The notes under the pieces were generated by a model that was not told the DNA's origin, did no database searches, and was given only the letters and a program-made list of their open reading frames with translations. A program made the position numbers and the translations under genes. From NCBI GenBank assembly GCA_030586555.1, contig JAURAC010000004.1, positions 37,800-101,799 of the forward strand: a stretch of 64,000 nt of DNA, given 5' to 3'. Within the stretch, counting starts at the first letter, position 1, and each line of letters starts with the position of its first letter. This document shows positions 1 to 64,000 of this stretch, piece after piece. This DNA is from Candidatus Subterrananammoxibius californiae. GTDB taxonomy: Bacteria > Planctomycetota > Brocadiia > Brocadiales > Subterrananammoxibiaceae.

Positions 1-186
1 AGCCATTTCTCTTCCCCTTAGGGATTTTGCGCTCTGCTCGCCGAGAATCCATCGGAAGGCATCTACAACGTTGCTTTTCCCACAACCATTTGGACCAACA
101 ATCCCTGTAATCCCCGGTTCAAACGTAAAGGTTGTCTTATCGGCAAATGACTTAAAACCAAACGCTTCCAATTTTGTTAATTGCAT
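1..186 (-). CDS. smc: Chromosome segregation protein SMC, N-terminal fragment (gene runs off the window start)
   Basis: Own translation from ATG at 186: [58 protein letters not shown]. This is a canonical SMC head with Walker [10 protein letters not shown]. It is absent from the ORF track because it is cut by the window edge. Confidence 0.85.
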
Positions 187-238
187 ATCACGAATCCTGA
201 GTTTTATAAGCTCACTAGTTCAACTTCAATTCGATCCT

Positions 239-423
239 TCACGGTATGTGTTGTTTCAAGAAGACGATCGAGCTCATTAAGGATTTTGCATGAAAGTAAC
301 GCTCTCCGCATTCAGTGCAAACCTCTGCCTCAACATTTTAAACAATGTAGAGCCTACCGTGGAGCCAGTGTTGCTTTTCACCTTCTTTTTTATAATCTTC
401 TCTTCGCAAAATTCACAAATCAT
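239..423 (-). pseudogene. Decayed YgiT/MqsA-type zinc-ribbon antitoxin-like gene (frameshift plus in-frame stop)
   Basis: Own translation: MICEFCEEKIIKKKVK, then after a frame change KQHWLHGRLYIV*NVEAEVCTECGERYFHAKSLM. The CxxC...CxxCGE pattern is typical of YgiT-type zinc fingers. GGAGG lies 5 nt before the ATG. No intact ORF of 60 aa or more. Confidence 0.35.
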
Positions 424-500
424 AATCCCTCCATATGTAACTTGCAAATTCTATAAAGGTATCTTACGCCCCCTTTTGTTTCTACTTCCACAGCAATTTT

Positions 501-524
501 ACAGGAATTATAAGACATTACCTT
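501..524. repeat. 24-nt exact repeat; inverted copy of 48599..48622
   Basis: acaggaattataagacattacctt is the exact reverse complement of aaggtaatgtcttataattcctgt at 48599..48622. The repeat contains a TATAAT hexamer. Confidence 0.8.
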
Positions 525-594
525 TTCTAATTCGGTTCGAAATGATTCGTAAGGTAAAAATAGAAATATTCTCTTTTCATCTTTAAGTTATGGG

Positions 595-1749
595 CTAAAT
601 AATACCCTTTGGTACAAAAATATCACTAATGGTGTTTACGACATAATTATCTGTCATGCCAGCCATAAAATCCAAAACTATCAACGCATTCGGCTCTTCT
701 TCGCTATAATTTATCTTTTTTATAAATTTATCTAATACATCATAAACTTTTGCATCAGGTAGTGAATCAGGATTTTTTCTCAATCTGTCTGTCTTTTTTA
801 AATCGTCTAACAGACGCGTAAACAATTCTTCCAATGCTCTTGTCGCGTGTTTCTTATATTTGTCTACAGCCCCACTTCGGTATATTTCTTTATAATTAAA
901 CTCTATTAATTTTTTCAGCAGTTCGTGCTTTTCATTGCTGAGAACTATTTTACCAGGATTTGCTTTACTATAATTAACTAAATCTTCTAAAAGCGTACCA
1001 ATAATTTTTCCATTATTTTCACCGAGCCCATTGATAATGTCCTTGGGAATAGAATCTTCTTTTATTAGACCAGCCACAAGAGCATCTTCAATATCTCTTC
1101 CAGCATATACTATTTTATCAACCATCCGAACAACACATCCTTCAATAGTACATGGCATCAACGCATCTTTTCTATCATTAATCTTTTCTAAATCCTTATT
1201 ATTTCTTTCAGGAACAAGCTCATTACTAAATTCTTCACCACAATGGGATATTATTCCATCTCTAACTTCATAGGTTAAATTTAAACCAGCTTCAGTTTCT
1301 CTATCAAGTTCAGCAAGCTTATCTACTACCCTTAAGCCATGTACTTCATGTTGAAAATTTATATTCAGATTAAACCTTTTGGATAAATCGCTTAATACCT
1401 TTTCCCCATGATGCCCAAAAGGTGCATGTCCAACATCATGACCTAATCCTATCGCCTCTACAAGATCTTCATTTACTTGAAGATGACGTGCTACAGTTCG
1501 AGATGCAGAAGCTACATGGAGCACATGCTCCATCCTTGTGCATATATGATCATTCTTTGGTAGAAAAAAAACCTGCGTTTTATGCCTTAATCTCCTAAAC
1601 GGTTGACTGTATATAATTCTGTGTATATCCCTTTGAAATTCGGTTCTATAACCATCTTGTTTAAGGGGTTTTTTTCTTCCCTTTGAATTTATACTTAATG
1701 TAGTTATAGGGTTTTTATAAATTGATTCTTCATCAAATGATGTATGCAT
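595..1749 (-). CDS. dgt: dGTPase-family HD-domain deoxynucleoside triphosphate triphosphohydrolase-like protein
   Basis: 384-aa ORF. Motifs: FQRDIHRIIYSQPFRRLRHKTQVF, RMEHVLHVASASR, GLGHDVGHAPFGHHGE (HD metal site), C-terminal MAGMTDNY. AT-rich relative to its neighbours. Confidence 0.8.
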   Translation of the reverse strand: MHTSFDEESIYKNPITTLSINSKGRKKPLKQDGYRTEFQRDIHRIIYSQPFRRLRHKTQVFFLPKNDHICTRMEHVLHVASASRTVARHLQVNEDLVEAIGLGHDVGHAPFGHHGEKVLSDLSKRFNLNINFQHEVHGLRVVDKLAELDRETEAGLNLTYEVRDGIISHCGEEFSNELVPERNNKDLEKINDRKDALMPCTIEGCVVRMVDKIVYAGRDIEDALVAGLIKEDSIPKDIINGLGENNGKIIGTLLEDLVNYSKANPGKIVLSNEKHELLKKLIEFNYKEIYRSGAVDKYKKHATRALEELFTRLLDDLKKTDRLRKNPDSLPDAKVYDVLDKFIKKINYSEEEPNALIVLDFMAGMTDNYVVNTISDIFVPKGII

Positions 1750-2383
1750 TTTGTTTTTCCAAGTTTCTCTCTATTTTTTCATCTAATATTTCGATAAGCT
1801 TATAACAAAGCACCTTTCTTTCTTGAATATCTTTTACCAAAGAAGAAATTTCTAAACCCTTATTATAAACAATCTTTAAGTTGGAGTTATCAATAATTGG
1901 AGATTTTTCTTTATATTCTTCAAGGAATAATTCACCAAATACTTCTGGTATTTTCTGTATTTCGTTTACAATTATAAAATTGGATAAACCCAACACCAAA
2001 GGATTATCATTTCCTTTAATTAATGATCGTGTATCATGTTTATATATAACAACTTTTCTCCCTGAGCTCCAAGCAATGCCAGCCTCAACCATAGCACCTT
2101 CATCGGGAACCCTACCATTTATATTTAGAACTAGTCCATTACTATCCAAGACTTGAAAAACATCTAGTGTAAAAATTGCTTTATTCAAGATATTATTTAT
2201 ATCTTTCTCAGATATGCCAAGCTCATTAAATACTTCCCATAGATTTGAAAATTCAAATCCATCCCTATGTGGAAGAAAAACTTTGAAGCCACTTGCTTCT
2301 AAAGTTGTTGCAATTTCTTGCATTTCTTCTTTTTCTTTTGTATTAAATAATGGACCCGCACAATAGATTTTTTTCATAGTCAT
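1733..2383 (-). CDS. Nucleoside 2-deoxyribosyltransferase-like protein
   Basis: 216-aa ORF. IYCAGPLFN N-terminus and DEGAMVEAGIA (catalytic Glu region) are typical of the Nuc_deoxyrib_tr fold. It overlaps the downstream HD gene by 17 nt. Confidence 0.6.
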   Translation of the reverse strand: MTMKKIYCAGPLFNTKEKEEMQEIATTLEASGFKVFLPHRDGFEFSNLWEVFNELGISEKDINNILNKAIFTLDVFQVLDSNGLVLNINGRVPDEGAMVEAGIAWSSGRKVVIYKHDTRSLIKGNDNPLVLGLSNFIIVNEIQKIPEVFGELFLEEYKEKSPIIDNSNLKIVYNKGLEISSLVKDIQERKVLCYKLIEILDEKIERNLEKQNAYII

Positions 2384-2570
2384 ATATCCTTTTTATTTAA
2401 AGGTTATTTTGGATCAAGTCCTATTTTCCCTGTGAAAACACGAGGCACAGATACCCTCCCCAAAAGATGGCGGACAGGCAATGCTACATAAACTAAGCTA
2501 CAAGTTTTTGGGTTTTGAACGAGTCTTTTCTAATTGCATATGCTTAATAGGTAATAGGCTATAGGGAAAA

Positions 2571-2605
2571 CCATAACCTATAACCCATGACCCATAACCT
2601 ATCAC
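2571..2605. repeat. Heptanucleotide tandem repeat, 5 copies (ccataac ctataac ccatgac ccataac ctatcac)
   Basis: Read directly from the sequence. Intergenic, between nrdG and the NDT-like gene. Confidence 0.9.
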
Positions 2606-2615
2606 CTCTATTTTT

Positions 2616-3350
2616 TCACCACTGTCTGCACAGTTCCTTTTTTGCTTCGCCTCTTACAAAGCAGTTCTTTACGTACGCCCTTGCACTTTTGGCAAATTGC
2701 CTGAGGGTTTCTACAGGACAGGGTATAATGTTGAGCATTTCATTGTCAAGACAATTATTAGGCTTGAACCCTTGTAAGACATACCTTTGAGCGCCTTTGA
2801 TGGTTCTGGCAATCTCCACTATATCGGATTCATTCAGAAAGGCAGGACTAACGGTGGTGCGAAATTCGTATTCGATGCCGCTACTCATTATTAATTCTAT
2901 GCTTCGCCGAATACTCGATAAATCATATGATACGCCCGTAACCTCTTCATACCTTTCCTCGCGTAACGGAGCCTTAATATCCATTGCCACACATTGAACA
3001 AGCCTGCGCCTTATCAGGTCTTCAAGAACATCAGGATTAGTGCCGTTCGTGTCTAACTTCACCTTCATTCCTAAAGAACTTAACGCCCCTATTAATTCCT
3101 CCAGATTTTTATGCAGGGTAGGTTCGCCCCCCGAAATAACAATCCCATCAAGCCATGCCCTATTGCGCTTTATAGCTTCTAATATATTTTCCACAGGGAT
3201 TGTCTCAAGCCTGTCAGATGGCTGAACGAGGTGCGGAGAGTGGCAATATGGGCACCGCAGGTTACAAGATGGTAGGAATATTATAGAAACTATATTCCCT
3301 TCCCATTCTATAAGGCTATTTTCTATGTATCCAGCAATTGGTATTGCCAT
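2616..3350 (-). CDS. nrdG: Anaerobic ribonucleoside-triphosphate reductase activating protein (radical SAM)
   Basis: CNLRCPYCHSP radical-SAM cluster motif and GGEPTL; lies directly downstream of nrdD. Start set at MAIPIAGY (ATG 3350). The longer ORF to 3422 runs through repeat-like sequence and overlaps nrdD. Confidence 0.85.
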   Translation of the reverse strand: MAIPIAGYIENSLIEWEGNIVSIIFLPSCNLRCPYCHSPHLVQPSDRLETIPVENILEAIKRNRAWLDGIVISGGEPTLHKNLEELIGALSSLGMKVKLDTNGTNPDVLEDLIRRRLVQCVAMDIKAPLREERYEEVTGVSYDLSSIRRSIELIMSSGIEYEFRTTVSPAFLNESDIVEIARTIKGAQRYVLQGFKPNNCLDNEMLNIIPCPVETLRQFAKSARAYVKNCFVRGEAKKELCRQW

Positions 3351-3399
3351 TTTATTTTTCTTGGACAGACGTCTGTCATGTTGAGCCCTTCGGCGTTGC

Positions 3400-5796
3400 T
3401 CAGGGTGAACTCCGCGAAACATCTCGGTAATTACCCTTATACATTTCTACTAACTGGGTTATCCTGGATTTATTCCATTTATTGACATGGCTTCCGTTGC
3501 ATCCCATCCTCGATATGCCGTAAGTATTCTCTGCCTCGCAGTACGGGCAAGAATTGGTTAGCCTTGGGATGGTGCGTTTACAGTCGTCGCATATAGTAAA
3601 TTCCGGGGAGATGGTTACCTGGGCAGCCTGTGTGTTATAATACGTTTTTCTAACAAGGTTCATGATGCTTGCCGCCGGTGGACGCTCCTCACCCACAAAG
3701 GCGTGAATTATCGCCCCGGATTCAATCAAGGTATGGAATTTACTCTGCCAGGCAATTCTCGTTACCATGTCAACTGGGGCATCCGCACGGAGGTGTATGC
3801 TATTTGTGTAATAGCAGTCATCCTTACTGAGGTCACCCTTAACAAGTTCTCGTGCTTGAGGATAGTTTCTCACATCGCTCTTTGCAAGCCGACGGCTGGC
3901 GCTCTCTGCCGGAGATTCTTCGAGGGAAAATTTTAGTCCGTGTTTTTTCCCTTCCTCTTTTACCCTGAAATACATATAAGAAATTATGCGTAAGCCGAGT
4001 TTCAGCATATCATCACCCTCGTGCAGTTCCCTGCCTGTCATATACTGGAGACATTCGTTCAAGCCAATAATGCCAACAATGTACGTGGACTTTTCCAGGT
4101 CCACATAGGGCCTGCCATCCATTGCCGGTTTACCAATCTCCCACAAAGGCATCTCGGCGCTTGACATAAGTTTCTTAACAAACCTTTTCTTCTGCAAATG
4201 TGCATTTATGGCAATATCTATGCCCCTGTCTATTTCTTTGTTGAGTTTTTCAAAATTGCCCTTGCCGGCACGATAGGCAGCCTGGGGCAGGTTTATCGTC
4301 ACATTCTGGAAGCCGCAGAATCTCATGCTCTCAGGATGCTGTATCATATAGTTGTCTTCAATCGTTGTGCGCAGACGGCAGCAAGCAGAAAGGGTAATCT
4401 CATCCCTGTCAAAGACAAAATAGGGGGCGCCATTTTCACTGGCAATCCGGCAGGCATATTCAAGGATTTCATATTGTTCAGGGTCGTCAAAAGTCTCAGA
4501 GTTTATATGCAAATCGCACTTCGGAAAGGCGAATGGATGTCCATCTCTATCCCCGGCGCGCCAGACGTCGAGCATGGCGAGTGTAACCCTTCTGGCGGTT
4601 AAGGCATAGTCGCCGTAGGTCTTGCCTGTGTACTTACCACTCGGTCCTATTGCAGGTATATTTCGCAGGTATCTGGGTATGCCTGTGTGGACATTAAAAT
4701 CGAGGAAGAGTGTTTGCCCGCCACGAGAAAAGGCGCTCTGGGAACAGCTAAAGATAAGATGCTGCGCCTCTTGCTTCATCTCCTCGTAGTCCATTCCTTC
4801 AAGGTATGGAGCATACATGATGTTAATATAACCAACGCCGAGGGCTCCTGCATAGTATGCCTGCATGGATGCAAGGAACGTGTTGAGATGGCCTGTAAGG
4901 GTGCGGGCATGCTTTGCTGGCGCAGAGGATGTGTCAAGATTCTGGAGCGATAAGCCATATTTCTTTAGATATTCCAGTGAATGAGATGAGCAATAAACAC
5001 GTGTTGGGTACCCAAGGTCGTGTAGATGCACGCCACCGCTGAGATGCATCTCCGCAACGTCCTTTGAAAAGACCTCCTTCAGTGCGTACTGCTTGAGGGC
5101 ATGCTCGGCAATTGCAAGATTAATCGCCTCAGGATTATTTGTAGCTATATTACTATTTTCATTGTTTTTTGAGAATATAAGCTGTTCTATGTCATACTTG
5201 GGCATGCCGATTATGGCTTGCTTTTCGAGCTTTACACTAAATCCCCTATCGAAAAGTTCATTGTCTACAAGTTCTCGTATAAGGGAGGTGGAAATGCGGC
5301 TTATACCTGAGGCAAAGATTTTCTTCTCAACTGCGCTTGCTACTTCAAGGGCGATATCGAATGGGATGTCAGCCTCTTTTTGAAGGGCAAGGGCAATCTT
5401 TTTTCTGTCCCAAGGAGTAGTCTCCTCCCTGGTACCAGCCTCCACCAATAAGGCTTTATCCGTTGTATCAGAATTAAGCTTGACCCGTTTACGAACCTGG
5501 AGGGCGGTGCGTATCCTTGCCCGTTTATCCCTGTAAAGGATATAAGCCTTTGCCGTTTTTGTGTGGCCAGTTTCAATAAGGGCACGCTCTACCAAATCCT
5601 GAATGTCTTCTATGCCTGGTACTTTATCTTTGAAGTCCTTTTCGATAAAATGTGTAACAAGATCAGTCAGTTCCTCCGCCATAGCACGGTCATCGCCGCC
5701 CACAGCCTGGGCAGCCTTGAATATGGCATCAGCAATCTTGGTTTTGTTGAATGGCGCTAACCGCCCGTCTCTTTTTTGTACCATTTCTACCGCCAT
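3400..5796 (-). CDS. nrdD: Anaerobic (class III) ribonucleoside-triphosphate reductase
   Basis: 798-aa ORF with an N-terminal ATP-cone (VQKRDGRLAPFNKTKIADAI), a C-terminal CDDC...CPYC zinc site and a Gly-rich tail. Strong RBS aggagg before the ATG. Flanked by nrdR and nrdG. Confidence 0.9.
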   Translation of the reverse strand: MAVEMVQKRDGRLAPFNKTKIADAIFKAAQAVGGDDRAMAEELTDLVTHFIEKDFKDKVPGIEDIQDLVERALIETGHTKTAKAYILYRDKRARIRTALQVRKRVKLNSDTTDKALLVEAGTREETTPWDRKKIALALQKEADIPFDIALEVASAVEKKIFASGISRISTSLIRELVDNELFDRGFSVKLEKQAIIGMPKYDIEQLIFSKNNENSNIATNNPEAINLAIAEHALKQYALKEVFSKDVAEMHLSGGVHLHDLGYPTRVYCSSHSLEYLKKYGLSLQNLDTSSAPAKHARTLTGHLNTFLASMQAYYAGALGVGYINIMYAPYLEGMDYEEMKQEAQHLIFSCSQSAFSRGGQTLFLDFNVHTGIPRYLRNIPAIGPSGKYTGKTYGDYALTARRVTLAMLDVWRAGDRDGHPFAFPKCDLHINSETFDDPEQYEILEYACRIASENGAPYFVFDRDEITLSACCRLRTTIEDNYMIQHPESMRFCGFQNVTINLPQAAYRAGKGNFEKLNKEIDRGIDIAINAHLQKKRFVKKLMSSAEMPLWEIGKPAMDGRPYVDLEKSTYIVGIIGLNECLQYMTGRELHEGDDMLKLGLRIISYMYFRVKEEGKKHGLKFSLEESPAESASRRLAKSDVRNYPQARELVKGDLSKDDCYYTNSIHLRADAPVDMVTRIAWQSKFHTLIESGAIIHAFVGEERPPAASIMNLVRKTYYNTQAAQVTISPEFTICDDCKRTIPRLTNSCPYCEAENTYGISRMGCNGSHVNKWNKSRITQLVEMYKGNYRDVSRSSP

Positions 5797-5812
5797 TGAG
5801 CCCTCCTCCTTT

Positions 5813-6280
5813 TTATTTCTTTTTATCTCCGGTTTTTATTAAAGGTTTCACTTCCTCTACAAAATCAGAAACATCTTTAAATTCCCTGTAAACGGAGGCA
5901 AACCTGACGTATGCCACATGGTCAAGCTCCTTGAGCTTTTTCATGATATATTCGCCAATGTATTTGGTGCTTACTTCCCTATCAAACTTATCATGTATGT
6001 GACGCTCAAGTTCGGTAACAATATCCTCGAGGGTTTCCGTAGATACAGGTCTCTTCTCACATGCTCTCACTAACCCAGCCATTACCTTACTGCGGTCAAA
6101 GCTAACCCTTCTGCCATCCTTTTTGATTACGCGTATAGGGCTTTCCTCAATCCTTTCGTGTGTCGTATAGCGCCTTCCACACTTGTAGCATTCACGTCTC
6201 CGCTTAACGATAAGACCGTCGCCAGACGTCCTGGAATTGACCACCTTATCATTGTTTTCCTTGCAAAAGGGACATCTCAT
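5813..6280 (-). CDS. nrdR: Transcriptional repressor NrdR
   Basis: MRCPFCKENNDKVVNSRTSGDGLIVKRRRECYKCGRRYTTHERIEE zinc ribbon plus ATP-cone, 155 aa. Confidence 0.95.
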   Translation of the reverse strand: MRCPFCKENNDKVVNSRTSGDGLIVKRRRECYKCGRRYTTHERIEESPIRVIKKDGRRVSFDRSKVMAGLVRACEKRPVSTETLEDIVTELERHIHDKFDREVSTKYIGEYIMKKLKELDHVAYVRFASVYREFKDVSDFVEEVKPLIKTGDKKK

Positions 6281-6310
6281 AAAAGATACCCTCCAATTTT
6301 AATCATATTT

Positions 6311-6355
6311 ACAATATGTTGAGTGAGTAATATATACCATACAATATATTGTATG
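6311..6355 (-). promoter_or_regulatory. Two tandem NrdR-box-like operators upstream of nrdR
   Basis: Perfect palindrome catACAATATATTGTatg (6338-6355) and a weaker acaatatgttgagt (6311-6324), offset by 30 nt. They resemble the 16-bp NrdR box acaCwAtATaTwGtgt, which usually occurs in pairs about 3 helical turns apart. Confidence 0.6.
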
Positions 6356-6384
6356 TCAAATAAATTTTTTTCTAAAAGTCGTAG

Positions 6385-7872
6385 CTACTTACCTATGCAA
6401 AAGTTGGAGAATATTTTATCGAGGATGTCCTCAGTGGTCGTCTCTCCAACCACTTCATCGAGGGTTTCCAGGGCTTCTCGCAAGTCAAGGGCTATAAGTT
6501 CATGAGTTCGTGCCTGTGCTGCCGCTTCCTTAGCGCATTCAATTAGTTCAAGAGTACGTTTAAAAGCAGCCTTATGTCGGGCATTCAGGGTTACAGCAGA
6601 TGCTGATTGGTCTATTCTGCCATCGTGAATAGTTCTAACCATGGCATTTTTCAAATCACCGAGCCCTTTACCTGTAACTGTGGAGGTCTTTACAATAGGA
6701 TGCCCTTTGAAATCCTCCGGTAAGGGCGTATTGCAATACGCCCCTACAATATCGCACTTATTTATTACAATAATTTTTTGCAAGGAAGGGAAGGAATTGA
6801 AGAGTTCGATATCTTCATCTTCTACCGCTTTACTGCCGTCAAGGACAAAAAGGATGAGTTGACCCATTTGCAATGAGTTATATGCCTTTGCTATGGCAAG
6901 GGATTGTGGAGTTCGGAGTTCGGAGTTCAGAGTTCGGAGTTCGAATTGCAGAATGCCTGCAGTATCGAGGAGTCGGAAATGGACGTTCCCCAACTCTAAT
7001 ACACCCTCCAGGACATCCCTCGTGGTGCCTGGTATGGGGGTCACGATGGCTTGTCGTCTTCCAAGCAAGGCGTTAAAGAGACTTGATTTGCCCGCATTGG
7101 GGCGCCCGCATAAAACAGTCTTAACGCCATCCGAGTGCACAACGGATGTGGTGGCATTGTGGTTTAAAAAGCCATTCAGTTTCTCATAAATTATATTTAA
7201 TCTTTCGGTTATTTCACTAACAGGGGCAAACTCTATATCCTGGTCTGAAAAATCTATGGATGCTTCAATCTCGGCGCAACATTCTATCAGGTCGAGCTGA
7301 ATCTCCTTTACCTTTTTGGATGTGTTCCCTTTTAGATGTGAGAGGGCAGCCCTTAAATCTGCATCGGTACGTGAGCGTATTAAGCCCATTACTGCCTCAG
7401 CCTGCGTAAGGTCAATGCGCCCGTGGAGAAATGCCCTTTTTGTAAACTCACCCGGCTGTGCGAGACGAATACAGCTCTTTGAAGTCTGCTTTAAAGAGAT
7501 TAGAGCCTCAACAATCATATCAAGTATTGGTGGTGAGCCGAAGGTGTGTATTTCGACAACGTCCTCTTTGGTGTAAGAATAGGGGGCTTTCATTATGTAA
7601 AGGGTTGAAGGAATCTCGATTTGTTCATGAGGCAAATGTACATTGCCTTTAAAGAACAGGTATGTCCTGGGTTGCATATTGCGAATTGCAGAGCGCTGAG
7701 TTTCTCCGTTAAGCACGGACAAACGAGTTTGTCCATGCCACCCTGCGGTTGGAATAAAGAGACGTTCTGCGCAAAAGAGGGCATCAGTGCCGCTTATCCT
7801 GATAATTGCGCAAAGGGAACTTCCTGATGGAGTGGAAAGTGCTACAATGGTGTCCTGTGAATCCTGATACAT
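6385..7872 (-). CDS. mnmE: tRNA modification GTPase MnmE, carrying two in-frame repeat-derived insertions
   Basis: 495-aa ORF. DTIVALSTPSG N-terminus, G1 GRPNAGKSSL, DTAG, NKCD, C-terminal CIGK. Confidence 0.9.
   Translation of the reverse strand: MYQDSQDTIVALSTPSGSSLCAIIRISGTDALFCAERLFIPTAGWHGQTRLSVLNGETQRSAIRNMQPRTYLFFKGNVHLPHEQIEIPSTLYIMKAPYSYTKEDVVEIHTFGSPPILDMIVEALISLKQTSKSCIRLAQPGEFTKRAFLHGRIDLTQAEAVMGLIRSRTDADLRAALSHLKGNTSKKVKEIQLDLIECCAEIEASIDFSDQDIEFAPVSEITERLNIIYEKLNGFLNHNATTSVVHSDGVKTVLCGRPNAGKSSLFNALLGRRQAIVTPIPGTTRDVLEGVLELGNVHFRLLDTAGILQFELRTLNSELRTPQSLAIAKAYNSLQMGQLILFVLDGSKAVEDEDIELFNSFPSLQKIIVINKCDIVGAYCNTPLPEDFKGHPIVKTSTVTGKGLGDLKNAMVRTIHDGRIDQSASAVTLNARHKAAFKRTLELIECAKEAAAQARTHELIALDLREALETLDEVVGETTTEDILDKIFSNFCIGK
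6908..6942. repeat. Heptamer tandem repeat (ggagttc x5, one variant) inside the mnmE CDS
   Basis: Read directly. Encodes ...FELRTLNSELRTP... immediately after the DTAG (G3/switch II) motif. Confidence 0.9.
7713..7743. repeat. 31-nt hairpin element gcacggacaaacNNgtttgtccatgccaccc inside the mnmE CDS
   Basis: Same element as 20345..20376, 20397..20427, 35232..35258, 52814..52844 and 55303..55332. Encodes GWHGQTRLSVL within the MnmE N-domain. Confidence 0.85.
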
Positions 7873-7951
7873 GAAAAATGCAACCGCTTAAAACCCCCTG
7901 TACCCAGACGTCTGGTTGCGGGGCTATAAAGCCAATAGATTTTTAGCTACG

Positions 7952-9703
7952 TTATTTTACTTTTGGTAGTTTGCTCGGCACACTCTGTACGGAAACGATG
8001 CCGTACCGCTTTTTAACAATCCTTCGGATAAGAAACTGCTCGCCTATACTGAGTAATGTACTTGTTGTCCAATAGAGCGTAAGGCCAGAGGGCATATTGT
8101 AAAGTATAAAGGCAAAGATGATTGGCATAAATGCCATCATTTTTTGTTGGGCTTGCTGTTGAGGGTCAGGAGATTTTGGCGTCATACGTGTTTGTATAAA
8201 TGATGCAATCGTCATAATTATTGGAAGTATGTTAAGCATGTTGCCTATTACGGGCAGCGAAAAAGGCAAATGGGTTAAGGTATCAGGCCTGGAAAGGTCA
8301 TTAATCCAGAAGATAAAAGATGCTTGCCTCATCTCAAAGGAGAGTTGAAGTGTGCGAAAGAGGGCAAAGAATACAGGCAGTTGAAAAACCATTGGCAGGC
8401 ATCCTCCCATGGGATTAACGCCATGCTTTTTAAACAATGCCATCTGTTCCTGCCCCATCTTTTGTTTATCACCCTTATGTTTTTCCCTTAACTTACCAAT
8501 CTCTGGCTGAAGTTTCTGCATCCTGTACATGGACACCTGACTTTTCTTTGTAAGGGGGAAAAGAAGCGACTTGACCAGCAAGGTTAACATTAGTATGGAT
8601 ACGCCGTAATTGTGCGTAATGCCATAAAAGAAATTCAGTATTTTTATCAAATACTTGCATATTGCGCTTGTCCAACCGTAATCTATAAGGAAAACCAGAT
8701 TTCCATATTGGGAAAGAACTTCCTCTTGTTTAGGTCCTATATAATAGATATAAGCATGTCTTTCAGCTCCGTGGGGGAGAATCTCTATTTTAGTTGTTTC
8801 CAGTTTAACAGTCAGGTTTAACATATCGGAAGGTTCGAGCTTGGTGACCATCTGTGATACTGCGGCATCTACAAGTTCACTTGTATCGGGTTTTAATACT
8901 GCGGCAAAATATTTGTTATTAACGCCTGCCCAGGAAATCCCTTTTGACTCATTCCTATAAGGTGTTTCAAGGTCTGCTGGGTACTTTCTGTTCACACCCC
9001 CGCGTCCGACATCAATCCTTGTAACGGTGGCTATATCATATTTAGGGTCGCCCTCCCGAAGGATTCCTGTTGCAGCCGTAAAGGTGTATCTGGTATTAAT
9101 ATTGGAATCGCTGGTATTTTCCAAAATTACGTCAATATCTATATGATATTTGCCAGGCTGTAGTGCAACGCTCTTTGTAATTTTTAAGCCATTTTCCATC
9201 ATTGCCTCAAAGACAATTTTGTTTGAAGTTTTCTCTTTGACTGTATATCTGAGATTTTCGATGGGGTATTTCCAGTCAGGTATACCAATGGTTAAATGAT
9301 AAGGGCCATTTTCTTCGGATTTCAATAGCTCTAATACCTCTTTACCATCCTGGTCTTTGAATCTTTTTAATTTTGCAGAGATGAGCGCAGCGCCCTGGTT
9401 GGTCCAGAGCGTTTTGAGTTCGTCATTTTCAAGCACAATGTCCTTCTCCAATTCTATTTGGAATAATGGAGGACTCGTTGAAATCAAGTCCGAAGAACTT
9501 GCTTCCAACTCTTCTGTTTTTGTGGGACTTACAGGCGTAATCTCTGGCTTACTCGGCATTTCCTCCGCAGGTGTAAGAGGCTTCTGGCTAACTGTTTCCT
9601 CAGAAACAGGTTCCTGTGGTGCGTAATACTTTTGCTGTATTGCGATATAAACCACAAATAATACGCCGCAAAGCGCAATAGCAAGTAAGGCTTTTTTATC
9701 CAT
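7952..9703 (-). CDS. yidC: Membrane protein insertase YidC
   Basis: 583-aa ORF with an N-terminal TM, a large periplasmic domain and the conserved C-terminal core (LLVKSLLFPLTKKS, QPEI..L..K, GCLPMVFQLPVFFALF). Adjacent to mnmE, as in many bacteria. Confidence 0.9.
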   Translation of the reverse strand: MDKKALLAIALCGVLFVVYIAIQQKYYAPQEPVSEETVSQKPLTPAEEMPSKPEITPVSPTKTEELEASSSDLISTSPPLFQIELEKDIVLENDELKTLWTNQGAALISAKLKRFKDQDGKEVLELLKSEENGPYHLTIGIPDWKYPIENLRYTVKEKTSNKIVFEAMMENGLKITKSVALQPGKYHIDIDVILENTSDSNINTRYTFTAATGILREGDPKYDIATVTRIDVGRGGVNRKYPADLETPYRNESKGISWAGVNNKYFAAVLKPDTSELVDAAVSQMVTKLEPSDMLNLTVKLETTKIEILPHGAERHAYIYYIGPKQEEVLSQYGNLVFLIDYGWTSAICKYLIKILNFFYGITHNYGVSILMLTLLVKSLLFPLTKKSQVSMYRMQKLQPEIGKLREKHKGDKQKMGQEQMALFKKHGVNPMGGCLPMVFQLPVFFALFRTLQLSFEMRQASFIFWINDLSRPDTLTHLPFSLPVIGNMLNILPIIMTIASFIQTRMTPKSPDPQQQAQQKMMAFMPIIFAFILYNMPSGLTLYWTTSTLLSIGEQFLIRRIVKKRYGIVSVQSVPSKLPKVK

Positions 9704-9738
9704 TAAGTGTTCCTCGAAAATTCAGTTTTTTTGAACTT

Positions 9739-10122
9739 CTAAGTACTTTTTCTTTTCAGATACTCCTTGACTTCTTTTAAAACAAGTTCAATCTTGGGAC
9801 GAGTAGAGCTAATGACTGCATCAAAAAGATGTTTATGTTCTGGGTAAGTGTCAATTTCGGGATGATGAGGTGCATTATCATAGCGAAATATAAGGTCCCC
9901 AATAGAATCCTGCTAATGGTAGCGATAACTAAGCCATGAAAGAGTGTTACCTAAAATATGGATAGCTTCGCTAATTTCTAAAAGTGAATAATCACGAAAG
10001 CGTAAACGAATGCGTAAATCACCTCTACTTTCAGAAAGAACTTGCTCATCGTATCCTTCTACTTCTGAAAGGTTTTCGATAGTCCGTTGTACTTCCCTGA
10101 AATATTCAACGATGTTTTTCAC
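9739..10122 (-). pseudogene. TumE-like (DUF6516) toxin gene interrupted by one in-frame TAG
   Basis: ORF track gives 69 aa ending ...LSYRYH*. My translation past the TAG (9913-9915) continues in the same frame: QDSIGDLIFRYDNAPHHPEIDTYPEHKHLFDAVISS...KST*. The stop sits where this family has Trp (YHWQD), so TGG to TAG. Confidence 0.6.
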
Positions 10123-10349
10123 GCAATGGTGCTAAGCTTCTGCTCTATCTCCCGTTTCAAGTCCATGTAATGTTGATAATCTCCTGCCCACTCTATAAAA
10201 TCCTTTGAATCGCCCAGCTTTCCAGACTTGTATTGAGTATAAAATTCAGAAGATGACATCTGATAACGCTTTTCATATGTACTCAGTGAACGAACCAGCG
10301 CATCCAGCGCATCAAGAGGAGAACTATACGTTACCCTTCGTATTGCCAT
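10119..10349 (-). CDS. Small protein, putative cognate antitoxin of the TumE-like gene (family not recognised)
   Basis: 76-aa ORF with a 4-nt overlap onto the downstream toxin-like gene. No motif I can name. Confidence 0.4.
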   Translation of the reverse strand: MAIRRVTYSSPLDALDALVRSLSTYEKRYQMSSSEFYTQYKSGKLGDSKDFIEWAGDYQHYMDLKREIEQKLSTIA

Positions 10350-10357
10350 AGAGTACT

Positions 10358-10531
10358 CTACTTATCTTTGCCTTCTGGCAACTCAGCCTCGTCAATTAAC
10401 ATTATTGGAATGTCGTCTCGTATCGGATATCTGCGACCGCAACTTGTGCATACTATTTTATCGTTTTCCAATTTTACATCAGTTTTACACAGCGGACAGG
10501 CAAGTATTTCTAAAAGTTCTTTGTCTATCAT
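10358..10531 (-). CDS. Trm112/UPF0434 family zinc-ribbon protein
   Basis: MIDKELLEILACPLCKTDVKL...CTSCGRRYPIRDDIPIMLIDEA is the typical Trm112p-like sequence. Start chosen at the internal ATG (10531); the ORF track extends to 10603. Confidence 0.8.
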   Translation of the reverse strand: MIDKELLEILACPLCKTDVKLENDKIVCTSCGRRYPIRDDIPIMLIDEAELPEGKDK

Positions 10532-10627
10532 TTTAGTATCCGATCCAGAATAAAATTCATTACGGACAAAAGCAACAAGCAAAGAGTAATGAATTCCACT
10601 CATTGCTCAGCACTCGTCGCTCATTAC

Positions 10628-12196
10628 TTACTTTATCCTCTCCTCTACTAAATAGACGTCTCCACCTTTTCTGACAAGATAATGGAAACTGTCAGGTGAA
10701 TCAAAGATAATCCTTCCTCCTCCAAGTGTAACAATGTTATCGTATTGCTTCCCCTCTTTCCCATCCACGACTACAAACCGCTTATCACCAGTCCCAGTGC
10801 CATAAGCCACATGCTCGCTGTCAGGGCTGAAGACGGGAGTGCCTGTCATGACGGCATCATAATGATTCTCCTCCTTCCCATCCACAACCACAAATCGCCT
10901 ATCGCCCACCCCGGCACCATAAGCCACACGCCTGCTGTCAGGGCTGAAGATGGGAGTGCCAGCCATGATGGTATCATATCGCTCCCCCTCTTTACCATCA
11001 ACAACCACAAAACGTCCGTTGCCTATTTGAGCCACATAAGCCACTCGTTTGCTATCGGGGCTGAAAATAAGTGTACCTGCCCCAATGCCATCGTAATGCT
11101 TCTCCTCCTTCCCATCCACAACCACAATCTGCCTATTGCCTTCAATAGCCCCATAAGTCAGCCGCTCGCTGTCCAGACTGAAGATGAGCGTACCTGCCCC
11201 GATAGTATCGTATTGTTTCTCTTCTTTCCCATCAACAACAACAAACCGTTTGCCGCCCACTTCAACTACATAAGCCAATCGCTTGCCGTCCGGGCTGAAA
11301 GCGAGAGGACATGAACCTGCCGCCATGACGACATCATATTGCTTCCCTTCTTTTCCGTCCACAACCACAAACCGCTTATCGCGAACCCCAGCCGCATAAG
11401 CTACTTGCTTGCTATCCGGGCTGAAGATGAGAGTGCCTGCCATGATGCCATCATATTGCTTCTCCTCTCTCCCATCCACAACCACAAGCCACTTATTGTC
11501 AACTTTAGCCAGGTAAGCTACACGCTTGCTATCAGAGCTGAAGATGGGCGTGCCTTTCCCGATGAAATCGTATTGCTTCTCCTCCTTCCCGTCCACAACC
11601 ACAAACCAGTAAAAGCCTGCTCCAGCCACGTAAGCCATACGATTACTGTCAGGACTAAAAATGGGCGGGCATCCGATGCTATCATAATGCTTTCCCTCCT
11701 GCCCATCCATAACCACAAACTGCTTATTGCTTTCTTTAGCTACATAAGCCACATGTTTGCCGTCGGGGCTAAAGGCAAGAGAGTTCCCCGCTATGCCATC
11801 GTAGTGCTTTTCCTCTTGCCCGTCCACAACCATAAACTGTTTACCACCGACCCCAGCGGCGTAAGCGACTCGCCTGCCGTCAGGGCTGAAGATGGGGGTG
11901 CCAGACCCGATAACATCGTAATGCTTTCCCTCCTTCCCATCTACGACTACAAACCACTCAACATCCGCTTTAGCCACATAAGCCACCCGCCTTCCATCAG
12001 AGCTTACCTTAAAACTCTCCTGTATCCACGAAGAAGGGTCAACTTTAGTAATAAGTTTTTCGGATACTGTCCTATCCTGAAATAAATTCAGAACAGGTTC
12101 TGGAGATTTTTCCTCTGCACGGGCTGCTACTATGCCAATGCAAATAAAGGAAACAACCAAATATAATACTATACCTTTTCTGGACATTTCTGACAT
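10628..12196 (-). CDS. Secreted/anchored PD40 (TolB-like WD40) beta-propeller repeat protein, 11 tandem ~42-aa modules
   Basis: 11 repeats of FVVVDGKEGKxYDxIGxGTPIFSPDSKRVAY. N-terminal hydrophobic segment IVLYLVVSFICIGIVAARA. Start uncertain: 12196 or 12187, while the ORF runs to 12238 through a repeat element. Confidence 0.75.
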   Translation of the reverse strand: MSEMSRKGIVLYLVVSFICIGIVAARAEEKSPEPVLNLFQDRTVSEKLITKVDPSSWIQESFKVSSDGRRVAYVAKADVEWFVVVDGKEGKHYDVIGSGTPIFSPDGRRVAYAAGVGGKQFMVVDGQEEKHYDGIAGNSLAFSPDGKHVAYVAKESNKQFVVMDGQEGKHYDSIGCPPIFSPDSNRMAYVAGAGFYWFVVVDGKEEKQYDFIGKGTPIFSSDSKRVAYLAKVDNKWLVVVDGREEKQYDGIMAGTLIFSPDSKQVAYAAGVRDKRFVVVDGKEGKQYDVVMAAGSCPLAFSPDGKRLAYVVEVGGKRFVVVDGKEEKQYDTIGAGTLIFSLDSERLTYGAIEGNRQIVVVDGKEEKHYDGIGAGTLIFSPDSKRVAYVAQIGNGRFVVVDGKEGERYDTIMAGTPIFSPDSRRVAYGAGVGDRRFVVVDGKEENHYDAVMTGTPVFSPDSEHVAYGTGTGDKRFVVVDGKEGKQYDNIVTLGGGRIIFDSPDSFHYLVRKGGDVYLVEERIK

Positions 12197-12233
12197 CCTT
12201 TTTTCTTGGATTATTTCGCAAACCGCCTCTCTT

Positions 12234-12302
12234 GTCATGCCGAACTCGTTTCGGCATCTCCTTCCCTCGGGTAAAGAGACCCTGAAACAAGTTCAGGGTG
12301 AC
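12234..12302. repeat. REP-like double hairpin element (gtcatgccgaactcgtttcggcatctc ... accctgaaacaagttcagggtgac)
   Basis: Two short stem-loops (gccgaa/ttcggc and ccctgaa/ttcaggg) read directly. Intergenic, between scpA and the PD40 gene. It generates spurious ORFs on both strands. Confidence 0.6.
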
Positions 12303-12322
12303 AAAACGGTGAACACTGCCTC

Positions 12323-13063
12323 TCATGTTACCTTTGGCGTATAACTCAATGATATTCGAACGTCTAACGGTTCTGATGATTGCTCAACCCTAATCCTTCG
12401 CAACCTTACGAGTTCGAGCAGGGCAAGAAAAATTCCTATAATCCGCTTCCTTTCCTTGAACTCAGAAAACAACTCGAAAAGCAATAAAGTTCCGCCTAAG
12501 GCGGATAATCTTTCTAAGACCATAGACATATATACGTGTATAGGCGTATCGTCATCAACAATTGTTACTGGCATGTCGCCCAGGGTTTGCTCCATTAACC
12601 GAGAGAAGGCTTTCACAAGGTCCCACAAATCAATATCATCCATGAGAAACTCCGATTCCTGGCTGGCGAAATTGCTATTTATTAGCCTGGAAAACCTCAT
12701 GCTTCTAATTTCTGCCTTTTCTGCAAAAGTAGCAGCAGTTTCTTTATACCTTTTATACTCAAGAAGCTGTTTAACGAGTTCTAATCTTGGGTCTTCCATG
12801 TCCTCCTCTTCCTCAATCTCAGTAACTGGTAAGAGCGCCTTAGACTTTATATGCATGAGCGTTGCTGCCATTACAAGGAACTCGCCCGCCACATTAAGAT
12901 TCAGGATATTTAAGGCGTTGAGGTAGTTCATATATTGCTCTGTTATTCTTGCAATTGGGATATCGTATATATCAACTTCGTCTTTCTGAATCAGGTACAA
13001 TAGCAAATCTAATGGACCATTGTATGACTCAAGGTCAACCTTATATTCAGTATCCATGCCCAT
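12323..13063 (-). CDS. scpA: Segregation and condensation protein A (kleisin)
   Basis: YNGPLDLLLYLIQKDEVDIYDIPIARITEQYMNYL is the ScpA signature. Start set at MGMDTEY (13063); the ORF track starts at 13132. Confidence 0.85.
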   Translation of the reverse strand: MGMDTEYKVDLESYNGPLDLLLYLIQKDEVDIYDIPIARITEQYMNYLNALNILNLNVAGEFLVMAATLMHIKSKALLPVTEIEEEEDMEDPRLELVKQLLEYKRYKETAATFAEKAEIRSMRFSRLINSNFASQESEFLMDDIDLWDLVKAFSRLMEQTLGDMPVTIVDDDTPIHVYMSMVLERLSALGGTLLLFELFSEFKERKRIIGIFLALLELVRLRRIRVEQSSEPLDVRISLSYTPKVT

Positions 13064-13145
13064 CCTCCCTAAAAAGGTTGGCAGGTTGGTGAAAACCAAG
13101 CCGACCCAAGCCCACGGCTTGGGTGCCCGCACTTTGTTTTCACTC

Positions 13146-13775
13146 CTAAAAATGGATGCCCGTAAAGAGGGCGAAAAAAAAGGTTATCGGGGGACCAAGG
13201 ACCGTACCCAGGATTGAGACCCCGCCCAGCCGTCCTAACATAATAATTCCCAAAAGGATAAAAGGACCATATCGGCTGAAATTTTCATAGCTTGAGACGT
13301 ATTCGTAAGGCAATAATCCCTTTAAAACGTGCGAACCGTCAAGTGGAAATAATGGAATCAGGTTGAAAAACGCAAGGATGAGACTTAGTCTAACGCTTAA
13401 AAGAAGCATAGCATAAACAGGGTCAGGCAACTTCACAAACTCATATACCAGCCTGAAAATTAAGCCAAGAGCAAAAGCAGAAATAAAATTTGATACAGGC
13501 CCTGCAGCAGAAACCAGCACATCATCCCGACGTGGATTCTTGAAATTGTAAGGATTTACAGGTACTGGCTTACCCCAACCGAATCCTGCAAATATAAAAC
13601 AAATCGTACCAATGAGGTCAAGATGAGCAATAGGGTTCAGACTCAAACGTCCTTGTAACCTTGGCGTGGGGTCGCCAAGGCGGTTTGCAGTCCATGCATG
13701 AAAGTATTCATGTATCGTAAGCGCAAATAAAATTCCGGGCGCCATAAATAATAACGCCCTGAAGTCCATTCCCAA
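13146..13775 (-). CDS. Site-2 protease family (M50) membrane metalloprotease
   Basis: 209-aa polytopic ORF with HEYFHAW (HExxH) and a later NLIPLFPLDG motif. Confidence 0.8.
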   Translation of the reverse strand: MGMDFRALLFMAPGILFALTIHEYFHAWTANRLGDPTPRLQGRLSLNPIAHLDLIGTICFIFAGFGWGKPVPVNPYNFKNPRRDDVLVSAAGPVSNFISAFALGLIFRLVYEFVKLPDPVYAMLLLSVRLSLILAFFNLIPLFPLDGSHVLKGLLPYEYVSSYENFSRYGPFILLGIIMLGRLGGVSILGTVLGPPITFFFALFTGIHF

Positions 13776-14059
13776 TATTAATAAATCCCCTTATCCAATT
13801 ATTGTATAGAGTTACTAACCACAGGTTTTGCTCAATCTTAACATGAAGGAAAAGGATTGTCAAGCAAAGAAAAAGGTTTGTCTTTTTAGCATGGGTATGA
13901 TAGATTAAGGAAATAACTTACACCGGTTTGCAACTAATTCCAAAAGACCCTATGAAAAGACGAAACCTAATTATAACAAGTAGTCTTATTGACGGATTTT
14001 GTTTTATCAATTAATAAGGAAATTTCTTATTGCAGAATACTTCAATAAGGCGTTATAAT

Positions 14060-14118
14060 ATTGCAGGATTATGGAAAATCATGCAATAAGGATTGTGTTT
14101 ATTGCACAATCCTGCAAT
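14060..14118. promoter_or_regulatory. Nested inverted repeats / ATTGCA-TGCAAT half-site cluster upstream of fic (possible operator)
   Basis: attgcaggatt (14060-14070) is the exact inverse of aatcctgcaat (14108-14118). A nested pair aggattgtg (14089-14097) / cacaatcct (14105-14113) lies inside. Further ttattgca/tgcaataa copies occur at about 14027-14106. Confidence 0.35.
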
Positions 14119-14133
14119 TAAGGTTTATAAGTA

Positions 14134-15303
14134 GTGAAGCACACAGATTTTATAAATTCAACATCAGGGAACTGCATAAAAACATCAAAAGGATATTGGG
14201 CATTTATGCCTAATCCTCTGCCACCTCAAATTGATTACGACAAAAGCCTTATCAGACATCTTTCCGAGGCAGATAGATTATTAGGGGAATTGTCAGGAAC
14301 AGGAAGATTGCTACCTAACCCTTATCTTCTAATTAACCCATATATTCATCGTGAGGCTGTGTCAAGTTCACGAATTGAAGGAACACAAGCCTCGCTTAGC
14401 GACTTATTCTTCTTTGAAGCGGCAGAATTTGAAGAGCCTAAAGTACCCGATGTTCGAGAGGTTCGTAATTATGTTCGTGCTATGGAGTATGGGATTGACC
14501 GTTTGAAAGAATTACCTATATCCATAAGATTAATTCGTGAGATTCACAAGGTATTAATGGAAGGAGTCAGGGGCGAACAAGCTACACCTGGGGAACTTCG
14601 CCGTAGCCAGAACTGGATAGGACCACGGGGATGTCTACTTAATGAAGCCACCTATGTACCACCACCTATAAAAGAAATGGCACAGGCACTAAGCGATTGG
14701 GAAAAATATCTACACGCAAATCCCGATGAACCTCCATTAATCCAATGTGCCATGGCACATTATCAGTTTGAGGCAATCCACCCATTTCTCGATGGTAACG
14801 GACGTATTGGAAGACTTTTAATTACTTTCTTTCTTTGTGAAAGAGGGTATCTAACTCAGCCGCTTCTTTATTTGTCAGCATTCTTTGACAGGTTTCGAGA
14901 TGAATATTACTCAAGGCTACTTGCTGTTAGCCAAAGGGGAGATTGGCGGGGTTGGATTGAGTTTTTCTTACGTGGAATGGCGAATCAATCAAAAGAGGCT
15001 ATATCAGATGCTAAGAAAATACTCGATTTGCATACAGAATATCAAGAGGCGCTCGAAAAAACAACTAAGAAAATCCCGGAATCTGCCCATAGGCTGATTG
15101 ATGAGATTTTTTTAAATCCTGTAATTTCTATCTCTGGACTGAGCAAAAAATGGAATATGTCTTTTAACTCCGTAAAAAAAGGTGTGTCGAGGCTTATTGA
15201 AATAGGTATACTTCGTGAAGTTACAAAGAGAAAAAGAAAAAGACTCTTTATTGCGCACAAATTAATGAAGTTATTGACTTCGACAGACATAGTAAGACAT
15301 TAA
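14134..15303 (+). CDS. fic: Fic family protein (AMPylase-type) with an intramolecular inhibitory motif
   Basis: HPFLDGNGRIGR Fic motif and an N-terminal SSRIEG matching the (S/T)xxxE(G/N) inhibitory helix. The C-terminal ...GILREVTKRKR looks wHTH-like. GTG start per the ORF track. Confidence 0.85.
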   Translation: MKHTDFINSTSGNCIKTSKGYWAFMPNPLPPQIDYDKSLIRHLSEADRLLGELSGTGRLLPNPYLLINPYIHREAVSSSRIEGTQASLSDLFFFEAAEFEEPKVPDVREVRNYVRAMEYGIDRLKELPISIRLIREIHKVLMEGVRGEQATPGELRRSQNWIGPRGCLLNEATYVPPPIKEMAQALSDWEKYLHANPDEPPLIQCAMAHYQFEAIHPFLDGNGRIGRLLITFFLCERGYLTQPLLYLSAFFDRFRDEYYSRLLAVSQRGDWRGWIEFFLRGMANQSKEAISDAKKILDLHTEYQEALEKTTKKIPESAHRLIDEIFLNPVISISGLSKKWNMSFNSVKKGVSRLIEIGILREVTKRKRKRLFIAHKLMKLLTSTDIVRH

Positions 15304-15354
15304 CCGTTGGAAAGAAAAAATAGTAAAGTTTTGTTGAGCGTTTTTCAAAGAGTT

Positions 15355-16035
15355 TTAGGCGTAGAGTTTCTTCTCCATAATATACGCCTCCACGCATGAC
15401 GGCACAAGGTACTTTATCCCCTGCCCATTTTTTATTCTTGCCCTTATATCTGTAGAGGATATGCCAATAGTGGGTATCTCAACCCTTAATTGTGCCATCT
15501 CCGACACCTTCTCATCTCCAAGTATCCCTGCCAATCGTGTCCCAATATCAGGCATACTTTCCTGCCTATTCACAGTAACAAAATGGCAAAGAGTCAAAAG
15601 GCGCTTCACATCCTTCCACGAAGGGAGTTCTTGCAATGTATCATCGCCCATAATAAGGTACAATTCACAACGACCCTTATATAATCCTAAGATTGATTCC
15701 ACGGTATCAATAGTGTACGACTTACCCGTGCGCTTAATTTCAATATCGGAAATTTCAAAATGCGGATTTCCATTAATGGCTTCCTTGACCATTTCATAAC
15801 GGTGTGAGGCATCTGCCAAATCAGAAGGTGTCTTATGCGGGGGGTAACCCAGAGGTACAAACAACACCTTCGATAAGCGATGACAACGGTAAACCTCTTC
15901 AGCTACAATCAGATGTCCAATATGTATAGGGTTAAATGACCCGCCTAATATACCGAGCCTCACTTTCCCTCCTTGCGAAGGCGGGGATTGAGGGGTGGTG
16001 ATAAATTGTCCCGACCTTTTCATAACGGACATCAT
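15355..16035 (-). CDS. nadD: Nicotinate-nucleotide adenylyltransferase
   Basis: GILGGSFNPIHIGHL (HxGH) and ISSTDIR motifs. The first ~24 codons are encoded by a repeat element, so a GTG at 15963 (VRLGILGG) may be the real start. Confidence 0.85.
   Translation of the reverse strand: MMSVMKRSGQFITTPQSPPSQGGKVRLGILGGSFNPIHIGHLIVAEEVYRCHRLSKVLFVPLGYPPHKTPSDLADASHRYEMVKEAINGNPHFEISDIEIKRTGKSYTIDTVESILGLYKGRCELYLIMGDDTLQELPSWKDVKRLLTLCHFVTVNRQESMPDIGTRLAGILGDEKVSEMAQLRVEIPTIGISSTDIRARIKNGQGIKYLVPSCVEAYIMEKKLYA
15966..16002. repeat. GC-rich hairpin element tccctccttgcgaaggcggggattgaggggtggtgat
   Basis: Related to 39579..39630 (cccctccttacgaaggaggggactgaggggtggtta). Lies in the 5' end of the nadD ORF. 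Confidence 0.6.
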
Positions 16036-16261
16036 TATAGGAAAAGGCAGGATTATGTCAACCTAAATACATGTTTATTTTCCAACTGGGCAATGTCTAT
16101 TTTAGGGCTCACATTTTTGAAAAAAAATAACGTATCAGAAAGCGGCTTATATCGCAATTTCAAGGCATGGGATTGTTCGCCACGGCGAATCCCGCCTGAG
16201 GTGGGTCTGTGGGAAGTCCCAGGGGCATCCTCTGGTAAATGCCTCAGGCATGACTTCGCCT

Positions 16262-16552
16262 TCGGCTCGCAATATCCAATACGAATGTTTCATGAATAGT
16301 AAGGTTCTGACAAATTCTCGAATGTCACCAAGGCAGATAAAAAAATATTGTGCGCTCGACCCCCATGCGGAGACGCTCCTGCACCAGGCAATGATAGAAC
16401 TTGGCTTATCTGCCCGTGGATACAACAAGATTCTCAAGGTTTCCCGCACAATAGCAGACCTCGATCCGCCTCAGGCGGACGAAAACATCAAGGTCGAACA
16501 TATCTCTGAAGCAATACAGTACAGGAGCCTGGATAGGGGGCTGTGGAGGTAA
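16262..16552 (+). pseudogene. comM: 3'-terminal remnant of comM/yifB (Mg-chelatase-like AAA ATPase)
   Basis: [66 protein letters not shown]...[13 protein letters not shown] matches only the last ~95 aa of ~500-aa ComM/YifB proteins. No upstream part is present; nadD lies there on the other strand. Confidence 0.7.
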
Positions 16553-16554
16553 AG

Positions 16555-16622
16555 TTGAATCCCCCTCCTCTTAAAAGAGAACCTGGATACTGAAATAAGC
16601 AGAAATAAATCTGTCCCCTTTT
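16555..16622. repeat. Left copy of a composite repeat flanking the AT-rich island (36-nt unit A, 11-nt spacer, 21-nt unit X)
   Basis: A = ttgaatccccctcctcttaaaagagaacctggatac (16555-16590). X = gaaataaatctgtcccctttt (16602-16622). Compare 19158..19213. Confidence 0.8.
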
Positions 16623-16867
16623 CTCGAAATATGAAACCGAGAGGCAAGGCGAAGCTTGCCGCTTAGGTAAAATACACAGACTCTTGAAGTTTTTCTCTGG
16701 ATTTTTCATTTTTAAAGTGTCGGCCCAAAGCCATCTCATCTGAAATGACAAACTTTTACTACTTCGTTTTGTCGAAAAAAATATAAATTATATTGCATAT
16801 CTGTAAAGAAAATGTACAATATATGGGACTAATAACTCATTAAACACCATTAGTTCATTTTAAAAAT

Positions 16868-17461
16868 ATGCAGGATAAGATATTTTCCAAGTTCAATATA
16901 TACGATCAAATAGGTTATTTAATGGTAGGCGGTATAGGCCTCCTTGTAGTCATTGTAGACTTTCGTTTTCTTAATATTTCAAGCCTCCTTCCCCAGTTTA
17001 ATACACAAACTTTTATTGCCTGGTTTCTATTCGCATATTTTCTTGGTCACATACTACAAGCAATTTCAAATTTCTTAGTTATAGAAAATAAGTCAGAATT
17101 TTCCGCTTCTGAAGAAGAAATTTTAATTAAAGCCAAAGAGTACTTTGGTCTTGAAAAGCAATCCTCAGAAGAACTATATAAATATTGCTATATGCTATCT
17201 TCGGCAAAGGACATTACGGGACAAGTGCAATCCTTTAATGCTTACTATAGTCTTTACCGCGGCTGGTTTATAATTTTTACATTTGAATCAGTATTTCTCT
17301 TGGTATTTGTTATAGCAAATTGGTTTAGTTGGCATTTTATATCACTTGTTCTATCAATTTTATTGGCAATTTTATTTTTTATAAGGTTGAAACGGTTTTA
17401 TAATTATTCAAGAGCTAAAACATTGCAAACGTTTATCTTATTAACGAAGTTAGGACTATGA
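16868..17461 (+). CDS. Four-TM membrane protein of unknown function (first gene of the island)
   Basis: 197-aa ORF with two hydrophobic helices at the N-terminus, a ~60-aa soluble helical insert and two helices at the C-terminus. Very AT-rich. ATGA overlap with the next gene. Confidence 0.6.
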   Translation: MQDKIFSKFNIYDQIGYLMVGGIGLLVVIVDFRFLNISSLLPQFNTQTFIAWFLFAYFLGHILQAISNFLVIENKSEFSASEEEILIKAKEYFGLEKQSSEELYKYCYMLSSAKDITGQVQSFNAYYSLYRGWFIIFTFESVFLLVFVIANWFSWHFISLVLSILLAILFFIRLKRFYNYSRAKTLQTFILLTKLGL

Positions 17462-18852
17462 TTAAATTTCATTTCTTAAATGTAGGACATGGAGATACAA
17501 CAATAATTGAACTTCCAGACGATGAGTTAATGCTGGTTGATTTTAACCGCGATATTGAATTTGATGATGAAACTGCCAAAGAATTGGCAGAAATATACAA
17601 AATAGATTTTAACAAATTAGAAAAGAGTAAAAAATATTATTCTGAGATATCAAAGTATTATAATATATTACTTGATGATTCGCTGACCTATTTAAAAGAA
17701 AATTTTGAGGATAAAAACATTTTTAGGTATATTCAGACTCACCCTGATATTGATCATCTTGCTGGTTTTAAAGCATTAACCGAAAATTTTTCGATTGTTG
17801 ATTTCTGGGATACAGACCATGAAAATATTGAGAAAACCGACTTTAAAAATGATTCAGATGAAGAGGATTGGAAACACTATCTTGAATTCAGGAAAAACAA
17901 AAAGAAAATATATTATAGATCATCAAATAAAATTAGTAGTAATGATCAAACTTATCCATACAAAATATACGTGTTTCATCCAACAAGGGAAGCTTTAGTA
18001 GATGGAGATTCAAAAGAAAATCCCCAACCAAATTTTTTTAGTTACTTAATTTTAATTGATTACAATGGATTTAAGACTGTTTTAGGTGGTGATGTTACAG
18101 AAAAATATTGGAAAGATTTATGGGAATGGTTAGAAGATAACGAATCGGCTAAACAGTTGTTTAAAGACATTCATGTTCTTAAAGCTTCTCATCATGGAAG
18201 AAAATCTGGACGGTGTGGATGGGAAGAAAAGAAGATCTATAAAAGAGATTTTCTAAATTGGATGAATCCTGAAAACGTTATTATTTCTGTAGGCAAAAAA
18301 CCGGAAAATTGCGATGCAACAGAATGGTATAGAAAAAAGTCAGATGGTTCAAGCAGGAACGTGCTGACGACTAGATGGTATGGAACAGTTTGGTCTTCGT
18401 ATGATGGCACAACTCCATTCGATAAAGAAAAGATCAAAATAGAAACAAGGTATGACAGAAAAGATAGTGAAGACCACATAAAACAGTTAGCTATACCTAT
18501 AAAGGAGTCAGGCTACACATTTAAAATTGGGGCTCAAAGATGTGCCTTGAAATCCGGTCCTTTTAGAGAGGAATATAAAAAAGGAGGGAGGGCACTAACA
18601 AAAAATATGTGGCTAAAGTTTTATGTCAAAAAAACTGATATACCAGAGCCATTTGAGGTTAAATGGAGGGTTGTTAATACAGGAGAAGAGGCAAGGCTTG
18701 CGGAAGATTTAAGGGGTAGAATTGAAGATGATAAAGGGTTTAAGGCTAAGAGAGAGCAAACAAAATATAAAGGAACGCATTTTATGGATTGTTTTGCCAT
18801 AAAAGATGGAGTTTGTGTAGCAAAAGACAGGTTTTATGTTAATATAAAGTAA
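17458..18852 (+). CDS. ComEC-like metallo-beta-lactamase-fold hydrolase with an extra ~115-aa C-terminal domain
   Basis: FHFLNVGHGDTTIIELPDDELMLVDF, THPDIDHLAGF (HxHxDH variant) and ASHHGRKSG resemble the ComEC/Rec2 MBL domain. The C-terminus carries FEVKWRVVNTGEEARLAEDLRGRI...GTHFMDCFAIKDGVCVAKD. Confidence 0.7.
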   Translation: MIKFHFLNVGHGDTTIIELPDDELMLVDFNRDIEFDDETAKELAEIYKIDFNKLEKSKKYYSEISKYYNILLDDSLTYLKENFEDKNIFRYIQTHPDIDHLAGFKALTENFSIVDFWDTDHENIEKTDFKNDSDEEDWKHYLEFRKNKKKIYYRSSNKISSNDQTYPYKIYVFHPTREALVDGDSKENPQPNFFSYLILIDYNGFKTVLGGDVTEKYWKDLWEWLEDNESAKQLFKDIHVLKASHHGRKSGRCGWEEKKIYKRDFLNWMNPENVIISVGKKPENCDATEWYRKKSDGSSRNVLTTRWYGTVWSSYDGTTPFDKEKIKIETRYDRKDSEDHIKQLAIPIKESGYTFKIGAQRCALKSGPFREEYKKGGRALTKNMWLKFYVKKTDIPEPFEVKWRVVNTGEEARLAEDLRGRIEDDKGFKAKREQTKYKGTHFMDCFAIKDGVCVAKDRFYVNIK

Positions 18853-19157
18853 ACTTTATCTATTGTTGTTTCATCCATCAAACGTCAAAGATTGCTTTAT
18901 AATGGTTTAATCTTTAATGATTTTAAAAAAGGCATCTATACCCGTACTTTGCATACCATAGTTAGGGGTAACTAAAGTGAAGCCGGATACGTTGTTTTTG
19001 GGGAAGCTGTGATACTATAAACGAACTACATTACCTTCTAAATCCACGAAATAAACAAGGGCCCACTATGGTTCTTTTCTCTGAACTCGAAGTGCCACTT
19101 TTTCAATCGGCCAAGTCTTATTTTTCCTCATTGCTGTCCAAAATAATTCAAAAGGCG

Positions 19158-19213
19158 AAAAGGGGACAGATTTATTTTTGAATCCCTCTCCTCTTAAAAG
19201 AGAATCTGGACAC
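19158..19213. repeat. Right copy of the composite repeat flanking the AT-rich island (inverted X abutting direct A)
   Basis: aaaaggggacagatttattt (19158-19177) is the inverse of X. ttgaatccctctcctcttaaaagagaatctggacac (19178-19213) matches A at 33 of 36 positions. Confidence 0.8.
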
Positions 19214-19222
19214 AAAATTTAG

Positions 19223-19250
19223 TTCATAGCTCATGGCTCATAGTTCTTAG
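19223..19250. repeat. Heptamer tandem repeat, 4 copies (ttcatag ctcatgg ctcatag ttcttag)
   Basis: Read directly; intergenic. Confidence 0.8.
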
Positions 19251-19393
19251 TTTGAATATATCTCCCAAAAGTTCGTACTCTTTTGCACACCCTTTAGTCA
19301 CCTTTCATATTTGAACGCATGCATACCCTTGCCCCAAATCACTAAATTCTTACGTCACACCAATTTGAATCAATTGACCATGTCTCAATTTTC

Positions 19394-19409
19394 TGGCATT
19401 TTATTTGCT
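19394..19409 (+). promoter_or_regulatory. Sigma-54 (-24/-12) promoter candidate
   Basis: TGGCATTTTATTTGCT fits TGGCAC-N5-TTGCW with correct GG-N10-GC spacing. It lies ~50 nt upstream of the ATG at 19462. Confidence 0.6.
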
Positions 19410-19461
19410 TTCTTGAATTAACACAGTATAATTCTTTGCATTGACAACGGGAGAATTCTTT

Positions 19462-20307
19462 ATGACACCAAGCATAATCTTAAAAGCTATCTTCTTCTTC
19501 ATGGGCGCCGTACTGATTATTGCAATGACTACTACCACTGTTTATTCCGCTCCACCACAGTACTGGGAGGTTCAAGATATTTTCTATAGCTATTGCACGC
19601 GGTGTCATTACAGCGAAGGGGCGGGGGACCTTGAGGCTGGGCTTGTGCTGAACTCTTATCAAGAGCTTATGGAGGGCGACAGCAAGCACGGTCCTGTCGT
19701 TACCCCTGGGAATGCCGATGACAGCATATTAATACAAAAGATAGGATCAAATCCACCATTTGGCGCAAGGATGCCTTATAGCGGGGCTTACTTGAGCGAA
19801 GAGCAGATTAACACAATCAGGGATTGGATAAATGCAGGGGCTAACGGACCCACTCAAAAACGAATCGTAAAAAAGGTAGTGGCTTATCCAAGAGGCAATA
19901 TCATAAATATGAACAAGAGCGCCTGCGAAATAATTAAGCCTGTTGATGGAAATATAATAAAGATAAGGATGGGAACACGGGTGTTCTTTAAGACAGGCTA
20001 TGGATTTATATGGGCTGCAAATGCTCAAGGCTTGGCAAGATGCGAAATGAAGCTCTATATCAAGGAAGGGGACGTTTGGGTTCTTAAAGGTAATTCACCC
20101 ATTCTCAAAAAACAATCGTGGGGACCCAATCTAATGTCTTCTCCAATACACAGGTTCTCAAAAGTATTTGGGGTCTGGCAGAAATTCAATACGCCGGGAA
20201 CCTATGAGGTAAAGGCAGAGATATTTGCCTCTACAAAAGCAAAACTTGAACTCTCCCCACGGGATGCATTTTCTGAGGTCTTGTTGACGGTAATTGTTTC
20301 GCCATAA
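19462..20307 (+). CDS. Secreted protein with a Planctomycete-type cytochrome c domain (PSCyt1-like) plus a C-terminal beta-rich domain
   Basis: Signal-like N-terminus. CTRCH haem motif followed by GLVLNSYQELMEGDSKHGPVVTPGNADDSILIQKI...MP. Start moved to the ATG at 19462 (gggag RBS); the ORF track begins at a TTG at 19441. Confidence 0.65.
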   Translation: MTPSIILKAIFFFMGAVLIIAMTTTTVYSAPPQYWEVQDIFYSYCTRCHYSEGAGDLEAGLVLNSYQELMEGDSKHGPVVTPGNADDSILIQKIGSNPPFGARMPYSGAYLSEEQINTIRDWINAGANGPTQKRIVKKVVAYPRGNIINMNKSACEIIKPVDGNIIKIRMGTRVFFKTGYGFIWAANAQGLARCEMKLYIKEGDVWVLKGNSPILKKQSWGPNLMSSPIHRFSKVFGVWQKFNTPGTYEVKAEIFASTKAKLELSPRDAFSEVLLTVIVSP

Positions 20308-20323
20308 AACAGGAGATTCAAAC

Positions 20324-20950
20324 ATGACCAATTTGTCTTGCTTTGCACGGATAAACACAGTTTATCCGTGCCACCCTTTACCCCACCCAGAACCCAGGGT
20401 GGCATGGACAAATTCATTTGTCCGTGCCGTTCCCTGTGTAATAATTCTATTCTTTTCATCCGTATTCTTACAAGTCGGGGATAATTTTGCGGCAGGCGGC
20501 TGCCACTGGTGGGATACTGGTATTTATGAAGTGGGAGCGGGACGTTTGTGTATAATAAGCAATACGGAAGGTTCTGCCGAGAACTTCGCACAGGGAGATA
20601 CGTCAGGCAGATGCGGTCCCATAAAGGTAAATAAGGGGAGTACCGTTGCCTTTAAGTCTGGATTTGGGTACGAGATGGTATGGTATAGCAACGCCACAGG
20701 CACACAATCATTAAGTGTAACGGTAGAGCTTTCCAGAGATGGGCAAAACTGGGAGTCTTACGACTCAACGGAACACCGCTATTTTGAGACAGGACCAAAA
20801 ATTCATGCTAACAGTGTTGACGTCTGGGTAGAATTCAACGAGGTCGGCACTGTCTACGTCAAAACAATCCTCACCGCCGTATCTCATCCCGTTGACGGGG
20901 CTGAACAGCAGGTTATAGATGAGGTCATTACAGAGGTTAATGTGGATTAA
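20324..20950 (+). CDS. Hypothetical secreted protein; its C-terminal domain is paralogous to that of the preceding gene
   Basis: aggag RBS 8 nt before the ATG at 20324. The VNKGSTVAFKSGFGYEMVW region resembles IRMGTRVFFKTGYGFIWAA in 19462..20307. The N-terminal ~35 codons are repeat-derived, so the start is uncertain. Confidence 0.45.
   Translation: MTNLSCFARINTVYPCHPLPHPEPRVAWTNSFVRAVPCVIILFFSSVFLQVGDNFAAGGCHWWDTGIYEVGAGRLCIISNTEGSAENFAQGDTSGRCGPIKVNKGSTVAFKSGFGYEMVWYSNATGTQSLSVTVELSRDGQNWESYDSTEHRYFETGPKIHANSVDVWVEFNEVGTVYVKTILTAVSHPVDGAEQQVIDEVITEVNVD
20345..20427. repeat. Two inverted copies of the 31-nt hairpin element, 20 nt apart
   Basis: gcacggataaacacagtttatccgtgccaccc (20345-20376) and gggtggcatggacaaattcatttgtccgtgc (20397-20427). 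Confidence 0.85.
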
Positions 20951-20975
20951 CCTGTTAGAAGACAGAAGGGAAAAA

Positions 20976-23633
20976 ATGAAGAAGAAAAAGAAGATGTTTT
21001 ATGGATTTGCGTTTAGTATGATTTTGCTATTTGCCTTAACTCATAATAGTGGTTATGCTAACTGGGAATCCCATGGTATTGGTGGAGGCGGCGCACTGTA
21101 TTCAGCTTCAATAAGCCCACACGACCCACAGGTTATCTACATCGCCTCCGACATGACAGGAGTCTACCACACCGCCAATTTCGGCATTAGCTGGGAGACT
21201 ATTGACTTTAAGCAGCTTCAGGGTGGTATTGATACCAATGTTTGCTTTACCTCAGACCCATCCATCCTCTACGCCCTGCAAGTCACGGGAGACGATGCAC
21301 GCAGGCCAGCGAAAAGCATAGATGGAGGCGCAACATGGACGCCTCTACCTAATGACCCTACTTATGGAGAGACATTTTCACTCCGCGCTGACCCTAACTC
21401 AACCGAGCATCTTTTTGTGACAACATGGACTAAACTATACTTTTCAAGCGACGGCGGGGCAAGCTTCGATTTGGTTTATACTACCTCAAACTATGACGGC
21501 GGTTTGCACATCGCAGGCGTATTCTGGGATGGAAACAACATCTTCATAGGAACTCAGGACGGCCTACTTATCTCATCAAATGGAGGCACCAGCTTTGCCC
21601 TCTCCCCATACAATGGTATCCCATCTGGCGAGTATGTAGTCTCGTTTGCCAGCGCCAAGGAGGGAAGCGCCATTCGCTTTTTTGTCGTTACCTATGATAG
21701 CGTCTTCGCTGGCATTACAGGCGGCGAGGTATGGAATTATAAAAACGTCTATCGCCTTGATTGGGGACAAGGTAACTGGACTAAAAAGATTAACGGCATC
21801 CAGGATTGCGACCACCCTTTCTTTGTTGGTATGACCCTCAATGATGTGGACGTCGCTTACTTAGCAGGAGCCGCCATATATCCATGCTTTGGACCCATTG
21901 TCTATAAAACAACCGATGGCGGTAACACATGGAATAGCATTTTCTTGACCGACAACAACCAGAATATCGCAACCGGCTGGAGCGGCGATGGCGGCGACGA
22001 AGACTGGTGGTATGGCGAATATGTGCTGGGCTTTTCGGTATGCCCCAATAATTCAAACCGCGTCATCATTACCGACCTGGGTTTTGCACACGTAACAGAC
22101 GACGGCGGTGCCAACTGGCGACAGGCATACGTTGAACCCGCTTACGAGAACCCTGCAGGTAGCCCCACGCCTAAGGGTAGGTACTACCATGGCAATGGCT
22201 TAGAGGACACAAGTTCCTGGTGGCTTCACTGGACAGGTCAGAGTACAATAATTGCCGGCTTCTCCGACATCAATGGAACCCGAAGCGGCGATAATGGCAA
22301 TACATGGGCTGCTGGCTCGAGTCTTGGCTTACCACACAATAGTACATACTGCATCATCGGGCACCCAACAAACGGTAAGCTCTACGCTGCGACCTCATCG
22401 GTGCATGACTTATATGAAAGCACTTACCTGCAAGACAGCCGAATCAACGGAGGGACAGGTTCATTGGTCATGTCAGACGACGAGGGCCAGACCTGGCAAA
22501 CCCTCAAGAACTTTAGTCATCCTGTAATCTGGCTTGCCATCAATCCAAATGACACAGAAACCATGTACGCCAGTGTGGTTCATAGCACCCTGGGAGGAAT
22601 TTACGTTACACACAATCTTAGCGACGGTGCCTCTGCAACATGGACCAAGCTGGGCAACCCACCCCGAACCGAAGGTCATCCTTATAACATTCATGTATTG
22701 AATGACGGCGCACTGGTGGCAACTTACTCAGGCAGGCGCAATACATCTGGCGCCTTTACTGAGAGTTCCGGGGTATTCATCAGCACTAATGGCGGCAATA
22801 CGTGGCTGGACCGTAGCGACACAGGCATGAGGCGATGGACCAAGGACATTGTTATAGACCCCAACGACCCGAATCAGAACACCTGGTACGTAGCTGTATT
22901 TAGCCACTGGGGAAGCTATCCAAATGAGGTCGGAGGCATTTACCGAACAACCAATCGGGGCCAGAGCTGGATGCGCATCAGCGATTCCTATAGAGTGGAG
23001 TCTGCTGCGATTCATCCGGATAACCCCAATGTCTTATACTTTTCCACCGAGACTGAGGGCTTGTGGCGCACTGATAATCTAAATGATACCTATCCAACGT
23101 TTACCCAGGTGGGAGATTACCCGTTCCGACACCCGGTTCGCATCTTCTTCAATCCCTTAAACCACAACGAGATTTGGGTAACCAATTTCGGTGGCGGGCT
23201 ATGGGTGTACACAGAGGATGGGGGAACCACCACAACTATATCTACTACAACAACCACAACGCTGACGCCAGTAACCACCACCACCACTACTACTACTATT
23301 ACTACTACTACAAGTACAACCACAACAACGCTGGCAAAGATATGCCGCACATGTCCTACTATGTTTTATGTAAAAAAGGGCAAGACTAAATGCAAGCCAT
23401 TCTGGATATGGAATTGTGGGGGAGGAACGTTGAGTTGGACGGTTAGCAAGGATTGCAACTGGCTGACGCTCAGTCCGTCAAATGGAACGTCCACAGGAGA
23501 GGATATTAGAGTAACGGCTTGCGTTAATACTGCCGGTATGGTTAAGGGCGATTATCAATGTACCGTGACCATCACTGGAGAGGGTGCATCAAACTCTCCG
23601 CTGAAGTGCATAATCAGGTTGACGGTTAAATAA
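20976..23633 (+). CDS. Secreted BNR/sortilin-type beta-propeller protein (GH74-like) with a poly-Thr linker and a BACON-like C-terminal domain
   Basis: Signal peptide MKKKKKMFYGFAFSMILLFAL. Nine or more SxDxGxTW BNR motifs (SIDGGATW, TTDGGNTW, SDDEGQTW, STNGGNTW...). [36 protein letters not shown] linker. The Cys-rich ...GGTLSWTVSKDCNWLTLSPSNGTSTGE domain follows. Confidence 0.7.
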   Translation: MKKKKKMFYGFAFSMILLFALTHNSGYANWESHGIGGGGALYSASISPHDPQVIYIASDMTGVYHTANFGISWETIDFKQLQGGIDTNVCFTSDPSILYALQVTGDDARRPAKSIDGGATWTPLPNDPTYGETFSLRADPNSTEHLFVTTWTKLYFSSDGGASFDLVYTTSNYDGGLHIAGVFWDGNNIFIGTQDGLLISSNGGTSFALSPYNGIPSGEYVVSFASAKEGSAIRFFVVTYDSVFAGITGGEVWNYKNVYRLDWGQGNWTKKINGIQDCDHPFFVGMTLNDVDVAYLAGAAIYPCFGPIVYKTTDGGNTWNSIFLTDNNQNIATGWSGDGGDEDWWYGEYVLGFSVCPNNSNRVIITDLGFAHVTDDGGANWRQAYVEPAYENPAGSPTPKGRYYHGNGLEDTSSWWLHWTGQSTIIAGFSDINGTRSGDNGNTWAAGSSLGLPHNSTYCIIGHPTNGKLYAATSSVHDLYESTYLQDSRINGGTGSLVMSDDEGQTWQTLKNFSHPVIWLAINPNDTETMYASVVHSTLGGIYVTHNLSDGASATWTKLGNPPRTEGHPYNIHVLNDGALVATYSGRRNTSGAFTESSGVFISTNGGNTWLDRSDTGMRRWTKDIVIDPNDPNQNTWYVAVFSHWGSYPNEVGGIYRTTNRGQSWMRISDSYRVESAAIHPDNPNVLYFSTETEGLWRTDNLNDTYPTFTQVGDYPFRHPVRIFFNPLNHNEIWVTNFGGGLWVYTEDGGTTTTISTTTTTTLTPVTTTTTTTTITTTTSTTTTTLAKICRTCPTMFYVKKGKTKCKPFWIWNCGGGTLSWTVSKDCNWLTLSPSNGTSTGEDIRVTACVNTAGMVKGDYQCTVTITGEGASNSPLKCIIRLTVK

Positions 23634-25336
23634 TGAAAAGCACTACCCAACAGAAACAATTAATTGTGTTGCTATTATTCATGTTCATTGCTTGTGCCAG
23701 CATACCTCCTTGTGGTGTGGTTCGCGCTGACGGTGTTACTGACCCAACCCAGATTCTTACCCCGGCTCCATTGCCCCTGCAACCTGTGGGTACTCCCTTC
23801 ATGGACCCGGTCTTCGATACTTCTCTGCGCCGCGTCTCCAATACCAGCGATAGTGGAGGTTTTGAAACCCAAACTTATTCCCAACTCCAGGCATTCTCAT
23901 CTGACAATGCCTACATACTGTTAAGTGGCTCAAACGGCTACGTCATCCGTCGTTTGAGCGACCTCAGTCTGGTAGCAGGTCTGGACACCTCAGAGTGGAA
24001 TGCTCCTCGCTGGCACCCTGTCATGTCCCACACCCTCGTCCACTTTGACAGTAACGCTGACACAACCATCCGTCTTCAATTCACGGACGTGGATACATTT
24101 ACCACTACCACAGTTTTCACCTTTCCATCTCAATACAATTACATACTGGTCAATCAATCCTTTGACGAAATTTCGGAGGATGGACGGTGGCTGGCTGGAA
24201 TGGTCATCCGTAACGACAGGAAAAGGGTCATCTTTGCACTGGATGTTCAGAATGGCGTCCTGACGGTGGAGTTGCCAATCTCTGATTTATATGCCGGCGA
24301 CTGCCAGCCTGACCCAGAGTGGGGTGAGGTCGAGCCGGACTGGGTGGGGGTCTCGCCGTTAGGCAGATACCTGGTAGTACAATGGAAGCGTGACGGCATC
24401 ACCCGATGTAGTGGTATGGAAACCTTCGACCTGCAAACAGGCAATTTCGTAGGGCGCGTATACGATGGTCACCAGCACGGCGACCTTGGTATAGATTCTG
24501 ACGGTACTACAGAGTTCTTCATGACATTCGAGATGTCTTCAACCTTTGATAACAATCGCCCCGCAATCGGCATGCGTGAACTACCCGGCACGCCCACCGT
24601 CAGTCAGCCCTCTTACTTGCAGGTGTTGGACTGGGGAAATGCCGGCCATATTTCTTGCCGGGGTCCCAACGGTGTAGGCCTTATATCATGCAATGGTTGG
24701 AATGTTAATGGCTGGAATCCTTTTGAGAGGGAACTCTTCCTTCAATACACAGACGGTTCCGTCCTGCGACTCGCCCACCATCGTTCCAGCAGTTGCGGTT
24801 ACTGGGTTCAACCACGTGCAAGCATTTCACGCGATGGCCGCTATATAGTCTTCACCTCCGATTGGGGACAGGAAACGGGAATGAACAGTTGCAACGTCTG
24901 GAATGACCCACTGGGAGCAGGTGACCCGTACATTATTGACCTTGGAGATAATGCCACGGGCAGCACAACAACTACCACTACAACTACGACTATAAGTACA
25001 ACAACTTCTTCAACTATTACAACGACGTCTACTACGACTACAACCGTTGTATGCCAGTGTCCTGCCGATAGTTCTAAGGGATGTATATCAGGCACTGTGA
25101 AAAATCGTACAGGTAACCCGCTTGCAAAAAAGACCGTAAGACTAAAGAGAATATCCCCGAAAAAACCTTATGCCGCAATGAATGTTGTAACAGGTAACGA
25201 CGGTTGCTATCGCTTCACCAATCTTAAGAACGGCACATACGAGATAAAGGTAAATAGTTGCAATGGTGGGGGCACAAAAACTGTAGATGTCACTGCTGGT
25301 GGTAAGGTAAATGATGTGAATTTTCAGTGCAGATAG
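23633..25336 (+). CDS. Secreted protein with a poly-Thr linker and a carboxypeptidase-regulatory-like C-terminal domain
   Basis: 567-aa ORF with a signal-like N-terminus and a [29 protein letters not shown] linker. The C-terminal CISGTVKNRTGNPLAKKTVRL...NDGCYRFTNLKNGTYEIKV is the CarboxypepD_reg pattern. 1-nt overlap with the previous gene. Confidence 0.6.
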   Translation: MKSTTQQKQLIVLLLFMFIACASIPPCGVVRADGVTDPTQILTPAPLPLQPVGTPFMDPVFDTSLRRVSNTSDSGGFETQTYSQLQAFSSDNAYILLSGSNGYVIRRLSDLSLVAGLDTSEWNAPRWHPVMSHTLVHFDSNADTTIRLQFTDVDTFTTTTVFTFPSQYNYILVNQSFDEISEDGRWLAGMVIRNDRKRVIFALDVQNGVLTVELPISDLYAGDCQPDPEWGEVEPDWVGVSPLGRYLVVQWKRDGITRCSGMETFDLQTGNFVGRVYDGHQHGDLGIDSDGTTEFFMTFEMSSTFDNNRPAIGMRELPGTPTVSQPSYLQVLDWGNAGHISCRGPNGVGLISCNGWNVNGWNPFERELFLQYTDGSVLRLAHHRSSSCGYWVQPRASISRDGRYIVFTSDWGQETGMNSCNVWNDPLGAGDPYIIDLGDNATGSTTTTTTTTTISTTTSSTITTTSTTTTTVVCQCPADSSKGCISGTVKNRTGNPLAKKTVRLKRISPKKPYAAMNVVTGNDGCYRFTNLKNGTYEIKVNSCNGGGTKTVDVTAGGKVNDVNFQCR

Positions 25337-25596
25337 TTAGCTTTGTCTTTCCGGAGTTAAAAGTAAGTTTACGTGGTATAACGTTGGCTGACACGGTTTT
25401 ACTCGTGGAATTTGTTATGATGATGTCTTGCAGAAAAGGGTGTAGTTTCGCAATCGGGACAGAGTATTAAATGAAATTTTTCATCCTCGATCTGCTCTGC
25501 AATGACGGGGTGAAGCTCTACCCATGTACCAAACTTGCGTATCTTATTACATCTGGAGCATCGTATGACCAACCATATCCTCCGTAACCAGAACTA

Positions 25597-26292
25597 CTAC
25601 TGATGTAAGTAAGGTTGCGCAACAATCCTGTGCCGGGCGCCAAGCTGGGGTGTTACGGGTTTGGGAACGTATCCAATATCTCCTTTTGATTCCGACGTCC
25701 ATAGAGCTGTATAGCTCGTCGCGCTCCAAACCGGGACAATGTTAAACTCCAGATGCACTATGCCACCTGTACCTGGAAGAAAGTCACTTAGAAGATAACC
25801 GCCGAGCGGTTTAAATATAGCTCCACCGGCACCGATATTTACGCCAATAATTCCATCAATGGTTAAACCTCCAAAATTTCCGCCTAAGGCAAGTGCTCCG
25901 ACGCTATCCAATATCTCCACATCGAATCCTGTAGGGTTAGGATTAGCGCCGCCCGTAGTGACAAAGTCAGCATGTATCAGTCCCGGGGTAACAGTAACAC
26001 CACTTAGGGTCGCAAAGATTGATACACTTCCACCAACAATAAGGGGACCAGCAATAGTGCCTGGTGTAAAGGAGACTATACTACCAGTCATTGAAAGCAA
26101 TCCAGTTGCAGGTGTAAATGTGGTGATTCCATTTACGGGGCCCGAGGGAGAAGAGTCCCATCGTATAATAGGCGCTGTTATTGTGGGTGAGATAGTATGT
26201 GCAAAAAGATAGGTAAAAGGGGTGATATAACTCAAGGCAATAATTGCCGTGAGCGCTGAGATAAGCCGCAGTGATTTGTAAACAACCCGCAT
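25597..26292 (-). CDS. Paralogue of the PEP-CTERM protein 26513..27277 with a frameshifted, lost PEP-CTERM anchor
   Basis: Roughly 70% identical by eye to the neighbour over the mature region. It ends VPKPVTPQLGARHRIVAQPYLHQ*, but a +1 frame gives ...SLAPGTGLLRN..., matching the neighbour's ALLGTGLFGF. ATG at 26292 preferred over TTG at 26307. Confidence 0.6.
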   Translation of the reverse strand: MRVVYKSLRLISALTAIIALSYITPFTYLFAHTISPTITAPIIRWDSSPSGPVNGITTFTPATGLLSMTGSIVSFTPGTIAGPLIVGGSVSIFATLSGVTVTPGLIHADFVTTGGANPNPTGFDVEILDSVGALALGGNFGGLTIDGIIGVNIGAGGAIFKPLGGYLLSDFLPGTGGIVHLEFNIVPVWSATSYTALWTSESKGDIGYVPKPVTPQLGARHRIVAQPYLHQ

Positions 26293-26351
26293 GTTAGTTA
26301 ATATCAAGTAATATTCCTTTTTGTTTCACAAAGGCTCTATCTTTTTGGAAC

Positions 26352-26367
26352 AGCGAGCATTTTGCCA
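26352..26367 (-). promoter_or_regulatory. Sigma-54 promoter candidate
   Basis: The minus strand reads TGGCAAAATGCTCGCT, with correct GG-N10-GC spacing, ~60 nt upstream of the ATG at 26292. Confidence 0.45.
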
Positions 26368-26512
26368 GAGTAAGCCGTCTTTGTCAAGGAAAATTTCCAC
26401 AATTTCTTTATCGCTTAAAAGGTTACCCCCTTGTCAAAAAAAAGTTTCAGAGTTTTAAAACAATTTACCCAAAGTCCATAAATTACCAATGGCTTTGTTA
26501 TAAAAGGCAGGC

Positions 26513-27277
26513 TCAATTTTTTCTCCAGAACCTTCGGCTGAGCTCAGGTCGAAGCCTTCTGTAACCAAGGAAGCCAAACAACCCTGTGCCAAGCAAGGCT
26601 ATTGTTATAGGTTCCGGAACAGGTCCGACATCCCCTTTTGATTCTGAAGTCCATGCAGCGGTGAAACTTGTTGCGCTCCACGTTGGGACGGTGCTAAACT
26701 CTAAATGCACTATGCCAGCTGGGCCTGGAATAAAGTCGGGTAGAAGATAACCCCCAAGCGGCGTGAATGTTGCTCCACCAGCAGCGATGCCTGAGCCAAA
26801 GATTCCATCAATGGTTAAACCTCCAAAATTCCCGCCTAAGGCAAGCGCTCCGACACTATCCAATATCTCCACATCGAACCCTGTAGGATTCGGATTAACG
26901 CCACCAGTAGTGCCAAAATCAGCATGTACGAACCCTGGAAATACAGTAGTGCCCGTCAGGGATGCAAAGATTGATACACTTCCACCAACCATAAGGGGAC
27001 CAGGAATAGTATTTGGTATAAAGGAAACGACATTACCGCTCATTGAAAGTATCCCAGTTCCTGGCGCTCCTGGTGTAAATGTTGTGACTCCATTTACTGG
27101 ACCTGGAGGGGACGCATCCCCGGAAGAGTCCCATCCTATATCAGGCAATCCTATTGTTGGTGATATAGTATGTGCATGAAGACGTGTAGAAAGAACGGGA
27201 AAACTCAAGGCTATAATTGCCGAGAGTAGTGTAATGAACAATAACGGCCTCCCCAAAAAATATTTATTACTTCCCAT
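26513..27277 (-). CDS. PEP-CTERM sorting-domain secreted protein
   Basis: Signal peptide, and a C-terminal VPEPITIALLGTGLFGFLGYRRLR (PEP motif, TM helix and basic cluster). Confidence 0.8.
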   Translation of the reverse strand: MGSNKYFLGRPLLFITLLSAIIALSFPVLSTRLHAHTISPTIGLPDIGWDSSGDASPPGPVNGVTTFTPGAPGTGILSMSGNVVSFIPNTIPGPLMVGGSVSIFASLTGTTVFPGFVHADFGTTGGVNPNPTGFDVEILDSVGALALGGNFGGLTIDGIFGSGIAAGGATFTPLGGYLLPDFIPGPAGIVHLEFSTVPTWSATSFTAAWTSESKGDVGPVPEPITIALLGTGLFGFLGYRRLRPELSRRFWRKN

Positions 27278-28013
27278 AAGAAATTCCTCCCTCTGTTAAG
27301 ATGAAATTGTCGCTTCCAGTTCCGCTTCTATTTGTACGAAAGAGTTTCAGTAATTTTGAGGCAATCTTACCCATAGTCCACACGGATATCTTAAAGTCCA
27401 AATACAGGCACATCTTCTTTATATAAATGCGGTCGTACGATAGCTTTTTCTTTACATCATCAATGGTTTCGTCATATTTGAGCCGTACCTGTGCAAGACC
27501 TGTGAGTCCGGGTTTAACCATGAGCCGATTCGTATAGCCCTGCATCTGCATCTTGAATGAATCAACAAAGAAAGGTCTTTCAGGTCTTGGGCCAATAAAA
27601 CTCATATCCCCTTTAATGATATTAATAAATTGAGGAATTTCATCCAGGTGCAAAGCCCTTATGTAATAACCCAGTTTTGTGACCCTTGGGTCTTCTGGTT
27701 TTGCCCATACAGGTCCTATTCCGTCCTCGGCATTTACATGCATCGTTCTAAACTTAATTATTCTAAAGGGTTTGCCCTCCTTGCCAATCCTTGTTTGCAT
27801 ATAAAATACTGGTCCAGGAGACGTTAGCTTTACAAGAACGCTCAGTGTTAGTATTAGCGGTGTACTAATTATTAATGCAATAAAGGATAAGGCGATGTCA
27901 AACAATCGCTTTATCAAGGCATATCGGGTACGTATTAGTCTCACAATCAGACTCGAAATGCCATTTCTTGAAAAGGTTATTCCTGTTGCTTCTCGTGCTT
28001 CCAATAGTAACAT
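27267..28013 (-). CDS. Polyprenyl-phosphate sugar phosphotransferase (bacterial sugar transferase family, EPS initiating enzyme)
   Basis: KRLFDIALSFIALIISTPL...SPGPVFYMQTRIGKEGKPFRIIKFRTM...DEIPQFINIIKGDMSFIGPRP...GLTGLAQV are the classic WbaP/EpsL-type C-domain motifs. Confidence 0.85.
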   Translation of the reverse strand: MLLLEAREATGITFSRNGISSLIVRLIRTRYALIKRLFDIALSFIALIISTPLILTLSVLVKLTSPGPVFYMQTRIGKEGKPFRIIKFRTMHVNAEDGIGPVWAKPEDPRVTKLGYYIRALHLDEIPQFINIIKGDMSFIGPRPERPFFVDSFKMQMQGYTNRLMVKPGLTGLAQVRLKYDETIDDVKKKLSYDRIYIKKMCLYLDFKISVWTMGKIASKLLKLFRTNRSGTGSDNFILTEGGISYGK

Positions 28014-28106
28014 TCTCAGTTAATCCTCCGGTGGAATCCCACCCCGCCTCATGCCGCTCCTGATTCCTAAACCTTCAGGAACAGGTTTAGTCAGGGGTAG
28101 CAAAAA

Positions 28107-28484
28107 TTAATAAAAACCATTAACAGTGCAAAGCATCATATCCGTCTTCTCACTAAACATTAAACCAACTCCCCATTTATCGCCTGCTTTTTCCTTTCTC
28201 ACAACAACTGCGTTAGCAAACAGCCAGAGATGTTGAGAGGAATAAGTAGTTGAGTCGTAACTTGCATGAACATAAATCGGGATATTTTGTCCCACGTGGC
28301 ACAGCTCAACATTCTTTGTTTCCAGCTCAAGATATGCCCCTCCAGTAGATATGTTTTTTGTGTACGCCTTTCCCGTTGGTAACATTATCGGGAGGGTCAG
28401 GTTTAGCCTTCTATTAGCCCTCCTATCGCTATTTGCGCTTGTCCATCTTTTTTCATTGATATCCTTAGCCAATCGAGTAGACAT
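28107..28484 (-). CDS. PilZ domain protein (c-di-GMP receptor)
   Basis: RRANRR (RxxxR) and NISTGGAYLE (D/NxSxxG) PilZ motifs, 125 aa. Starts 2 nt after the deacetylase gene stop. Confidence 0.7.
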   Translation of the reverse strand: MSTRLAKDINEKRWTSANSDRRANRRLNLTLPIMLPTGKAYTKNISTGGAYLELETKNVELCHVGQNIPIYVHASYDSTTYSSQHLWLFANAVVVRKEKAGDKWGVGLMFSEKTDMMLCTVNGFY

Positions 28485-28486
28485 TT

Positions 28487-29437
28487 CTACTTAGCTATCA
28501 TAGCAGAGCTTGAACCGTAATAAAGTTTTAAAGCATCTCTTTCTGCGAAACCGCAGTCATCAACAAAGGTAAGCCGATGGTCAGTGTAACACCCGATTAC
28601 AGACTGTATAGTAGAGAATTTAAAGTCAGACAATAATCTCCTGAGTTTACTCTCAGTTTTAGATATGTTTCCGTAATGCCTTAACCTTGTAACCCAATCC
28701 ACCTCGACACGAGGTTGGTCTGCGTCTAACTCCCAGGGATGAAGGTAAATAATTGCAGGATAGCCTTGCTTATTGATTCTTCTGATACCCCATTTCATAA
28801 AAGTGTAAGGCAACAACCTTAAGTATCCTCCCCCTGCAATGGGAAACCTTCTGCCAAAAGCCTTTGTAGTTGACAAAGGAACCTCGATAAGCTCATCCAT
28901 TTCACCCAGCTTAATCAGATGGAGAAATGGGTTCGCATTGGGCATACCGTATCTGTCATGGTACTGAATGGGGAAAATGCTCGAATCATATTGGTATCCC
29001 TCTTCTAATAATATTTTTAGCGTCCAGCGTGTTTTGTTTGTAATTGAGAAACTCGGCGCCCTGTAACCATTAACCTTGCTGCCTGTAATTTCTTCGAGGA
29101 TACGCTTGCTGCGAGCTACATCCATTCGGAATGAATAAGGGTTTTGGTCGTAGATTAGCTGGTGCGCATATCCATGAGATGCAATTTCGTGACCCTTTTC
29201 AAAAATCTCCTTTACCAGTTCAGGAATGCGTTCTGCTATCCACCCGAGGACGAAGAAGGTTGCTTTTGTATTATATTCATCCAGGATTGATAGTATTTTT
29301 TGTGTATTTTCTACTACCCGCAGTTTATAGTTATTCCATGCCTTGTAGGGTATGATTGATGCGAAATTTGAAACCTGGAAATAATCCTCAACATCAATCG
29401 TAATGGCATTAACAAATTTTTCTTTTTTACTAATCAT
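28487..29437 (-). CDS. Polysaccharide deacetylase, PEP-CTERM/exosortase-locus type
   Basis: NAITIDVEDYFQV, ATFFVLGWIAER and EIASHGYAH motifs of the NodB-like deacetylase with a DUF3473-like C-terminal part. Confidence 0.8.
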   Translation of the reverse strand: MISKKEKFVNAITIDVEDYFQVSNFASIIPYKAWNNYKLRVVENTQKILSILDEYNTKATFFVLGWIAERIPELVKEIFEKGHEIASHGYAHQLIYDQNPYSFRMDVARSKRILEEITGSKVNGYRAPSFSITNKTRWTLKILLEEGYQYDSSIFPIQYHDRYGMPNANPFLHLIKLGEMDELIEVPLSTTKAFGRRFPIAGGGYLRLLPYTFMKWGIRRINKQGYPAIIYLHPWELDADQPRVEVDWVTRLRHYGNISKTESKLRRLLSDFKFSTIQSVIGCYTDHRLTFVDDCGFAERDALKLYYGSSSAMIAK

Positions 29438-29456
29438 TTTCTAATTAATCCCCGCT

Positions 29457-29678
29457 TCAGGCAACACGGTCTGAAGGTTGATTGTTCCTCTGCATATCTT
29501 CTGGTGTTACTTGTGGGGTATAGGTCTGCTCTATTTGCCCATCCGGATTTTTTTTAACTGACAAATCTGCGTCAGGCGCAACGGTACTTGACCATATTCC
29601 CACCATTAAACCTGCAAATAGCAGTATTACAATATAAAGATTCTTAAACAATTGTTGTGAATCCTCTAAAAGTGTCAA
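29457..29678 (-). CDS. Small single-TM protein (hypothetical; TTG start)
   Basis: 73-aa ORF with one hydrophobic helix (IVILLFAGLMVGIW). Only a TTG start is available, so support is weak. Confidence 0.3.
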   Translation of the reverse strand: MTLLEDSQQLFKNLYIVILLFAGLMVGIWSSTVAPDADLSVKKNPDGQIEQTYTPQVTPEDMQRNNQPSDRVA

Positions 29679-29710
29679 GGGCGTATGCCATACGCCCCTA
29701 CATAAAAATC

Positions 29711-30391
29711 TTACGACTTCTTTAGAAATTTCCTTCCTTTGTATCCAAGAAGGCTTACAATTCCCATGCTTAGAAGGGCAATGGTTGTTGGTTCAGGGAC
29801 AGGCGTTCCCTCCGCATCATGACTTAAGGGGGCTTTTTCTTCCCAATCACCGTCATGATCTAATGTATAAGCATCAAAATGAACCGCGGTGGAACCATAC
29901 ATTGTTACAGAGAAATTTTTTGCTTCACCATACCAGGTGCAATCACCTTCAAAACCCGGCTCCGTGTTGCATACACTTCCAGGAACGTTTGAAAAGCTGC
30001 CCACATTGACTTGCAAATAGTGGGCGTCAAATATACCATGGTCTGGGAAATCGTCCGGTTTACCCCAGGTAAAAGCAGAAGCTGTGTAATCAGTGCCAGC
30101 AAAGTTTATAATGTTACCAGCAGGAAGGGTGTCAAATTCTCCAAACCCCGTAAGCGCCACCGATACAAATACGCCCGTATCACCTGGTTGCGGGTGGTTA
30201 TGATTTGCGCTGATGACTTGCAAGGTGAAGGGGTTCCCTGGAGTAAATGTGTAAACCCATGTATCACTGACAGTATCATAAGTACCGCCTGGGGTATAAA
30301 GTTGTAAATCTGGTACAGCAGAAGCATTTGTAATCCACTGCAACGTCACAGCCACAAACAAACATAGTGATATTATAATTTTCCTAACCAT
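29711..30391 (-). CDS. PEP-CTERM sorting-domain secreted protein
   Basis: GGAGG RBS, a signal peptide, and a C-terminal VPEPTTIALLSMGIVSLLGYKGRKFLKK. Confidence 0.8.
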   Translation of the reverse strand: MVRKIIISLCLFVAVTLQWITNASAVPDLQLYTPGGTYDTVSDTWVYTFTPGNPFTLQVISANHNHPQPGDTGVFVSVALTGFGEFDTLPAGNIINFAGTDYTASAFTWGKPDDFPDHGIFDAHYLQVNVGSFSNVPGSVCNTEPGFEGDCTWYGEAKNFSVTMYGSTAVHFDAYTLDHDGDWEEKAPLSHDAEGTPVPEPTTIALLSMGIVSLLGYKGRKFLKKS

Positions 30392-30760
30392 ATAATGTTT
30401 CCTCCACCTTTTTAATCTTAATTATCGGTAATTAGCATACTATTAATTAACAAATACAATGCCATAACCAGAATAATAAGAAACTAAACAAGGATGTGTG
30501 TTGTAAGAAGTGATTTTACAGAATGTTAGAGCAATGATTTTTATTGGCAACAACAAGACTTAAAAATATAAGGATTAGGGATTTGTTGACAAAAGCCAAA
30601 ATTTATTTCGCTGAGAATAGTAAATTTACATCCTAAGATTTGGTGTAGTATTTACTTATAAGAATGTCGTCTTTTGCCAACAACTTTTGGAAAAAGTGGA
30701 ATGATTCTGCGCGGTTTTTTTCCCGTGGGTGACTGTTGTAAGTATTTGATATTTAAAGTC

Positions 30761-33700
30761 TTAATCGCATGTTATAACATTAGTACCACCTGCGAAGCTA
30801 TTAAAGGGGGTTAGGGTAAAGAGATTAAGGCCCTCAGGCGTCCCGTTATCTTTATACCCTTTTACGCTTCCGCCATTATATGACTGGGTGGCAATAATCT
30901 CTTCGTAATTATCGCTGTCAATATCGCTCATAGTCAAGTTGACACCATTTGTAGAATAATCAAATGGGGTATCACTGAAGACCGTACTCGGTGTAAATGC
31001 CTTGCTGTATGTGTATGCCCGGACGCTTCTACCGTTAGAAGCCTGTGCAACAACAACCTCATCGCTCGTATCATAAGCCGTAAACTTACCAGTAGCTATG
31101 TTTATACCACCTTTAAATGTTTTGCCAAACGGTTGGTTTTTAACAACAAGAATTGCCCTGCGTGTTCTACTATACGTGTATCCCATGACGGTTCCACCGC
31201 CTGACGCCTGCGATGCCATTAGCTCGTAATTACCGTTCTCATTAATATCGCCTGCCGCTATATTAATTCCACCCTTGAAGCTTCTGCCAAAGGGCGTAAT
31301 GGTAAGGTATAAACCAAAGGTTGAGTTAAATGTGTATTTATAAACCTTGAGGGCGCCGCCGCCTCTTGCCTGTGCAACTATTATTTCTGCCCTTTTATCA
31401 CCATCGTAATCTCCAGCTATTATATTAACGCCAGTCATCTCATAGAAGGGTTTAATCGAAAACACTACCTGCCCTGTAAGGGTTCCATCATGTTTGTATA
31501 CCTTTATTGTTCCCTGGGAAGATGCCTGTGCCACAAGTATTTCACTGATATTGTCACCATCAATATCCCCACAGGCAACGTTAATCCCCCCGGCAAACGA
31601 ATCGCCGAAAGGTTTAACGTCAAAGATCAGTTCTCCGCTATGATTGTACGCCTTGACTTCTCCACCCTTATACGCCTGTGCCATTACGATTTCATAAGCA
31701 CCGTCTCCATTAATATCACCCCTTGCCAGATGGATGCCACCGGTAAATGTGTCTCCAAATGGGTACGTATCTAATAAAGATTTCTGAACTAACCTACCAT
31801 CGTAGTTAAGCGCCTTAATCATGCCGCCGTTAGACGCCTGTGCAATAACCAACTGTGTTCCCGGGGTAGGGTCCTCTCGACTCGTTGGGTTGGTACCATT
31901 CTTTATTTCTTCGCCGTCCAGTATACCATCGCCATCGGTATCTGGATTAGTTGGGTCGGTACCGTATGTATATTCTTCAAGCGCAGTAAGCCCGTCGTTA
32001 TCGAAATCTGAGGCGGCATCGTTTGGGTTTTTATGATTGAGACCGTACTTTGCTTCCCAATTATTAGGTATCCCATCGCCGTCAAGGTCATTATTACTTG
32101 TAGGGGCGGTTGTGGTTGTAGTAGAGGTCGTTGTAGTGGTTGAAGTAGTTGTTGGCGCCAGTGTAGTAGTTGGAACAGTCGTTGTGGTAGTCAGAACTGT
32201 AGTTGTTGGTGCCAGCGTTGTAGTCGGAACAGTCGTCGTAGTGGTTAGAACTGTAGTTGTCGGTGCCAGTGTGGTAGTTGGGACGGTTGTCGTAGTGGTT
32301 AGAACTGTAGTTGTTGGCGCCAGTGTGGTAGTCGGGATAGTCGTTGTGGTGGTCGGAATTGTGGTTGTTGGCGTCAGTGCGGTTGTGAAAACAAGCGTTC
32401 CTTTACCTGTGCGTTCTAACACTGTAATACCAGGAGAAAGATTACCAACGCCTGCTGAGATTGTAATGGTCTTGGCAGTTCCAGCGCTTACTAAGGTGAT
32501 GTCATATTTTAATGCAGGAGAAAGCAAATTGGGGTCGAGGTCAAAGAGAAAATGCTTACCATTAGCTGTTAGATTCACGCTGTAGGTTATATTACCGTTG
32601 ATTATTGCGCCTTGTGGGTCGGAGCTGAAGAGGACAACCTTGTTCTCGGCACTGTCCTTTATATGTGCGCCGACCATGTTGGCGGTAAGCATATTGCCAT
32701 CAACCTGGGATACACGCACGGTTTCAGGCATAGAGGTAACGGTTGCATCTGTTGGAAAAAGGACGTTTAAAAAGATGTCTTCCTTCTGGCCTGAAATATC
32801 CTGTTCCAGTCTCCATCCTTTACGGCCTTCAAAGGAAGAATCGGATGTATCTGCAGGACTGCCCGCTTCCGGGTTCCAGCTTCTATCATTTCTCCAGAAG
32901 AAGAAGCCCTCGCCACCCCTTTTTCTATAGGTTGCACCATCGGGCAAAAGTGATTTAACAAAGAGCCTGCCGCCAGAAGGGTCTGAATCAATATAGAGGT
33001 TATTAAAATTGGTTTGAGACCATGTGGTTGACCCATCTTGAGAGGATGTGTCAGTTAACGGAGTACCTGAGATTGTTGGCTCCTTCACCGTATGGAGGTA
33101 CCACCTTTTTACAAAGTTTGGCTTGGCAGCAGTAATCCTGTCGAGGATAACAAGATATTTTTTGTCTAAGAATGTAAGGGCTCTCTGGAAGTTTGTGAGG
33201 CGGTCAGGATGGTAAGCCTTAGAACCATCACCGAGGGCATAGTCATAATTGTTTTTAGTCTCAAATTTTGTTATGTCGCCCCTATCAAAATATTGCGCTC
33301 CTTTGTAGTGGCTTGATAATATTGTATTGATTGCTTCATTTACATAGTCTCCAGCCTCGGGGTTATTCTGGTCATAATAGACATAATTAGGATGTGCATT
33401 ATCAGGGTGTACTGAATAGTACTGATAAAGTTCCTGCCCTTGATCCATAGAAATGCTGGGGTCTGAAACGGTAACGGAATTAACTGCAACGGTTGGCTTG
33501 CCATAATTCATCTGGAACGTATAATTAACCCAGGAGCCAGTAACAGAGTCCTTTCCCCCCGAACCTTGATTATTATTGTTCATAATGGCAAGGTCGCCAC
33601 TGCGATAAATACTGAAGGCATTAACGTTATATACCTGTTTTGATGTAAACCAATCGCCAGAGGTAAAGGCAACAAGGGTGTCATTTTTTGTCCAACCACT

Positions 33701-34921
33701 CCTGAAGAAGACCCAGCCTGCATCAAGGCCCTGAATAGGAGCGGTTCCATCGGCATTATACCCCTGTGCATAGAACGCTAATGGCAGGGTATTATAGTTG
33801 GTTCCTGGTTTCGAGGGGTCATAAAAAATTATCCACCTGTACTGTTCACAATTATTATACCACGGCTCCACTATTGGCTTCTTAAACAAATCATTAGCTA
33901 TATATTGAGCCACTCCCGTGGTATCCTTCTGTGATAAAACTTCGATGGGGTACCACCCAGTAAATGCGTAATGCTCATAGCTAAGCATTCCAAACGGCAC
34001 CCACCTATCCACATACATTTTCCAAGCAAAAAGCCTTGTGATAAGATTATCTTGTAAATACCGTGATGTACTCCAGAGATTTTCACCCGTTGCCTTATCC
34101 CATGCATAAATTTCCAGAGCAAATAGCCTCGTGCCTATATTGTCATAACCTCCGTCAGGGTTTACTCCACCTCCAACCATATTGGTAAAAGGTATCTTTT
34201 TTGTTGTTAAGAATGTCTTTATTTGATTTAGTTTGGTTTGTGCGAGTGAATTGTCGGCATTTCCATTCAGGCTTGTCTCGTTCCAAATAACAATAGCGGC
34301 GAACGTCCACTCCTCAGATGGCAGGTTGCTCATCATGGTGTGCCAGTCATCCGATGGTCTGCCTTTCCACCACTCGTTATAATCGGCAGGGTCGTTAACA
34401 TCCCGCTGTATCGCATAGGAGGAGGTCACCAATTTATTGCCAAGGGTTATGCGGTCTTGCGGGGATAAGCCATTGTAAATCCAATCATAGGCAAGCGCAA
34501 AGCTTGAGTTTTGATATCCTATGTAATCATTAGGATTTGTATTTTCTAAGACCTGTTTGACCCCATTAACGTAGAAACTGCTGCTATCAGGATGAAGATA
34601 ACTCTCTATTAAATAAACAAACGTAGCGCTAACCACTCTAACCCGTGCGCTTTCTGAGGTAGGCCCTTGGATATATTGCCAACTCCAATTATTAGAGATG
34701 GCGCTATCTACCTCTTGCTTCATCGTCATATATCTTGGGTATAAAGGGTCGGTTGGTTCATCAACCTTTGCTGCTAAGGCAGGGATTTCAGCCTTTGTAA
34801 TGAATATTCTGGGATGCTCACCCTTAGCAAATGGTAGGGTTGCTGCAAACGCATCTAATTCGAGGAATAAAGCTGATACTAATGTAAAGCATATTATTAA
34901 GGTTTTATAATAGTTTTTCAT
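30761..34921 (-). CDS. Giant secreted surface protein: large N-terminal region, Thr/Pro repeat linker, thrombospondin type-3 Ca-binding repeats and a 7-blade FG-GAP/VCBS propeller
   Basis: 1386 aa with a signal peptide. The N-terminal region is possibly heparinase II/III-like (tentative). The linker has 54-nt repeats coding [43 protein letters not shown] and [12 protein letters not shown] are TSP3-like. There are seven GDI(N/D)GDGxxEIxxAQAxxGGxxK(A/V)Y blades. Confidence 0.8.
32154..32380. repeat. 54-nt tandem repeat, ~4.2 copies, inside the giant CDS (Thr/Pro linker)
   Basis: The unit ggcgccagtgtagtagttggaacagtcgttgtggtagtcagaactgtagttgtt repeats with a few substitutions. Confidence 0.9.
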
Positions 34922-34924
34922 CGT

Positions 34925-35017
34925 ATTTCGGCAGCCCCGACGCCTTCGACGAATCTGTAGGCCGGTAGCTTTGCTCCCTATTCTTTCGAGATAGTTCGCC
35001 TTTATCGGTTACGTGTT
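34925..35017 (-). promoter_or_regulatory. Cyclic-di-GMP-I (GEMM-I) riboswitch-like leader of the giant protein gene
   Basis: Minus-strand RNA: cacguaaccgauaaaGGCGAACuaucucGAAAgaauagGGAGCAAAGCuaCCGGCCuacagauucgucgaaGGCgUCGGGGCUGCCgaaauacgAUG. Compare Vc2: ...aGGGCAAACCauucGAAAgaguGGGACGCAAAGCCuCCGGCCuaaacc...GGUAGCGGGGUUACCg. It shares the GNRA-capped P1 hairpin, the GCAAAGC junction and the CCGG...CGGGGyUrCC P2/closing segments. Confidence 0.7.
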
Positions 35018-35231
35018 TTCAAATTTTCTAAAGAGCTGGGTGACTACTGCACCCATTCCCACGCTCAGCGCGGTGGAAGCTCCGAGCTTCCGAGGTGTAA
35101 GAGAGCAATCTCCATGCCATCAGTACACAATATTACCTATAAGTTGATGTTGCTAAAGAAGGAGGTCCAATGGTAAAATGATGTAGGAGTTAACTCTTTA
35201 TAATTAAAGGAGTTCCACCATTAGGTAGGAG

Positions 35232-35258
35232 TGGTGTGGATAAACTTGTTTGTCCGTG
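35232..35258. repeat. Partial copy of the 31-nt hairpin element (ggtgtggataaacttgtttgtccgtgc)
   Basis: Read directly; intergenic. Confidence 0.6.
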
Positions 35259-35314
35259 CTCAAGCCACACTGGAGGGTAGAAATGAAGGTGTTCAACTTT
35301 TGGGGGATTTTTAT

Positions 35315-35368
35315 GTACATTTTTGTACTTTAGTAATTTTTAAAATTAATAAACGTACAAAAATGTAC
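35315..35368. repeat. 14-bp perfect inverted repeat gtacatttttgtac / gtacaaaaatgtac with a 26-nt spacer
   Basis: Read directly. Lies ~75 nt downstream of the stop of 35442..37121. AT-rich stem, so it is not a canonical terminator. Confidence 0.5.
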
Positions 35369-35441
35369 AGATAGCCCTGCAGTTAAATGGGGTTTATTTT
35401 TATTTATTGGAAGTTTTTGTCAGATTAGGACATCTTTTTGT

Positions 35442-37121
35442 TTACTTTACAATCTCCCAAAAGACTTCGTCTTCAATTATGCAGAAAAAGATTTTTCCGT
35501 ATTGTGAGAAGAATGCGCGTAATTCATGGCGATTGGGATGTGGATATTCCGTTTCACTCCACCTTGACTCTGGCACATCTTTTTCGGTTATTAATCTATT
35601 ATGAATGAAGATTCTACCTCCATTGTCCCGGCATTTTTTTATTGCTCTGTTCAATCTTTCATCCCATCCAGTAGAGCCGTTTAAAACTATATCTAAATTT
35701 AAATGGATGCAATTTCGGTGGGCATAAAGTAGAAATTTATTTACACTCCCCACGTCTTGGCCCCACACTATAACCAGGTCGTTGGGATTCGTTTTCTGTC
35801 CAAGCGATTTTGCTATTTTCCAATCTTTATCGTTGGCAATATTACGTTCCGACACGAAAAATTCTGAAAAATTACAAGTGAATAATACTACAGGTATGAC
35901 AATGAAAATTGTTTTTGTAAGCCTCAAAGGTTGCAGTGAGACATTAATGTGTGATATAGTAACGGCTATAACCAATATCGCTGCTGGAAGGGCAGGTAAC
36001 ATTCTTTCTAAAGCTGCACCGTCAAAGACCATGCCAAAACAGAAAAATGATAATATCCATACACCAAGGATTAAAAGTGCAATTTTTAAGTCCTTCTTTA
36101 CCGTTTTCCACCTCATAATCAGGTATGATACACTTAAAAGACAAGCCGTCCATACTGCAAGAAATTTACCCGTTTGAAGGATAAGATTTGTTCCTGTCAT
36201 GCCTAAGGCAGATTCGCCATGGCGAACAAGGTTGAAACCGCCTGTAATCCACCCCCTAACAGTTGACCCCATGTCAGGTATTGCTACAAATGCGTTTGCT
36301 ACTCCATAAAGTGCTCTAAGGAAATTCAAAACACTTACCTGTATGGGACTACCTTGTGACGTTGACTTCAGAGCGATTAATAAATCACCGTAACTTTTGC
36401 ATTCATTAATAAATATGACCACAAGGAGTAAAGGTATAATTAAAAATAAGAGAAGTCCAAGAGAATAAATAAAGGTTAATGTAAATCTTTTGCTATAATT
36501 CAAGTGTTGTGGGATTAGTATGATTCCAATTACAATTGCCGGAAAGCATAGAACCACAGGTAGCCAGAAGAGGGCTGATAGGGCGCTAATTAAAGCAATT
36601 GCAAGGACAAATAAAAGCTTTTGCCGATGTTCCGAGAATTCCTGTAATTTAAATAGAAGTATGAATGCAAAAATCATAAGAAAAGTAGAAGGAATATATG
36701 CGCTGCCAGTTCCAGAATAAGCCCAATAGCTATGTGAGAAAGCCAACATTGATGCTGAAAATAAGGCTACCCTTGTATCCTTTAAAAGGTTATAGACCAA
36801 ACAAAAGAAGGCGCTTACACCAATTGCCCCAAAAAAGGCGCTTTCAAATTGCAAGATGGTTACAGCGCGCCCTGTATAGCCAAAGACCTGGAAAAACTTA
36901 TAAATTAGCCAACCCAATGGTCTATGAAACAGGTGCCATTGTTCAGCCCCCTTTATTGCACGTCCTGTTTCTATATCGTTAGCGTAAAAGAATTGGTCGC
37001 CAAGTCTGAAATTAAAAGATTGGGTATAAAGTATAAAGAAAATAACGAACATGCTTAAGGGATAAATGAACTGAGGGGTGGAATGTCTTTCAATAAATTC
37101 AAACAAATTATTTTTATTCAT
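35442..37121 (-). CDS. Large polytopic membrane protein, possibly a GT-C-type glycosyltransferase (tentative)
   Basis: 559 aa with about 12 hydrophobic segments followed by a ~130-aa soluble C-terminal domain. Architecture resembles ArnT/PMT-like enzymes. I recognise no unambiguous motif. Confidence 0.5.
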   Translation of the reverse strand: MNKNNLFEFIERHSTPQFIYPLSMFVIFFILYTQSFNFRLGDQFFYANDIETGRAIKGAEQWHLFHRPLGWLIYKFFQVFGYTGRAVTILQFESAFFGAIGVSAFFCLVYNLLKDTRVALFSASMLAFSHSYWAYSGTGSAYIPSTFLMIFAFILLFKLQEFSEHRQKLLFVLAIALISALSALFWLPVVLCFPAIVIGIILIPQHLNYSKRFTLTFIYSLGLLLFLIIPLLLVVIFINECKSYGDLLIALKSTSQGSPIQVSVLNFLRALYGVANAFVAIPDMGSTVRGWITGGFNLVRHGESALGMTGTNLILQTGKFLAVWTACLLSVSYLIMRWKTVKKDLKIALLILGVWILSFFCFGMVFDGAALERMLPALPAAILVIAVTISHINVSLQPLRLTKTIFIVIPVVLFTCNFSEFFVSERNIANDKDWKIAKSLGQKTNPNDLVIVWGQDVGSVNKFLLYAHRNCIHLNLDIVLNGSTGWDERLNRAIKKCRDNGGRIFIHNRLITEKDVPESRWSETEYPHPNRHELRAFFSQYGKIFFCIIEDEVFWEIVK

Positions 37122-38890
37122 GGAAGATTGCTGTGTTCTATTTTAAGTAGCAGGTTTCCTTCTACCTGCAAAATTTCCTTAAAGTTTAACACATGAAAGA
37201 CCTCTAACTCTCTTAGATTCTGTAGGAACGGCTTTTTGTTGCTTTCTATAAGAACATATCTTACATTTTCTTTTTGAATCGTATCTATAATATCTTGCGT
37301 TGCAGGGACTTTTGGGAATTGGACACAACTCCTTTCAGAAAACACGCCGAAAACAACCGGGCCGTCACACATTACAACGTCATCTTTATTGGAATTTTGC
37401 CTCAGCCATTGTCCCATTTCTTGAAAGTATAGCTTACCAACGGTTCTCAGTCCGTAGTCCTGATGTTTAAGATATGTGCGATAGGCTATCATTGACAGGC
37501 TGTGGAAAATAAGGATGGCAAACGCAATTTTCAATATTCGTGACTCGTAACCCGTAACTCGTGGCTCATAAAAGGCAAAAATAAAACTTGTCGTTAACAC
37601 GAAGAAATAAAATATAACAAACACAAAGGTTACTATCATTTGATAATATCCCATTAATCCACCCTCGTAATATTGTGTTTCTGATAGCGGGATATAGACA
37701 AGAAAGAAGCCACAAAATAAGAGTGAAAAAAATATAGCCTTCCACCAACTACTGCTCCCCCCTCTGGATAAAAGGTTTTCTTTGATTAATGATAAGGTCT
37801 TTAAAAGATAGAAAAAGACAAGCGGGGCAACAGGATACCAAAATCTTACATAATCATAAGGCCAGAGAAGATGAATTCCAATATAGAAGGCTAAATACCA
37901 CTCAACAACGGTACTCTTTTTTATAAGGCTATATAAAAATCCTATAACAAATAGTAAAGATATAAGGTACCCCCAGAACCGTAAGCTATGTGGAAACTTT
38001 GGAATGCTTGTAACGAGTGAGGCTATATGCGTTGTATTGTTGATAAGATTGCGTTTTATTACAGTAAAGGTATATGATGAGAGGGGTTGTCCAACTTCTT
38101 TATCCGTTATTGCCCTTTGAGCGAACTCTTGTTCATAGCTCCACGAAGCTTCTAAATTTTCAAGTAACTTTCCTCTGACGTACCAGGCTCCGATAGCAAT
38201 GCCACAAATAATCAGTATCGTACCCAAACGCTTCAAGGCGTCTTTCTGCCTTTTTATTAATGGCTTGCAAGCAAATATGCAAACTGCCGCTAATAATGCA
38301 ATACCCACTAATCTTGTAAAGTACGCAGCCAATATAAGGACTGAAAGCAGTATAGCATTTCTAATAACATTATTATCCTCTTTTAGACTTTTTTGGGCAA
38401 CAATTAGCGCCAATAAAGAGAAAAGAAGATACGGTATTTCAGAGACAATGATATTACAATTAAAAGACCAGAAAAAATACGATATCCCTGTAAGTAAGAA
38501 GGCTGTATCTGCCAGTTTTCCGTTATAGAAACGTCTTAAAAAAACAAAACAAACAAAGAGGGCAAACACCGCAATCGTAATTAGAAATATTTGAATAATA
38601 AGGAAATTATAACCAAAGATTCCCACAACAGGAGCAAGTAACAATGGAAAACCAAAAGGATACAGGGTATGAGGTATCCCGAGAATCTTGTAACCGTCGA
38701 GTGTTATGAGGGATTTTGCAAGTGTAAGATAGTAAAAAGCGTCAATATTCCAGATTTCACAACCGTTTTTCAATGTGCAAAGGTAAAAAAAGAAGACCGT
38801 TAAACAAAATAACACGGCTTTTCTTTGTGTTAAGATGAAATTGGTTTTTGAATTGTTCATTACATATTCCTCAGACAAACTGTTTCCCAT
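37118..38890 (-). CDS. Large polytopic membrane protein, possibly a GT-C (family 39/83-like) glycosyltransferase (tentative)
   Basis: 590 aa with many TM segments and an acidic first-loop segment (WNIDAFYY). The soluble C-terminal domain has a 4-nt overlap with the downstream gene. Confidence 0.5.
   Translation of the reverse strand: MGNSLSEEYVMNNSKTNFILTQRKAVLFCLTVFFFYLCTLKNGCEIWNIDAFYYLTLAKSLITLDGYKILGIPHTLYPFGFPLLLAPVVGIFGYNFLIIQIFLITIAVFALFVCFVFLRRFYNGKLADTAFLLTGISYFFWSFNCNIIVSEIPYLLFSLLALIVAQKSLKEDNNVIRNAILLSVLILAAYFTRLVGIALLAAVCIFACKPLIKRQKDALKRLGTILIICGIAIGAWYVRGKLLENLEASWSYEQEFAQRAITDKEVGQPLSSYTFTVIKRNLINNTTHIASLVTSIPKFPHSLRFWGYLISLLFVIGFLYSLIKKSTVVEWYLAFYIGIHLLWPYDYVRFWYPVAPLVFFYLLKTLSLIKENLLSRGGSSSWWKAIFFSLLFCGFFLVYIPLSETQYYEGGLMGYYQMIVTFVFVIFYFFVLTTSFIFAFYEPRVTGYESRILKIAFAILIFHSLSMIAYRTYLKHQDYGLRTVGKLYFQEMGQWLRQNSNKDDVVMCDGPVVFGVFSERSCVQFPKVPATQDIIDTIQKENVRYVLIESNKKPFLQNLRELEVFHVLNFKEILQVEGNLLLKIEHSNLP
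37538..37565. repeat. Heptamer tandem repeat, 4 copies (tcgtgac tcgtaac ccgtaac tcgtggc), inside a membrane protein CDS
   Basis: Read directly. Encodes ...EPRVTGYESR... in 37118..38890. Confidence 0.85.
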
Positions 38891-38955
38891 TTATTGGGGC
38901 ATTATATCCCTATGCTCCTTCAACGGTCAAGTCATAATCATCTCTTAAAAAAGCT

Positions 38956-38984
38956 TTGACAAAAGTGAGCCATTTCATTACTAT
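38956..38984 (+). promoter_or_regulatory. Sigma-70-type promoter candidate for pyrE
   Basis: TTGACA (38956-38961), a 17-nt spacer, then TACTAT (38979-38984). The predicted start site is only ~5 nt before the ATG at 38996. Confidence 0.4.
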
Positions 38985-38995
38985 TACAATGAGAT

Positions 38996-39556
38996 ATGAA
39001 TATAGATACAAAGAAATTGCGATTAAGACTTCTCGAAATCCTAAAAGAGAAGTCTTTAATGTTCGGGGATTTTAAATTATCATCTGGCTTACGAAGCAAT
39101 TACTACATAGATGGCAAGAAGACAACGCTTGACCCTGAAGGACTATATTTGATAGCAGAAATTATCCTTGAAATGATTAAGGACGACAGAGCAGATGCTA
39201 TTGGAGGCCCAACCCTCGGCGCCGATTCAATAGTTGGCGCTGTTACCTCTTTAAGTTTTCAGAAAAATTGTCCTGTAAAGGGCTTTATCGTAAGAAAGGA
39301 AGCAAAAGGGCACGGCACGGGAAATAAAATAGAAGGGGTATTAGAAAAGGGCTCAAGGGTAGTTATCGTAGAGGATGTCGTCACCACTGGAGAGTCTATT
39401 ATTAAAGCGATTAATGCAGTAAAAGAGTTGGAATGTAATGTGGTGAGGATTATCTCTATTGTAGATAGGGAGCAAGGCGCAAGGCAAAGATTCGCGGTAA
39501 TGGGTTTTACCTACACCCCCATATTTAAACTCACTGATTTAGGCTTATCCCAATGA
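38996..39556 (+). CDS. pyrE: Orotate phosphoribosyltransferase
   Basis: FGDFKLSSGLRSNYYIDGK and VVIVEDVVTTGESI (PRPP-binding) motifs, 186 aa. Confidence 0.9.
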   Translation: MNIDTKKLRLRLLEILKEKSLMFGDFKLSSGLRSNYYIDGKKTTLDPEGLYLIAEIILEMIKDDRADAIGGPTLGADSIVGAVTSLSFQKNCPVKGFIVRKEAKGHGTGNKIEGVLEKGSRVVIVEDVVTTGESIIKAINAVKELECNVVRIISIVDREQGARQRFAVMGFTYTPIFKLTDLGLSQ

Positions 39557-39578
39557 CCTTATTTTGAAAAATTATTTC

Positions 39579-39630
39579 ATCACCTCCCCTTTATCCCCTC
39601 CTTACGAAGGAGGGGACTGAGGGGTGGTTA
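39579..39630. terminator. GC-rich extended hairpin between convergent pyrE and the RM gene (likely bidirectional terminator / REP-like element)
   Basis: atcacctcccctttaTCCCCTCCttacgaaGGAGGGGActgaggggtggtta has an 8-bp GC core stem and weaker outer pairing. Related copy at 15966..16002. Confidence 0.5.
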
Positions 39631-39634
39631 CCCT

Positions 39635-42592
39635 TTATCCTTCTATAATCTCCCTCTCCTTCTCCGTTATCCCGTACAATTCATAGACCAGCTCGTCAAT
39701 CCTTTCATCCGCCACAGCAATCTCACTCTCAACAGCCTCCCGCTCCGATGATGCGGGCAAGGCTTGCTTCTTCCTGTTCAGCTCCAGCATGCGTTCAACC
39801 AATCCAACCAATCTGTCATGCATAGCTCTTTCCTTCAGGTCGTCAAAATTAATGGTGCGGATGGGGAGTTTCCCCAAATATTCAAATATAAGTTGATACC
39901 CATTTTGAATTTGTGTACAAAAATTGGAAATTAAAAGCCATCCAAGCATTGAATTTAGTATCCCTAATAGGTATTTATCATCCTTGGGCATAATCCAAAC
40001 GGCATTGTTTGCATATGTTCCAGCCGAATCAAAGGTAAACGCAGGTTTTACTTGGAAAACCAAGTACATTATCTTCGGCTTTTCGAATTCAGCATAGTAA
40101 TCAATAGCATCCTGTATTTCATACCATTGGTAGGAGCCTGGCTTTCTTCCTTTCCAATCGTCGCCTTGCCAGTCCTTTGGCTTTGGCATAAGCTTTTCTT
40201 TAAATTGCTTCAAATGCCTTTCAATCGCAGGATACATTTTTATATTAACGCCACGCCGAGTAAATATAAGGTATTTATTGCTTTGATGCGGTTGATAACG
40301 CTTAATGTCCCGTCCTATCAAAAAGGGCTTAATTAATTCTACACTTTTTGGGTCTTCAGCAATCAACCTATTTCGTGTCTCTCGGTCAATAACAAATGCT
40401 TTATTGAATCCCGTAAGAACCCCTCGATATATTTTCCCTTTAACGTAGTCACCCAAAGGAATACCTACTGCTTGCAATTTAGATAATAGTTGTTGTATGC
40501 GTTCATTAGCTAAAGACCAACCTTTAGCACTTAAAGAAGTTTGTTTAACGCTATAACTGTTTGTTTGAACATAAGATTCTAAGTTATCAAAATCAAGTGT
40601 CTTAACCTGAGTAACTTTGAAAATAGACCGCGGAGAATCATTGCGAATTCGGATAATACAAGGATATGTGGTAGCACCTTGAAAAACAGGCAAATCTCCA
40701 AAATCGATTATTTCTTCTATCCGTTTTTGCTTCATCCAATAACGTAATGGTTCGCCATAGTTAGTACGCATCCATTTATTGGCTACAATATAGCTAAAGA
40801 TTCCGCCTGGCTTTAACAGCGACACTCCACGTTCAATAAAATATGAATAAAGATCCGCCATACCATGAAACACATTATATTTTTGTTGAAAGTACTCCTT
40901 AAACGCCTCCAACATTTCTTGCCTTACATAAGGTGGATTCCCTATCACACAATCAAAGCCGCCCTTTGCCATTATCTCACCGAAGCCTACCGATTTGGAG
41001 TTCCAGTCAAATGGGTTTATTCGCTCCCTTTCTTCGTCAGGAAATAGTTTTCCCTGGTCGAAAATGTCGTAGCCTATGAGGGAGTTACCGCACTTGATGT
41101 TGTTTGAAAGGATGGGCAATAAGCCCTGTTTTTGGGGAAGACTGCGTTCACCCTCCAGTTCCTTCAGGTAAAGGCTCATCATGGTAATCTCAACCGCCTG
41201 AGGGTCTATGTCCACCCCAAAGATATTGTTCTTGAGTATGCGTCCTTTCTTAATTATAGATAGCCTGTAGTTATCCTCCGCATCCCTGATTAAATCAGGA
41301 AAGAGAGGATGGGTTTCTGCTTCCTTTGGGTGTTCGCGATAATATTGGATGTGATAGTCAATAAGGTATTGAAACGCACCCAGTAAAAAGGAACCCGAAC
41401 CGCAGGCAGGGTCTAAAAGCCTGAGCTTTTCTATCTGTTTTGGGGTCTTACCTGTTATTAGCTTGCCCACCGTATTTTCAACTATGTACTTTACTATGTA
41501 TTGGGGCGTATAATATACTCCGCCTGCCTTGCGCACCTCGGGCTTTTCTTCAACCTTTACCCTGCCCCCGGGCGTTACCCTTATGGTATTTCCCAGATAC
41601 CGCTCATATATACTGCCGAGGAGTTCTACGCCAATGATGTCAAACAGATAAGGGCTGTTGGGGAAATACAGTTCTTCAATAATATTTGCCAGGCGGTGGG
41701 AATCTACCTCATACTGCTCGCAGGCATGGGGTTTGAAGATGTCTCCATTGAGGTCTGCATTTATCTCCCTGAAGAGGTTATTTAAATGATACTGGATGGG
41801 TCTCCTCTTTCCTTCAGCCTTCCATAGTTCGGTTATCTCAAAGAGGGTTCTTGGCTTTATGATATTCCTATCCTCGGCAATGCGGATAAAAACGATGCGG
41901 TCTAACAAGCGCTGAACTACCTCATTTAATGTCCTTACGCTGATACTACTGTTATGCCTATAAACGTCCTTTGCCAGTTCCTCACGCCAGAGGCTCATAT
42001 CCTGGAGGAATTTCTTATCCACAGGGATGCGCTGTCTCTTGCTACTTGCATCCTTCAAGAGAAGTCTATCCAGTGAACCCTGAGCTACTGCTTCTTTGGA
42101 GAGGAGGAGAAGTTTTTCTATATTATTAAGGTAGTCGGTATATTTGAGGTCAATAATGATGCCCTGAAGCGGATTTCTTTTATCGGGAGGTAGGGAGGCA
42201 TCGAAAAGCTTGAGTTCCTCAAAGTCGGTGAGGACTACGATAAAGACCTCTTTGGTATTCCAGGCATAGGATTTAGCTTGAAGTATATGCTTGACGGTAT
42301 CCAAGGACTCGGAAGGGGCTTTTGCCTCTACGAAGAATTTGCTGATGCCATTCAGTCGGAAGTTATAATCTGGTCTGCCTGTGGTTTCTCCCTTTTCAAC
42401 TAAAACCTCCCGTTCAAAAGGGGATAGTTTTTTCTCGTTTGAGATGTCCCAGTCCAGAGTCTCAAAGAAGGGGTCTATAAAGTCCTGCCTAACTTGGGCT
42501 TCTATGTAGTCTTTAGAAAGGTAATGATGCTTGTCCCTCTCAAATTTTTCTACTAAGTTTTGTATATGTTCTTTGACCTCAGATGTGTTCAT
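39635..42592 (-). CDS. Type IIG/IIL restriction-modification fusion enzyme (PD-(D/E)xK nuclease, gamma-class N6-adenine methyltransferase and TaqI_C-like specificity domain)
   Basis: 985 aa. N-terminal GRPDYNFRL...FVEAKAP (HsdR_N/Mrr-like), LLDPACGSGSFLLGAF (SAM motif I), CVIGNPPYV (motif IV), and GVLTGFNKAFVIDRETR (Eco57I/TaqI C-terminal TRD). Confidence 0.8.
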   Translation of the reverse strand: MNTSEVKEHIQNLVEKFERDKHHYLSKDYIEAQVRQDFIDPFFETLDWDISNEKKLSPFEREVLVEKGETTGRPDYNFRLNGISKFFVEAKAPSESLDTVKHILQAKSYAWNTKEVFIVVLTDFEELKLFDASLPPDKRNPLQGIIIDLKYTDYLNNIEKLLLLSKEAVAQGSLDRLLLKDASSKRQRIPVDKKFLQDMSLWREELAKDVYRHNSSISVRTLNEVVQRLLDRIVFIRIAEDRNIIKPRTLFEITELWKAEGKRRPIQYHLNNLFREINADLNGDIFKPHACEQYEVDSHRLANIIEELYFPNSPYLFDIIGVELLGSIYERYLGNTIRVTPGGRVKVEEKPEVRKAGGVYYTPQYIVKYIVENTVGKLITGKTPKQIEKLRLLDPACGSGSFLLGAFQYLIDYHIQYYREHPKEAETHPLFPDLIRDAEDNYRLSIIKKGRILKNNIFGVDIDPQAVEITMMSLYLKELEGERSLPQKQGLLPILSNNIKCGNSLIGYDIFDQGKLFPDEERERINPFDWNSKSVGFGEIMAKGGFDCVIGNPPYVRQEMLEAFKEYFQQKYNVFHGMADLYSYFIERGVSLLKPGGIFSYIVANKWMRTNYGEPLRYWMKQKRIEEIIDFGDLPVFQGATTYPCIIRIRNDSPRSIFKVTQVKTLDFDNLESYVQTNSYSVKQTSLSAKGWSLANERIQQLLSKLQAVGIPLGDYVKGKIYRGVLTGFNKAFVIDRETRNRLIAEDPKSVELIKPFLIGRDIKRYQPHQSNKYLIFTRRGVNIKMYPAIERHLKQFKEKLMPKPKDWQGDDWKGRKPGSYQWYEIQDAIDYYAEFEKPKIMYLVFQVKPAFTFDSAGTYANNAVWIMPKDDKYLLGILNSMLGWLLISNFCTQIQNGYQLIFEYLGKLPIRTINFDDLKERAMHDRLVGLVERMLELNRKKQALPASSEREAVESEIAVADERIDELVYELYGITEKEREIIEG

Positions 42593-42674
42593 AAAAGTAA
42601 GTTACGCCTTCACAAACCTCTTCCCCGCAAGCTGTTTTAATTTTGACCTTGTGTTTAAGCTATTTAAATCTATC

Positions 42675-43145
42675 CTATGATTCTCCGGATAGGTGTATCA
42701 GTTTTGGCAATGTCTCATCAACAAATGAAGCAGGACTAACTATCTTAATAGATAATCCAGCTTTTCTTAACATCTGTGTGTCGAAATCCTTTATGTTTCC
42801 CGTGATAAGGTAATCTGCATGCCAGGACAAGGCTGATGCCAGGACGGGTGCATCTTTTGCGTTAATCCATTGGGCAATAGTGTCAACACTCTTTCTATTG
42901 GGTAACGGTAATAGCTTTAGTCTTATTGTTGGAAAATACGTCTTAAAGACAGGTAATGCTTTAGGGAGTTTAGTATTAAGATTTCGCTCTATTTCCATCA
43001 TGTTATATTCCCCTGTGGCTCCTGATAGAAATGGCAGCCCCAGGCTCAATATATCAAGTAGAACCCTGGGCGCCCCCTTGTCCGATAAAAGCCCGGAAAG
43101 AATAACATTGGAGTCGAGGAATACCTTAACGTGCCTTCTTTTCAT
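42675..43145 (-). CDS. PIN-domain toxin (VapC-like)
   Basis: VFLDSNVILSGL N-terminal acidic motif, and ...DAPVLASALSWHADYLITGNIKDF, typical of PIN_3. 20-nt overlap with the upstream antitoxin gene. Confidence 0.7.
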   Translation of the reverse strand: MKRRHVKVFLDSNVILSGLLSDKGAPRVLLDILSLGLPFLSGATGEYNMMEIERNLNTKLPKALPVFKTYFPTIRLKLLPLPNRKSVDTIAQWINAKDAPVLASALSWHADYLITGNIKDFDTQMLRKAGLSIKIVSPASFVDETLPKLIHLSGES

Positions 43146-43413
43146 ATATCTCTTTGTAGACGGATTCCCTTGCCCCCTTTAACCCCTTAAATACCTCTTC
43201 AGGCGAAAGTCCGGACTCTTTTAATATTCTGGCTATTTGCCTTCTGGCTTCATCAAGCCGAAGCCTTTTAGGGGTGACAAGTATGGTATCTCCAACGGCT
43301 ATTACAGTAACAGCTTGACCTTCCTCAAGGTGTGTGGCATCACGAATTTGCTTTGGGATTATTATCTGCCCTCTTGGCTTAATCTCTGTAACTACAGGTT
43401 TTAATGTTGACAT
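43126..43413 (-). CDS. AbrB/MazE/SpoVT-type antitoxin
   Basis: IKPRGQIIIPKQIRDATHLEEGQAVTVIAVGDTILVTP is a swapped-hairpin barrel (SpoVT_AbrB) signature. Confidence 0.7.
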   Translation of the reverse strand: MSTLKPVVTEIKPRGQIIIPKQIRDATHLEEGQAVTVIAVGDTILVTPKRLRLDEARRQIARILKESGLSPEEVFKGLKGARESVYKEIYEKKAR

Positions 43414-43535
43414 ACGCCCTCCTTATTCTAATTTCTAAAATTTGTAATCGGAAAAGCCTTTTAGCGATTTAAGTCAATACCTGGGTACTACAAGATGTAT
43501 TATACCAGCAATCTTCCCAAAAAACGCATAATTCT

Positions 43536-44636
43536 TTACGCCTTCACAAACCTCTTTCCCGCAAGCTGTTTTATGAGCTTCTTTATCTCAAGAATCATGA
43601 GTGTGCTTGCAACGTTAGATGGGGATAGACCTGTAACCGCTGTAATTTCATCAATATTCATTGGGTTGCTTGATAAGATAGAGAATATCTTCTTTTCTTG
43701 CTCGTTCAATGCAAGGCTTCTCGGGTCTTCTATACTTTGTCCTTCCGGCGTTCTGAGTGTTTCCGCAAGCGGTCCCAGTTCCTCTATTATGTCATCCACG
43801 CATTCGACAAGTTTTGCACCTTCCTTAATAAGTTTGTGCGTTCCCTTGCTATAAGGGCTATCAATATTGCCAGGGACGGCAAACACCTCTTTCCCCTGCT
43901 CCAGCGCCCATTGCGCTGTAATGCTGGAGCCGCTTCCCAGAGAAGCCTCAACCACTATTACACCCAAGGATAATCCGCTGATTAGTCTATTCCTCGGAGG
44001 AAAATTTCTACCATCCGGCGGGGTTCTCATGGGCAGTTCAGATACGAGCGCTCCATTTTCAGCAATCCTCTCTGCAAGCTCCTTGTGTTCTGGGGGGTAT
44101 ATTGCACTCATGCCATTACCTAACACAGCAATTGTCCTTCCCCCTACCTTTAAGGCGCCTCTATGGGCGGCGGCATCAATACCCCTCGCCAACCCGCTGA
44201 CTATGCAAAAACCCATGCCTGTTAGAGAGGCGCTCATCCTTTCTGCCTGTGATTGCCCATAGTAAGTGCCCCTTCGAGAGCCGACTATTGCAAGGGCAAT
44301 TGCATCTGTTTCTTTCACCGCTCCCTTAATATAAAGGACTACCGGAGGGTCGTAGATAGATTTAAGATTCTGCGGATAATTATTGCTGGTATAAGGGACT
44401 ATCTCAACGCCCATTTCTCTGGCAAGATTTAACTCGGTATCTATGTCAACATTCCTTGAGGCTTGAGTTATTCTTTCTGCCAGTTCTTCTCCTACGCCTT
44501 CAACCTCTCTGAGTTCCCTTTTAGATACGCCAAGGATGGTCTTTGGCGAGCCAAACCTTTCCAATAACCTCTTGTAGGTTATTACGCCAATCCCCTTGGT
44601 CATATTGAGTCGTATGAGGTCTTCGAGTTCTGCCAT
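43536..44636 (-). CDS. dprA: DNA processing protein DprA
   Basis: GIGVITYKRLLERFGSP (SAM/HhH), IVGSRRGTYYG, IVSGLARGIDAAAHRGAL, AVLGNGMSAIYPPEH, and a C-terminal wHTH. ATG at 44636 preferred to the TTG at 44666. Confidence 0.9.
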   Translation of the reverse strand: MAELEDLIRLNMTKGIGVITYKRLLERFGSPKTILGVSKRELREVEGVGEELAERITQASRNVDIDTELNLAREMGVEIVPYTSNNYPQNLKSIYDPPVVLYIKGAVKETDAIALAIVGSRRGTYYGQSQAERMSASLTGMGFCIVSGLARGIDAAAHRGALKVGGRTIAVLGNGMSAIYPPEHKELAERIAENGALVSELPMRTPPDGRNFPPRNRLISGLSLGVIVVEASLGSGSSITAQWALEQGKEVFAVPGNIDSPYSKGTHKLIKEGAKLVECVDDIIEELGPLAETLRTPEGQSIEDPRSLALNEQEKKIFSILSSNPMNIDEITAVTGLSPSNVASTLMILEIKKLIKQLAGKRFVKA

Positions 44637-44727
44637 AGAAGAAACCTTCAGGGAATAAGACAGCAAGACTGCTTGTGCAATGGTAAATTTGGCAAGGAAA
44701 TCGTGCGTATCTAAAGGTCAACACTGA

Positions 44728-44943
44728 TTATGCTAAGGCTTTCTCTTTGCCTTTTAACTCATATAATATACCCTGTGGCTCTGCCACCTGTTCAGAAGCG
44801 TCCATAATCTCAATAGATACAATCTTGCCACTCTTATTATAGTCAATGATTACTCCATCCCTTACCTCATCACTCTCAGAAATTTTCTCGTCTCTAAGGA
44901 TAATGCTTAAAGTATCAGTCTCGGGGTCGAATATTACTTTCAT
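44728..44943 (-). CDS. DUF2283 family small protein (antitoxin-like partner of DUF4258)
   Basis: MKVIFDPETDTLSIILRDEKISESDEVRDGVIIDYNKSGKIVSIEI is the typical DUF2283 sequence. Internal ATG (44943) chosen. Confidence 0.65.
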   Translation of the reverse strand: MKVIFDPETDTLSIILRDEKISESDEVRDGVIIDYNKSGKIVSIEIMDASEQVAEPQGILYELKGKEKALA

Positions 44944-45211
44944 AGTCAGTTCTCTCTCTTCCAATATTTATTAACCTTGGATGTTTTATAAACCGTATAA
45001 CTCTAAATTCCGTTCCATACTCTTTTCCTATTACCCTTAAAAGCATTTCTTTACCTTCCACTTCGTCAAAATATCTGTTTTGTACTATAACACGTCCTTT
45101 TTTAGAAGGCAATTTTTGTTTCGGGCTTTCAACTACAGATTTAATAAGCTCTTCAGAGATATCTCTTCTATTCGCCTCAAATCTTGCATGGTCAGTTACT
45201 ATAATCTTCAT
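44915..45211 (-). CDS. DUF4258 family small protein (toxin-like)
   Basis: IIVTDHARFEANRRDISEELIKSVVESP matches the DUF4258 N-terminal H-x3-R pattern. The 3' end overlaps the DUF2283 gene. Confidence 0.55.
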   Translation of the reverse strand: MKIIVTDHARFEANRRDISEELIKSVVESPKQKLPSKKGRVIVQNRYFDEVEGKEMLLRVIGKEYGTEFRVIRFIKHPRLINIGRERTDYESNIRPRD

Positions 45212-45229
45212 CTAATGCATTTAGGAAGT

Positions 45230-46303
45230 TTATTCCAGCGTTCTCCTGATAACTTCTTCGGTTACCTTATCGGAGATAATCACCTCGCCAATTTTTGTAG
45301 GTAGAATAAATCTCAGCCTTCCACCTAGGGTCTTTTTATCCAGGTATAATGTGTTTATAATATCATCTGGTTTAATCTCACGATTCTCCGTTGGCATACC
45401 CAGCCTTTTTAGTAATGATATTTGCCGCATGGATACAGTTTCATCTGCCAGACCCATAATTACAGCCATCTTACTTGCGTACGCCATTCCAATTGCCACA
45501 GCCTCGCCGTGCCTGTATTTTTTATATTCTGTAAGCGCCTCAAGGGCATGTCCAATGGTGTGGCCATAATTTAGTATTGCCCTCAGTCCTGCCTCCCTTT
45601 CGTCTTCCTCAACGACCCTTGCCTTTATGTTGCACGATTTTGATATTATTGTTTTCAAGGCATCGTCATTTAGCTCAAGGATTTTGGGAAGGCTCTTTTC
45701 TACATAATCAAAAAGGGATGCATCCCTTATTACGCCATATTTTATAACCTCGACCATACCCGCCAGCAATTCAGCCCTTGGGAGGGTTGAGAGTGTAACC
45801 GTATCAATAAAGACTGCAATGGGTTGATAAAAACTGCCAATCATATTCTTGCCACGAGGGTGATTAACGCCAACCTTTCCTCCAACGCTGCTATCAACCT
45901 GGGCAAGGAGCGACGTTGGTACTTGAACAAAAGGCACACCCCTCATAAACGTGGATGCAGCAAAGCCTGCCACATCACCTACCACACCCCCACCGAGGGC
46001 AATCACAAGGGACTTACGGTCCATCCCATGGTCAAAAAACGCATCGTAAAGCACCTCTACAGTAGAAAGGGTCTTCTTCTCTTCCCCGGGCTCCATAGAC
46101 ACAACCTTAACATCAAACTTGTGTGCTGCAAGACCTTTTGATACAATATCAGCATATAATGCGTTAACATTTTTATCGGTGATAATCAGCGTTTTACAGG
46201 GCTTCGTCAATCTTATAATAAAATCACCGAGCTGACTCAGGATATTTTTCCCAATAGTTATCTGATAGCTTCTCTCACCAAGATTAACAGGTATTTTGTT
46301 CAT
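45230..46303 (-). CDS. aroB: 3-dehydroquinate synthase
   Basis: LGGGVVGDVAGFAASTFMRGVPFVQVPTSLLAQVDSSVGGKVGVN and HTIGHALE motifs. Start set at MNKIPVNLGERSY (ATG 46303, 358 aa); the ORF track extension to 46537 overlaps folC. Confidence 0.9.
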   Translation of the reverse strand: MNKIPVNLGERSYQITIGKNILSQLGDFIIRLTKPCKTLIITDKNVNALYADIVSKGLAAHKFDVKVVSMEPGEEKKTLSTVEVLYDAFFDHGMDRKSLVIALGGGVVGDVAGFAASTFMRGVPFVQVPTSLLAQVDSSVGGKVGVNHPRGKNMIGSFYQPIAVFIDTVTLSTLPRAELLAGMVEVIKYGVIRDASLFDYVEKSLPKILELNDDALKTIISKSCNIKARVVEEDEREAGLRAILNYGHTIGHALEALTEYKKYRHGEAVAIGMAYASKMAVIMGLADETVSMRQISLLKRLGMPTENREIKPDDIINTLYLDKKTLGGRLRFILPTKIGEVIISDKVTEEVIRRTLE

Positions 46304-46360
46304 AATGATGTCAGGATATTGACTTATGTATCTCATGTCAAGCAAAAACCTTGAGGGTGT

Positions 46361-47728
46361 ATGGGGATAACTACCAACTTCTCTTCCTATCAAGAAGCAA
46401 CAACCTTCCTTTTTCAAGCAGTTGACTTCGAGAAGCTGACAAAGTACAAGTACGACATCCCCAATTTTAATCTCGATAGAATGGAACGTCTGCTTGCTTC
46501 TGTAGGAAACCCGCACAAAGGCTTGAAAGCAGTCCATATTGCAGGGACAAAAGGCAAAGGCTCAACTGCTATTATAATTGCGTCTATACTGAAAGAGCTT
46601 GGGCTTTGCACCGGCCTTTTTACATCACCTCATCTTGTCCATCTTGAGGAGAGAATCTGCATTAATGGAGAAATCATTTCACGGGATGAGGTTTGCAGAT
46701 TGCTGGGCGAACTCCGTCCATACATAGAAGAAGAAAGAAGGTTCAATCAAAAACTTTCGCCCACATTTTTTGAGATTATTACGGCGCTGGCATTCCTTTA
46801 TTTCAAGAGAAAAAATGTAGATATAGCCGTTCTTGAGGTAGGCATGGGTGGCCGTCTGGACTCAACAAATGTGGTCCATCCCAATGTCTCCGTTATTACT
46901 AATATTGGCTTTGACCACACAGACAAGCTCGGAACGACGCTCTCACAAATAGCCTTTGAAAAGGCAGGAATAATTAAAGAAGGCATTCCCGTGGTATCCT
47001 CTGAACAACATCCGGAGGCGATGACTGTAATTGAGAAAACATGCAAAGAGAGAAATTCTGAGCTACTGATTTTAGGCAGGGATATAAAGATTTTGAACAG
47101 TTCCCCCTTAACAATGGGCGCTTTTAATGGTATTAAGTGCAACATCAAGACCCATACACACAGTTATAAAAACCTGTTCCTGCCCCTATTGGGAGAACAC
47201 CAGCTCTCAAACTGCGCCGTTGCGCTTGGCGCAATAGACGTCCTCTCAGAACAAGGGCTAATCAAAATACATGAAGGATGCGTACGGCATGCGCTTACAA
47301 CGGTAAGATGCCTTGCAAGGGTGGAGGTTGTATCACGTAAACCCTTAATAATACTTGATGCCGCCCACACAGTTGAATCAATCAAGGCACTGAAGCAGGC
47401 TTTGCAATCAAACTTCAAATTTAATAAATTAATCGTTTTAATGGGCATATCAAAGGATAAAGATATTAACGGCATCCTTGCGGAGATTGTGCCTCTGGCA
47501 GATAGTATAATCTTCACAAGCTCCGACAGCCCCAGGGCAGCAAATCCCCACGAATTGGCAGAAAAAGCAAAGGTCTTATCTAACGTGAAGCATTTGATTG
47601 TCTTTAATAATATAGAAGACGCCTTTAACGAGGCAAAAAGGCTTGCCAGGGAAGACGATTTGATTTGCATCACTGGTTCATTCTACGTAGCGGGGAAGGT
47701 AAAAGAAATTATGGATAAATGCAATTAA
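46361..47728 (+). CDS. folC: Bifunctional folylpolyglutamate synthase / dihydrofolate synthase
   Basis: HIAGTKGKGS P-loop, VLEVGMGGRLDSTNV and ITNIGFDHTDKLG motifs, 455 aa. Confidence 0.9.
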   Translation: MGITTNFSSYQEATTFLFQAVDFEKLTKYKYDIPNFNLDRMERLLASVGNPHKGLKAVHIAGTKGKGSTAIIIASILKELGLCTGLFTSPHLVHLEERICINGEIISRDEVCRLLGELRPYIEEERRFNQKLSPTFFEIITALAFLYFKRKNVDIAVLEVGMGGRLDSTNVVHPNVSVITNIGFDHTDKLGTTLSQIAFEKAGIIKEGIPVVSSEQHPEAMTVIEKTCKERNSELLILGRDIKILNSSPLTMGAFNGIKCNIKTHTHSYKNLFLPLLGEHQLSNCAVALGAIDVLSEQGLIKIHEGCVRHALTTVRCLARVEVVSRKPLIILDAAHTVESIKALKQALQSNFKFNKLIVLMGISKDKDINGILAEIVPLADSIIFTSSDSPRAANPHELAEKAKVLSNVKHLIVFNNIEDAFNEAKRLAREDDLICITGSFYVAGKVKEIMDKCN

Positions 47729-47870
47729 GAAGCAAAAAACTCAAAAAAGTGAGGGACATATTTTTCGGAGGAAATCTTTTATCGAACACAAGAGCGGAAG
47801 AATATCATGCTTTATCTCCTGAGAATTAAAATCGTAGATTTTGTAAGAAGCCTTTTGTCCGGGCATAAAT

Positions 47871-48287
47871 CTACCTTTGATTCTTAGGATAAATTAGCCT
47901 GGCGCCAGAGGCAAGTAATTCTTCTATATCTTCTGGTTCTGCTAAATGAAAATCAAAATGGAACTCTACCGAAGAAAAGTATTTGATTATCTCTATTTCT
48001 TGGTTATAAAGAGCATATCTTGCATTTTTATCATATCTCTGGAGAGATGTCCAAATACAAAAAGTATTCTCTTCTCTTACTAAAAATATTCTATCAACCA
48101 CTTTAGCCTTAGATAATAACCCAGCAATCTTGTCATAAATATCATTAGTTGATACCCAAACAAATTCTATCTCTGAAGTATCTGGGGGATAAAGATTTTT
48201 TACGACAATTTCATATTCTTTTTCTTTTGATTTTGTATCAAACTCTTTAAAATCACTGGTTATATAAGTTTTGGTTTCTAAGGCCAT
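47871..48287 (-). CDS. Hypothetical protein (second gene of an AT-rich two-gene cassette)
   Basis: 138-aa ORF with no recognisable motif. Its ATG lies 1 nt after the stop of the upstream 84-aa ORF. Confidence 0.45.
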   Translation of the reverse strand: MALETKTYITSDFKEFDTKSKEKEYEIVVKNLYPPDTSEIEFVWVSTNDIYDKIAGLLSKAKVVDRIFLVREENTFCIWTSLQRYDKNARYALYNQEIEIIKYFSSVEFHFDFHLAEPEDIEELLASGARLIYPKNQR

Positions 48288-48288
48288 A

Positions 48289-48543
48289 TTAAATTTTCCT
48301 TTTAAGACTTTCTGGAGAAGTTATCGATGTCACATTTGTTGATTGAAATATATATACTGGATTGCCTTCAGCGTCATATTCATCATCAATACGAAAAACT
48401 TTAGTGATAATTAATTTTATTCTTAGAACAGAACCGTCTTCAAGTAAGCAATGATTCCACTGTTCACTTGCCTGATTAATATCTATTGGAGTTGCATCCA
48501 CTTCCCTTCCATCGGGAAGTTTTATTCTAACTTTATTTGACAT
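48289..48543 (-). CDS. Hypothetical protein (first gene of an AT-rich two-gene cassette)
   Basis: 84-aa ORF with no recognisable motif. Confidence 0.45.
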   Translation of the reverse strand: MSNKVRIKLPDGREVDATPIDINQASEQWNHCLLEDGSVLRIKLIITKVFRIDDEYDAEGNPVYIFQSTNVTSITSPESLKRKI

Positions 48544-48598
48544 TTTAGCCCCTTGGTTTTACACTTTATTAAATAACACCTGTATCAGTGCTTTAAAG

Positions 48599-48622
48599 AA
48601 GGTAATGTCTTATAATTCCTGT
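48599..48622. repeat. 24-nt exact repeat; inverted copy of 501..524
   Basis: aaggtaatgtcttataattcctgt, with partial similarity extending ~5 nt on both sides. Confidence 0.8.
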
Positions 48623-48778
48623 GAACAAGAAAATTTTAAAAAACTATAGAGCGTAGCAGTTAAAATTAGTACGGCCTCAAATGTGGCGGCTAACTAATGG
48701 GGGCAAGCTTGTTTATAAACTTCTTTGCATCTTTTGCGCATTAGCTTAGTAACACCACAAGGAAAATAAGTTTTTACC

Positions 48779-49147
48779 CTACTTGCTGCACTCTACAAAA
48801 GCCATTCTCAGGTCGTACATGAGGGACTTAAAATAGTTCTGCTCATCCTTTGTAAGATTACCTTTCGTTTTCTCTTCCAATATATTCAGGATGTCAATTA
48901 AATACTTTGCCTGGTTGATGTCCTTTTCTTTTTGCTTTGTGAGAGGATTCTCTATCAGACCCAGAAGTATATATGACTGCGTGGCGAGTCCTGAAATAAA
49001 GAGTGTAAAATTTGCCTGCGGAATTTGTTTTTTACCCGTTGAAGGCGAGTCCGAAGAACTTGCTTTCAACTCTTCGTCAATTTTTTCTTTTTCCTGTTGA
49101 ATCTGTTTTTTCCAGTCTTCGTCAATCTTTTTTTCTTCTTCTGTCAT
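48779..49147 (-). CDS. DUF1844 domain protein
   Basis: ANFTLFISGLATQSYILLGLIENPLTKQKEKDINQAKYLIDILNILEEKTKGNLTKDEQ matches the DUF1844 pattern as I remember it. Confidence 0.6.
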   Translation of the reverse strand: MTEEEKKIDEDWKKQIQQEKEKIDEELKASSSDSPSTGKKQIPQANFTLFISGLATQSYILLGLIENPLTKQKEKDINQAKYLIDILNILEEKTKGNLTKDEQNYFKSLMYDLRMAFVECSK

Positions 49148-49194
49148 GTGCTATCTCCAAAATTGGTAATGGATAACAGGAAAAAACCTGCGAC

Positions 49195-50869
<1,675 letters not shown>

Positions 50870-50889
<20 letters not shown>

Positions 50890-51673
50890 GTCTCCCGTAT
50901 TTATCTAAAAATCTTTTAAGGTCTTCCTCCGTATCAACTCCCCTGCATTCAAAAGTCGTAATACTCACCTTTATCTTATAGCCATTTGACAGGGCGCGAA
51001 GCTGTTCAAGCCTTTCAATTTCCTCAAGAGGAGAAGGGGGAAGCTTTGTATATTTTAGCAAAAAATCCCGCCTATACGCATATACACCAATATGTCTAAA
51101 AAAGCGATGCGCCATGAGCGATGAGCCATGAGCTAAATATGGAATAGGCGCCCTTGAAAAATAGAGTGCATAATCCTTGTTATCAATTACAACCTTTACC
51201 ACGTTCGGGTCAAGAAGTTCATCCACTGTTTTTATTTCGTTGGCAAGCGTAGCCATAACAGCTTCCTTATCCTTAGAAAGGGCCGAAATAAGGTCTTTAA
51301 TCATCTCGGGATGAATTTCGGGCTCATCCCCCTGAACATTAACAATTATATCCTCGTCCCGATGAGCCGCTACCTCCGCAATGCGGTCAGTGCCAGATTG
51401 ATGAGCAGTAGATGTCATCTCGACATTGTCACAAAAGCCCTTAACCACATCGAATATGCGCTCATCATCCGTTGCGATAATAGGTAAGCTCATCACAGTA
51501 CTTGCCCCTGCAGGCTCTTCATCACCCGCTGCAATGCGTTGCGCTTCTACTACCTTTTCATAAACATGCTCTATAATGTATTTCCCCGTAACCCGTTTCG
51601 CCTCGGGGTGAATAAGTTTACCAGGCAGCCTCGTAGAGCCATACCTTGCAGGTATAATGACAACTGCTCTCAT
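50870..51673 (-). CDS. kdsB: 3-deoxy-manno-octulosonate cytidylyltransferase (CMP-KDO synthetase)
   Basis: VVIIPARYGSTRLPGK, HQSGTDRIAEV, VNVQGDEP and HIGVYAYRRDFL motifs, 267 aa. Confidence 0.9.
51104..51133. repeat. Heptamer tandem repeat, ~4 copies (gcgatgc gccatga gcgatga gccatga), inside the kdsB CDS
   Basis: Read directly. Encodes ...AHGSSLMAHR... just before the conserved HIGVYAY segment. Confidence 0.8.
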
Positions 51674-51750
51674 AAGAACTTATGCTAACAATTATTAAAT
51701 ACAATGTCAACTGCAACTTTCTGTGTACAAAATTATAATTTTTTGCTGCA

Positions 51751-52347
51751 TTATATTTTTTCAAGCATTTCCTGGAGGAGGTCCAAGGGTAAGCCTACGA
51801 CGTTAGAAAAACTGCCTTCGATTTCTTCAACAAATTTGTCGTTGTCTTCCTGGATTGCATACGCCCCTGCCTTTCCCATAGAACCCCCAGAATCAACGTA
51901 TTCTTCTATCTCCGCCTTAGAAATACGGCGCATTTGCACAAATGTTTCCCTATGCCCTTGCAGTTTCCTTCCCGTAACAGTGTCAATTATACAGATGCCG
52001 GTAAAAACGGAATGGCGGGTGCTGCTAAGCTGTGTAAGTATATGAATTGCCTCTGCCCTGTCCTTGGGTTTTCCGATTATATTTCCATTACACAAAACGA
52101 GGGTATCTGCCCCTATTATGATGGCTCGCCCAAAAGATGGCGAGTCTTCGATATTTTTTAATCTCGAAGCAACGGATTTTGCTTTAAGAGATGCAAGGTA
52201 TTCGACTATTTCAGCAGGGGAAAGGTTGGGAGGAATTTCTTCGTCTATTTTAGGTGGGATAACTTTAAATTGGAACCCCAGCGATTTAAGGAGTTCTTTT
52301 CTCCTTGGGGAAGCGGAGGCAAGTACTATCTGTCTTCCCTTGTACAT
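51751..52347 (-). CDS. maf: Maf family nucleoside triphosphate pyrophosphatase
   Basis: IVLASASPRRKELL, GADT and KAGAYAIQ motifs, 198 aa. Confidence 0.9.
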   Translation of the reverse strand: MYKGRQIVLASASPRRKELLKSLGFQFKVIPPKIDEEIPPNLSPAEIVEYLASLKAKSVASRLKNIEDSPSFGRAIIIGADTLVLCNGNIIGKPKDRAEAIHILTQLSSTRHSVFTGICIIDTVTGRKLQGHRETFVQMRRISKAEIEEYVDSGGSMGKAGAYAIQEDNDKFVEEIEGSFSNVVGLPLDLLQEMLEKI

Positions 52348-52383
52348 GGCTACTCAGCTATTAAAAAAATTGGGTTTGATAAA

Positions 52384-52806
52384 TCAAACCCCTACATTCT
52401 TTAGTGCGCTTATAATATCCGTCTGCATCCTTGCCATCTCGTCTCCACGATACTTCTTCTGTCTCCAACCGAATGAGAAGTCATCGTGAGTATGGCGTGG
52501 AATTATGTGAAAGTGGAGATGGGGAACGGTCTGACCAGCACAGGGTCCATTAGTTTGAAAGACATTAAGACCGTCAGCCTTCGTAGCAGCCATTACTGCC
52601 CTTGCTATTGATGGAAGGATTTTTGTCACCCTGCCAAGTTCAACCCCTGGGATATCAAGCAATAGCTCATAATGCCTCTTTGGCACTACTAATGTGTGTC
52701 CAAAGTTAACAGGGTTTATATCAAGAAATGAAATTACATCGCTGTCTTCAAAAATCCTGGCGGCTGGTAATTCTCTGTTTATAATTCTGCAAAAGATGCA
52801 ATCCAC
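52384..52806 (-). CDS. HIT family nucleotide hydrolase
   Basis: CIFCRII...GHTLVVPKRH...VPHLHFHIIPR histidine triad, 140 aa. Confidence 0.9.
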   Translation of the reverse strand: MDCIFCRIINRELPAARIFEDSDVISFLDINPVNFGHTLVVPKRHYELLLDIPGVELGRVTKILPSIARAVMAATKADGLNVFQTNGPCAGQTVPHLHFHIIPRHTHDDFSFGWRQKKYRGDEMARMQTDIISALKNVGV

Positions 52807-52813
52807 GTTTTAT

Positions 52814-52844
52814 GCACGGACAAACAAGTTTGTCCATGCCACCC
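52814..52844. repeat. 31-nt hairpin element gcacggacaaacaagtttgtccatgccaccc
   Basis: Read directly. Lies between the HIT gene start and the rplQ stop. Confidence 0.85.
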
Positions 52845-52852
52845 TTAACGAA

Positions 52853-53443
52853 TTACGCTTGTTTCTTTTCTTCTCCTGTCGAAACCTTTGGTTTCACTTC
52901 GGCTTCTACTCCCGCTTTGGCGGATTCCTCGGTGGGGCTTTCTACTAACTCGAAGATAACCCGTTGTGCATTATCGCCGAGACGGTTCCCTATCATGCGG
53001 AGCTTTCGTTCTTTACCTTCCATCTTATATTCGAGTGCAGGAATCTCCCCAACGGTGCTACCCGTAAGGACGCCGAGCCTTGTTCCAAAGAGTCGTAATA
53101 TTCGTGTATAACCCCCGTTTCTGGTAAGATACCGCCTTGCAACTCCGCCGCTTTCGCGCCAGTTACCCTCTCCAAAGAGTTTTTTTACAACCTCCTTGTT
53201 CTGTAAACTTGAAAGCACTTGTCTGTAATAGTGCACGTATGCTGGAGGGTCTGTTTCCTTTTTAGCTAAGCCCTTTTTTGCAAGTGTGATTATCTTTTCG
53301 GCGAAACTCCTCACTTCCTTAGCCTTTTGAAGTGTCGTGATTATTCTGCCATAATTAAGCAAGCTATTAACGAGATTACGTCTCAACGCTTCTCTGTGAC
53401 TCGAAGTTCTCGATAGATGTCTGCCTCTCTTTCTGTGGCGCAT
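52853..53443 (-). CDS. rplQ: 50S ribosomal protein L17 (long form with an internal insertion and an acidic/Lys-rich tail)
   Basis: MRHRKRGRHLSRTSSHREALRRNL..., ...RNGGYTRIL and RLGDNAQRVIFELV. It is 196 aa, against ~120-130 in most bacteria. Confidence 0.9.
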   Translation of the reverse strand: MRHRKRGRHLSRTSSHREALRRNLVNSLLNYGRIITTLQKAKEVRSFAEKIITLAKKGLAKKETDPPAYVHYYRQVLSSLQNKEVVKKLFGEGNWRESGGVARRYLTRNGGYTRILRLFGTRLGVLTGSTVGEIPALEYKMEGKERKLRMIGNRLGDNAQRVIFELVESPTEESAKAGVEAEVKPKVSTGEEKKQA

Positions 53444-53459
53444 CTTAGACCTTCCCTTC

Positions 53460-54458
53460 CTATCCTACTTTTGAAGTTGTGGCAAAGGATAAAGACCTCT
53501 GTGCAAGCTTCTTCTTGACCTCTTTTAACGTTGTCTTGCCGAAATTCCTTATTTCAAGTAATTCTTCTTCGGTTAGTGAGATAAGGTCGCCGATAGTCTT
53601 TATATTGGCAGCATCCAGACAGTTGGATGCGCGCACAGAGAGGTCAAGTTCTGAAACAGGCAAGTCAATTTTCGGGTCTGGCTCCTTAGCCAAAACCTTT
53701 GCCTTTACTGGCTCAATAGCCGGTTTTATTTCTGCCTTCGGTAGTTCACGGCCTATCTCAAAGTATTGTACAAATGGATTTAAGTGTTTGCGGAGGATTT
53801 TAGCAGCCTCAACCAGTGCCATTTCCGGGGTTACAATTCCATTAGTCCATATCTCCATTATTAACCTGTCATAATTTGTTCTACGGCCAACCCTGGCATC
53901 CTCGGTTTTAAGGCTTACCTTCCGAACGGGAGAAAATATTGAATCAATAGGAATCCTCCCTATTTCTTGCTCCTCAGATTCGTTTTCTTCTGCTGTTATA
54001 TACCCCCTGCCCTTTCTTACATTCATCTCTACCTTAAAATCGGTTTCCTCCGATAGGGTTGCAATGTGGAGGTCGCCATTAAGTATTTCAATGTTGCCAT
54101 CGGTAATGATGTCCTTCGCTTTTATTTCTCCTTTTTTATGAGCCTCTATCTTTATCGTCGTCTCTTTGTCTGCATGTGACTTTACCACCAAATTTTTAAT
54201 ATTAAGTATTACATCGGTAACATCTTCAACTACGCCTGGAATTGTACTGAACTCGTGTTTTATCTTATCAATCTTTACCGATACTACTGCACTACCCTCC
54301 AGAGAAGAAAGCAATACCCTTCTTAAACCGTTTCCAATCGTAACACCGTAACCACGTTCAAATGGCTCTGCGATGAACTTTCCATATATATTAGTTAACG
54401 TCTCCCGTTCAACTGTAATCCTTGATGGAAGTTCGAACCCTCTCCACCTAATTCGCAT
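53460..54458 (-). CDS. rpoA: DNA-directed RNA polymerase subunit alpha
   Basis: GYGVTIGNGLRRVLLSSLEG, and a C-terminal ELDLSVRASNCLDAANIKTIGDL (alpha-CTD HhH). Confidence 0.95.
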   Translation of the reverse strand: MRIRWRGFELPSRITVERETLTNIYGKFIAEPFERGYGVTIGNGLRRVLLSSLEGSAVVSVKIDKIKHEFSTIPGVVEDVTDVILNIKNLVVKSHADKETTIKIEAHKKGEIKAKDIITDGNIEILNGDLHIATLSEETDFKVEMNVRKGRGYITAEENESEEQEIGRIPIDSIFSPVRKVSLKTEDARVGRRTNYDRLIMEIWTNGIVTPEMALVEAAKILRKHLNPFVQYFEIGRELPKAEIKPAIEPVKAKVLAKEPDPKIDLPVSELDLSVRASNCLDAANIKTIGDLISLTEEELLEIRNFGKTTLKEVKKKLAQRSLSFATTSKVG

Positions 54459-54562
54459 AAGCTGGCCTCCCCCCTCATCTGTCGATAAGGGATGTCACAA
54501 CAAAATTAATTTTATATGTTAATCTGCCCATTCCTGCAAGTTTTCTATAACGAGCTTCTTCT

Positions 54563-54577
54563 TCCGCCTGAGGCGGA
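54563..54577. repeat. GC-rich intercistronic hairpin tccgcctgaggcgga
   Basis: Exact 6-bp stem with a 3-nt loop. Member of a family (16465, 57529, 61337, 63979). Confidence 0.7.
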
Positions 54578-54622
54578 CTCAGAATGGCAAGTCTTAAGAG
54601 GAATAGAATTTGTAAACAACCC

Positions 54623-55249
54623 CTACTTGGAACAATGTTCTACAATTAGTTGTTCTTGCGTTTCAATAGAAACGTCTTCCCTTGTTGGGAGTTGCATTAC
54701 ACGACCTTCAAGTGCATCCTCATTTAAATCAAGCCATGACGGTCTGCTCCGTCCTTTGCTTGATTCTACGTGGGTTTTTATAAGGTTAATAGTAGCTTCC
54801 TTATTAACAGGCTTAATGACATCTCCCACCTTTACTATATAGGATGGCACGTTCACTTTCCTATCGTTTACCATAATATGGCCATGACGAATAACCTGGC
54901 GTGCATGCTTGCGTGAAAGTCCAAATGTCAGGTGATATACAATGTTATCAAGCCTTCTTTCCAATAAAAACAGAAGGGTTTCCCCCGTGTTGCCTTTCTT
55001 CTGTTCGGCAGCGTTAAAGTAGGTACGAAACTGCCTTTCTAAAACGCCGTAAAATCTCTTTACCCTTTGTTTTTCCCTGAACTGGGTACCGTATTTTGAT
55101 AGTTTTGTACCTTTCCATGATTGCATACCGGGAGGAAATTTCCTCCTGGTAACAGCACATTTTACAGTATGACACCTGATACCTTTAAGATATAACTTAA
55201 CTCCTTCCCTTCTGCATATCCTGCACGACGCACCTAAGGTTCTTGCCAT
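54623..55249 (-). CDS. rpsD: 30S ribosomal protein S4
   Basis: MARTLGASCRICRREGVKLYLKG... and S4 domain LDNIVYHLTFGLSRKHARQVIRHGHIMVN. Confidence 0.95.
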   Translation of the reverse strand: MARTLGASCRICRREGVKLYLKGIRCHTVKCAVTRRKFPPGMQSWKGTKLSKYGTQFREKQRVKRFYGVLERQFRTYFNAAEQKKGNTGETLLFLLERRLDNIVYHLTFGLSRKHARQVIRHGHIMVNDRKVNVPSYIVKVGDVIKPVNKEATINLIKTHVESSKGRSRPSWLDLNEDALEGRVMQLPTREDVSIETQEQLIVEHCSK

Positions 55250-55302
55250 TATTGTCTTTCCTTTGAATGATTGTTCTATACAGTAACTTTAACCACTTAA
55301 TA

Positions 55303-55332
55303 GCACGGACAAGCGAGTTTGTCCATGCCACC
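55303..55332. repeat. 31-nt hairpin element copy gcacggacaagcgagtttgtccatgccacc
   Basis: Read directly; in the rpsD-rpsK spacer. Confidence 0.85.
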
Positions 55333-55338
55333 AAAACT

Positions 55339-55722
55339 TCATACACGCCTTCTTTTTCGTGGTCTGCAGCCATTATGAGGAAGTGGCGTTACATCCTCAA
55401 TAGCTTTAACGTCAAGCCCTGCCGCCTGAAGCGCTGTTATTGCAGATTCCCTGCCGGAACCAGGTCCTTTGACCTTTATTTCAACCTCCCTGACACCAAG
55501 TTTCTGCGCCTTCTCGGCTGCGCTGGTCGCCGCACGCTGTGCGGCAAAGGGGGTGCTTTTGCGTGAGCCTTTGAAGCCTACCGTTCCAGCGCTTGCCCAG
55601 CAAATTGTTTCTCCAGCCAGGTCGGTAATAGTAATGTAAGTATTATTGAAGGTAGCTTTAATATTGGCAATAGCCTTTGCTACGTTACGTTTGACTTTTT
55701 TCTTGTGAACAGCATTTGTCAT
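55339..55722 (-). CDS. rpsK: 30S ribosomal protein S11
   Basis: [28 protein letters not shown]...[13 protein letters not shown]. Confidence 0.95.
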
Positions 55723-55748
55723 TAGAGTATTCAGCCTCCCTTCGCTTA

Positions 55749-56600
55749 TTAATTTAATTCCCTGGAAAGTTCAGGGAAAAAGTCCTGTAGCTTAAAACGT
55801 GTCTTAAAGATTTTACTGAGTTCTAAATACTGCTTCATTCCTCTTTTACCCCTGCCTTTTGTTTTTCTGGCAGAGATTAAGATATTCTTGGGGCTCAACT
55901 TGGGAGGTACAACCTCCATAAGCTCTACATGATAGCCAGCGCCAACAAGAAATTGTGATCTGAGCGCCTCTGTTAAGATATCTGCAAACCTATAGCGTAA
56001 TACACCAAATTCCGTCAAGCTTATCAAGGGATGAGAAAATCTAAGTTGGCTACGAATCTGGTTCTGGCAGCAAGGAACTACCATAATATACTTTGCGCCT
56101 AATTTAATTCCCTTGGCTATTGCCTCATCTGTGGCAGTATCGCAGGCATGCAATGCAATGACAACGTCTACCTTCCCCTGATAAAGACCTTCAGGGACAG
56201 TCCCATCGGGCTGAAAGTTTATGGTTCGTCCATGCACAAATTGCATGTTTTTGTAACCAAGCGCAGAACTAATTTGTTCACATTTCTCTACAAGTGACTT
56301 ATTAATATCTACCCCAAAAAAGAAAGTCCTGGTTTTGTATGTATTACTGATAATATGATTAAGCACAAATGACAAATAGGACTTTCCACACGAGCATTCA
56401 AGGAATACCGTGTTGTCGCCCCTTAAAAGGGTGTCTGCTGCTTTCAGTATCTGTTCTGCAAAGCCCACTACCTCGCCAAATTTTTTTAGCTTTCTCCTGT
56501 CAACCGAACCGTCTGGTCCGTCTAACCCAATATGGTGAATAAAATTCTTAGATGAAGTTAATATCTCCGTCACGGTATCTTTATCAAGCATAATTCTCAC
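55749..56600 (-). CDS. SAM-dependent methyltransferase (Methyltransf_32-like) inserted between rpsM and rpsK
   Basis: 283 aa. [15 protein letters not shown] (motif I-like) and [35 protein letters not shown] are typical of the PF13679-type family. Confidence 0.65.
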
Positions 56601-56614
56601 GATAAGAAAGTAAA

Positions 56615-56630
56615 GTCTGCCGAGGCAGAC
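56615..56630. repeat. Intercistronic hairpin gtctgccgaggcagac
   Basis: Perfect 6-bp stem. Lies between the rpsM stop and the methyltransferase start. Confidence 0.6.
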
Positions 56631-56636
56631 ATGGGC

Positions 56637-57020
56637 TTACCCGATTTCTTTTACGCCCTTCTTTCCTGCAACGGTCTTTCTTCTGCCTTTCCTTGTTCGT
56701 GCATTGGTCCTTGTTCTTTGACCTCTAACAGGAAGACCCACTCTGTGGCGAACGCCTCTGTAACAAGCGATATTCTTTAGACGTGCAATGTTCTGTGCCT
56801 CCTGCCTGCGCAATTGTCCTTCAGTTATGTAATTCTTCTCGATATGCGAACCTAAGGCGCTAAGTTGTTCTTCGGTCAGGTCCTTTACACGCATATTTTC
56901 GTCTATACCGAGGGTTTTAAGAATATTTTGAGATAGCGCTGACCCTATTCCATAAATGTAGGTCAGGGCAACCACAGTCCGTTTGTCAGTGGGAATATCA
57001 ACTCCAGCAATCCTTGGCAT
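56637..57020 (-). CDS. rpsM: 30S ribosomal protein S13
   Basis: [26 protein letters not shown]... Confidence 0.95.
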
Positions 57021-57047
57021 TTAAACCTCCTTACCAACCCCCTCGCT

Positions 57048-57080
57048 TACCCTCCCCCTTTAAGGGAGAGGGGAGGGTGG
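57048..57080. repeat. Imperfect GC-rich hairpin (accctccccctttaagggagaggggagggt) in the rpmJ-rpsM spacer
   Basis: Read directly. Same flavour as 39579..39630. Confidence 0.45.
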
Positions 57081-57086
57081 GGGTGA

Positions 57087-57203
57087 TTAGCTACCCTGTC
57101 TTTGCTTATGTCTGGGGTTTGTGCATATTACACGGACAACGTTTTTCCGCCTGATGATCTTGCAATGTTCACAAATCCGTTTTACAGAAGACCTGACTTT
57201 CAT
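57087..57203 (-). CDS. rpmJ: 50S ribosomal protein L36 (zinc-binding form)
   Basis: Own translation: [38 protein letters not shown]. Too short for the ORF track. Sits in the expected infA-rpmJ-rpsM position. Confidence 0.9.
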
Positions 57204-57214
57204 GTTTCACCTAT

Positions 57215-57433
57215 TTAAACCTGTCTGTAAATTATCCTTCCTTTATTTAGGTCGTAAGGAGACATTTCGATTGTTACTTTGTCCCCCGGTAGGATTCTAA
57301 TGAAATTCATTCTCATCTTGCCTGATACATGTGCAAGCACCTGGTGCCCGTTTGCCAGTTCTACGCGAAACATCGCATTAGGCAACGCCTCTTTTACAGT
57401 CGCTTCTACACGAATCGGCTCCTCTTTAGCCAC
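57215..57433 (-). CDS. infA: Translation initiation factor IF-1
   Basis: [72 protein letters not shown] start. Confidence 0.95.
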
Positions 57434-57528
57434 ATAAACTCCTCTAAAAACCTCATATCATCCACCGTTTTTCCTTTGTGGATTTAAAATACTTAGCTCT
57501 ATATTGTAAGAACATTTTGAAAAACCAA

Positions 57529-57543
57529 TCCGTCTCTGGCGGA
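57529..57543. repeat. Intercistronic hairpin variant tccgtctctggcgga
   Basis: Read directly. Abuts the map stop codon. Confidence 0.55.
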
Positions 57544-58296
57544 CTATTTTGTCAGTATTTCAGCGCTGTTATTGGTAACAACTACTGTATGTTCAAAATG
57601 GGCGGATGGTTTTCTATCCTTTGTTACCACCGTCCATTTATTAGGTAACACCTCAGTATCTGGCTTTCCAAGACATATCATAGGTTCTATAGCGAGGGTT
57701 GTTCCTGGCATTAGTATCTCATCTGCTTCTAATAGTGCCTTGCTAACAAAATTTGGAACCTGTGGGTCCTCATGCATTTTCCTACCTATGCCGTGCCCTG
57801 TATACTCCCTGATTACGGAAAATCCATTAAATTCTACAAAATCCTGAATTGCCCGAGAAACTTCCGATAACTTAACATCTGCATGCAAGGCTTTGATAGC
57901 CAAATGGAGCGCTTCTTCACAAACCTCTACTAACTTTTTTACTTCGTCAGAAATTTCACCAATTGGAATGGTTATAGCTGCATCTGCGACATATTTGTGA
58001 TATTCTACACCAATATCCACACCGATTATATCACCATTGTGGAGCTTTCTATGTCCCGGAATTCCGTGTACGACCTCTTCATTTATTGATGTACATATGC
58101 TCTTGGGGTAACCTCTATACCCTTTAAATACCGGTATGCCGCCTCTTTCCTGTACATACTTCTCTAATTCATCATTTAGAAAATCTGTAGTCACGCCCTT
58201 TTTTGCTATCCTTTTTGCCAGATTCAAAGCACCTGCAACAAGTTCCCCTGCCTTGCGCATAAGTTCAATCTCACGAGTAGATTTCCGAATTATCAC
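57544..58296 (-). CDS. map: Methionine aminopeptidase type I
   Basis: IIRKSTREIELMRKAGELVA, VHGIPG, DIGVEYHKYVADAA, GHGIG, LAIEPM and AHFEHTV motifs. Start placed at the GTG at 58296; the ORF track runs to 58347 inside adk. Confidence 0.9.
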   Translation of the reverse strand: MIIRKSTREIELMRKAGELVAGALNLAKRIAKKGVTTDFLNDELEKYVQERGGIPVFKGYRGYPKSICTSINEEVVHGIPGHRKLHNGDIIGVDIGVEYHKYVADAAITIPIGEISDEVKKLVEVCEEALHLAIKALHADVKLSEVSRAIQDFVEFNGFSVIREYTGHGIGRKMHEDPQVPNFVSKALLEADEILMPGTTLAIEPMICLGKPDTEVLPNKWTVVTKDRKPSAHFEHTVVVTNNSAEILTK

Positions 58297-58981
58297 CCAA
58301 AAAACTCTCCTCTTTATGTCTACGGTGATGCTTTGGAATTGTCTCAAGGACTTTTGTAATCATCCTATAAGTCTTATCTACATCCCAATCGCCTTTGACT
58401 TCTTTTAGTACTTTATTTCGTTTATAATAATCTATAAGACCTTCTGTTTGTTCTTTATAAACGCGCAATCTTTTCGCTATGGTTTCAGGTTTATCATCCG
58501 TACGTTGATAAAGCTGACCGCCACACTTATCACATATTCCTTCTTTTAAAGGCGGAATATACTGAACATGATAGTTTGCTCCGCACGTCTTGCAAGTTCT
58601 TCTGCCAGAAAGGCGCTGGATAGCAGTATCCTCAGATACTGCGAAATAAAAAACCACGTCTAACCTTTCTCCAATATTTCGGAGTGTTTCGTCGAGCGCC
58701 TTGGCTTGAACAAGCGTCCTTGGAAAACCATCGAGAACGAACCCATGCTTATGGTCATCTGAGGAGATTCTCTCCGCTATAATGTTGAGCACTACGTCAT
58801 CTGGCACCAAAAGGCCCTTTTCCATGTACTCCTTTGCACTTACCCCTGTACTGGTGCCATCCTTTACAGCCTGTCTCAATAGGTCTCCTGTAGAAATATG
58901 GAGGAGACCTTTTGTATTACTGATAGTCTCTGCCTGGGTTCCCTTTCCTGCCCCCGGTGGGCCAAGAAAAACTATGTTCAT
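58271..58981 (-). CDS. adk: Adenylate kinase (Cys4 zinc lid)
   Basis: MNIVFLGPPGAGKGTQA, with the lid CKTCGANYH...CDKCGGQLYQRTDD. At 236 aa it has a ~20-aa C-terminal extension overlapping the map start. Confidence 0.9.
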   Translation of the reverse strand: MNIVFLGPPGAGKGTQAETISNTKGLLHISTGDLLRQAVKDGTSTGVSAKEYMEKGLLVPDDVVLNIIAERISSDDHKHGFVLDGFPRTLVQAKALDETLRNIGERLDVVFYFAVSEDTAIQRLSGRRTCKTCGANYHVQYIPPLKEGICDKCGGQLYQRTDDKPETIAKRLRVYKEQTEGLIDYYKRNKVLKEVKGDWDVDKTYRMITKVLETIPKHHRRHKEESFLGDNSEIYS

Positions 58982-60360
58982 CCGTGACGTCCTCTTATCC
59001 TACCGCTTCCACCTAAGAAGCCGCCGTAATGTCTCATAAGTAAGTGCGCTTCAACCTTCTGAATCAGGTCTAACGCTACACCTACAACTATTAACAAGCC
59101 TGTGCCGCCATAAAAGCCTGCTATTGCTCCGGAGAGTCCAAATCCACCGGATATTAAATTGGGCATAATGGCAATGATTGCCAGAAATGCTGCCCCTGCC
59201 ATGGTAATTTTACCCATTATGCTTTCAAGGTATTCAGCAGTTCGCCACCCGGGACGAATCCCGGGGATAAAGCTTCCGTAGTCCTTCATGTTATTTGACA
59301 TCTCTTTAGGGTTGAACTGTATCGCCGTCCAGAAATAACAGAAAAAGGCAATCAAGAAGATATACATAATGATATAGACGAATCCCCCTTGAAACGCATC
59401 TGCAAGGCGCGAGGTTAACCCGTAACCAAATGTTCCCGGTTCGAGCCTGACCTGTATGCCCTGCATTATGGCTGCTGGGAAGATTAACAGTGACTGGGCA
59501 AATATAATAGGCATAACACCTGCCTGATTTACCCTCAACGGAAGAAAGTGTTTTTGTCCACCATACACCTTGCGTCCACGGGTATGTTTTGCCTGTTGTA
59601 CAGGGATGCGCCTTTGCCCCTGAGTGATATAAACCACTCCACCAACTATACCAAAGAACATGGCTGCCAATATTAATACTTTTACTATCCCAATCTCGTG
59701 TTCAGCCGGTGTTACTGAGAAGGTAAAATTCTGGATAATCTGGCTGAATGCCCAGGGCAACCTATCTATTATTCCTACCATTATAATAAGGGATATCCCA
59801 CTGCCTATTCCATGCTCGTCAATCTGTTCACCCAACCACATAAGTACCATGGTGCCTGTAGTTAGCAAGATTGCCGCCGTTATCTGAAATCCAATACCCT
59901 GAAGGTGTAATGGTATAACGGGGACGTTGTTAATTTCAATGGTATAAAGTGTTCGGGTCATGATAAACGCCTGGAACAAACATAGTCCTGCCGTGGCAAT
60001 TCTTGTATATTGATTAATCTTCTTGCGGCCAACCTCACCCTCTTTTTGTAACTTTTCCAAATACGGAACTACCCCTACGAGCAACTGAAAGATAATGGAT
60101 GCGCTGATATAGGGCATTATTCCAAGCCCGAATATAGCCCCAGAACTCATTGCTCCACCAGCAAAAAGGTCAACGAGATTTAATAGCTGTCCAACCCCTT
60201 TTTGCGTAAATTGGTTGAAATACTCCTTTAATACCGCGGTATCAATACCAGGGATTGGTATATATACGCCGATCCTGCATATTGCAATTATGCCGAGGGT
60301 AAAAAGGACCTTTCGCCTCAATTCTGGAATTTTAAATATATTGGAAAACTGTTCTATCAT
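58978..60360 (-). CDS. secY: Preprotein translocase subunit SecY
   Basis: 460-aa 10-TM ORF with ...GIMPYISASII and GGTGLLIVVGVALD. Canonical position between rplO and adk. Confidence 0.95.
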   Translation of the reverse strand: MIEQFSNIFKIPELRRKVLFTLGIIAICRIGVYIPIPGIDTAVLKEYFNQFTQKGVGQLLNLVDLFAGGAMSSGAIFGLGIMPYISASIIFQLLVGVVPYLEKLQKEGEVGRKKINQYTRIATAGLCLFQAFIMTRTLYTIEINNVPVIPLHLQGIGFQITAAILLTTGTMVLMWLGEQIDEHGIGSGISLIIMVGIIDRLPWAFSQIIQNFTFSVTPAEHEIGIVKVLILAAMFFGIVGGVVYITQGQRRIPVQQAKHTRGRKVYGGQKHFLPLRVNQAGVMPIIFAQSLLIFPAAIMQGIQVRLEPGTFGYGLTSRLADAFQGGFVYIIMYIFLIAFFCYFWTAIQFNPKEMSNNMKDYGSFIPGIRPGWRTAEYLESIMGKITMAGAAFLAIIAIMPNLISGGFGLSGAIAGFYGGTGLLIVVGVALDLIQKVEAHLLMRHYGGFLGGSGRIRGRHG

Positions 60361-60387
60361 GGTATCTTTCGCTAAAGCTTCAGAATA

Positions 60388-60831
60388 CTATGGAATAATC
60401 TTAACCTCGCCGCCGGATGCCTTAATCTTCTCAACGGCTGTTTTACTAAACTTGTGGGCAACAACGGTCAAAGGCTTTTTTAGTTCCCCATCGCCTAAGA
60501 CCTTAACACCATCTTTAATGTTCTTTACAATTCCTTTTTCTTGCATCTTTTCTGGGTCTATGACTGTTCCTTCGTCAAAACATTCGAGGTCTTTTATGTT
60601 TACAATATCGTAAAGCTTTTTAAATGGATTATGGAAACCCCTTTTAGGAAGGCGGCGAAATAAGGGCATTTGCCCACCTTCAAAGTAGGGACGGTACTCT
60701 GTTCCCGAACGTGCCGTTGTCCCTTTACCTCCGCGCCCCGAAGTCTTACCATGGCCAGAGCCGGGACCTGCGCCAACCCTTTTTTTGCGTTTTCGCTTAA
60801 ATGGCGTTGCTTTGACATCTATCAGATTCAT
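60388..60831 (-). CDS. rplO: 50S ribosomal protein L15
   Basis: RKRKKRVGAGPGSGHGKTSGRGGKG... Confidence 0.95.
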   Translation of the reverse strand: MNLIDVKATPFKRKRKKRVGAGPGSGHGKTSGRGGKGTTARSGTEYRPYFEGGQMPLFRRLPKRGFHNPFKKLYDIVNIKDLECFDEGTVIDPEKMQEKGIVKNIKDGVKVLGDGELKKPLTVVAHKFSKTAVEKIKASGGEVKIIP

Positions 60832-61319
60832 TCTATCTTGCTTTCTCTTAATTTTTCTATCTGTTCTCTTGTTCTAAGCATCCTTAAACCATTAATGGTT
60901 GCCTTGACAATATTTATTGGATTTCTGCTTCCGTAACATTTTGTCAATATATTTTTAACGCCAGCAGCTTCAAGGATCGCTCTCACGGTGCCGCCTGCCT
61001 TTATACCTGTACCACCTGAAGCAGGTTTCATAAATACCCTGGAGGCGCCATAATGCCCCCAGACCTCGTGGGGCAATGTGTCTCCACTTCTACCGAATGG
61101 TATTTGAATGGTCTGTTTCATTGCATCCTTGACTGCCTTACTAACTGCACTGGGAACCTCTCTGGCTTTACCAAATCCATATCCTACAGTTCCCTTGCCG
61201 TTCCCTACCGCAACAAGTGCGCTAAAACTAAGGTTTTTTCCTCCTTTCGTTACTGCAGTACATCTGTTGATACTTATAACTGTCTCTTGAAACTCTGTTT
61301 TCTCTTTGTTGAATGCCAA
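60828..61319 (-). CDS. rpsE: 30S ribosomal protein S5
   Basis: VISINRCTAVTKGGKNLSFSALVAVGNGKGTVGYGFGKAREVP. TTG start with an aaggagggg RBS. 4-nt overlap with rplO, so there is no rpmD between them. Confidence 0.95.
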   Translation of the reverse strand: MAFNKEKTEFQETVISINRCTAVTKGGKNLSFSALVAVGNGKGTVGYGFGKAREVPSAVSKAVKDAMKQTIQIPFGRSGDTLPHEVWGHYGASRVFMKPASGGTGIKAGGTVRAILEAAGVKNILTKCYGSRNPINIVKATINGLRMLRTREQIEKLRESKIE

Positions 61320-61336
61320 AAACCCCTCCTTTTGGT

Positions 61337-61350
61337 ACGCCTTAGGCGGA
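61337..61350. repeat. Intercistronic hairpin variant (tacgccttaggcgga)
   Basis: cgcct/aggcg stem, immediately upstream of the rpsE RBS on the mRNA. Confidence 0.5.
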
Positions 61351-61364
61351 CTGAAATCCTGTTA

Positions 61365-61733
61365 TTAAAATACCAAATTATTTTTTCTTGCACTCTCAGC
61401 CAATGCCTTAATCCTGCCGTGGAATTTATAGCCACCCCTGTCAAAGACCACCTTTTGAATCCCTATCTTTCTTGCCTCCTCGGCTATCTTTTGGCCAACT
61501 AATTCTGCGGATGCCCTATTGCCTCCGTAACGAACTTTTTCCCTGATGTCTTTTTGTAAAGTTGATGAAGAAGCAAGCGTCTTGCCTGCCATATCGTCTA
61601 TCAATTGGCAATAAACGTTCTTTAAGCTTTTATATACACTCAGGCGTGGCCTTTCAGCAGTTCCAATAATCCTTTGACGAACCCTTTTGTGCCGCCGCTC
61701 CCTTTTACGCCATTTTTCTCTGTTAAGATTCAT
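61365..61733 (-). CDS. rplR: 50S ribosomal protein L18
   Basis: RHKRVRQRIIGTAERPRLSVYKSLKNVYCQLIDD...FDRGGYKFHGRIKALAESARKNNLVF. Confidence 0.95.
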   Translation of the reverse strand: MNLNREKWRKRERRHKRVRQRIIGTAERPRLSVYKSLKNVYCQLIDDMAGKTLASSSTLQKDIREKVRYGGNRASAELVGQKIAEEARKIGIQKVVFDRGGYKFHGRIKALAESARKNNLVF

Positions 61734-61778
61734 AAATTAAGCCTTCCCCGAAAACGACCTATCCTGTAAGTCTAATGT

Positions 61779-62339
61779 TTATTGTGCCGCAGCAAATGCC
61801 TTTCCAGCCTTTCTCCGTATAACCTCTCCCGCGTATTTGATTCCCTTACCTTTGTAAGGTTCTGCGGGCCGGATGTCCCTGATAAAGGCTGCAAATTGTC
61901 CTACGAGTTGTTTACCTGCGCCTCTTATAGTTAATTTGCCGGGGTTTGTTTTACTCACCTCTTCGACTTCAAGCCCATCTGGAATCTTCAAATTTACAGG
62001 ATGAGAAAATCCAAGCTGTAATACTACCTCTCTGCCTTGAACCTTCACACTGTAACCAACCCCATTAATTTCCAGTGTTTTAGAGAACCCGTTGGTTACG
62101 CCACTAATTAAGTTTGCAATGAGTGAACGGGTCAAGCCTTGAAGTGCCTTTTGTTGCTTATCATCCGAAGGGCGTTTGACGTGTATGAGTCTACTTTTTT
62201 CGTCGTATTCTACCGTCATTTTTTGGTGAAACTCCTGGGTTAACTTGCCTTTAGGCCCCTCGGCGGAAAGACGACGGTCATTAATATTTACTTTAACATT
62301 ATCGGGTACAGGTATCGGCTTCTTCCCTATTCTTGACAT
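61779..62339 (-). CDS. rplF: 50S ribosomal protein L6
   Basis: MSRIGKKPIPVPDNVKVNI...PYKGKGIKYAGEVIRRKAGK. Confidence 0.95.
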   Translation of the reverse strand: MSRIGKKPIPVPDNVKVNINDRRLSAEGPKGKLTQEFHQKMTVEYDEKSRLIHVKRPSDDKQQKALQGLTRSLIANLISGVTNGFSKTLEINGVGYSVKVQGREVVLQLGFSHPVNLKIPDGLEVEEVSKTNPGKLTIRGAGKQLVGQFAAFIRDIRPAEPYKGKGIKYAGEVIRRKAGKAFAAAQ

Positions 62340-62373
62340 ATCTTTCCCTATTTCTATTAAAATTGCCCCACCA

Positions 62374-62401
62374 GTAGAGGCGCATAGCTATGCGTCTCTA
62401 C
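62374..62401. repeat. 12-bp stem hairpin gtagaggcgcat-agct-atgcgtctctac in the rplF-rpsH spacer
   Basis: Read directly, with one G-T/wobble position. Confidence 0.6.
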
Positions 62402-62405
62402 CGAG

Positions 62406-62804
62406 TTACCAAACTGTACAAATTAATTCCCCACCCACATGAAGTTTATGGGCTTCTTTATTACTTATAATCCCTTTTGGAGTAGAATATATTGCTATAC
62501 CTATTCCACTTAATACGTTTTTAATTTCTCCAGCCTTTTTGTACAATCTTCTGCCTGATTTACTATCCCTTCTAATTTGAGTGATAACCCTTTGCTTCAT
62601 TGGGCCATATTTGAGATAGACACGCAGGGTGCCTTGCCTTTCATCAGGAATTTCTTTAAATTCCTTTATAAATCCTTCATTCTTTAGAACCCTTGCTATT
62701 GCCACTTTAAAACGAGAAAGAGGTATATCTACGCTTTCTTGCCCGGTCATATTGGCATTTCTAATGCGGGTCAGCATATCAGCAACAGTATCAGTCATAC
62801 ACAT
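62406..62804 (-). CDS. rpsH: 30S ribosomal protein S8
   Basis: MTDTVADMLTRIRNANMTGQESVDIP... and a C-terminal GGELICTVW. Confidence 0.95.
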   Translation of the reverse strand: MCMTDTVADMLTRIRNANMTGQESVDIPLSRFKVAIARVLKNEGFIKEFKEIPDERQGTLRVYLKYGPMKQRVITQIRRDSKSGRRLYKKAGEIKNVLSGIGIAIYSTPKGIISNKEAHKLHVGGELICTVW

Positions 62805-62844
62805 TTCTTGAATTTACTCCCCAAATTTATGTTATGATTTTTAA

Positions 62845-63030
62845 CTACCAGCTTGCCTTCCTAACACCGGGGATTTCCCCCCTTAAGGCTAATGTCCTGA
62901 AACATATCCTGCAAACATGGAACTTTCTGTAGTATGCCCTCGAGCGTCCACAGAGTTCACATCTGTTGTATTTTCTTGTTTTGTATTTTGGCGTCTTCTT
63001 ACACTTCTCTCTAAGTGCCTTACGCGCCAT
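62845..63030 (-). CDS. rpsN: 30S ribosomal protein S14, type Z (zinc-binding, 61 aa)
   Basis: [38 protein letters not shown]. Confidence 0.95.
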
Positions 63031-63047
63031 ATTAAGCCTTCTCCCTT

Positions 63048-63587
63048 TTAAGGTCTAAATGGTGTTCCAAAAAGCTTGAGTAACTCAAATGAGTGCTCAT
63101 CCTTATTCCCTGTTATCACAAATGTTATATCCATACCCTGAACAAACTCAACATCATCAATGTTTATCTCAGGAAAAACCAGTTGCTCACTAATCCCGAG
63201 AGTATAATTACCACGGCCATCGAAGGCTTTGGGGGATAGTCCTCGAAAGTCTTTTATCCTGGGTAGCACAATACTAATTAGCCTATCAAAGAATTCGTAC
63301 ATCATCCTGCCACGCAACGTTACCTTGCAACCTATTGGGTTGCCTTTCCTCAGTTTGAACCCTGCAATAGATGTCCGTGCCTTCGTAACAAGAGGCTTCT
63401 GCCCTGTTATGAGGGACAGATGTTTAACGGCATCTTCGATTGCTTTTTTGTTTTCCAGTGCCTTCCCCACGCCCATGTTAACCACAATTTTAGATAATCT
63501 TGGTACCGCAAGTTTGTTCTTATAACCAAACTTCGTCATCAATTCTGGAACAACTTTTTGTTGATACAAATCAAGTAATCGTGCCAT
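63048..63587 (-). CDS. rplE: 50S ribosomal protein L5
   Basis: [41 protein letters not shown]... Confidence 0.95.
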
Positions 63588-63628
63588 CTTTCCTGCTCTT
63601 TATAGTATTCTATTTAAACTGCCGCATA

Positions 63629-63964
63629 TTAAACTGTAACAATTATTTCATGACCGCATTTCACACATGCCCTTACTCTATTCCCGTTATCGAGCAATTT
63701 CATACGTGTCCTAACACCCCTATTGTATTTCGTACAGCTTTTGTTAGGGCATACCACAAGAACATTTGAGACCACCATTGGCGCTTCCTTCTGGACACGT
63801 CCACCTTGTGGATTCTTCTGGCTCGGCTTTACATGTTTAAGGATATAATTTATACCCTCAACGACAGCCTTTTGCTTCTTTGGTATGACCTTCAGAATCT
63901 TACCTGTCTTTCCGGCATCGTCTCCGCTCATAACCTCAACTATGTCATTTATACGAACATGCAT
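63629..63964 (-). CDS. rplX: 50S ribosomal protein L24 with an unusual Cys4 (CxxxxC...CxxC) C-terminal segment
   Basis: MHVRINDIVEVMSGDDAGKTGKILKV (KOW). The second ATG (63964) has a ggaga RBS and matches the usual L24 N-terminus; the ORF track starts at 63979 inside a hairpin. Confidence 0.9.
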   Translation of the reverse strand: MHVRINDIVEVMSGDDAGKTGKILKVIPKKQKAVVEGINYILKHVKPSQKNPQGGRVQKEAPMVVSNVLVVCPNKSCTKYNRGVRTRMKLLDNGNRVRACVKCGHEIIVTV

Positions 63965-63978
63965 TTGTTTCTTCTCCA

Positions 63979-63993
63979 TCCGCCTGAGGCGGA
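63979..63993. repeat. GC-rich intercistronic hairpin tccgcctgaggcgga
   Basis: Identical to 54563..54577. Lies just upstream of the rplX RBS on the mRNA. Confidence 0.7.
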
Positions 63994-64000
63994 TTAAACA

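Follow-up and report, generated by a model that had tools for sequence, protein, structure and literature searches.

A pair of adjoining genes occupies positions 16868–18852 of the 64,000-nucleotide stretch analysed here (the window). The first encodes a four-transmembrane (TM) protein related to Csx27, and the second a metallo-beta-lactamase (MBL) fold enzyme of the ComEC type that ends in an AGS-C domain. We consider it fairly probable that the pair is a horizontally acquired, membrane-associated DNase module directed against phages and gated by AGS-C as a sensor.

The core machine would be a cytoplasmic, metal-dependent phosphodiesterase of the ComEC type, most likely a DNase. It would act together with the Csx27-family four-TM protein, which would probably tether it to the cytoplasmic side of the membrane. 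In the rare variant represented by the window, the nuclease would have gained a C-terminal AGS-C domain of the kind found on the CD-NTases of type I CBASS and on the cyclases of Pycsar. The domain may act as it does in those systems, sensing an infection cue or tuning the response to it. Were it to gate the nuclease directly, a cyclic-nucleotide messenger would be unneeded. Once active, the nuclease would degrade DNA at the membrane. Its target would be the DNA of the phage, on entry or during replication, or else that of the host, in which case the outcome would be abortive infection.

The gene pair and its ComEC-type enzyme

Both genes lie on the plus strand. The TM protein gene (16868–17461) encodes 197 residues and the MBL–AGS-C gene (17458–18852) 464 residues, and each is supported by the ORF list, HMM matches and an AF2 model. 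The two reading frames are not chance, because the enzyme has 508 homologues and the TM protein 196, with HMM E-values down to 1e-34. As the initial annotation had reported, they overlap by ATGA at the stop and start codons (17456–17463, ...CTATGATT...), an arrangement that indicates translational coupling of the enzyme gene to the TM gene.

The TM protein contains four hydrophobic segments, two on either side of a helical insert. This arrangement, also proposed at the outset, is borne out by the AF2 model (pLDDT 91.3) and by a concordant Kyte-Doolittle profile with loop charges. The modelled helices cover residues 11–34 and 49–70, 80–93 and 100–113, and 119–150 and 157–195. The predicted topology is N-in/C-in with a cytoplasmic insert at residues 71–118; the conserved N-terminus, the insert and the basic C-terminal tail are all predicted to face the cytoplasm.

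The small membrane partner had been likened to SLATT-type effectors. That proposal was given up: no Pfam SLATT match with E ≤ 1 was obtained for the window protein or for 30 family members scanned singly. By sequence comparison the protein is a Csx27-superfamily relative instead, neither an equivalog nor Csx27 itself. It matches the PADLOC Csx27 model weakly, over nearly the full length (E 1.7e-4), and its NCBIfam Csx27 score of 19.3 bits is below the cutoff of 65. The transitive link is strong: the TM partner at locus L009 matches both Csx27 over its full length (1.3e-13 in PADLOC, 40.5 bits in NCBIfam) and the window-family TM HMM (2.6e-17). No fold match was found in the PDB (best E 1.5), and scans of Pfam, PDB folds and family members revealed no recognisable ligand-binding domain.

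Residues 1–331 of the enzyme (17458–18450) form the ComEC-type MBL-fold hydrolase domain, as identified from its motifs, fold and PDB sequence relatives. The fold is alpha-beta/beta-alpha, and each of the five metal-ligand motifs (D; HxDxDH; H; D; HH) is present. The motifs are NVGHGD (residues 8–13, nt 17479–17496), THPDIDH (residues 94–100, nt 17737–17757), FHPT (residues 173–176), GGD (residues 210–212) and SHHGRKSG (residues 244–251, nt 18187–18210). They are invariant or nearly so across 16 fusion homologues and align one by one with the solved ComEC MBL domains 9ic4 and 30bt, in agreement with the ComEC/Rec2-type motifs first read from the sequence.

The top Foldseek match of the domain is 9ic4, a ComEC MBL domain (E 2.3e-15, TM-score 0.74), and its sequence-level relatives in the PDB are ComEC only. 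Phosphorylcholine esterase (Pce) is the second-best fold match; thus, the ComEC-like MBL clade is not confined to nucleic-acid substrates. The Pfam Lactamase_B match is weak (14.6 bits, cutoff 22.7), and in PADLOC the domain matches PDC-M48B (E 1e-14, residues 76–279) and RTasMBL. No TM segment or signal peptide was detected in the 464-residue enzyme, which is predicted from its sequence to be cytoplasmic. The AF2 model of the fusion has a pLDDT of 89.9 and a pTM of 0.90, values that imply a fixed arrangement of the MBL and AGS-C domains.

The kinship with ComEC/Rec2 raises the alternative that the pair handles DNA and is not concerned with immunity. It would be a split ComEC-like device for the uptake or degradation, or both, of extracellular or incoming DNA, serving nutrition, competence-like uptake or plasmid exclusion, with the TM protein as the channel and the MBL protein as the strand-degrading nuclease. 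ComEC has the same motif set (GxGD; HPDxDH; HHG), is the closest relative by fold and by sequence, and likewise pairs a nuclease with a membrane component; the solved relatives are ComEC nuclease domains only. The stand-alone MBL relatives are annotated as ComEC/Rec2 and give weak TIGR00361 matches. DNA uptake and degradation, not phage defence, is also what Makarova et al. 2019 proposed for operons of Csx27-family and ComEC-like proteins, in the account given in PMC7642515. However, an enzyme with no signal peptide and a TM protein whose conserved parts are predicted to be cytoplasmic would be on the wrong side for extracellular DNA. The competence (channel) domain and the OB fold of ComEC are missing, and no Competence or ComEC model of Pfam or NCBIfam matches the window proteins. 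The membrane part is a separate, unrelated four-TM protein, and between motifs 1 and 2 the window MBL domain carries an additional helical insert, about 35 residues long. Moreover, the family is distributed in a patchy, cassette-like manner, its neighbours are genes of defence and not of competence, and elsewhere AGS-C belongs to defence systems. We regard a role in DNA handling as quite improbable.

The AGS-C domain

The initial annotation had set the tail of the enzyme apart as a distinct domain resembling AGS-C, and an HMM search settles its identity. Residues 337–464 (18466–18849) match Pfam PF18134 (AGS_C) over profile positions 3–129 of 129, scoring 118.6 bits where the cutoff is 26.7 (E 2.4e-34). 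They form a separate Ig-like beta-sandwich, all-beta at residues 356–463 in the AF2 model with pLDDT above 90, and Foldseek matches it to 9ard_A, the AGS-C domain of EcPycC (E 3.3e-4, target TM-score 0.59). The tail also matches the C-terminal ends of the PADLOC models for the CBASS 'Cyclase' (e.g. positions 308–509 of 509) and for Pycsar PycC. The signature residues W403, N407, G409, A412, E433, G439 and H441 are conserved and are common to the CD-NTase relatives.

Among the nearest 57 full-length AGS-C proteins, SMODS occurs in 46 and a DncV-like NTase domain in 28, and two are MBL fusions. Sequence comparison places the closest AGS-C relatives beyond the MBL-fused family on SMODS/DncV-like CD-NTases. 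An MBL hydrolase as N-terminal partner is a new context for AGS-C, with the identity of the domain intact. AGS-C is borne by about 40% of type I CD-NTases; it is an Ig-like domain of signal-producing cyclases and is suspected to modify phage sensing or specificity. Phages that escape type I CBASS with AGS-C are reported to be altered in the capsid and the prohead protease.

The likeness to type I CBASS and Pycsar extends from the C-terminal AGS-C domain with the same signature to the two-gene layout, in which a small TM protein is paired with an enzyme fused to AGS-C, as in the SLATT and CD-NTase/AGS-C pair of Lactococcus and in Pycsar-2. The catalytic domain differs, being an MBL hydrolase and not a nucleotidyltransferase or cyclase. 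Since it is a hydrolase, no cyclic-nucleotide messenger is expected from the window enzyme. The TM partner differs as well: it is Csx27-like and belongs to none of the known CBASS effectors, such as SLATT or Cap15. Searches of Pfam, PADLOC and NCBIfam found no nucleotidyltransferase domain in either window protein, and no cyclase gene accompanies the fusion consistently; the pair does lack a cyclase of its own, as had been surmised.

It may be asked whether the MBL–AGS-C enzyme itself sits in the cyclase's seat. It would then be a signal generator or licensing enzyme that, on sensing infection, hydrolyses phosphodiesters to yield a small molecule or touches its partner directly, and the effector would be a Csx27-like pore, joined in some lineages by a patatin phospholipase. 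The MBL protein takes the CD-NTase position in two architectures, with C-terminal AGS-C in the window and with Cap2/Cap3 at L097 and in a trio at L004. Among CBASS effectors, TM proteins and patatins are typical, and the Pycsar-2 cyclases that bear AGS-C have TM effectors as their exclusive partners. At L004, L123 and L125 a patatin gene accompanies the TM and MBL–AGS-C genes in a 3.2-kb block with 90% nucleotide identity, but the window and most fusion loci lack it. Furthermore, MBL hydrolases are not known to synthesise second messengers, and their closest relatives of known activity here (ComEC and the defence MBL DNases) are nucleases. The TM protein also shows no recognisable domain with which to bind a ligand. 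A signal-generating or licensing role is unlikely. The more specific proposition, that the MBL protein replaces the CD-NTase in a CBASS-like circuit by generating the activating signal, whether a small molecule released by hydrolysis or a direct signal from the protein, and that the Csx27-like protein is the executioner, is less likely again. If true, this immune superfamily would have a signalling branch that works without a cyclase, and a simple enzymatic read-out for what AGS-C senses would be at hand.

The pair had also been described as 'nucleotide-sensing', which would make AGS-C a second-messenger receptor and place the nuclease and the membrane protein under a cyclase encoded elsewhere in the genome. 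The Pfam name of AGS-C reads 'sensor domain', and at L004 a CBASS locus of Patatin and SMODS lies about 2 kb upstream. On the other side, AGS-C occurs on signal-making enzymes and not on CBASS or Pycsar effectors. The domain is discussed as a phage-sensing or specificity module, and no report of nucleotide binding by AGS-C was found in the literature examined. Among the loci examined, a cyclase (SMODS) gene is near the fusion at one locus only, L004/L130; the window contains no second AGS-C-bearing ORF, and the two-gene unit moves alone between contexts. Nucleotide sensing thus found no support, and we rate a receptor role as very improbable.

A nuclease gated directly by AGS-C, the reading preferred here, bears on the function of AGS-C and on the trigger of type I CBASS and of Pycsar. 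The presence of AGS-C with the same signature on a putative nuclease shows it to be a portable regulatory or sensor module, independent of the synthesis of a nucleotide messenger. The fusion would also allow the ligand of AGS-C to be sought in a system of a single enzyme, read out by DNA cleavage.

Relation to known and predicted systems

Operons of a Csx27-family membrane protein and a ComEC-like MBL protein were reportedly the subject of an article by Makarova, Gao, Zhang & Koonin in FEMS Microbiol Lett in 2019. The core of a Csx27-family TM protein and a ComEC-like MBL protein was predicted by Makarova et al. 2019, as related in PMC7642515. The window pair resembles these operons in having the gene for a four-TM Csx27-family protein beside that for a ComEC-type MBL hydrolase, and Ub-like E1/E2/JAB components are added in some relatives, here at L097 and L004. 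It differs in the C-terminal AGS-C domain and in the surrounding genes: the ORF list (12–24 kb) shows no large HEPN-type ORF indicative of cas13b for about 5 kb in either direction, and no WYL/HTH gene is near the pair. No CRISPR-like array was listed in a repeat scan of the whole window.

A literature search, which covered Makarova et al. 2019 by way of secondary citation, returned nothing on an MBL–AGS-C fusion, on PDC-M48 or on the accession PF18134. The suggestion that this is not a named system holds in part: a description of the AGS-C-fused variant was not found in that literature, but the TM and MBL core has already been predicted, resembles PDC-M48 and shares its membrane component with 6A-MBL.

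6A-MBL is an anti-phage system (van den Berg et al. 2024, as cited in PMC13276650 and bioRxiv 2025.09.30.679545) and is counted among the known jumbo-phage defences. The system is represented by the NCBIfam models NF058523 and NF058524, and the cutoff for its enzyme is 220 bits. The L097 operon consists of a 6A-MBL enzyme (384 bits), a Cap2-like and a Cap3-like protein and, last, a TM protein 55% identical to that of the window. The two systems are thus linked by a TM homologue shared through the L097 operon, and both centre on an enzyme of the MBL fold. The window MBL protein is nonetheless a distant one: it scores 31.1 bits against the 220 required, and the window-family HMM misses the L097 enzyme. 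No Cap2 or Cap3 gene lies beside the window pair, whose regulation would go via the fused AGS-C domain and not via Ub-like conjugation. The L004 locus also contains a 6A-MBL-like trio of Patatin, MBL and E1-E2-JAB genes. This neighbour was considered as a type II CBASS and rejected as such; its 355-residue gene product is no CD-NTase but an enzyme distantly similar to 6A-MBL.

PDC-M48, a PADLOC candidate with components A and B, is likewise a two-gene system with an MBL protein as B, the component matched by the window enzyme. The PDC-M48B models span the MBL part alone. PDC-M48A is matched weakly by the partner TM proteins at L023 (5e-4) and L009 (4e-3), and the window TM protein is unmatched. 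We know of no experimental validation of PDC-M48.

Zn-dependent dsDNA nuclease activity was shown for MBL-fold proteins of some defence systems (protease-activated trypsin-MBL proteins in Avs2, Hachiman and others). The trypsin-MBL DNases of Avs2 and Hachiman resemble the window enzyme as a putative latent anti-phage effector of the MBL fold. They belong to another MBL subfamily and are activated by double proteolytic cleavage, whereas the window pair has no protease partner and carries a fused Ig-like domain instead.

These comparisons unite the Csx27-family membrane proteins, PDC-M48 of PADLOC and 6A-MBL in a single family, whose regulation comes in type I-like and type II-like forms that mirror those of CBASS. 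The comparisons also suggest that Csx27 of type VI-B CRISPR loci derives from a family of nuclease-partnering membrane proteins.

Linkage, neighbourhood and mobility

Of about 140 loci examined, nearly all have the TM and MBL genes as a tightly linked pair. A TM partner adjoins every fusion gene examined (L001–L009, L107/108, L123/125, L130, L136 and L154–156) and nearly all of the 76 stand-alone MBL relatives, and matches to the TM HMM fall almost solely on the immediate MBL neighbour. The two genes form a conserved, linked pair.

The TM and MBL family has a broad but patchy distribution. The AGS-C-fused form is rare, with about 18 clusters among 5.8 billion proteins; the 185,579 GTDB species representatives contain stand-alone MBL proteins only and no AGS-C-fused copy. 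Most TM and MBL pairs are without AGS-C, and therefore AGS-C is dispensable for the core activity. A phage origin was considered and rejected: no relatives were found in IMG/VR viral contigs, and the BFVD matches are merely generic MBL and Ig-like ones.

By sequence-based annotation, the fusion loci lie mainly among defence genes. PglZ/BrxL (BREX) and PDC-S06 are neighbours at L002, the CBASS genes mentioned above at L004, restriction-modification and Vsr genes at L008, methyltransferase and HKD-Snf2 genes at L105/L108, and a Type IIG restriction-modification gene at L125; DISARM-like genes are also found near fusions. In the window itself, a SoFic gene lies 1.5 kb upstream of the pair. The upstream neighbour of the pair is a ComM-like fragment, itself preceded by nadD, and downstream lies a gene with a PSCyt1 domain, a planctomycete-type cytochrome domain. 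The window is not a classic defence island, because its immediate neighbours apart from SoFic are housekeeping genes. The proposed conflict module gains support from the defence-gene context of the fusion loci and from the 6A-MBL kinship. Of the neighbourhood expected for it, the association with BREX, CBASS, restriction-modification, DISARM-like and SoFic genes was found, but that with CD-NTases was limited to L004/L130.

The two-gene unit evidently moves between unrelated contexts: over 2,017 bp, the TM and MBL–AGS-C genes of L004 and L108 share 89% nucleotide identity, and their flanks are unrelated. An alternative is a selfish addiction or toxin-immunity pair without a dedicated role against phages: a toxic nuclease, together with a membrane protein that protects from it or acts as its partner, would stabilise the mobile cassette encoding both. 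The tight, translationally coupled two-gene unit, the discrete low-GC cassette with terminal repeats described below, and the position of the L155/L156 pair beside integrase, YopX and HU genes would fit such a role. A four-TM protein, however, would be unusual as the antitoxin of a cytoplasmic nuclease, the regulatory additions of AGS-C and Cap2/Cap3 point to triggered immunity, and the neighbours are mostly defence systems, not plasmid-maintenance genes. Addiction is the least probable of the explanations considered.

The AT-rich, repeat-flanked setting that the initial annotation took as a sign of accessory origin can be described precisely. Two 45-nt direct repeats bracket a 2.6-kb low-GC cassette. 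The left copy (16555–16599, with a 31-nt core GAATCCCCCTCCTCTTAAAAGAGAACCTGGA) begins 3 nt past the stop codon of the ComM-like fragment and is 84% identical to the right copy (19178–19222). Directly inside them are the 24-nt arms of an inverted repeat, the left at 16600–16623 and the right at 19157–19180, which are 96% complementary. The direct repeat has just these two copies in the 64 kb, with none expected from shuffles, and the inverted repeat arm also has two copies in the window, both at the cassette ends. GC content is 0.324 in 16600–19180, compared with 0.43 and 0.46 in the 10 kb on either flank. The TM and MBL–AGS-C pair is probably a horizontally acquired, accessory cassette.

The attC core consensus (RYYYAAC / GTTRRRY) was not seen in the inverted-repeat arms on inspection by eye, and RNA elements, tRNA genes as possible integration sites, promoters and terminators were not found above chance around the cassette. 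AAAAGG..ACAGA was rejected as a general boundary motif, being present in the window and L004 alone among the loci compared. Excision of the cassette would leave a junction of inverted repeat, 45 nt and inverted repeat, about 93 nt in all.

The membrane protein and its partner enzyme

A 197-residue membrane protein (nt 16868–17461) and a 464-residue enzyme (nt 17458–18852) are encoded on the + strand, at the positions of the initial annotation and with the ATGA that it reported shared between the stop of the first gene and the start of the second. Four segments of the membrane protein are hydrophobic, and the two short loops are devoid of charge; the N-terminus, the central insert (residues 71–118) and the C-tail are charged. 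The AlphaFold2 model (pLDDT 91.3, input of 30 homologues) displays helices at residues 11–34 and 49–70, 80–93 and 100–113, and 119–150 and 157–195; segments and helices agree with the 2+2 arrangement of TM helices around a helical insert described initially. We infer an N-in/C-in topology with every conserved soluble part in the cytoplasm. A PDB fold search with the model gave no match. The protein had been likened to SLATT-type effectors, yet neither it nor any of 30 relatives matches a SLATT family, so that this membership is not supported. It resembles Csx27 instead, judging by profile matches: its own is weak (E 1.7e-4; 19 bits vs a cutoff of 65), whereas those of family members are convincing (1.3e-13 over the full length for the TM partner in locus L009, 1.5e-8 in L012). 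In type VI-B CRISPR loci, Csx27 is an accessory protein with four TM segments.

The MBL motifs listed for the enzyme are present. Across 16 aligned full-length homologues (46–76% identity), the metal-ligand positions N8–D13, H95/D99/H100, H174, D212 and H245/H246 are invariant or nearly so. The top PDB fold match of the whole-enzyme AlphaFold2 model (pLDDT 89.9, pTM 0.90) is 9ic4, the ComEC beta-lactamase-like domain from Moorella (E 2.3e-15). A profile of the enzyme family, compared with all PDB sequences, found ComEC proteins only, with every MBL motif aligned. From its sequence, the enzyme is a ComEC-like hydrolase that is predicted to be catalytically intact. The ComEC MBL domain has established nuclease activity; a role of the pair in DNA uptake or scavenging seems distinctly improbable.

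Residues 337–464 cover the whole profile of Pfam AGS_C (PF18134, E 2.4e-34). The enzyme model also matches 9ard_A, the Ig-like AGS-C structure solved for EcPycC, and the PADLOC matches are to the C-terminal ends of the CBASS 'Cyclase' and Pycsar PycC models. The initial annotation had named the AGS-C tail correctly. In the model, this CBASS-type domain is rigidly attached to the hydrolase.

Linkage of the two genes and kinship with named systems

The AGS-C-fused MBL is rare, with about 18 clusters (90% identity) among 5.8 billion proteins and none among 185,579 GTDB species representatives. Stand-alone MBL relatives of about 285–350 residues (35–40% identity) number in the hundreds. The TM gene adjoins every fusion gene that can be placed on a contig, usually upstream and overlapping, and downstream once (L008). 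With a TM-protein HMM iterated on the fetched loci, a homologue was found beside all but a few of 76 stand-alone MBL genes; matches elsewhere in these 20-kb loci were almost nil, a positional control against compositional drift. The reverse search with the TM protein yielded 66 metagenomic loci (40–62% identity), and an MBL gene is adjacent in almost all that extend far enough, nine of these genes being AGS-C fusions. Because the linkage holds both ways and AGS-C occurs in few, the conserved core is the TM and MBL proteins, with AGS-C an occasional add-on. The four-TM protein is an obligate, translationally coupled partner of the enzyme, its conserved faces being cytoplasmic. An additional stand-alone, PDC-M48B-like MBL paralogue sits either upstream of the TM gene or downstream of the fusion gene at L001 (nt 6224–7018), L002 (nt 6439–7248), L107 (nt 3856–4761), L108 (nt 8018–8923) and L154 (nt 354–1238); the window has no such paralogue.

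In locus L097 (nt 2470–6594), the gene for a TM protein 55% identical to that of the window comes directly after a complete three-gene operon of the 6A-MBL type. Its 6A-MBL enzyme is bona fide (NCBIfam NF058524, 384 bits vs a cutoff of 220), and the other two genes encode E2_B+ThiF (Cap2-like) and JAB (Cap3-like) proteins. Two unannotated proteins of ~580 residues, encoded after the TM gene, are possibly further components. On these homologies the pair is kin of 6A-MBL. As for PDC-M48 of PADLOC, the window MBL matches PDC-M48B (E 1e-14), and two partner TM proteins match PDC-M48A weakly. According to a summary in PMC7642515, Makarova et al. 2019 predicted an association of Csx27-family membrane proteins with ComEC-like and with ubiquitin-like genes. 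Because of this prediction and the kinship with PDC-M48 and 6A-MBL, the core already has the standing of a predicted or candidate system, and one of its relatives has been validated in defence. The initial suggestion of an unnamed system therefore holds for the AGS-C-fused form, of which no description was found in the literature, but not for the core. The module is a Csx27-like TM protein with a ComEC-like MBL, related to PDC-M48 and 6A-MBL, and has taken up the AGS-C domain that type I CBASS and Pycsar cyclases carry. It brings several loosely connected systems together in one family, whose regulatory variants resemble types I and II of CBASS.

Origin of the AGS-C domain and the proposed mechanism

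The AGS-C domain alone gave 963 matches among 1.84 billion representatives. SMODS is found in 46 of the 57 nearest full-length AGS-C proteins and a DncV-like nucleotidyltransferase domain in 28; apart from the family itself, only P0282 and P0379 among them are MBL fusions. The signature W403, N407, G409, A412, E433, G439 and H441 is common to MBL-fused and CD-NTase-fused AGS-C, which suggests a shared molecular function. The MBL-fused domains make up what is nearly a single clade of a rough neighbour-joining tree. The AGS-C of P0282 (26% identical overall) is nearest a CD-NTase domain, a placement that hints, suggestively only, at a second fusion event. AGS-C is shown to be portable and not tied to messenger synthesis.

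AGS-C is suspected to gate CD-NTases in response to an infection cue, and by analogy it may gate the MBL enzyme. MBL-fold DNases are established defence effectors. We lean towards a mechanism in which the enzyme would act with the TM protein as a DNase on the cytoplasmic side of the membrane. An infection cue would cause AGS-C to gate the nuclease itself, so that a second messenger would be skipped. However, the MBL occupies the seat of the cyclase in the AGS-C as well as the Cap2/Cap3 architecture, and its partners are CBASS-type effectors: the TM protein and, in three contigs, a co-travelling patatin. If the CBASS analogy is literal, the MBL may therefore serve in signalling or licensing, and killing would fall to the membrane protein; this main rival to the gated DNase is unlikely. 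The patatin-like phospholipase (330 residues) is encoded directly after the MBL-AGS-C gene (L004, nt 7876–8868; L123, nt 6362–7357; L125, nt 3390–4385), in a 3.2-kb block with 90% nucleotide identity whose homology breaks directly past the patatin stop codon. Two readings fit the patatin: a third component of the module in this sub-lineage, or a single-gene system that hitch-hikes.

The initial model, with AGS-C as a nucleotide receptor for a cyclase in trans, is very improbable, since AGS-C is found on signal makers rather than receivers and a cyclase does not consistently co-occur (a Patatin+SMODS CBASS lies at L004/L005). Of that interpretation, the conflict module with a ComEC-like enzyme and a real AGS-C domain stands, whereas the SLATT effector does not and nucleotide sensing found no evidence.

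Defence contexts and mobility

Besides the linked TM gene, defence genes lie near the fusion loci. These defence contexts comprise PglZ/BrxL with PDC-S06 (L002), the Patatin+SMODS CBASS with a distant 6A-MBL-like Patatin/MBL/E1-E2-JAB trio (L004/L005), a methyltransferase, SacI-type endonuclease and Vsr (L008), a methyltransferase and HKD-Snf2 helicase (L105, L107, L108), Type IIG restriction-modification (L125), a type III endonuclease fragment (L006), and a DEAD/MZB helicase with Phage_rep_O/DnaB (L001). In L155 (nt 2527–4165) and L156 (nt 3388–5026), contigs with the relative P0004 (70% identical), genes for HU, YopX and a short protein of the phage integrase family come after the pair, which is therefore on or beside a mobile element there. 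A stretch of 2,017 bp is 89% identical in nucleotides between L004 and L108. It begins ~20 bp before the TM start codon and ends ~12 bp past the enzyme stop codon, between unrelated flanks. The two-gene unit thus moves as a module; that it is an addiction module has very little probability indeed.

The AT-rich, repeat-flanked setting noticed at first is confirmed, with 32.4% GC in the cassette region vs 43–46% in the flanks. Inverted repeats of 24 nt (nt 16600–16623 and 19157–19180, 96% complementary) bound the 2.6-kb cassette, and direct repeats of 45 nt (nt 16555–16599 and 19178–19222) lie immediately outside. Each occurs at these two sites only in the 64 kb, where none is expected by chance. 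The cassette contains no recombinase, and the layout fits putative attL/attR sites flanking an element that would be mobilised in trans. The left direct repeat begins 3 nt past a 100-residue ORF (nt 16250–16552, + strand; Mg_chelatase_C E 4e-25) that matches Mg-chelatase-like ComM/YifB in the C-terminal domain alone. With nadD beginning as little as ~215 bp upstream, the ATPase part is missing, so the ORF is a comM remnant. In other bacteria, comM is known as a hot spot for integration. With nadD and the comM fragment between, a full-length SoFic-type Fic protein (nt 14134–15303, + strand; PADLOC SoFic E 4.8e-127; Pfam Fic_N and Fic) is encoded 1.5 kb upstream of the cassette; SoFic is a known single-gene defence system. 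The remaining neighbours are housekeeping genes (ScpA, M50 protease, NadD).

Other loci have differing repeated boundary elements. An 83-nt repeat is present three times in L001 (nt 5866–5948, 9220–9302 and 16968–17050), and a ~310-nt element with a hairpin, perfect over 24 bp in L004 and L125, is common to L004 (nt 367–592, 5254–5565), L123 and L125 (nt 641–1001, 5779–5905). Since these intergenic elements separate defence blocks, a cassette-array organisation of the defence systems is suggested for the L001, L004 and L125 contigs.

A palindromic element of ~33–36 nt (GCACGGACAAACGAGTTTGTCCATGCCACCC) is dispersed in the window in both orientations (nt 7709–7744, 20395–20427, 35220–35263, 52810–52853 and 55299–55334) and appears to be a REP-like repeat from the intergenic regions of this genome. 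A 536-residue protein (nt 10628–12238, − strand) with ~11 tandem repeats of 39 residues (117 nt; VAY.../FVVVDGKE.KxYD...) is consistent with a beta-propeller or TolB-like repeat protein. Large secreted-looking proteins contain long threonine-rich linkers (TTTTTT...; nt 23117–23350 and the C-terminal parts of the ORFs at nt 20919–23633 and 23633–25336), and an array of 54-nt tandem repeats lies at nt 32091–32414.

Follow-up and report, generated by a model that had tools for sequence, protein, structure and literature searches.

How might a c-di-GMP riboswitch act when its aptamer runs straight into the start codon of the gene that it precedes? The question is raised by a stretch of 64,000 nucleotides (64 kb) from Candidatus Subterrananammoxibius californiae, referred to here as the window, in which the leader of a minus-strand gene for a 1386-residue secreted protein carries a c-di-GMP-I (GEMM-I) aptamer directly against the AUG. 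In anammox bacteria aggregation has been tied to c-di-GMP mostly by correlation, and we know of no genetic tools for bacteria of this order; the leader provides a concrete c-di-GMP target in the anammox order, in the form of an RNA of ~100 nt that is amenable to in vitro and heterologous reporter tests. By examining the aptamer and its gene, the orthologous leaders of related genomes, and the folds that each leader is predicted to adopt, we hypothesize that an aptamer in the leader of an EPS locus once worked as a transcriptional OFF switch, that its expression platform was deleted, and that a translational OFF control is left behind; taken jointly, these elements form the best explanation of the locus, and one that we slightly favour over its being wrong.

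The identity of the aptamer can be stated with some firmness. A first-pass annotation, made from the sequence alone, had described a GEMM-I-like leader on this strand adjoining the start codon, and had suggested searches with the class I and class II covariance models; its transcription of the leader agrees with the minus strand as we read it. When the 64-kb window was compared by cmscan with all 4227 Rfam families at their gathering thresholds, the sole match was RF01051 (c-di-GMP-I), at 35010..34927 (-), which scores 54.4 bits (E 7.2e-8) against a gathering score of 35, covers the model from 1 to 87 of 87 untruncated, and stops 5 nt short of the ATG of the 1386-aa ORF. The class II model (RF01786) gave no match anywhere in the window, whether at the gathering threshold or at E <= 1. 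A weak match to mir-308 at 35315-35368 was set aside as a mere AU-rich hairpin. The aptamer lies 5 nt upstream of a gene whose product has a signal peptide, within an EPS locus, a cis-regulatory placement that fits the gene associations (extracellular and membrane functions) described for GEMM (PMC1950547). Judged by its sequence, then, 35010-34927 (-) encodes a genuine and canonical GEMM-I aptamer within a 5' leader.

The gene that follows has a more composite product than was first supposed. Its ATG is the first start after an upstream in-frame stop, and the protein comprises, in order, a signal peptide (the N-terminus is signal-peptide-like), a heparinase-II-like region, a Thr-rich tandem linker, TSP3 repeats and FG-GAP repeats. 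The description of an FG-GAP/TSP3 adhesin-like protein stands as far as the repeats are concerned (Pfam FG-GAP_3 and TSP3_bac), but the protein does not appear to be simply an adhesin: residues 397-746 resemble heparinase II structures (PDB 2fuq/3e7j, E 1e-17), a weaker N-terminal match lies at 23-159, and NCBIfam HepB matches with 5e-27. We regard it as a putative heparinase-II-like protein over residues ~23-746, and not as an adhesin alone. It need not be an active lyase: the catalytic/Zn residues of HepII are numbered H406 and H408, and the HepII motif NHQHQD aligns to SKQVYN; for the N-terminal catalytic Tyr/His no alignment was obtained.

This gene seems to head an XrtA/PEP-CTERM EPS locus, and is a candidate, but only a candidate, for co-transcription with the genes downstream. 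Among these, the XrtA-system polysaccharide deacetylase matches TIGR03006 at 392.8 bits, above the cutoff. The c-di-GMP-binding motifs of PilZ proteins are RxxxR and [D/N]xSxxG, and the PilZ protein of the locus (28107-28484; PF07238, E 5.4e-8) has both, as RRANRR and NISTGG. An RF01051 aptamer together with a motif-complete PilZ protein gives sequence support to the earlier suggestion that the locus may sense c-di-GMP at the RNA and the protein level.

Comparison with relatives carries most of what follows. Among 5.8 billion collected proteins, just two full-length orthologues of the 1386-aa product were found, with aligned identities of 74% (P0001) and 48% (P0004); the first is encoded in locus L001 (GCA_040961615.1, a Candidatus Brocadiales MAG) and the second in locus L003. 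L001 is syntenic with the window and keeps the gene order of the EPS locus (PRTase, the regulated gene, choice-of-anchor N, DUF3473 deacetylase, PilZ, sugar transferase, PEP-CTERM). RF01051 is matched 5' of the same gene in both relatives (52.9 bits in L001, 57.0 bits in L003), and its recurrence there, in two further genomes, goes well beyond chance. Identity of the window to L001 is 87% over the aptamer, 68% over the ~390 nt of non-coding sequence preceding it, and 89% over the DNA of dprA. The DprA of L001 clusters with a protein labelled 'Candidatus Brocadiales bacterium', and proteins of the window cluster at 90% identity or more with MAG proteins labelled Planctomycetes or Planctomycetota bacterium, which supports, if indirectly, a Brocadiales-like planctomycete. 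Two shorter homologues (P0002 in L004, P0003 in L005) lie in a different context, with no aptamer in an Rfam search of both loci, and are therefore uninformative on the leader. A protein-pattern scan built on the three-orthologue alignment found no relatives in genome_contigs and none in metagenome_contigs, and an aptamer-core DNA pattern had 0 matches in genome_contigs; eight metagenome_contigs loci with a 19-nt aptamer-core pattern were rejected as chance matches, having no Rfam match. The exact 1386-aa product is not on record by exact sequence look-up.

The structure that the first-pass annotation had drawn, with a GAAA-capped hairpin, a second hairpin and a closing pairing, is present in its entirety in the cmscan structure and the aptamer-enforced fold (Table 1). 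One detail changes: the CGUA/UACG closing pairing exists, but it does not end 1 nt before the AUG as had been stated; it ends at -1, directly against A34921. This outer helix is worth -2.4 kcal/mol in the window, and the same helix with the same energy is found in L001, so that it is inherited and not newly evolved. The closing helix of the RF03167 model maps to the inner CG/CG pairs. A further CA/UG pairing that would carry the closing helix on into the AUG was considered and rejected: duplexfold gave it no preference, and the CGUA/UACG core is inherited.

Table 1. Features of the leader, its gene and the EPS locus (window coordinates; L001 and L003 are the orthologous loci, L018 a second strain).
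Feature	Position	Strand	Basis
c-di-GMP-I (GEMM-I) aptamer, full length	34927..35010	-	RF01051; identical match in L018; orthologous matches in L001, L003
Putative regulated gene, secreted 1386-aa protein	30761..34921	-	ORF; Pfam FG-GAP_3, TSP3_bac; NCBIfam HepB; PDB heparinase II
XrtA/PEP-CTERM EPS genes: choice-of-anchor N/PEP-CTERM protein, polysaccharide deacetylase, PilZ, priming sugar transferase, PEP-CTERM protein	26513..30391	-	Pfam, NCBIfam
G, equivalent of Vc2 G20, ligand contact	35000	-	Model position 11; G also in L001, L003
A, equivalent of Vc2 A47, ligand contact	34972	-	Model position 38; excludes GGC variant (G there)
C, equivalent of Vc2 C92, ligand contact	34931	-	Model position 83; C in all three leaders; -10 from AUG
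Interhelical tertiary pair A34975/U34940	34940..34975	-	Model positions 35, 74; A and U in window, L001, L003
GAAA-tetraloop hairpin CUAUCUC-GAAA-GAAUAG	34981..34994	-	cmscan structure line
Second (tetraloop-receptor) hairpin	34933..34971	-	cmscan structure; compensatory pairs 41:80, 49:71
Closing helix: CG(35007-35006)/CG(34930-34929) and outer CGUA(35013-35010)/UACG(34925-34922)	34922..35013	-	Aptamer-enforced fold
Deletion junction: G34922 (last closing-helix nt) joined to A34921 of AUG	34921..34922	-	Three-way alignment; 103 nt (L001)/120 nt (L003) missing

Within this structure, the stems of the window aptamer contain no mismatched pairs and those of L001 contain three. Compensatory changes among the three leaders occur at 41:80 (GC/AU) and at 49:71 and 22:27 (CG/UA), and RNAalifold counts two compensatory pairs; the conservation of the aptamer before the orthologous gene and this covariation, drawn from only three distinct leader sequences and thus low in power, support the predicted stems; covariation in related leaders was among the checks that the annotation had named. 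Vc2 nucleotides G20, A47 and C92 contact c-di-GMP, and an interhelical C-G pair has been called universally conserved (PMC4744006). The pocket nucleotides G, A and C are the same in the cmscan alignments of the window, L001 and L003, and the consensus pair C44-G83 is represented in all three leaders by A34975-U34940, both sides having changed with Watson-Crick pairing kept. The tetraloop receptor reads CUACAG/CGAAGG in the window, two changes from the canonical CUAAAA/CUAUGG that is found in L001.

Between the aptamer and the start codon the orthologous leaders carry a further segment, of 103 nt in L001 and 120 nt in L003, with a conserved hairpin (CCUAYUYUUUCGAGAAAAGAAUAGRC) and U-tract, followed in both by the Shine-Dalgarno sequence AGGAGAG at 6-7 nt before the start codon. 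In L001 the hairpin was recognised as a terminator (5937-5971) of 15 pairs with its U-tract (-18.3 kcal/mol, z -4.8); its counterpart in L003 is AU-rich, mismatched and weak, and was not called by the terminator scanner, so that the OFF logic proposed here rests mainly on L001. The loop and 3' strand of the aptamer's GAAA hairpin, UCUCGAAAGAAUAGG, form a perfect 15-nt complement of the 5' half of the L001 terminator. The corresponding complement in L003 is of 10+4 nt, and there a G>A in the aptamer is matched by a C>U in the terminator strand.

The nascent transcript was truncated at the terminator loop, where the decision would be made, and was folded both freely and with the aptamer enforced. 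The free MFE, which contains the antiterminator duplex, is -43.8 kcal/mol in L001 (versus -24.5 with the aptamer enforced) and -35.3 kcal/mol in L003 (versus -19.1); with the aptamer enforced, the full terminator of L001 forms. An antiterminator in the free MFE and a terminator once the aptamer is enforced predict read-through without ligand and termination with c-di-GMP. In the mechanism that we propose, the loop and 3' strand of the GAAA hairpin would pair, without ligand, with the 5' half of the terminator and permit read-through; with c-di-GMP bound, the hairpin would be locked in the aptamer, the terminator would form and transcription would stop, ahead of the strong Shine-Dalgarno that comes after the terminator in the ancestral leader. 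In L001, disruption of CCUAUUCUUUCGAGA would be expected to cause constitutive termination. A second CCUAUUC copy in L001 is able to pair with the aptamer without preventing the terminator in the full-length MFE, and could blunt switching. As far as folding can tell, the ancestral leader represented by L001 and L003 was probably a transcriptional OFF switch.

In the window this segment is missing. The three-way alignment passes from ...GCCGAAAUACG straight into AUGAAAAACUAUU, with the AUG directly joined, and no terminator-like site was found on the minus strand in 34500-36000. The long form of L001 is shown independently by L002. Because the platform is common to the closer (74%) and the more distant (48%) relative, the segment with terminator, antiterminator partner and Shine-Dalgarno appears to be ancestral and to have been lost in the lineage of the window; the aptamer would touch the start codon because this species lost a terminator and ribosome-binding segment of ~100 nt. 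The abutment of aptamer and AUG is, on this comparison, a product of lineage-specific loss and not an evolved translational platform. The leader is accordingly best classed, by its aptamer, as an RF01051 member with its expression platform deleted: of a platform coupled to the aptamer, as a complete riboswitch would have, the window retains neither terminator, nor antiterminator partner, nor Shine-Dalgarno.

Leader and junction are identical to those of the window on three further contigs (L015, L016 and L017), which come from GCA_052360965.1 and GCA_052360945.1 at NCBI and from an independent Logan assembly of SRR4343435, and which carry the exact product of the upstream gene. A separate MAG (GCA_016198835.1, L018), with 7 mismatches in 2564 nt (99.73% identity), shares this junction, and its aptamer likewise scores 54.4 bits. 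Found in four assemblies from two strains that are 99.7% identical, the junction is therefore real. The contig of another strain, 97.3% identical (L019), ends at window position 35306, before reaching the aptamer.

With the platform segment deleted, control by termination is lost, and the remaining control, if any, is translational. The deletion of 100-120 nt would have taken away antiterminator partner, terminator and Shine-Dalgarno together and left the AUG joined to the closing helix at its 3' strand; an aptamer locked by c-di-GMP would then fill the path of the 30S subunit (-12 to -1), so that initiation would be repressed at high c-di-GMP and the OFF polarity kept. The distances from the AUG are compatible with such an occlusion: base pairing in the receptor hairpin ends at -12, the C92 equivalent stands at -10, and the closing helix spans -4 to -1. 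Translation from an AUG with no Shine-Dalgarno is plausible in this genome segment, since ~42% of the 55 likely genes of the window have an anti-SD duplex weaker than -4 kcal/mol (a weak Shine-Dalgarno or none); the coding sequence opens with 30 nt that are AU-rich. The direct translational control that the annotation had proposed agrees with the start-proximal geometry, but the arrangement is the product of a deletion from leaders that, in L001 and L003, carry a terminator and a Shine-Dalgarno.

The folding of the window leader speaks with less clarity. Its unconstrained MFE is -23.7 kcal/mol versus -20.1 with the aptamer enforced, and the AUG is buried in the MFE as well, so that access to the start site may be limited whether or not the aptamer forms. 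Shuffled sequences fold about as stably as the leader (z -0.1). From the geometry, we give translational OFF by occlusion about an even chance of being right and place it first among the readings of the window leader, ahead of an aptamer decoupled from its gene, and with an ON switch last. The stronger proposition, that through a natural deletion a terminator-type OFF switch became a minimal translational switch with no platform of its own, its ligand pocket and closing helix lying in the former place of the Shine-Dalgarno and c-di-GMP gating initiation directly at an SD-less AUG, we advance only tentatively, as rather unlikely in this full form.

The decoupled aptamer would be a relic: a recent deletion would have uncoupled the gene from c-di-GMP, leaving its expression constitutive, or weak for lack of a Shine-Dalgarno. 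Everything through which the ancestral leader would have acted (terminator, antiterminator partner, Shine-Dalgarno) is gone, and the genomes that bear the deletion, at 99.7-100% identity, leave no time for either decay or maintenance to show. The aptamer itself can be read in both directions. Its score matches those of its orthologues (54.4 versus 52.9 and 57.0 bits), its stems are free of the mismatched pairs of which L001 has three, and its pocket nucleotides are all intact; yet its tetraloop receptor is off the canonical motif kept in L001 at two positions, and the aptamer is absent from the free MFE. For an aptamer that binds its ligand and does not regulate there is a precedent in Bc1 (PMC11218506), but a ligand-locked aptamer 5 nt from the AUG is, on geometric grounds, hard to square with free 30S loading. 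We consider a relic unlikely, if a serious contender, and retain translational OFF as the preferred reading.

A translational switch of the opposite polarity is improbable. Here a helix between the apical loop of the second hairpin and the AUG would hide the start without ligand, and folding with c-di-GMP would free it. The helix in question pairs UUCGUCG (34953-34947) with CGAUGAA (34923-34917) at -6.4 kcal/mol, versus -2.4 for the outer closing helix, and occurs in both MFE and centroid structures; its loop sequence is specific to the window, and a helix of at least 7 nt over the AUG is rare, at 2%, among dinucleotide-shuffled aptamers. The L001 aptamer given the same tail in silico nevertheless also yields a 7-nt AUG helix, which thus arises without selection, and on this ground (an equally long pairing from L001) the loop-AUG helix was rejected as a selected anti-aptamer. 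The overall fold, at z -0.1 against shuffles, and the bound state, in which pocket and closing helix would still cover -12 to -1, speak against an ON switch, and with a junction sequence identical in every carrier assembly (L015-L018) no comparative support is possible.

That the ligand is something other than c-di-GMP, as in 3'3'-cGAMP-type GEMM-Ib or the c-di-GMP-I-GGC variant, is very improbable. The GGC model (RF03167) is the clan winner by E-value when cmscan is run in permissive mode, but its 49.8 bits lie below its gathering score of 59, and the position that distinguishes the variant, at the A47 site, is A as in the canonical class and not G (GCAAA in RF01051 and the window versus GCGAA in the RF03167 consensus). 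As for cGAMP, the G20 equivalent is G, and not the A at position 20 that Kellenberger and Nelson are said to have found, in 2015, to be typical of cGAMP-selective GEMM-Ib. Canonical equivalents of G20, A47 and C92 argue that the window aptamer is neither a cGAMP nor a GGC variant, and we predict it to be a canonical c-di-GMP binder. Finally, an assembly artefact at the compact junction, to which the strong hairpin of the missing segment and the breaking or varying of the downstream gene's repeat between assemblies (1386 versus 1404 aa; contig ends in L017 and L014) might have disposed the locus, has a negligible chance of being the explanation when two NCBI assemblies, the Logan SRR4343435 assembly and the separate MAG GCA_016198835.1 (7 SNPs in 2.5 kb) show the same junction.

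The annotation had known of no such riboswitches in Planctomycetota or anammox-like genomes; as a claim of novelty this fails at the level of the phylum: GEMM was reported to be common in Planctomycetes in 2007. For anammox bacteria specifically, a literature search of incomplete coverage found no paper on a c-di-GMP riboswitch. The window leader leaves knowledge of the aptamer class itself unchanged, and appears to be a new instance of the c-di-GMP-I class in an unusual, derived, platform-less form. Long alleles (aptamer, terminator and Shine-Dalgarno, as in L001) and short ones (aptamer and AUG, as in the window) make up a small natural experiment in the loss or rewiring of a platform; if the platform-less translational switch is true, they would be directly comparable and would catch the turnover of an expression platform in the act. 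A heparinase-II-like target and a predicted ancestral OFF logic further suggest that high c-di-GMP would stop a matrix-modifying enzyme while the PilZ and EPS genes act, as in the logic of zmpI in C. difficile. The platform-less switch, if true, would link c-di-GMP to the turnover of granule EPS in an anammox bacterium via a matrix-remodelling heparinase-like protein.

Among known systems, the archetype of RF01051 is Vc2, from the tfoY leader of Vibrio cholerae, for which translational repression has been reported (Inuzuka 2018, as cited in PMC11705072). The likeness lies in the GAAA-tetraloop hairpin, the receptor hairpin and a pocket of the G20/A47/C92 type; the differences are an A-U pair in place of C44-G83, a non-canonical tetraloop receptor and, above all, the place of the start site, since the masked ribosome-binding site of Vc2 is distant from the aptamer and the AUG of the window lies 5 nt away with no Shine-Dalgarno. 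An AUG so close to an aptamer recalls SAM-III/SMK box and preQ1-II riboswitches, in which the aptamer contains the initiation region and folding with the ligand hides the ribosome-binding region, with no separate platform. There, however, the aptamer includes a conserved Shine-Dalgarno among its own elements, whereas in the window a recent deletion brought aptamer and AUG together, and the AUG has no Shine-Dalgarno.

Bc1 of Bacillus thuringiensis shows that a c-di-GMP-I aptamer may bind its ligand while its platform makes expression non-responsive in vivo (PMC11218506). The cause differs, Bc1 having an over-long platform with two terminators and the window none. Closest in logic are two class I switches of Clostridioides difficile: Cd1, in the flgB leader, is an OFF switch in which c-di-GMP leads to premature termination, and the zmpI/PPEP-1 riboswitch, likewise OFF, negatively regulates a secreted enzyme that releases surface adhesins (PMC6366702). 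Both have the OFF logic predicted for L001 and L003, with the contrast that the antiterminator strand in L001 and L003 would be the GAAA hairpin itself and not the 3' strand of the closing helix. The phylum is another one, and the window leader has lost its terminator; the biology of zmpI would be analogous if the heparinase-like protein remodels the matrix.

Upstream of the c-di-GMP-I aptamer, a block of about 390 nt is 68% conserved with the orthologous locus L001, and partly with a second ortholog, L003, although the genomes differ in the genes upstream of the block. No conserved small ORF is evident in the block, for which the candidate roles are an extended 5' UTR, promoter and operator DNA, or an RNA of its own. 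Some 300 nt before the aptamer, a perfect 15-nt inverted repeat is kept in L001 with three differences; all three are G.U-compatible on the sense strand, which favours a hairpin formed in RNA over a DNA operator. The sole Rfam match to the repeat, mir-308, is at chance level. Just upstream of the aptamer are two further hairpins or palindromes (window 35059-35091, minus strand), and in the one that has an L001 counterpart a G.U pair is maintained through an A>G change relative to that locus.

Coordinates of the features discussed (window positions)
Feature	Position	Strand	Remark
Tandem paralogous genes (2)	25597-27277	-	DNA identity about 77%; end of EPS cluster
PEP-CTERM protein	26513-27277	-	second of the tandem paralogues
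Thr-rich tandem-repeat linker	~32100-32380	-	residues ~848-935 of 1386-aa protein
Conserved block	35011-35400	-	
CCGCGC-UGA-GCGUGG	35073-35059	-	L001: CCACGC-CGA-GCGUGG
GGAAGCUC-G-GAGCUUCC	35091-35075	-	window only
Inverted repeat	35314-35369	-	arms TGTACATTTTTGTAC (35369-35355) and GTACAAAAATGTACA (35328-35314)
Two large membrane proteins	35442-38890	-	immediately upstream
MmeI/PglX-like (BREX-type) adenine methyltransferase, 985 aa	39635-42592	-	sub-threshold family matches

The 1386-aa protein is called at 1404 aa in L015, an assembly otherwise identical, and the breaks of the Logan contigs fall inside its gene, which together indicate repeat-length variation or assembly uncertainty in the Thr-rich linker. 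The two membrane proteins, which are missing at that position in L001, have weak sub-threshold matches to a TMEM260-like O-mannosyltransferase and an LA_3751-like glycosyltransferase; speculatively, they could O-glycosylate the linker of the neighbouring protein. Near the methyltransferase gene, no further BREX genes were noticed.

In the L001 platform, the segment that follows the aptamer, the motif CCUAUUC occurs twice (L001 5929-5936 and 5942-5948). Pairing of the first copy with the aptamer's GAAUAGG is possible while the terminator still forms, and this copy might act as an anti-antiterminator, blunting or tuning the switch; the L003 platform is without it.

The interhelical tertiary C-G pair of this aptamer class has been described as universally conserved (PMC4744006), whereas in all three Brocadiales-type aptamers (window, L001 and L003) it is replaced by A-U, at 34975/34940 of the minus strand in the window, with both sides of the pair changed.
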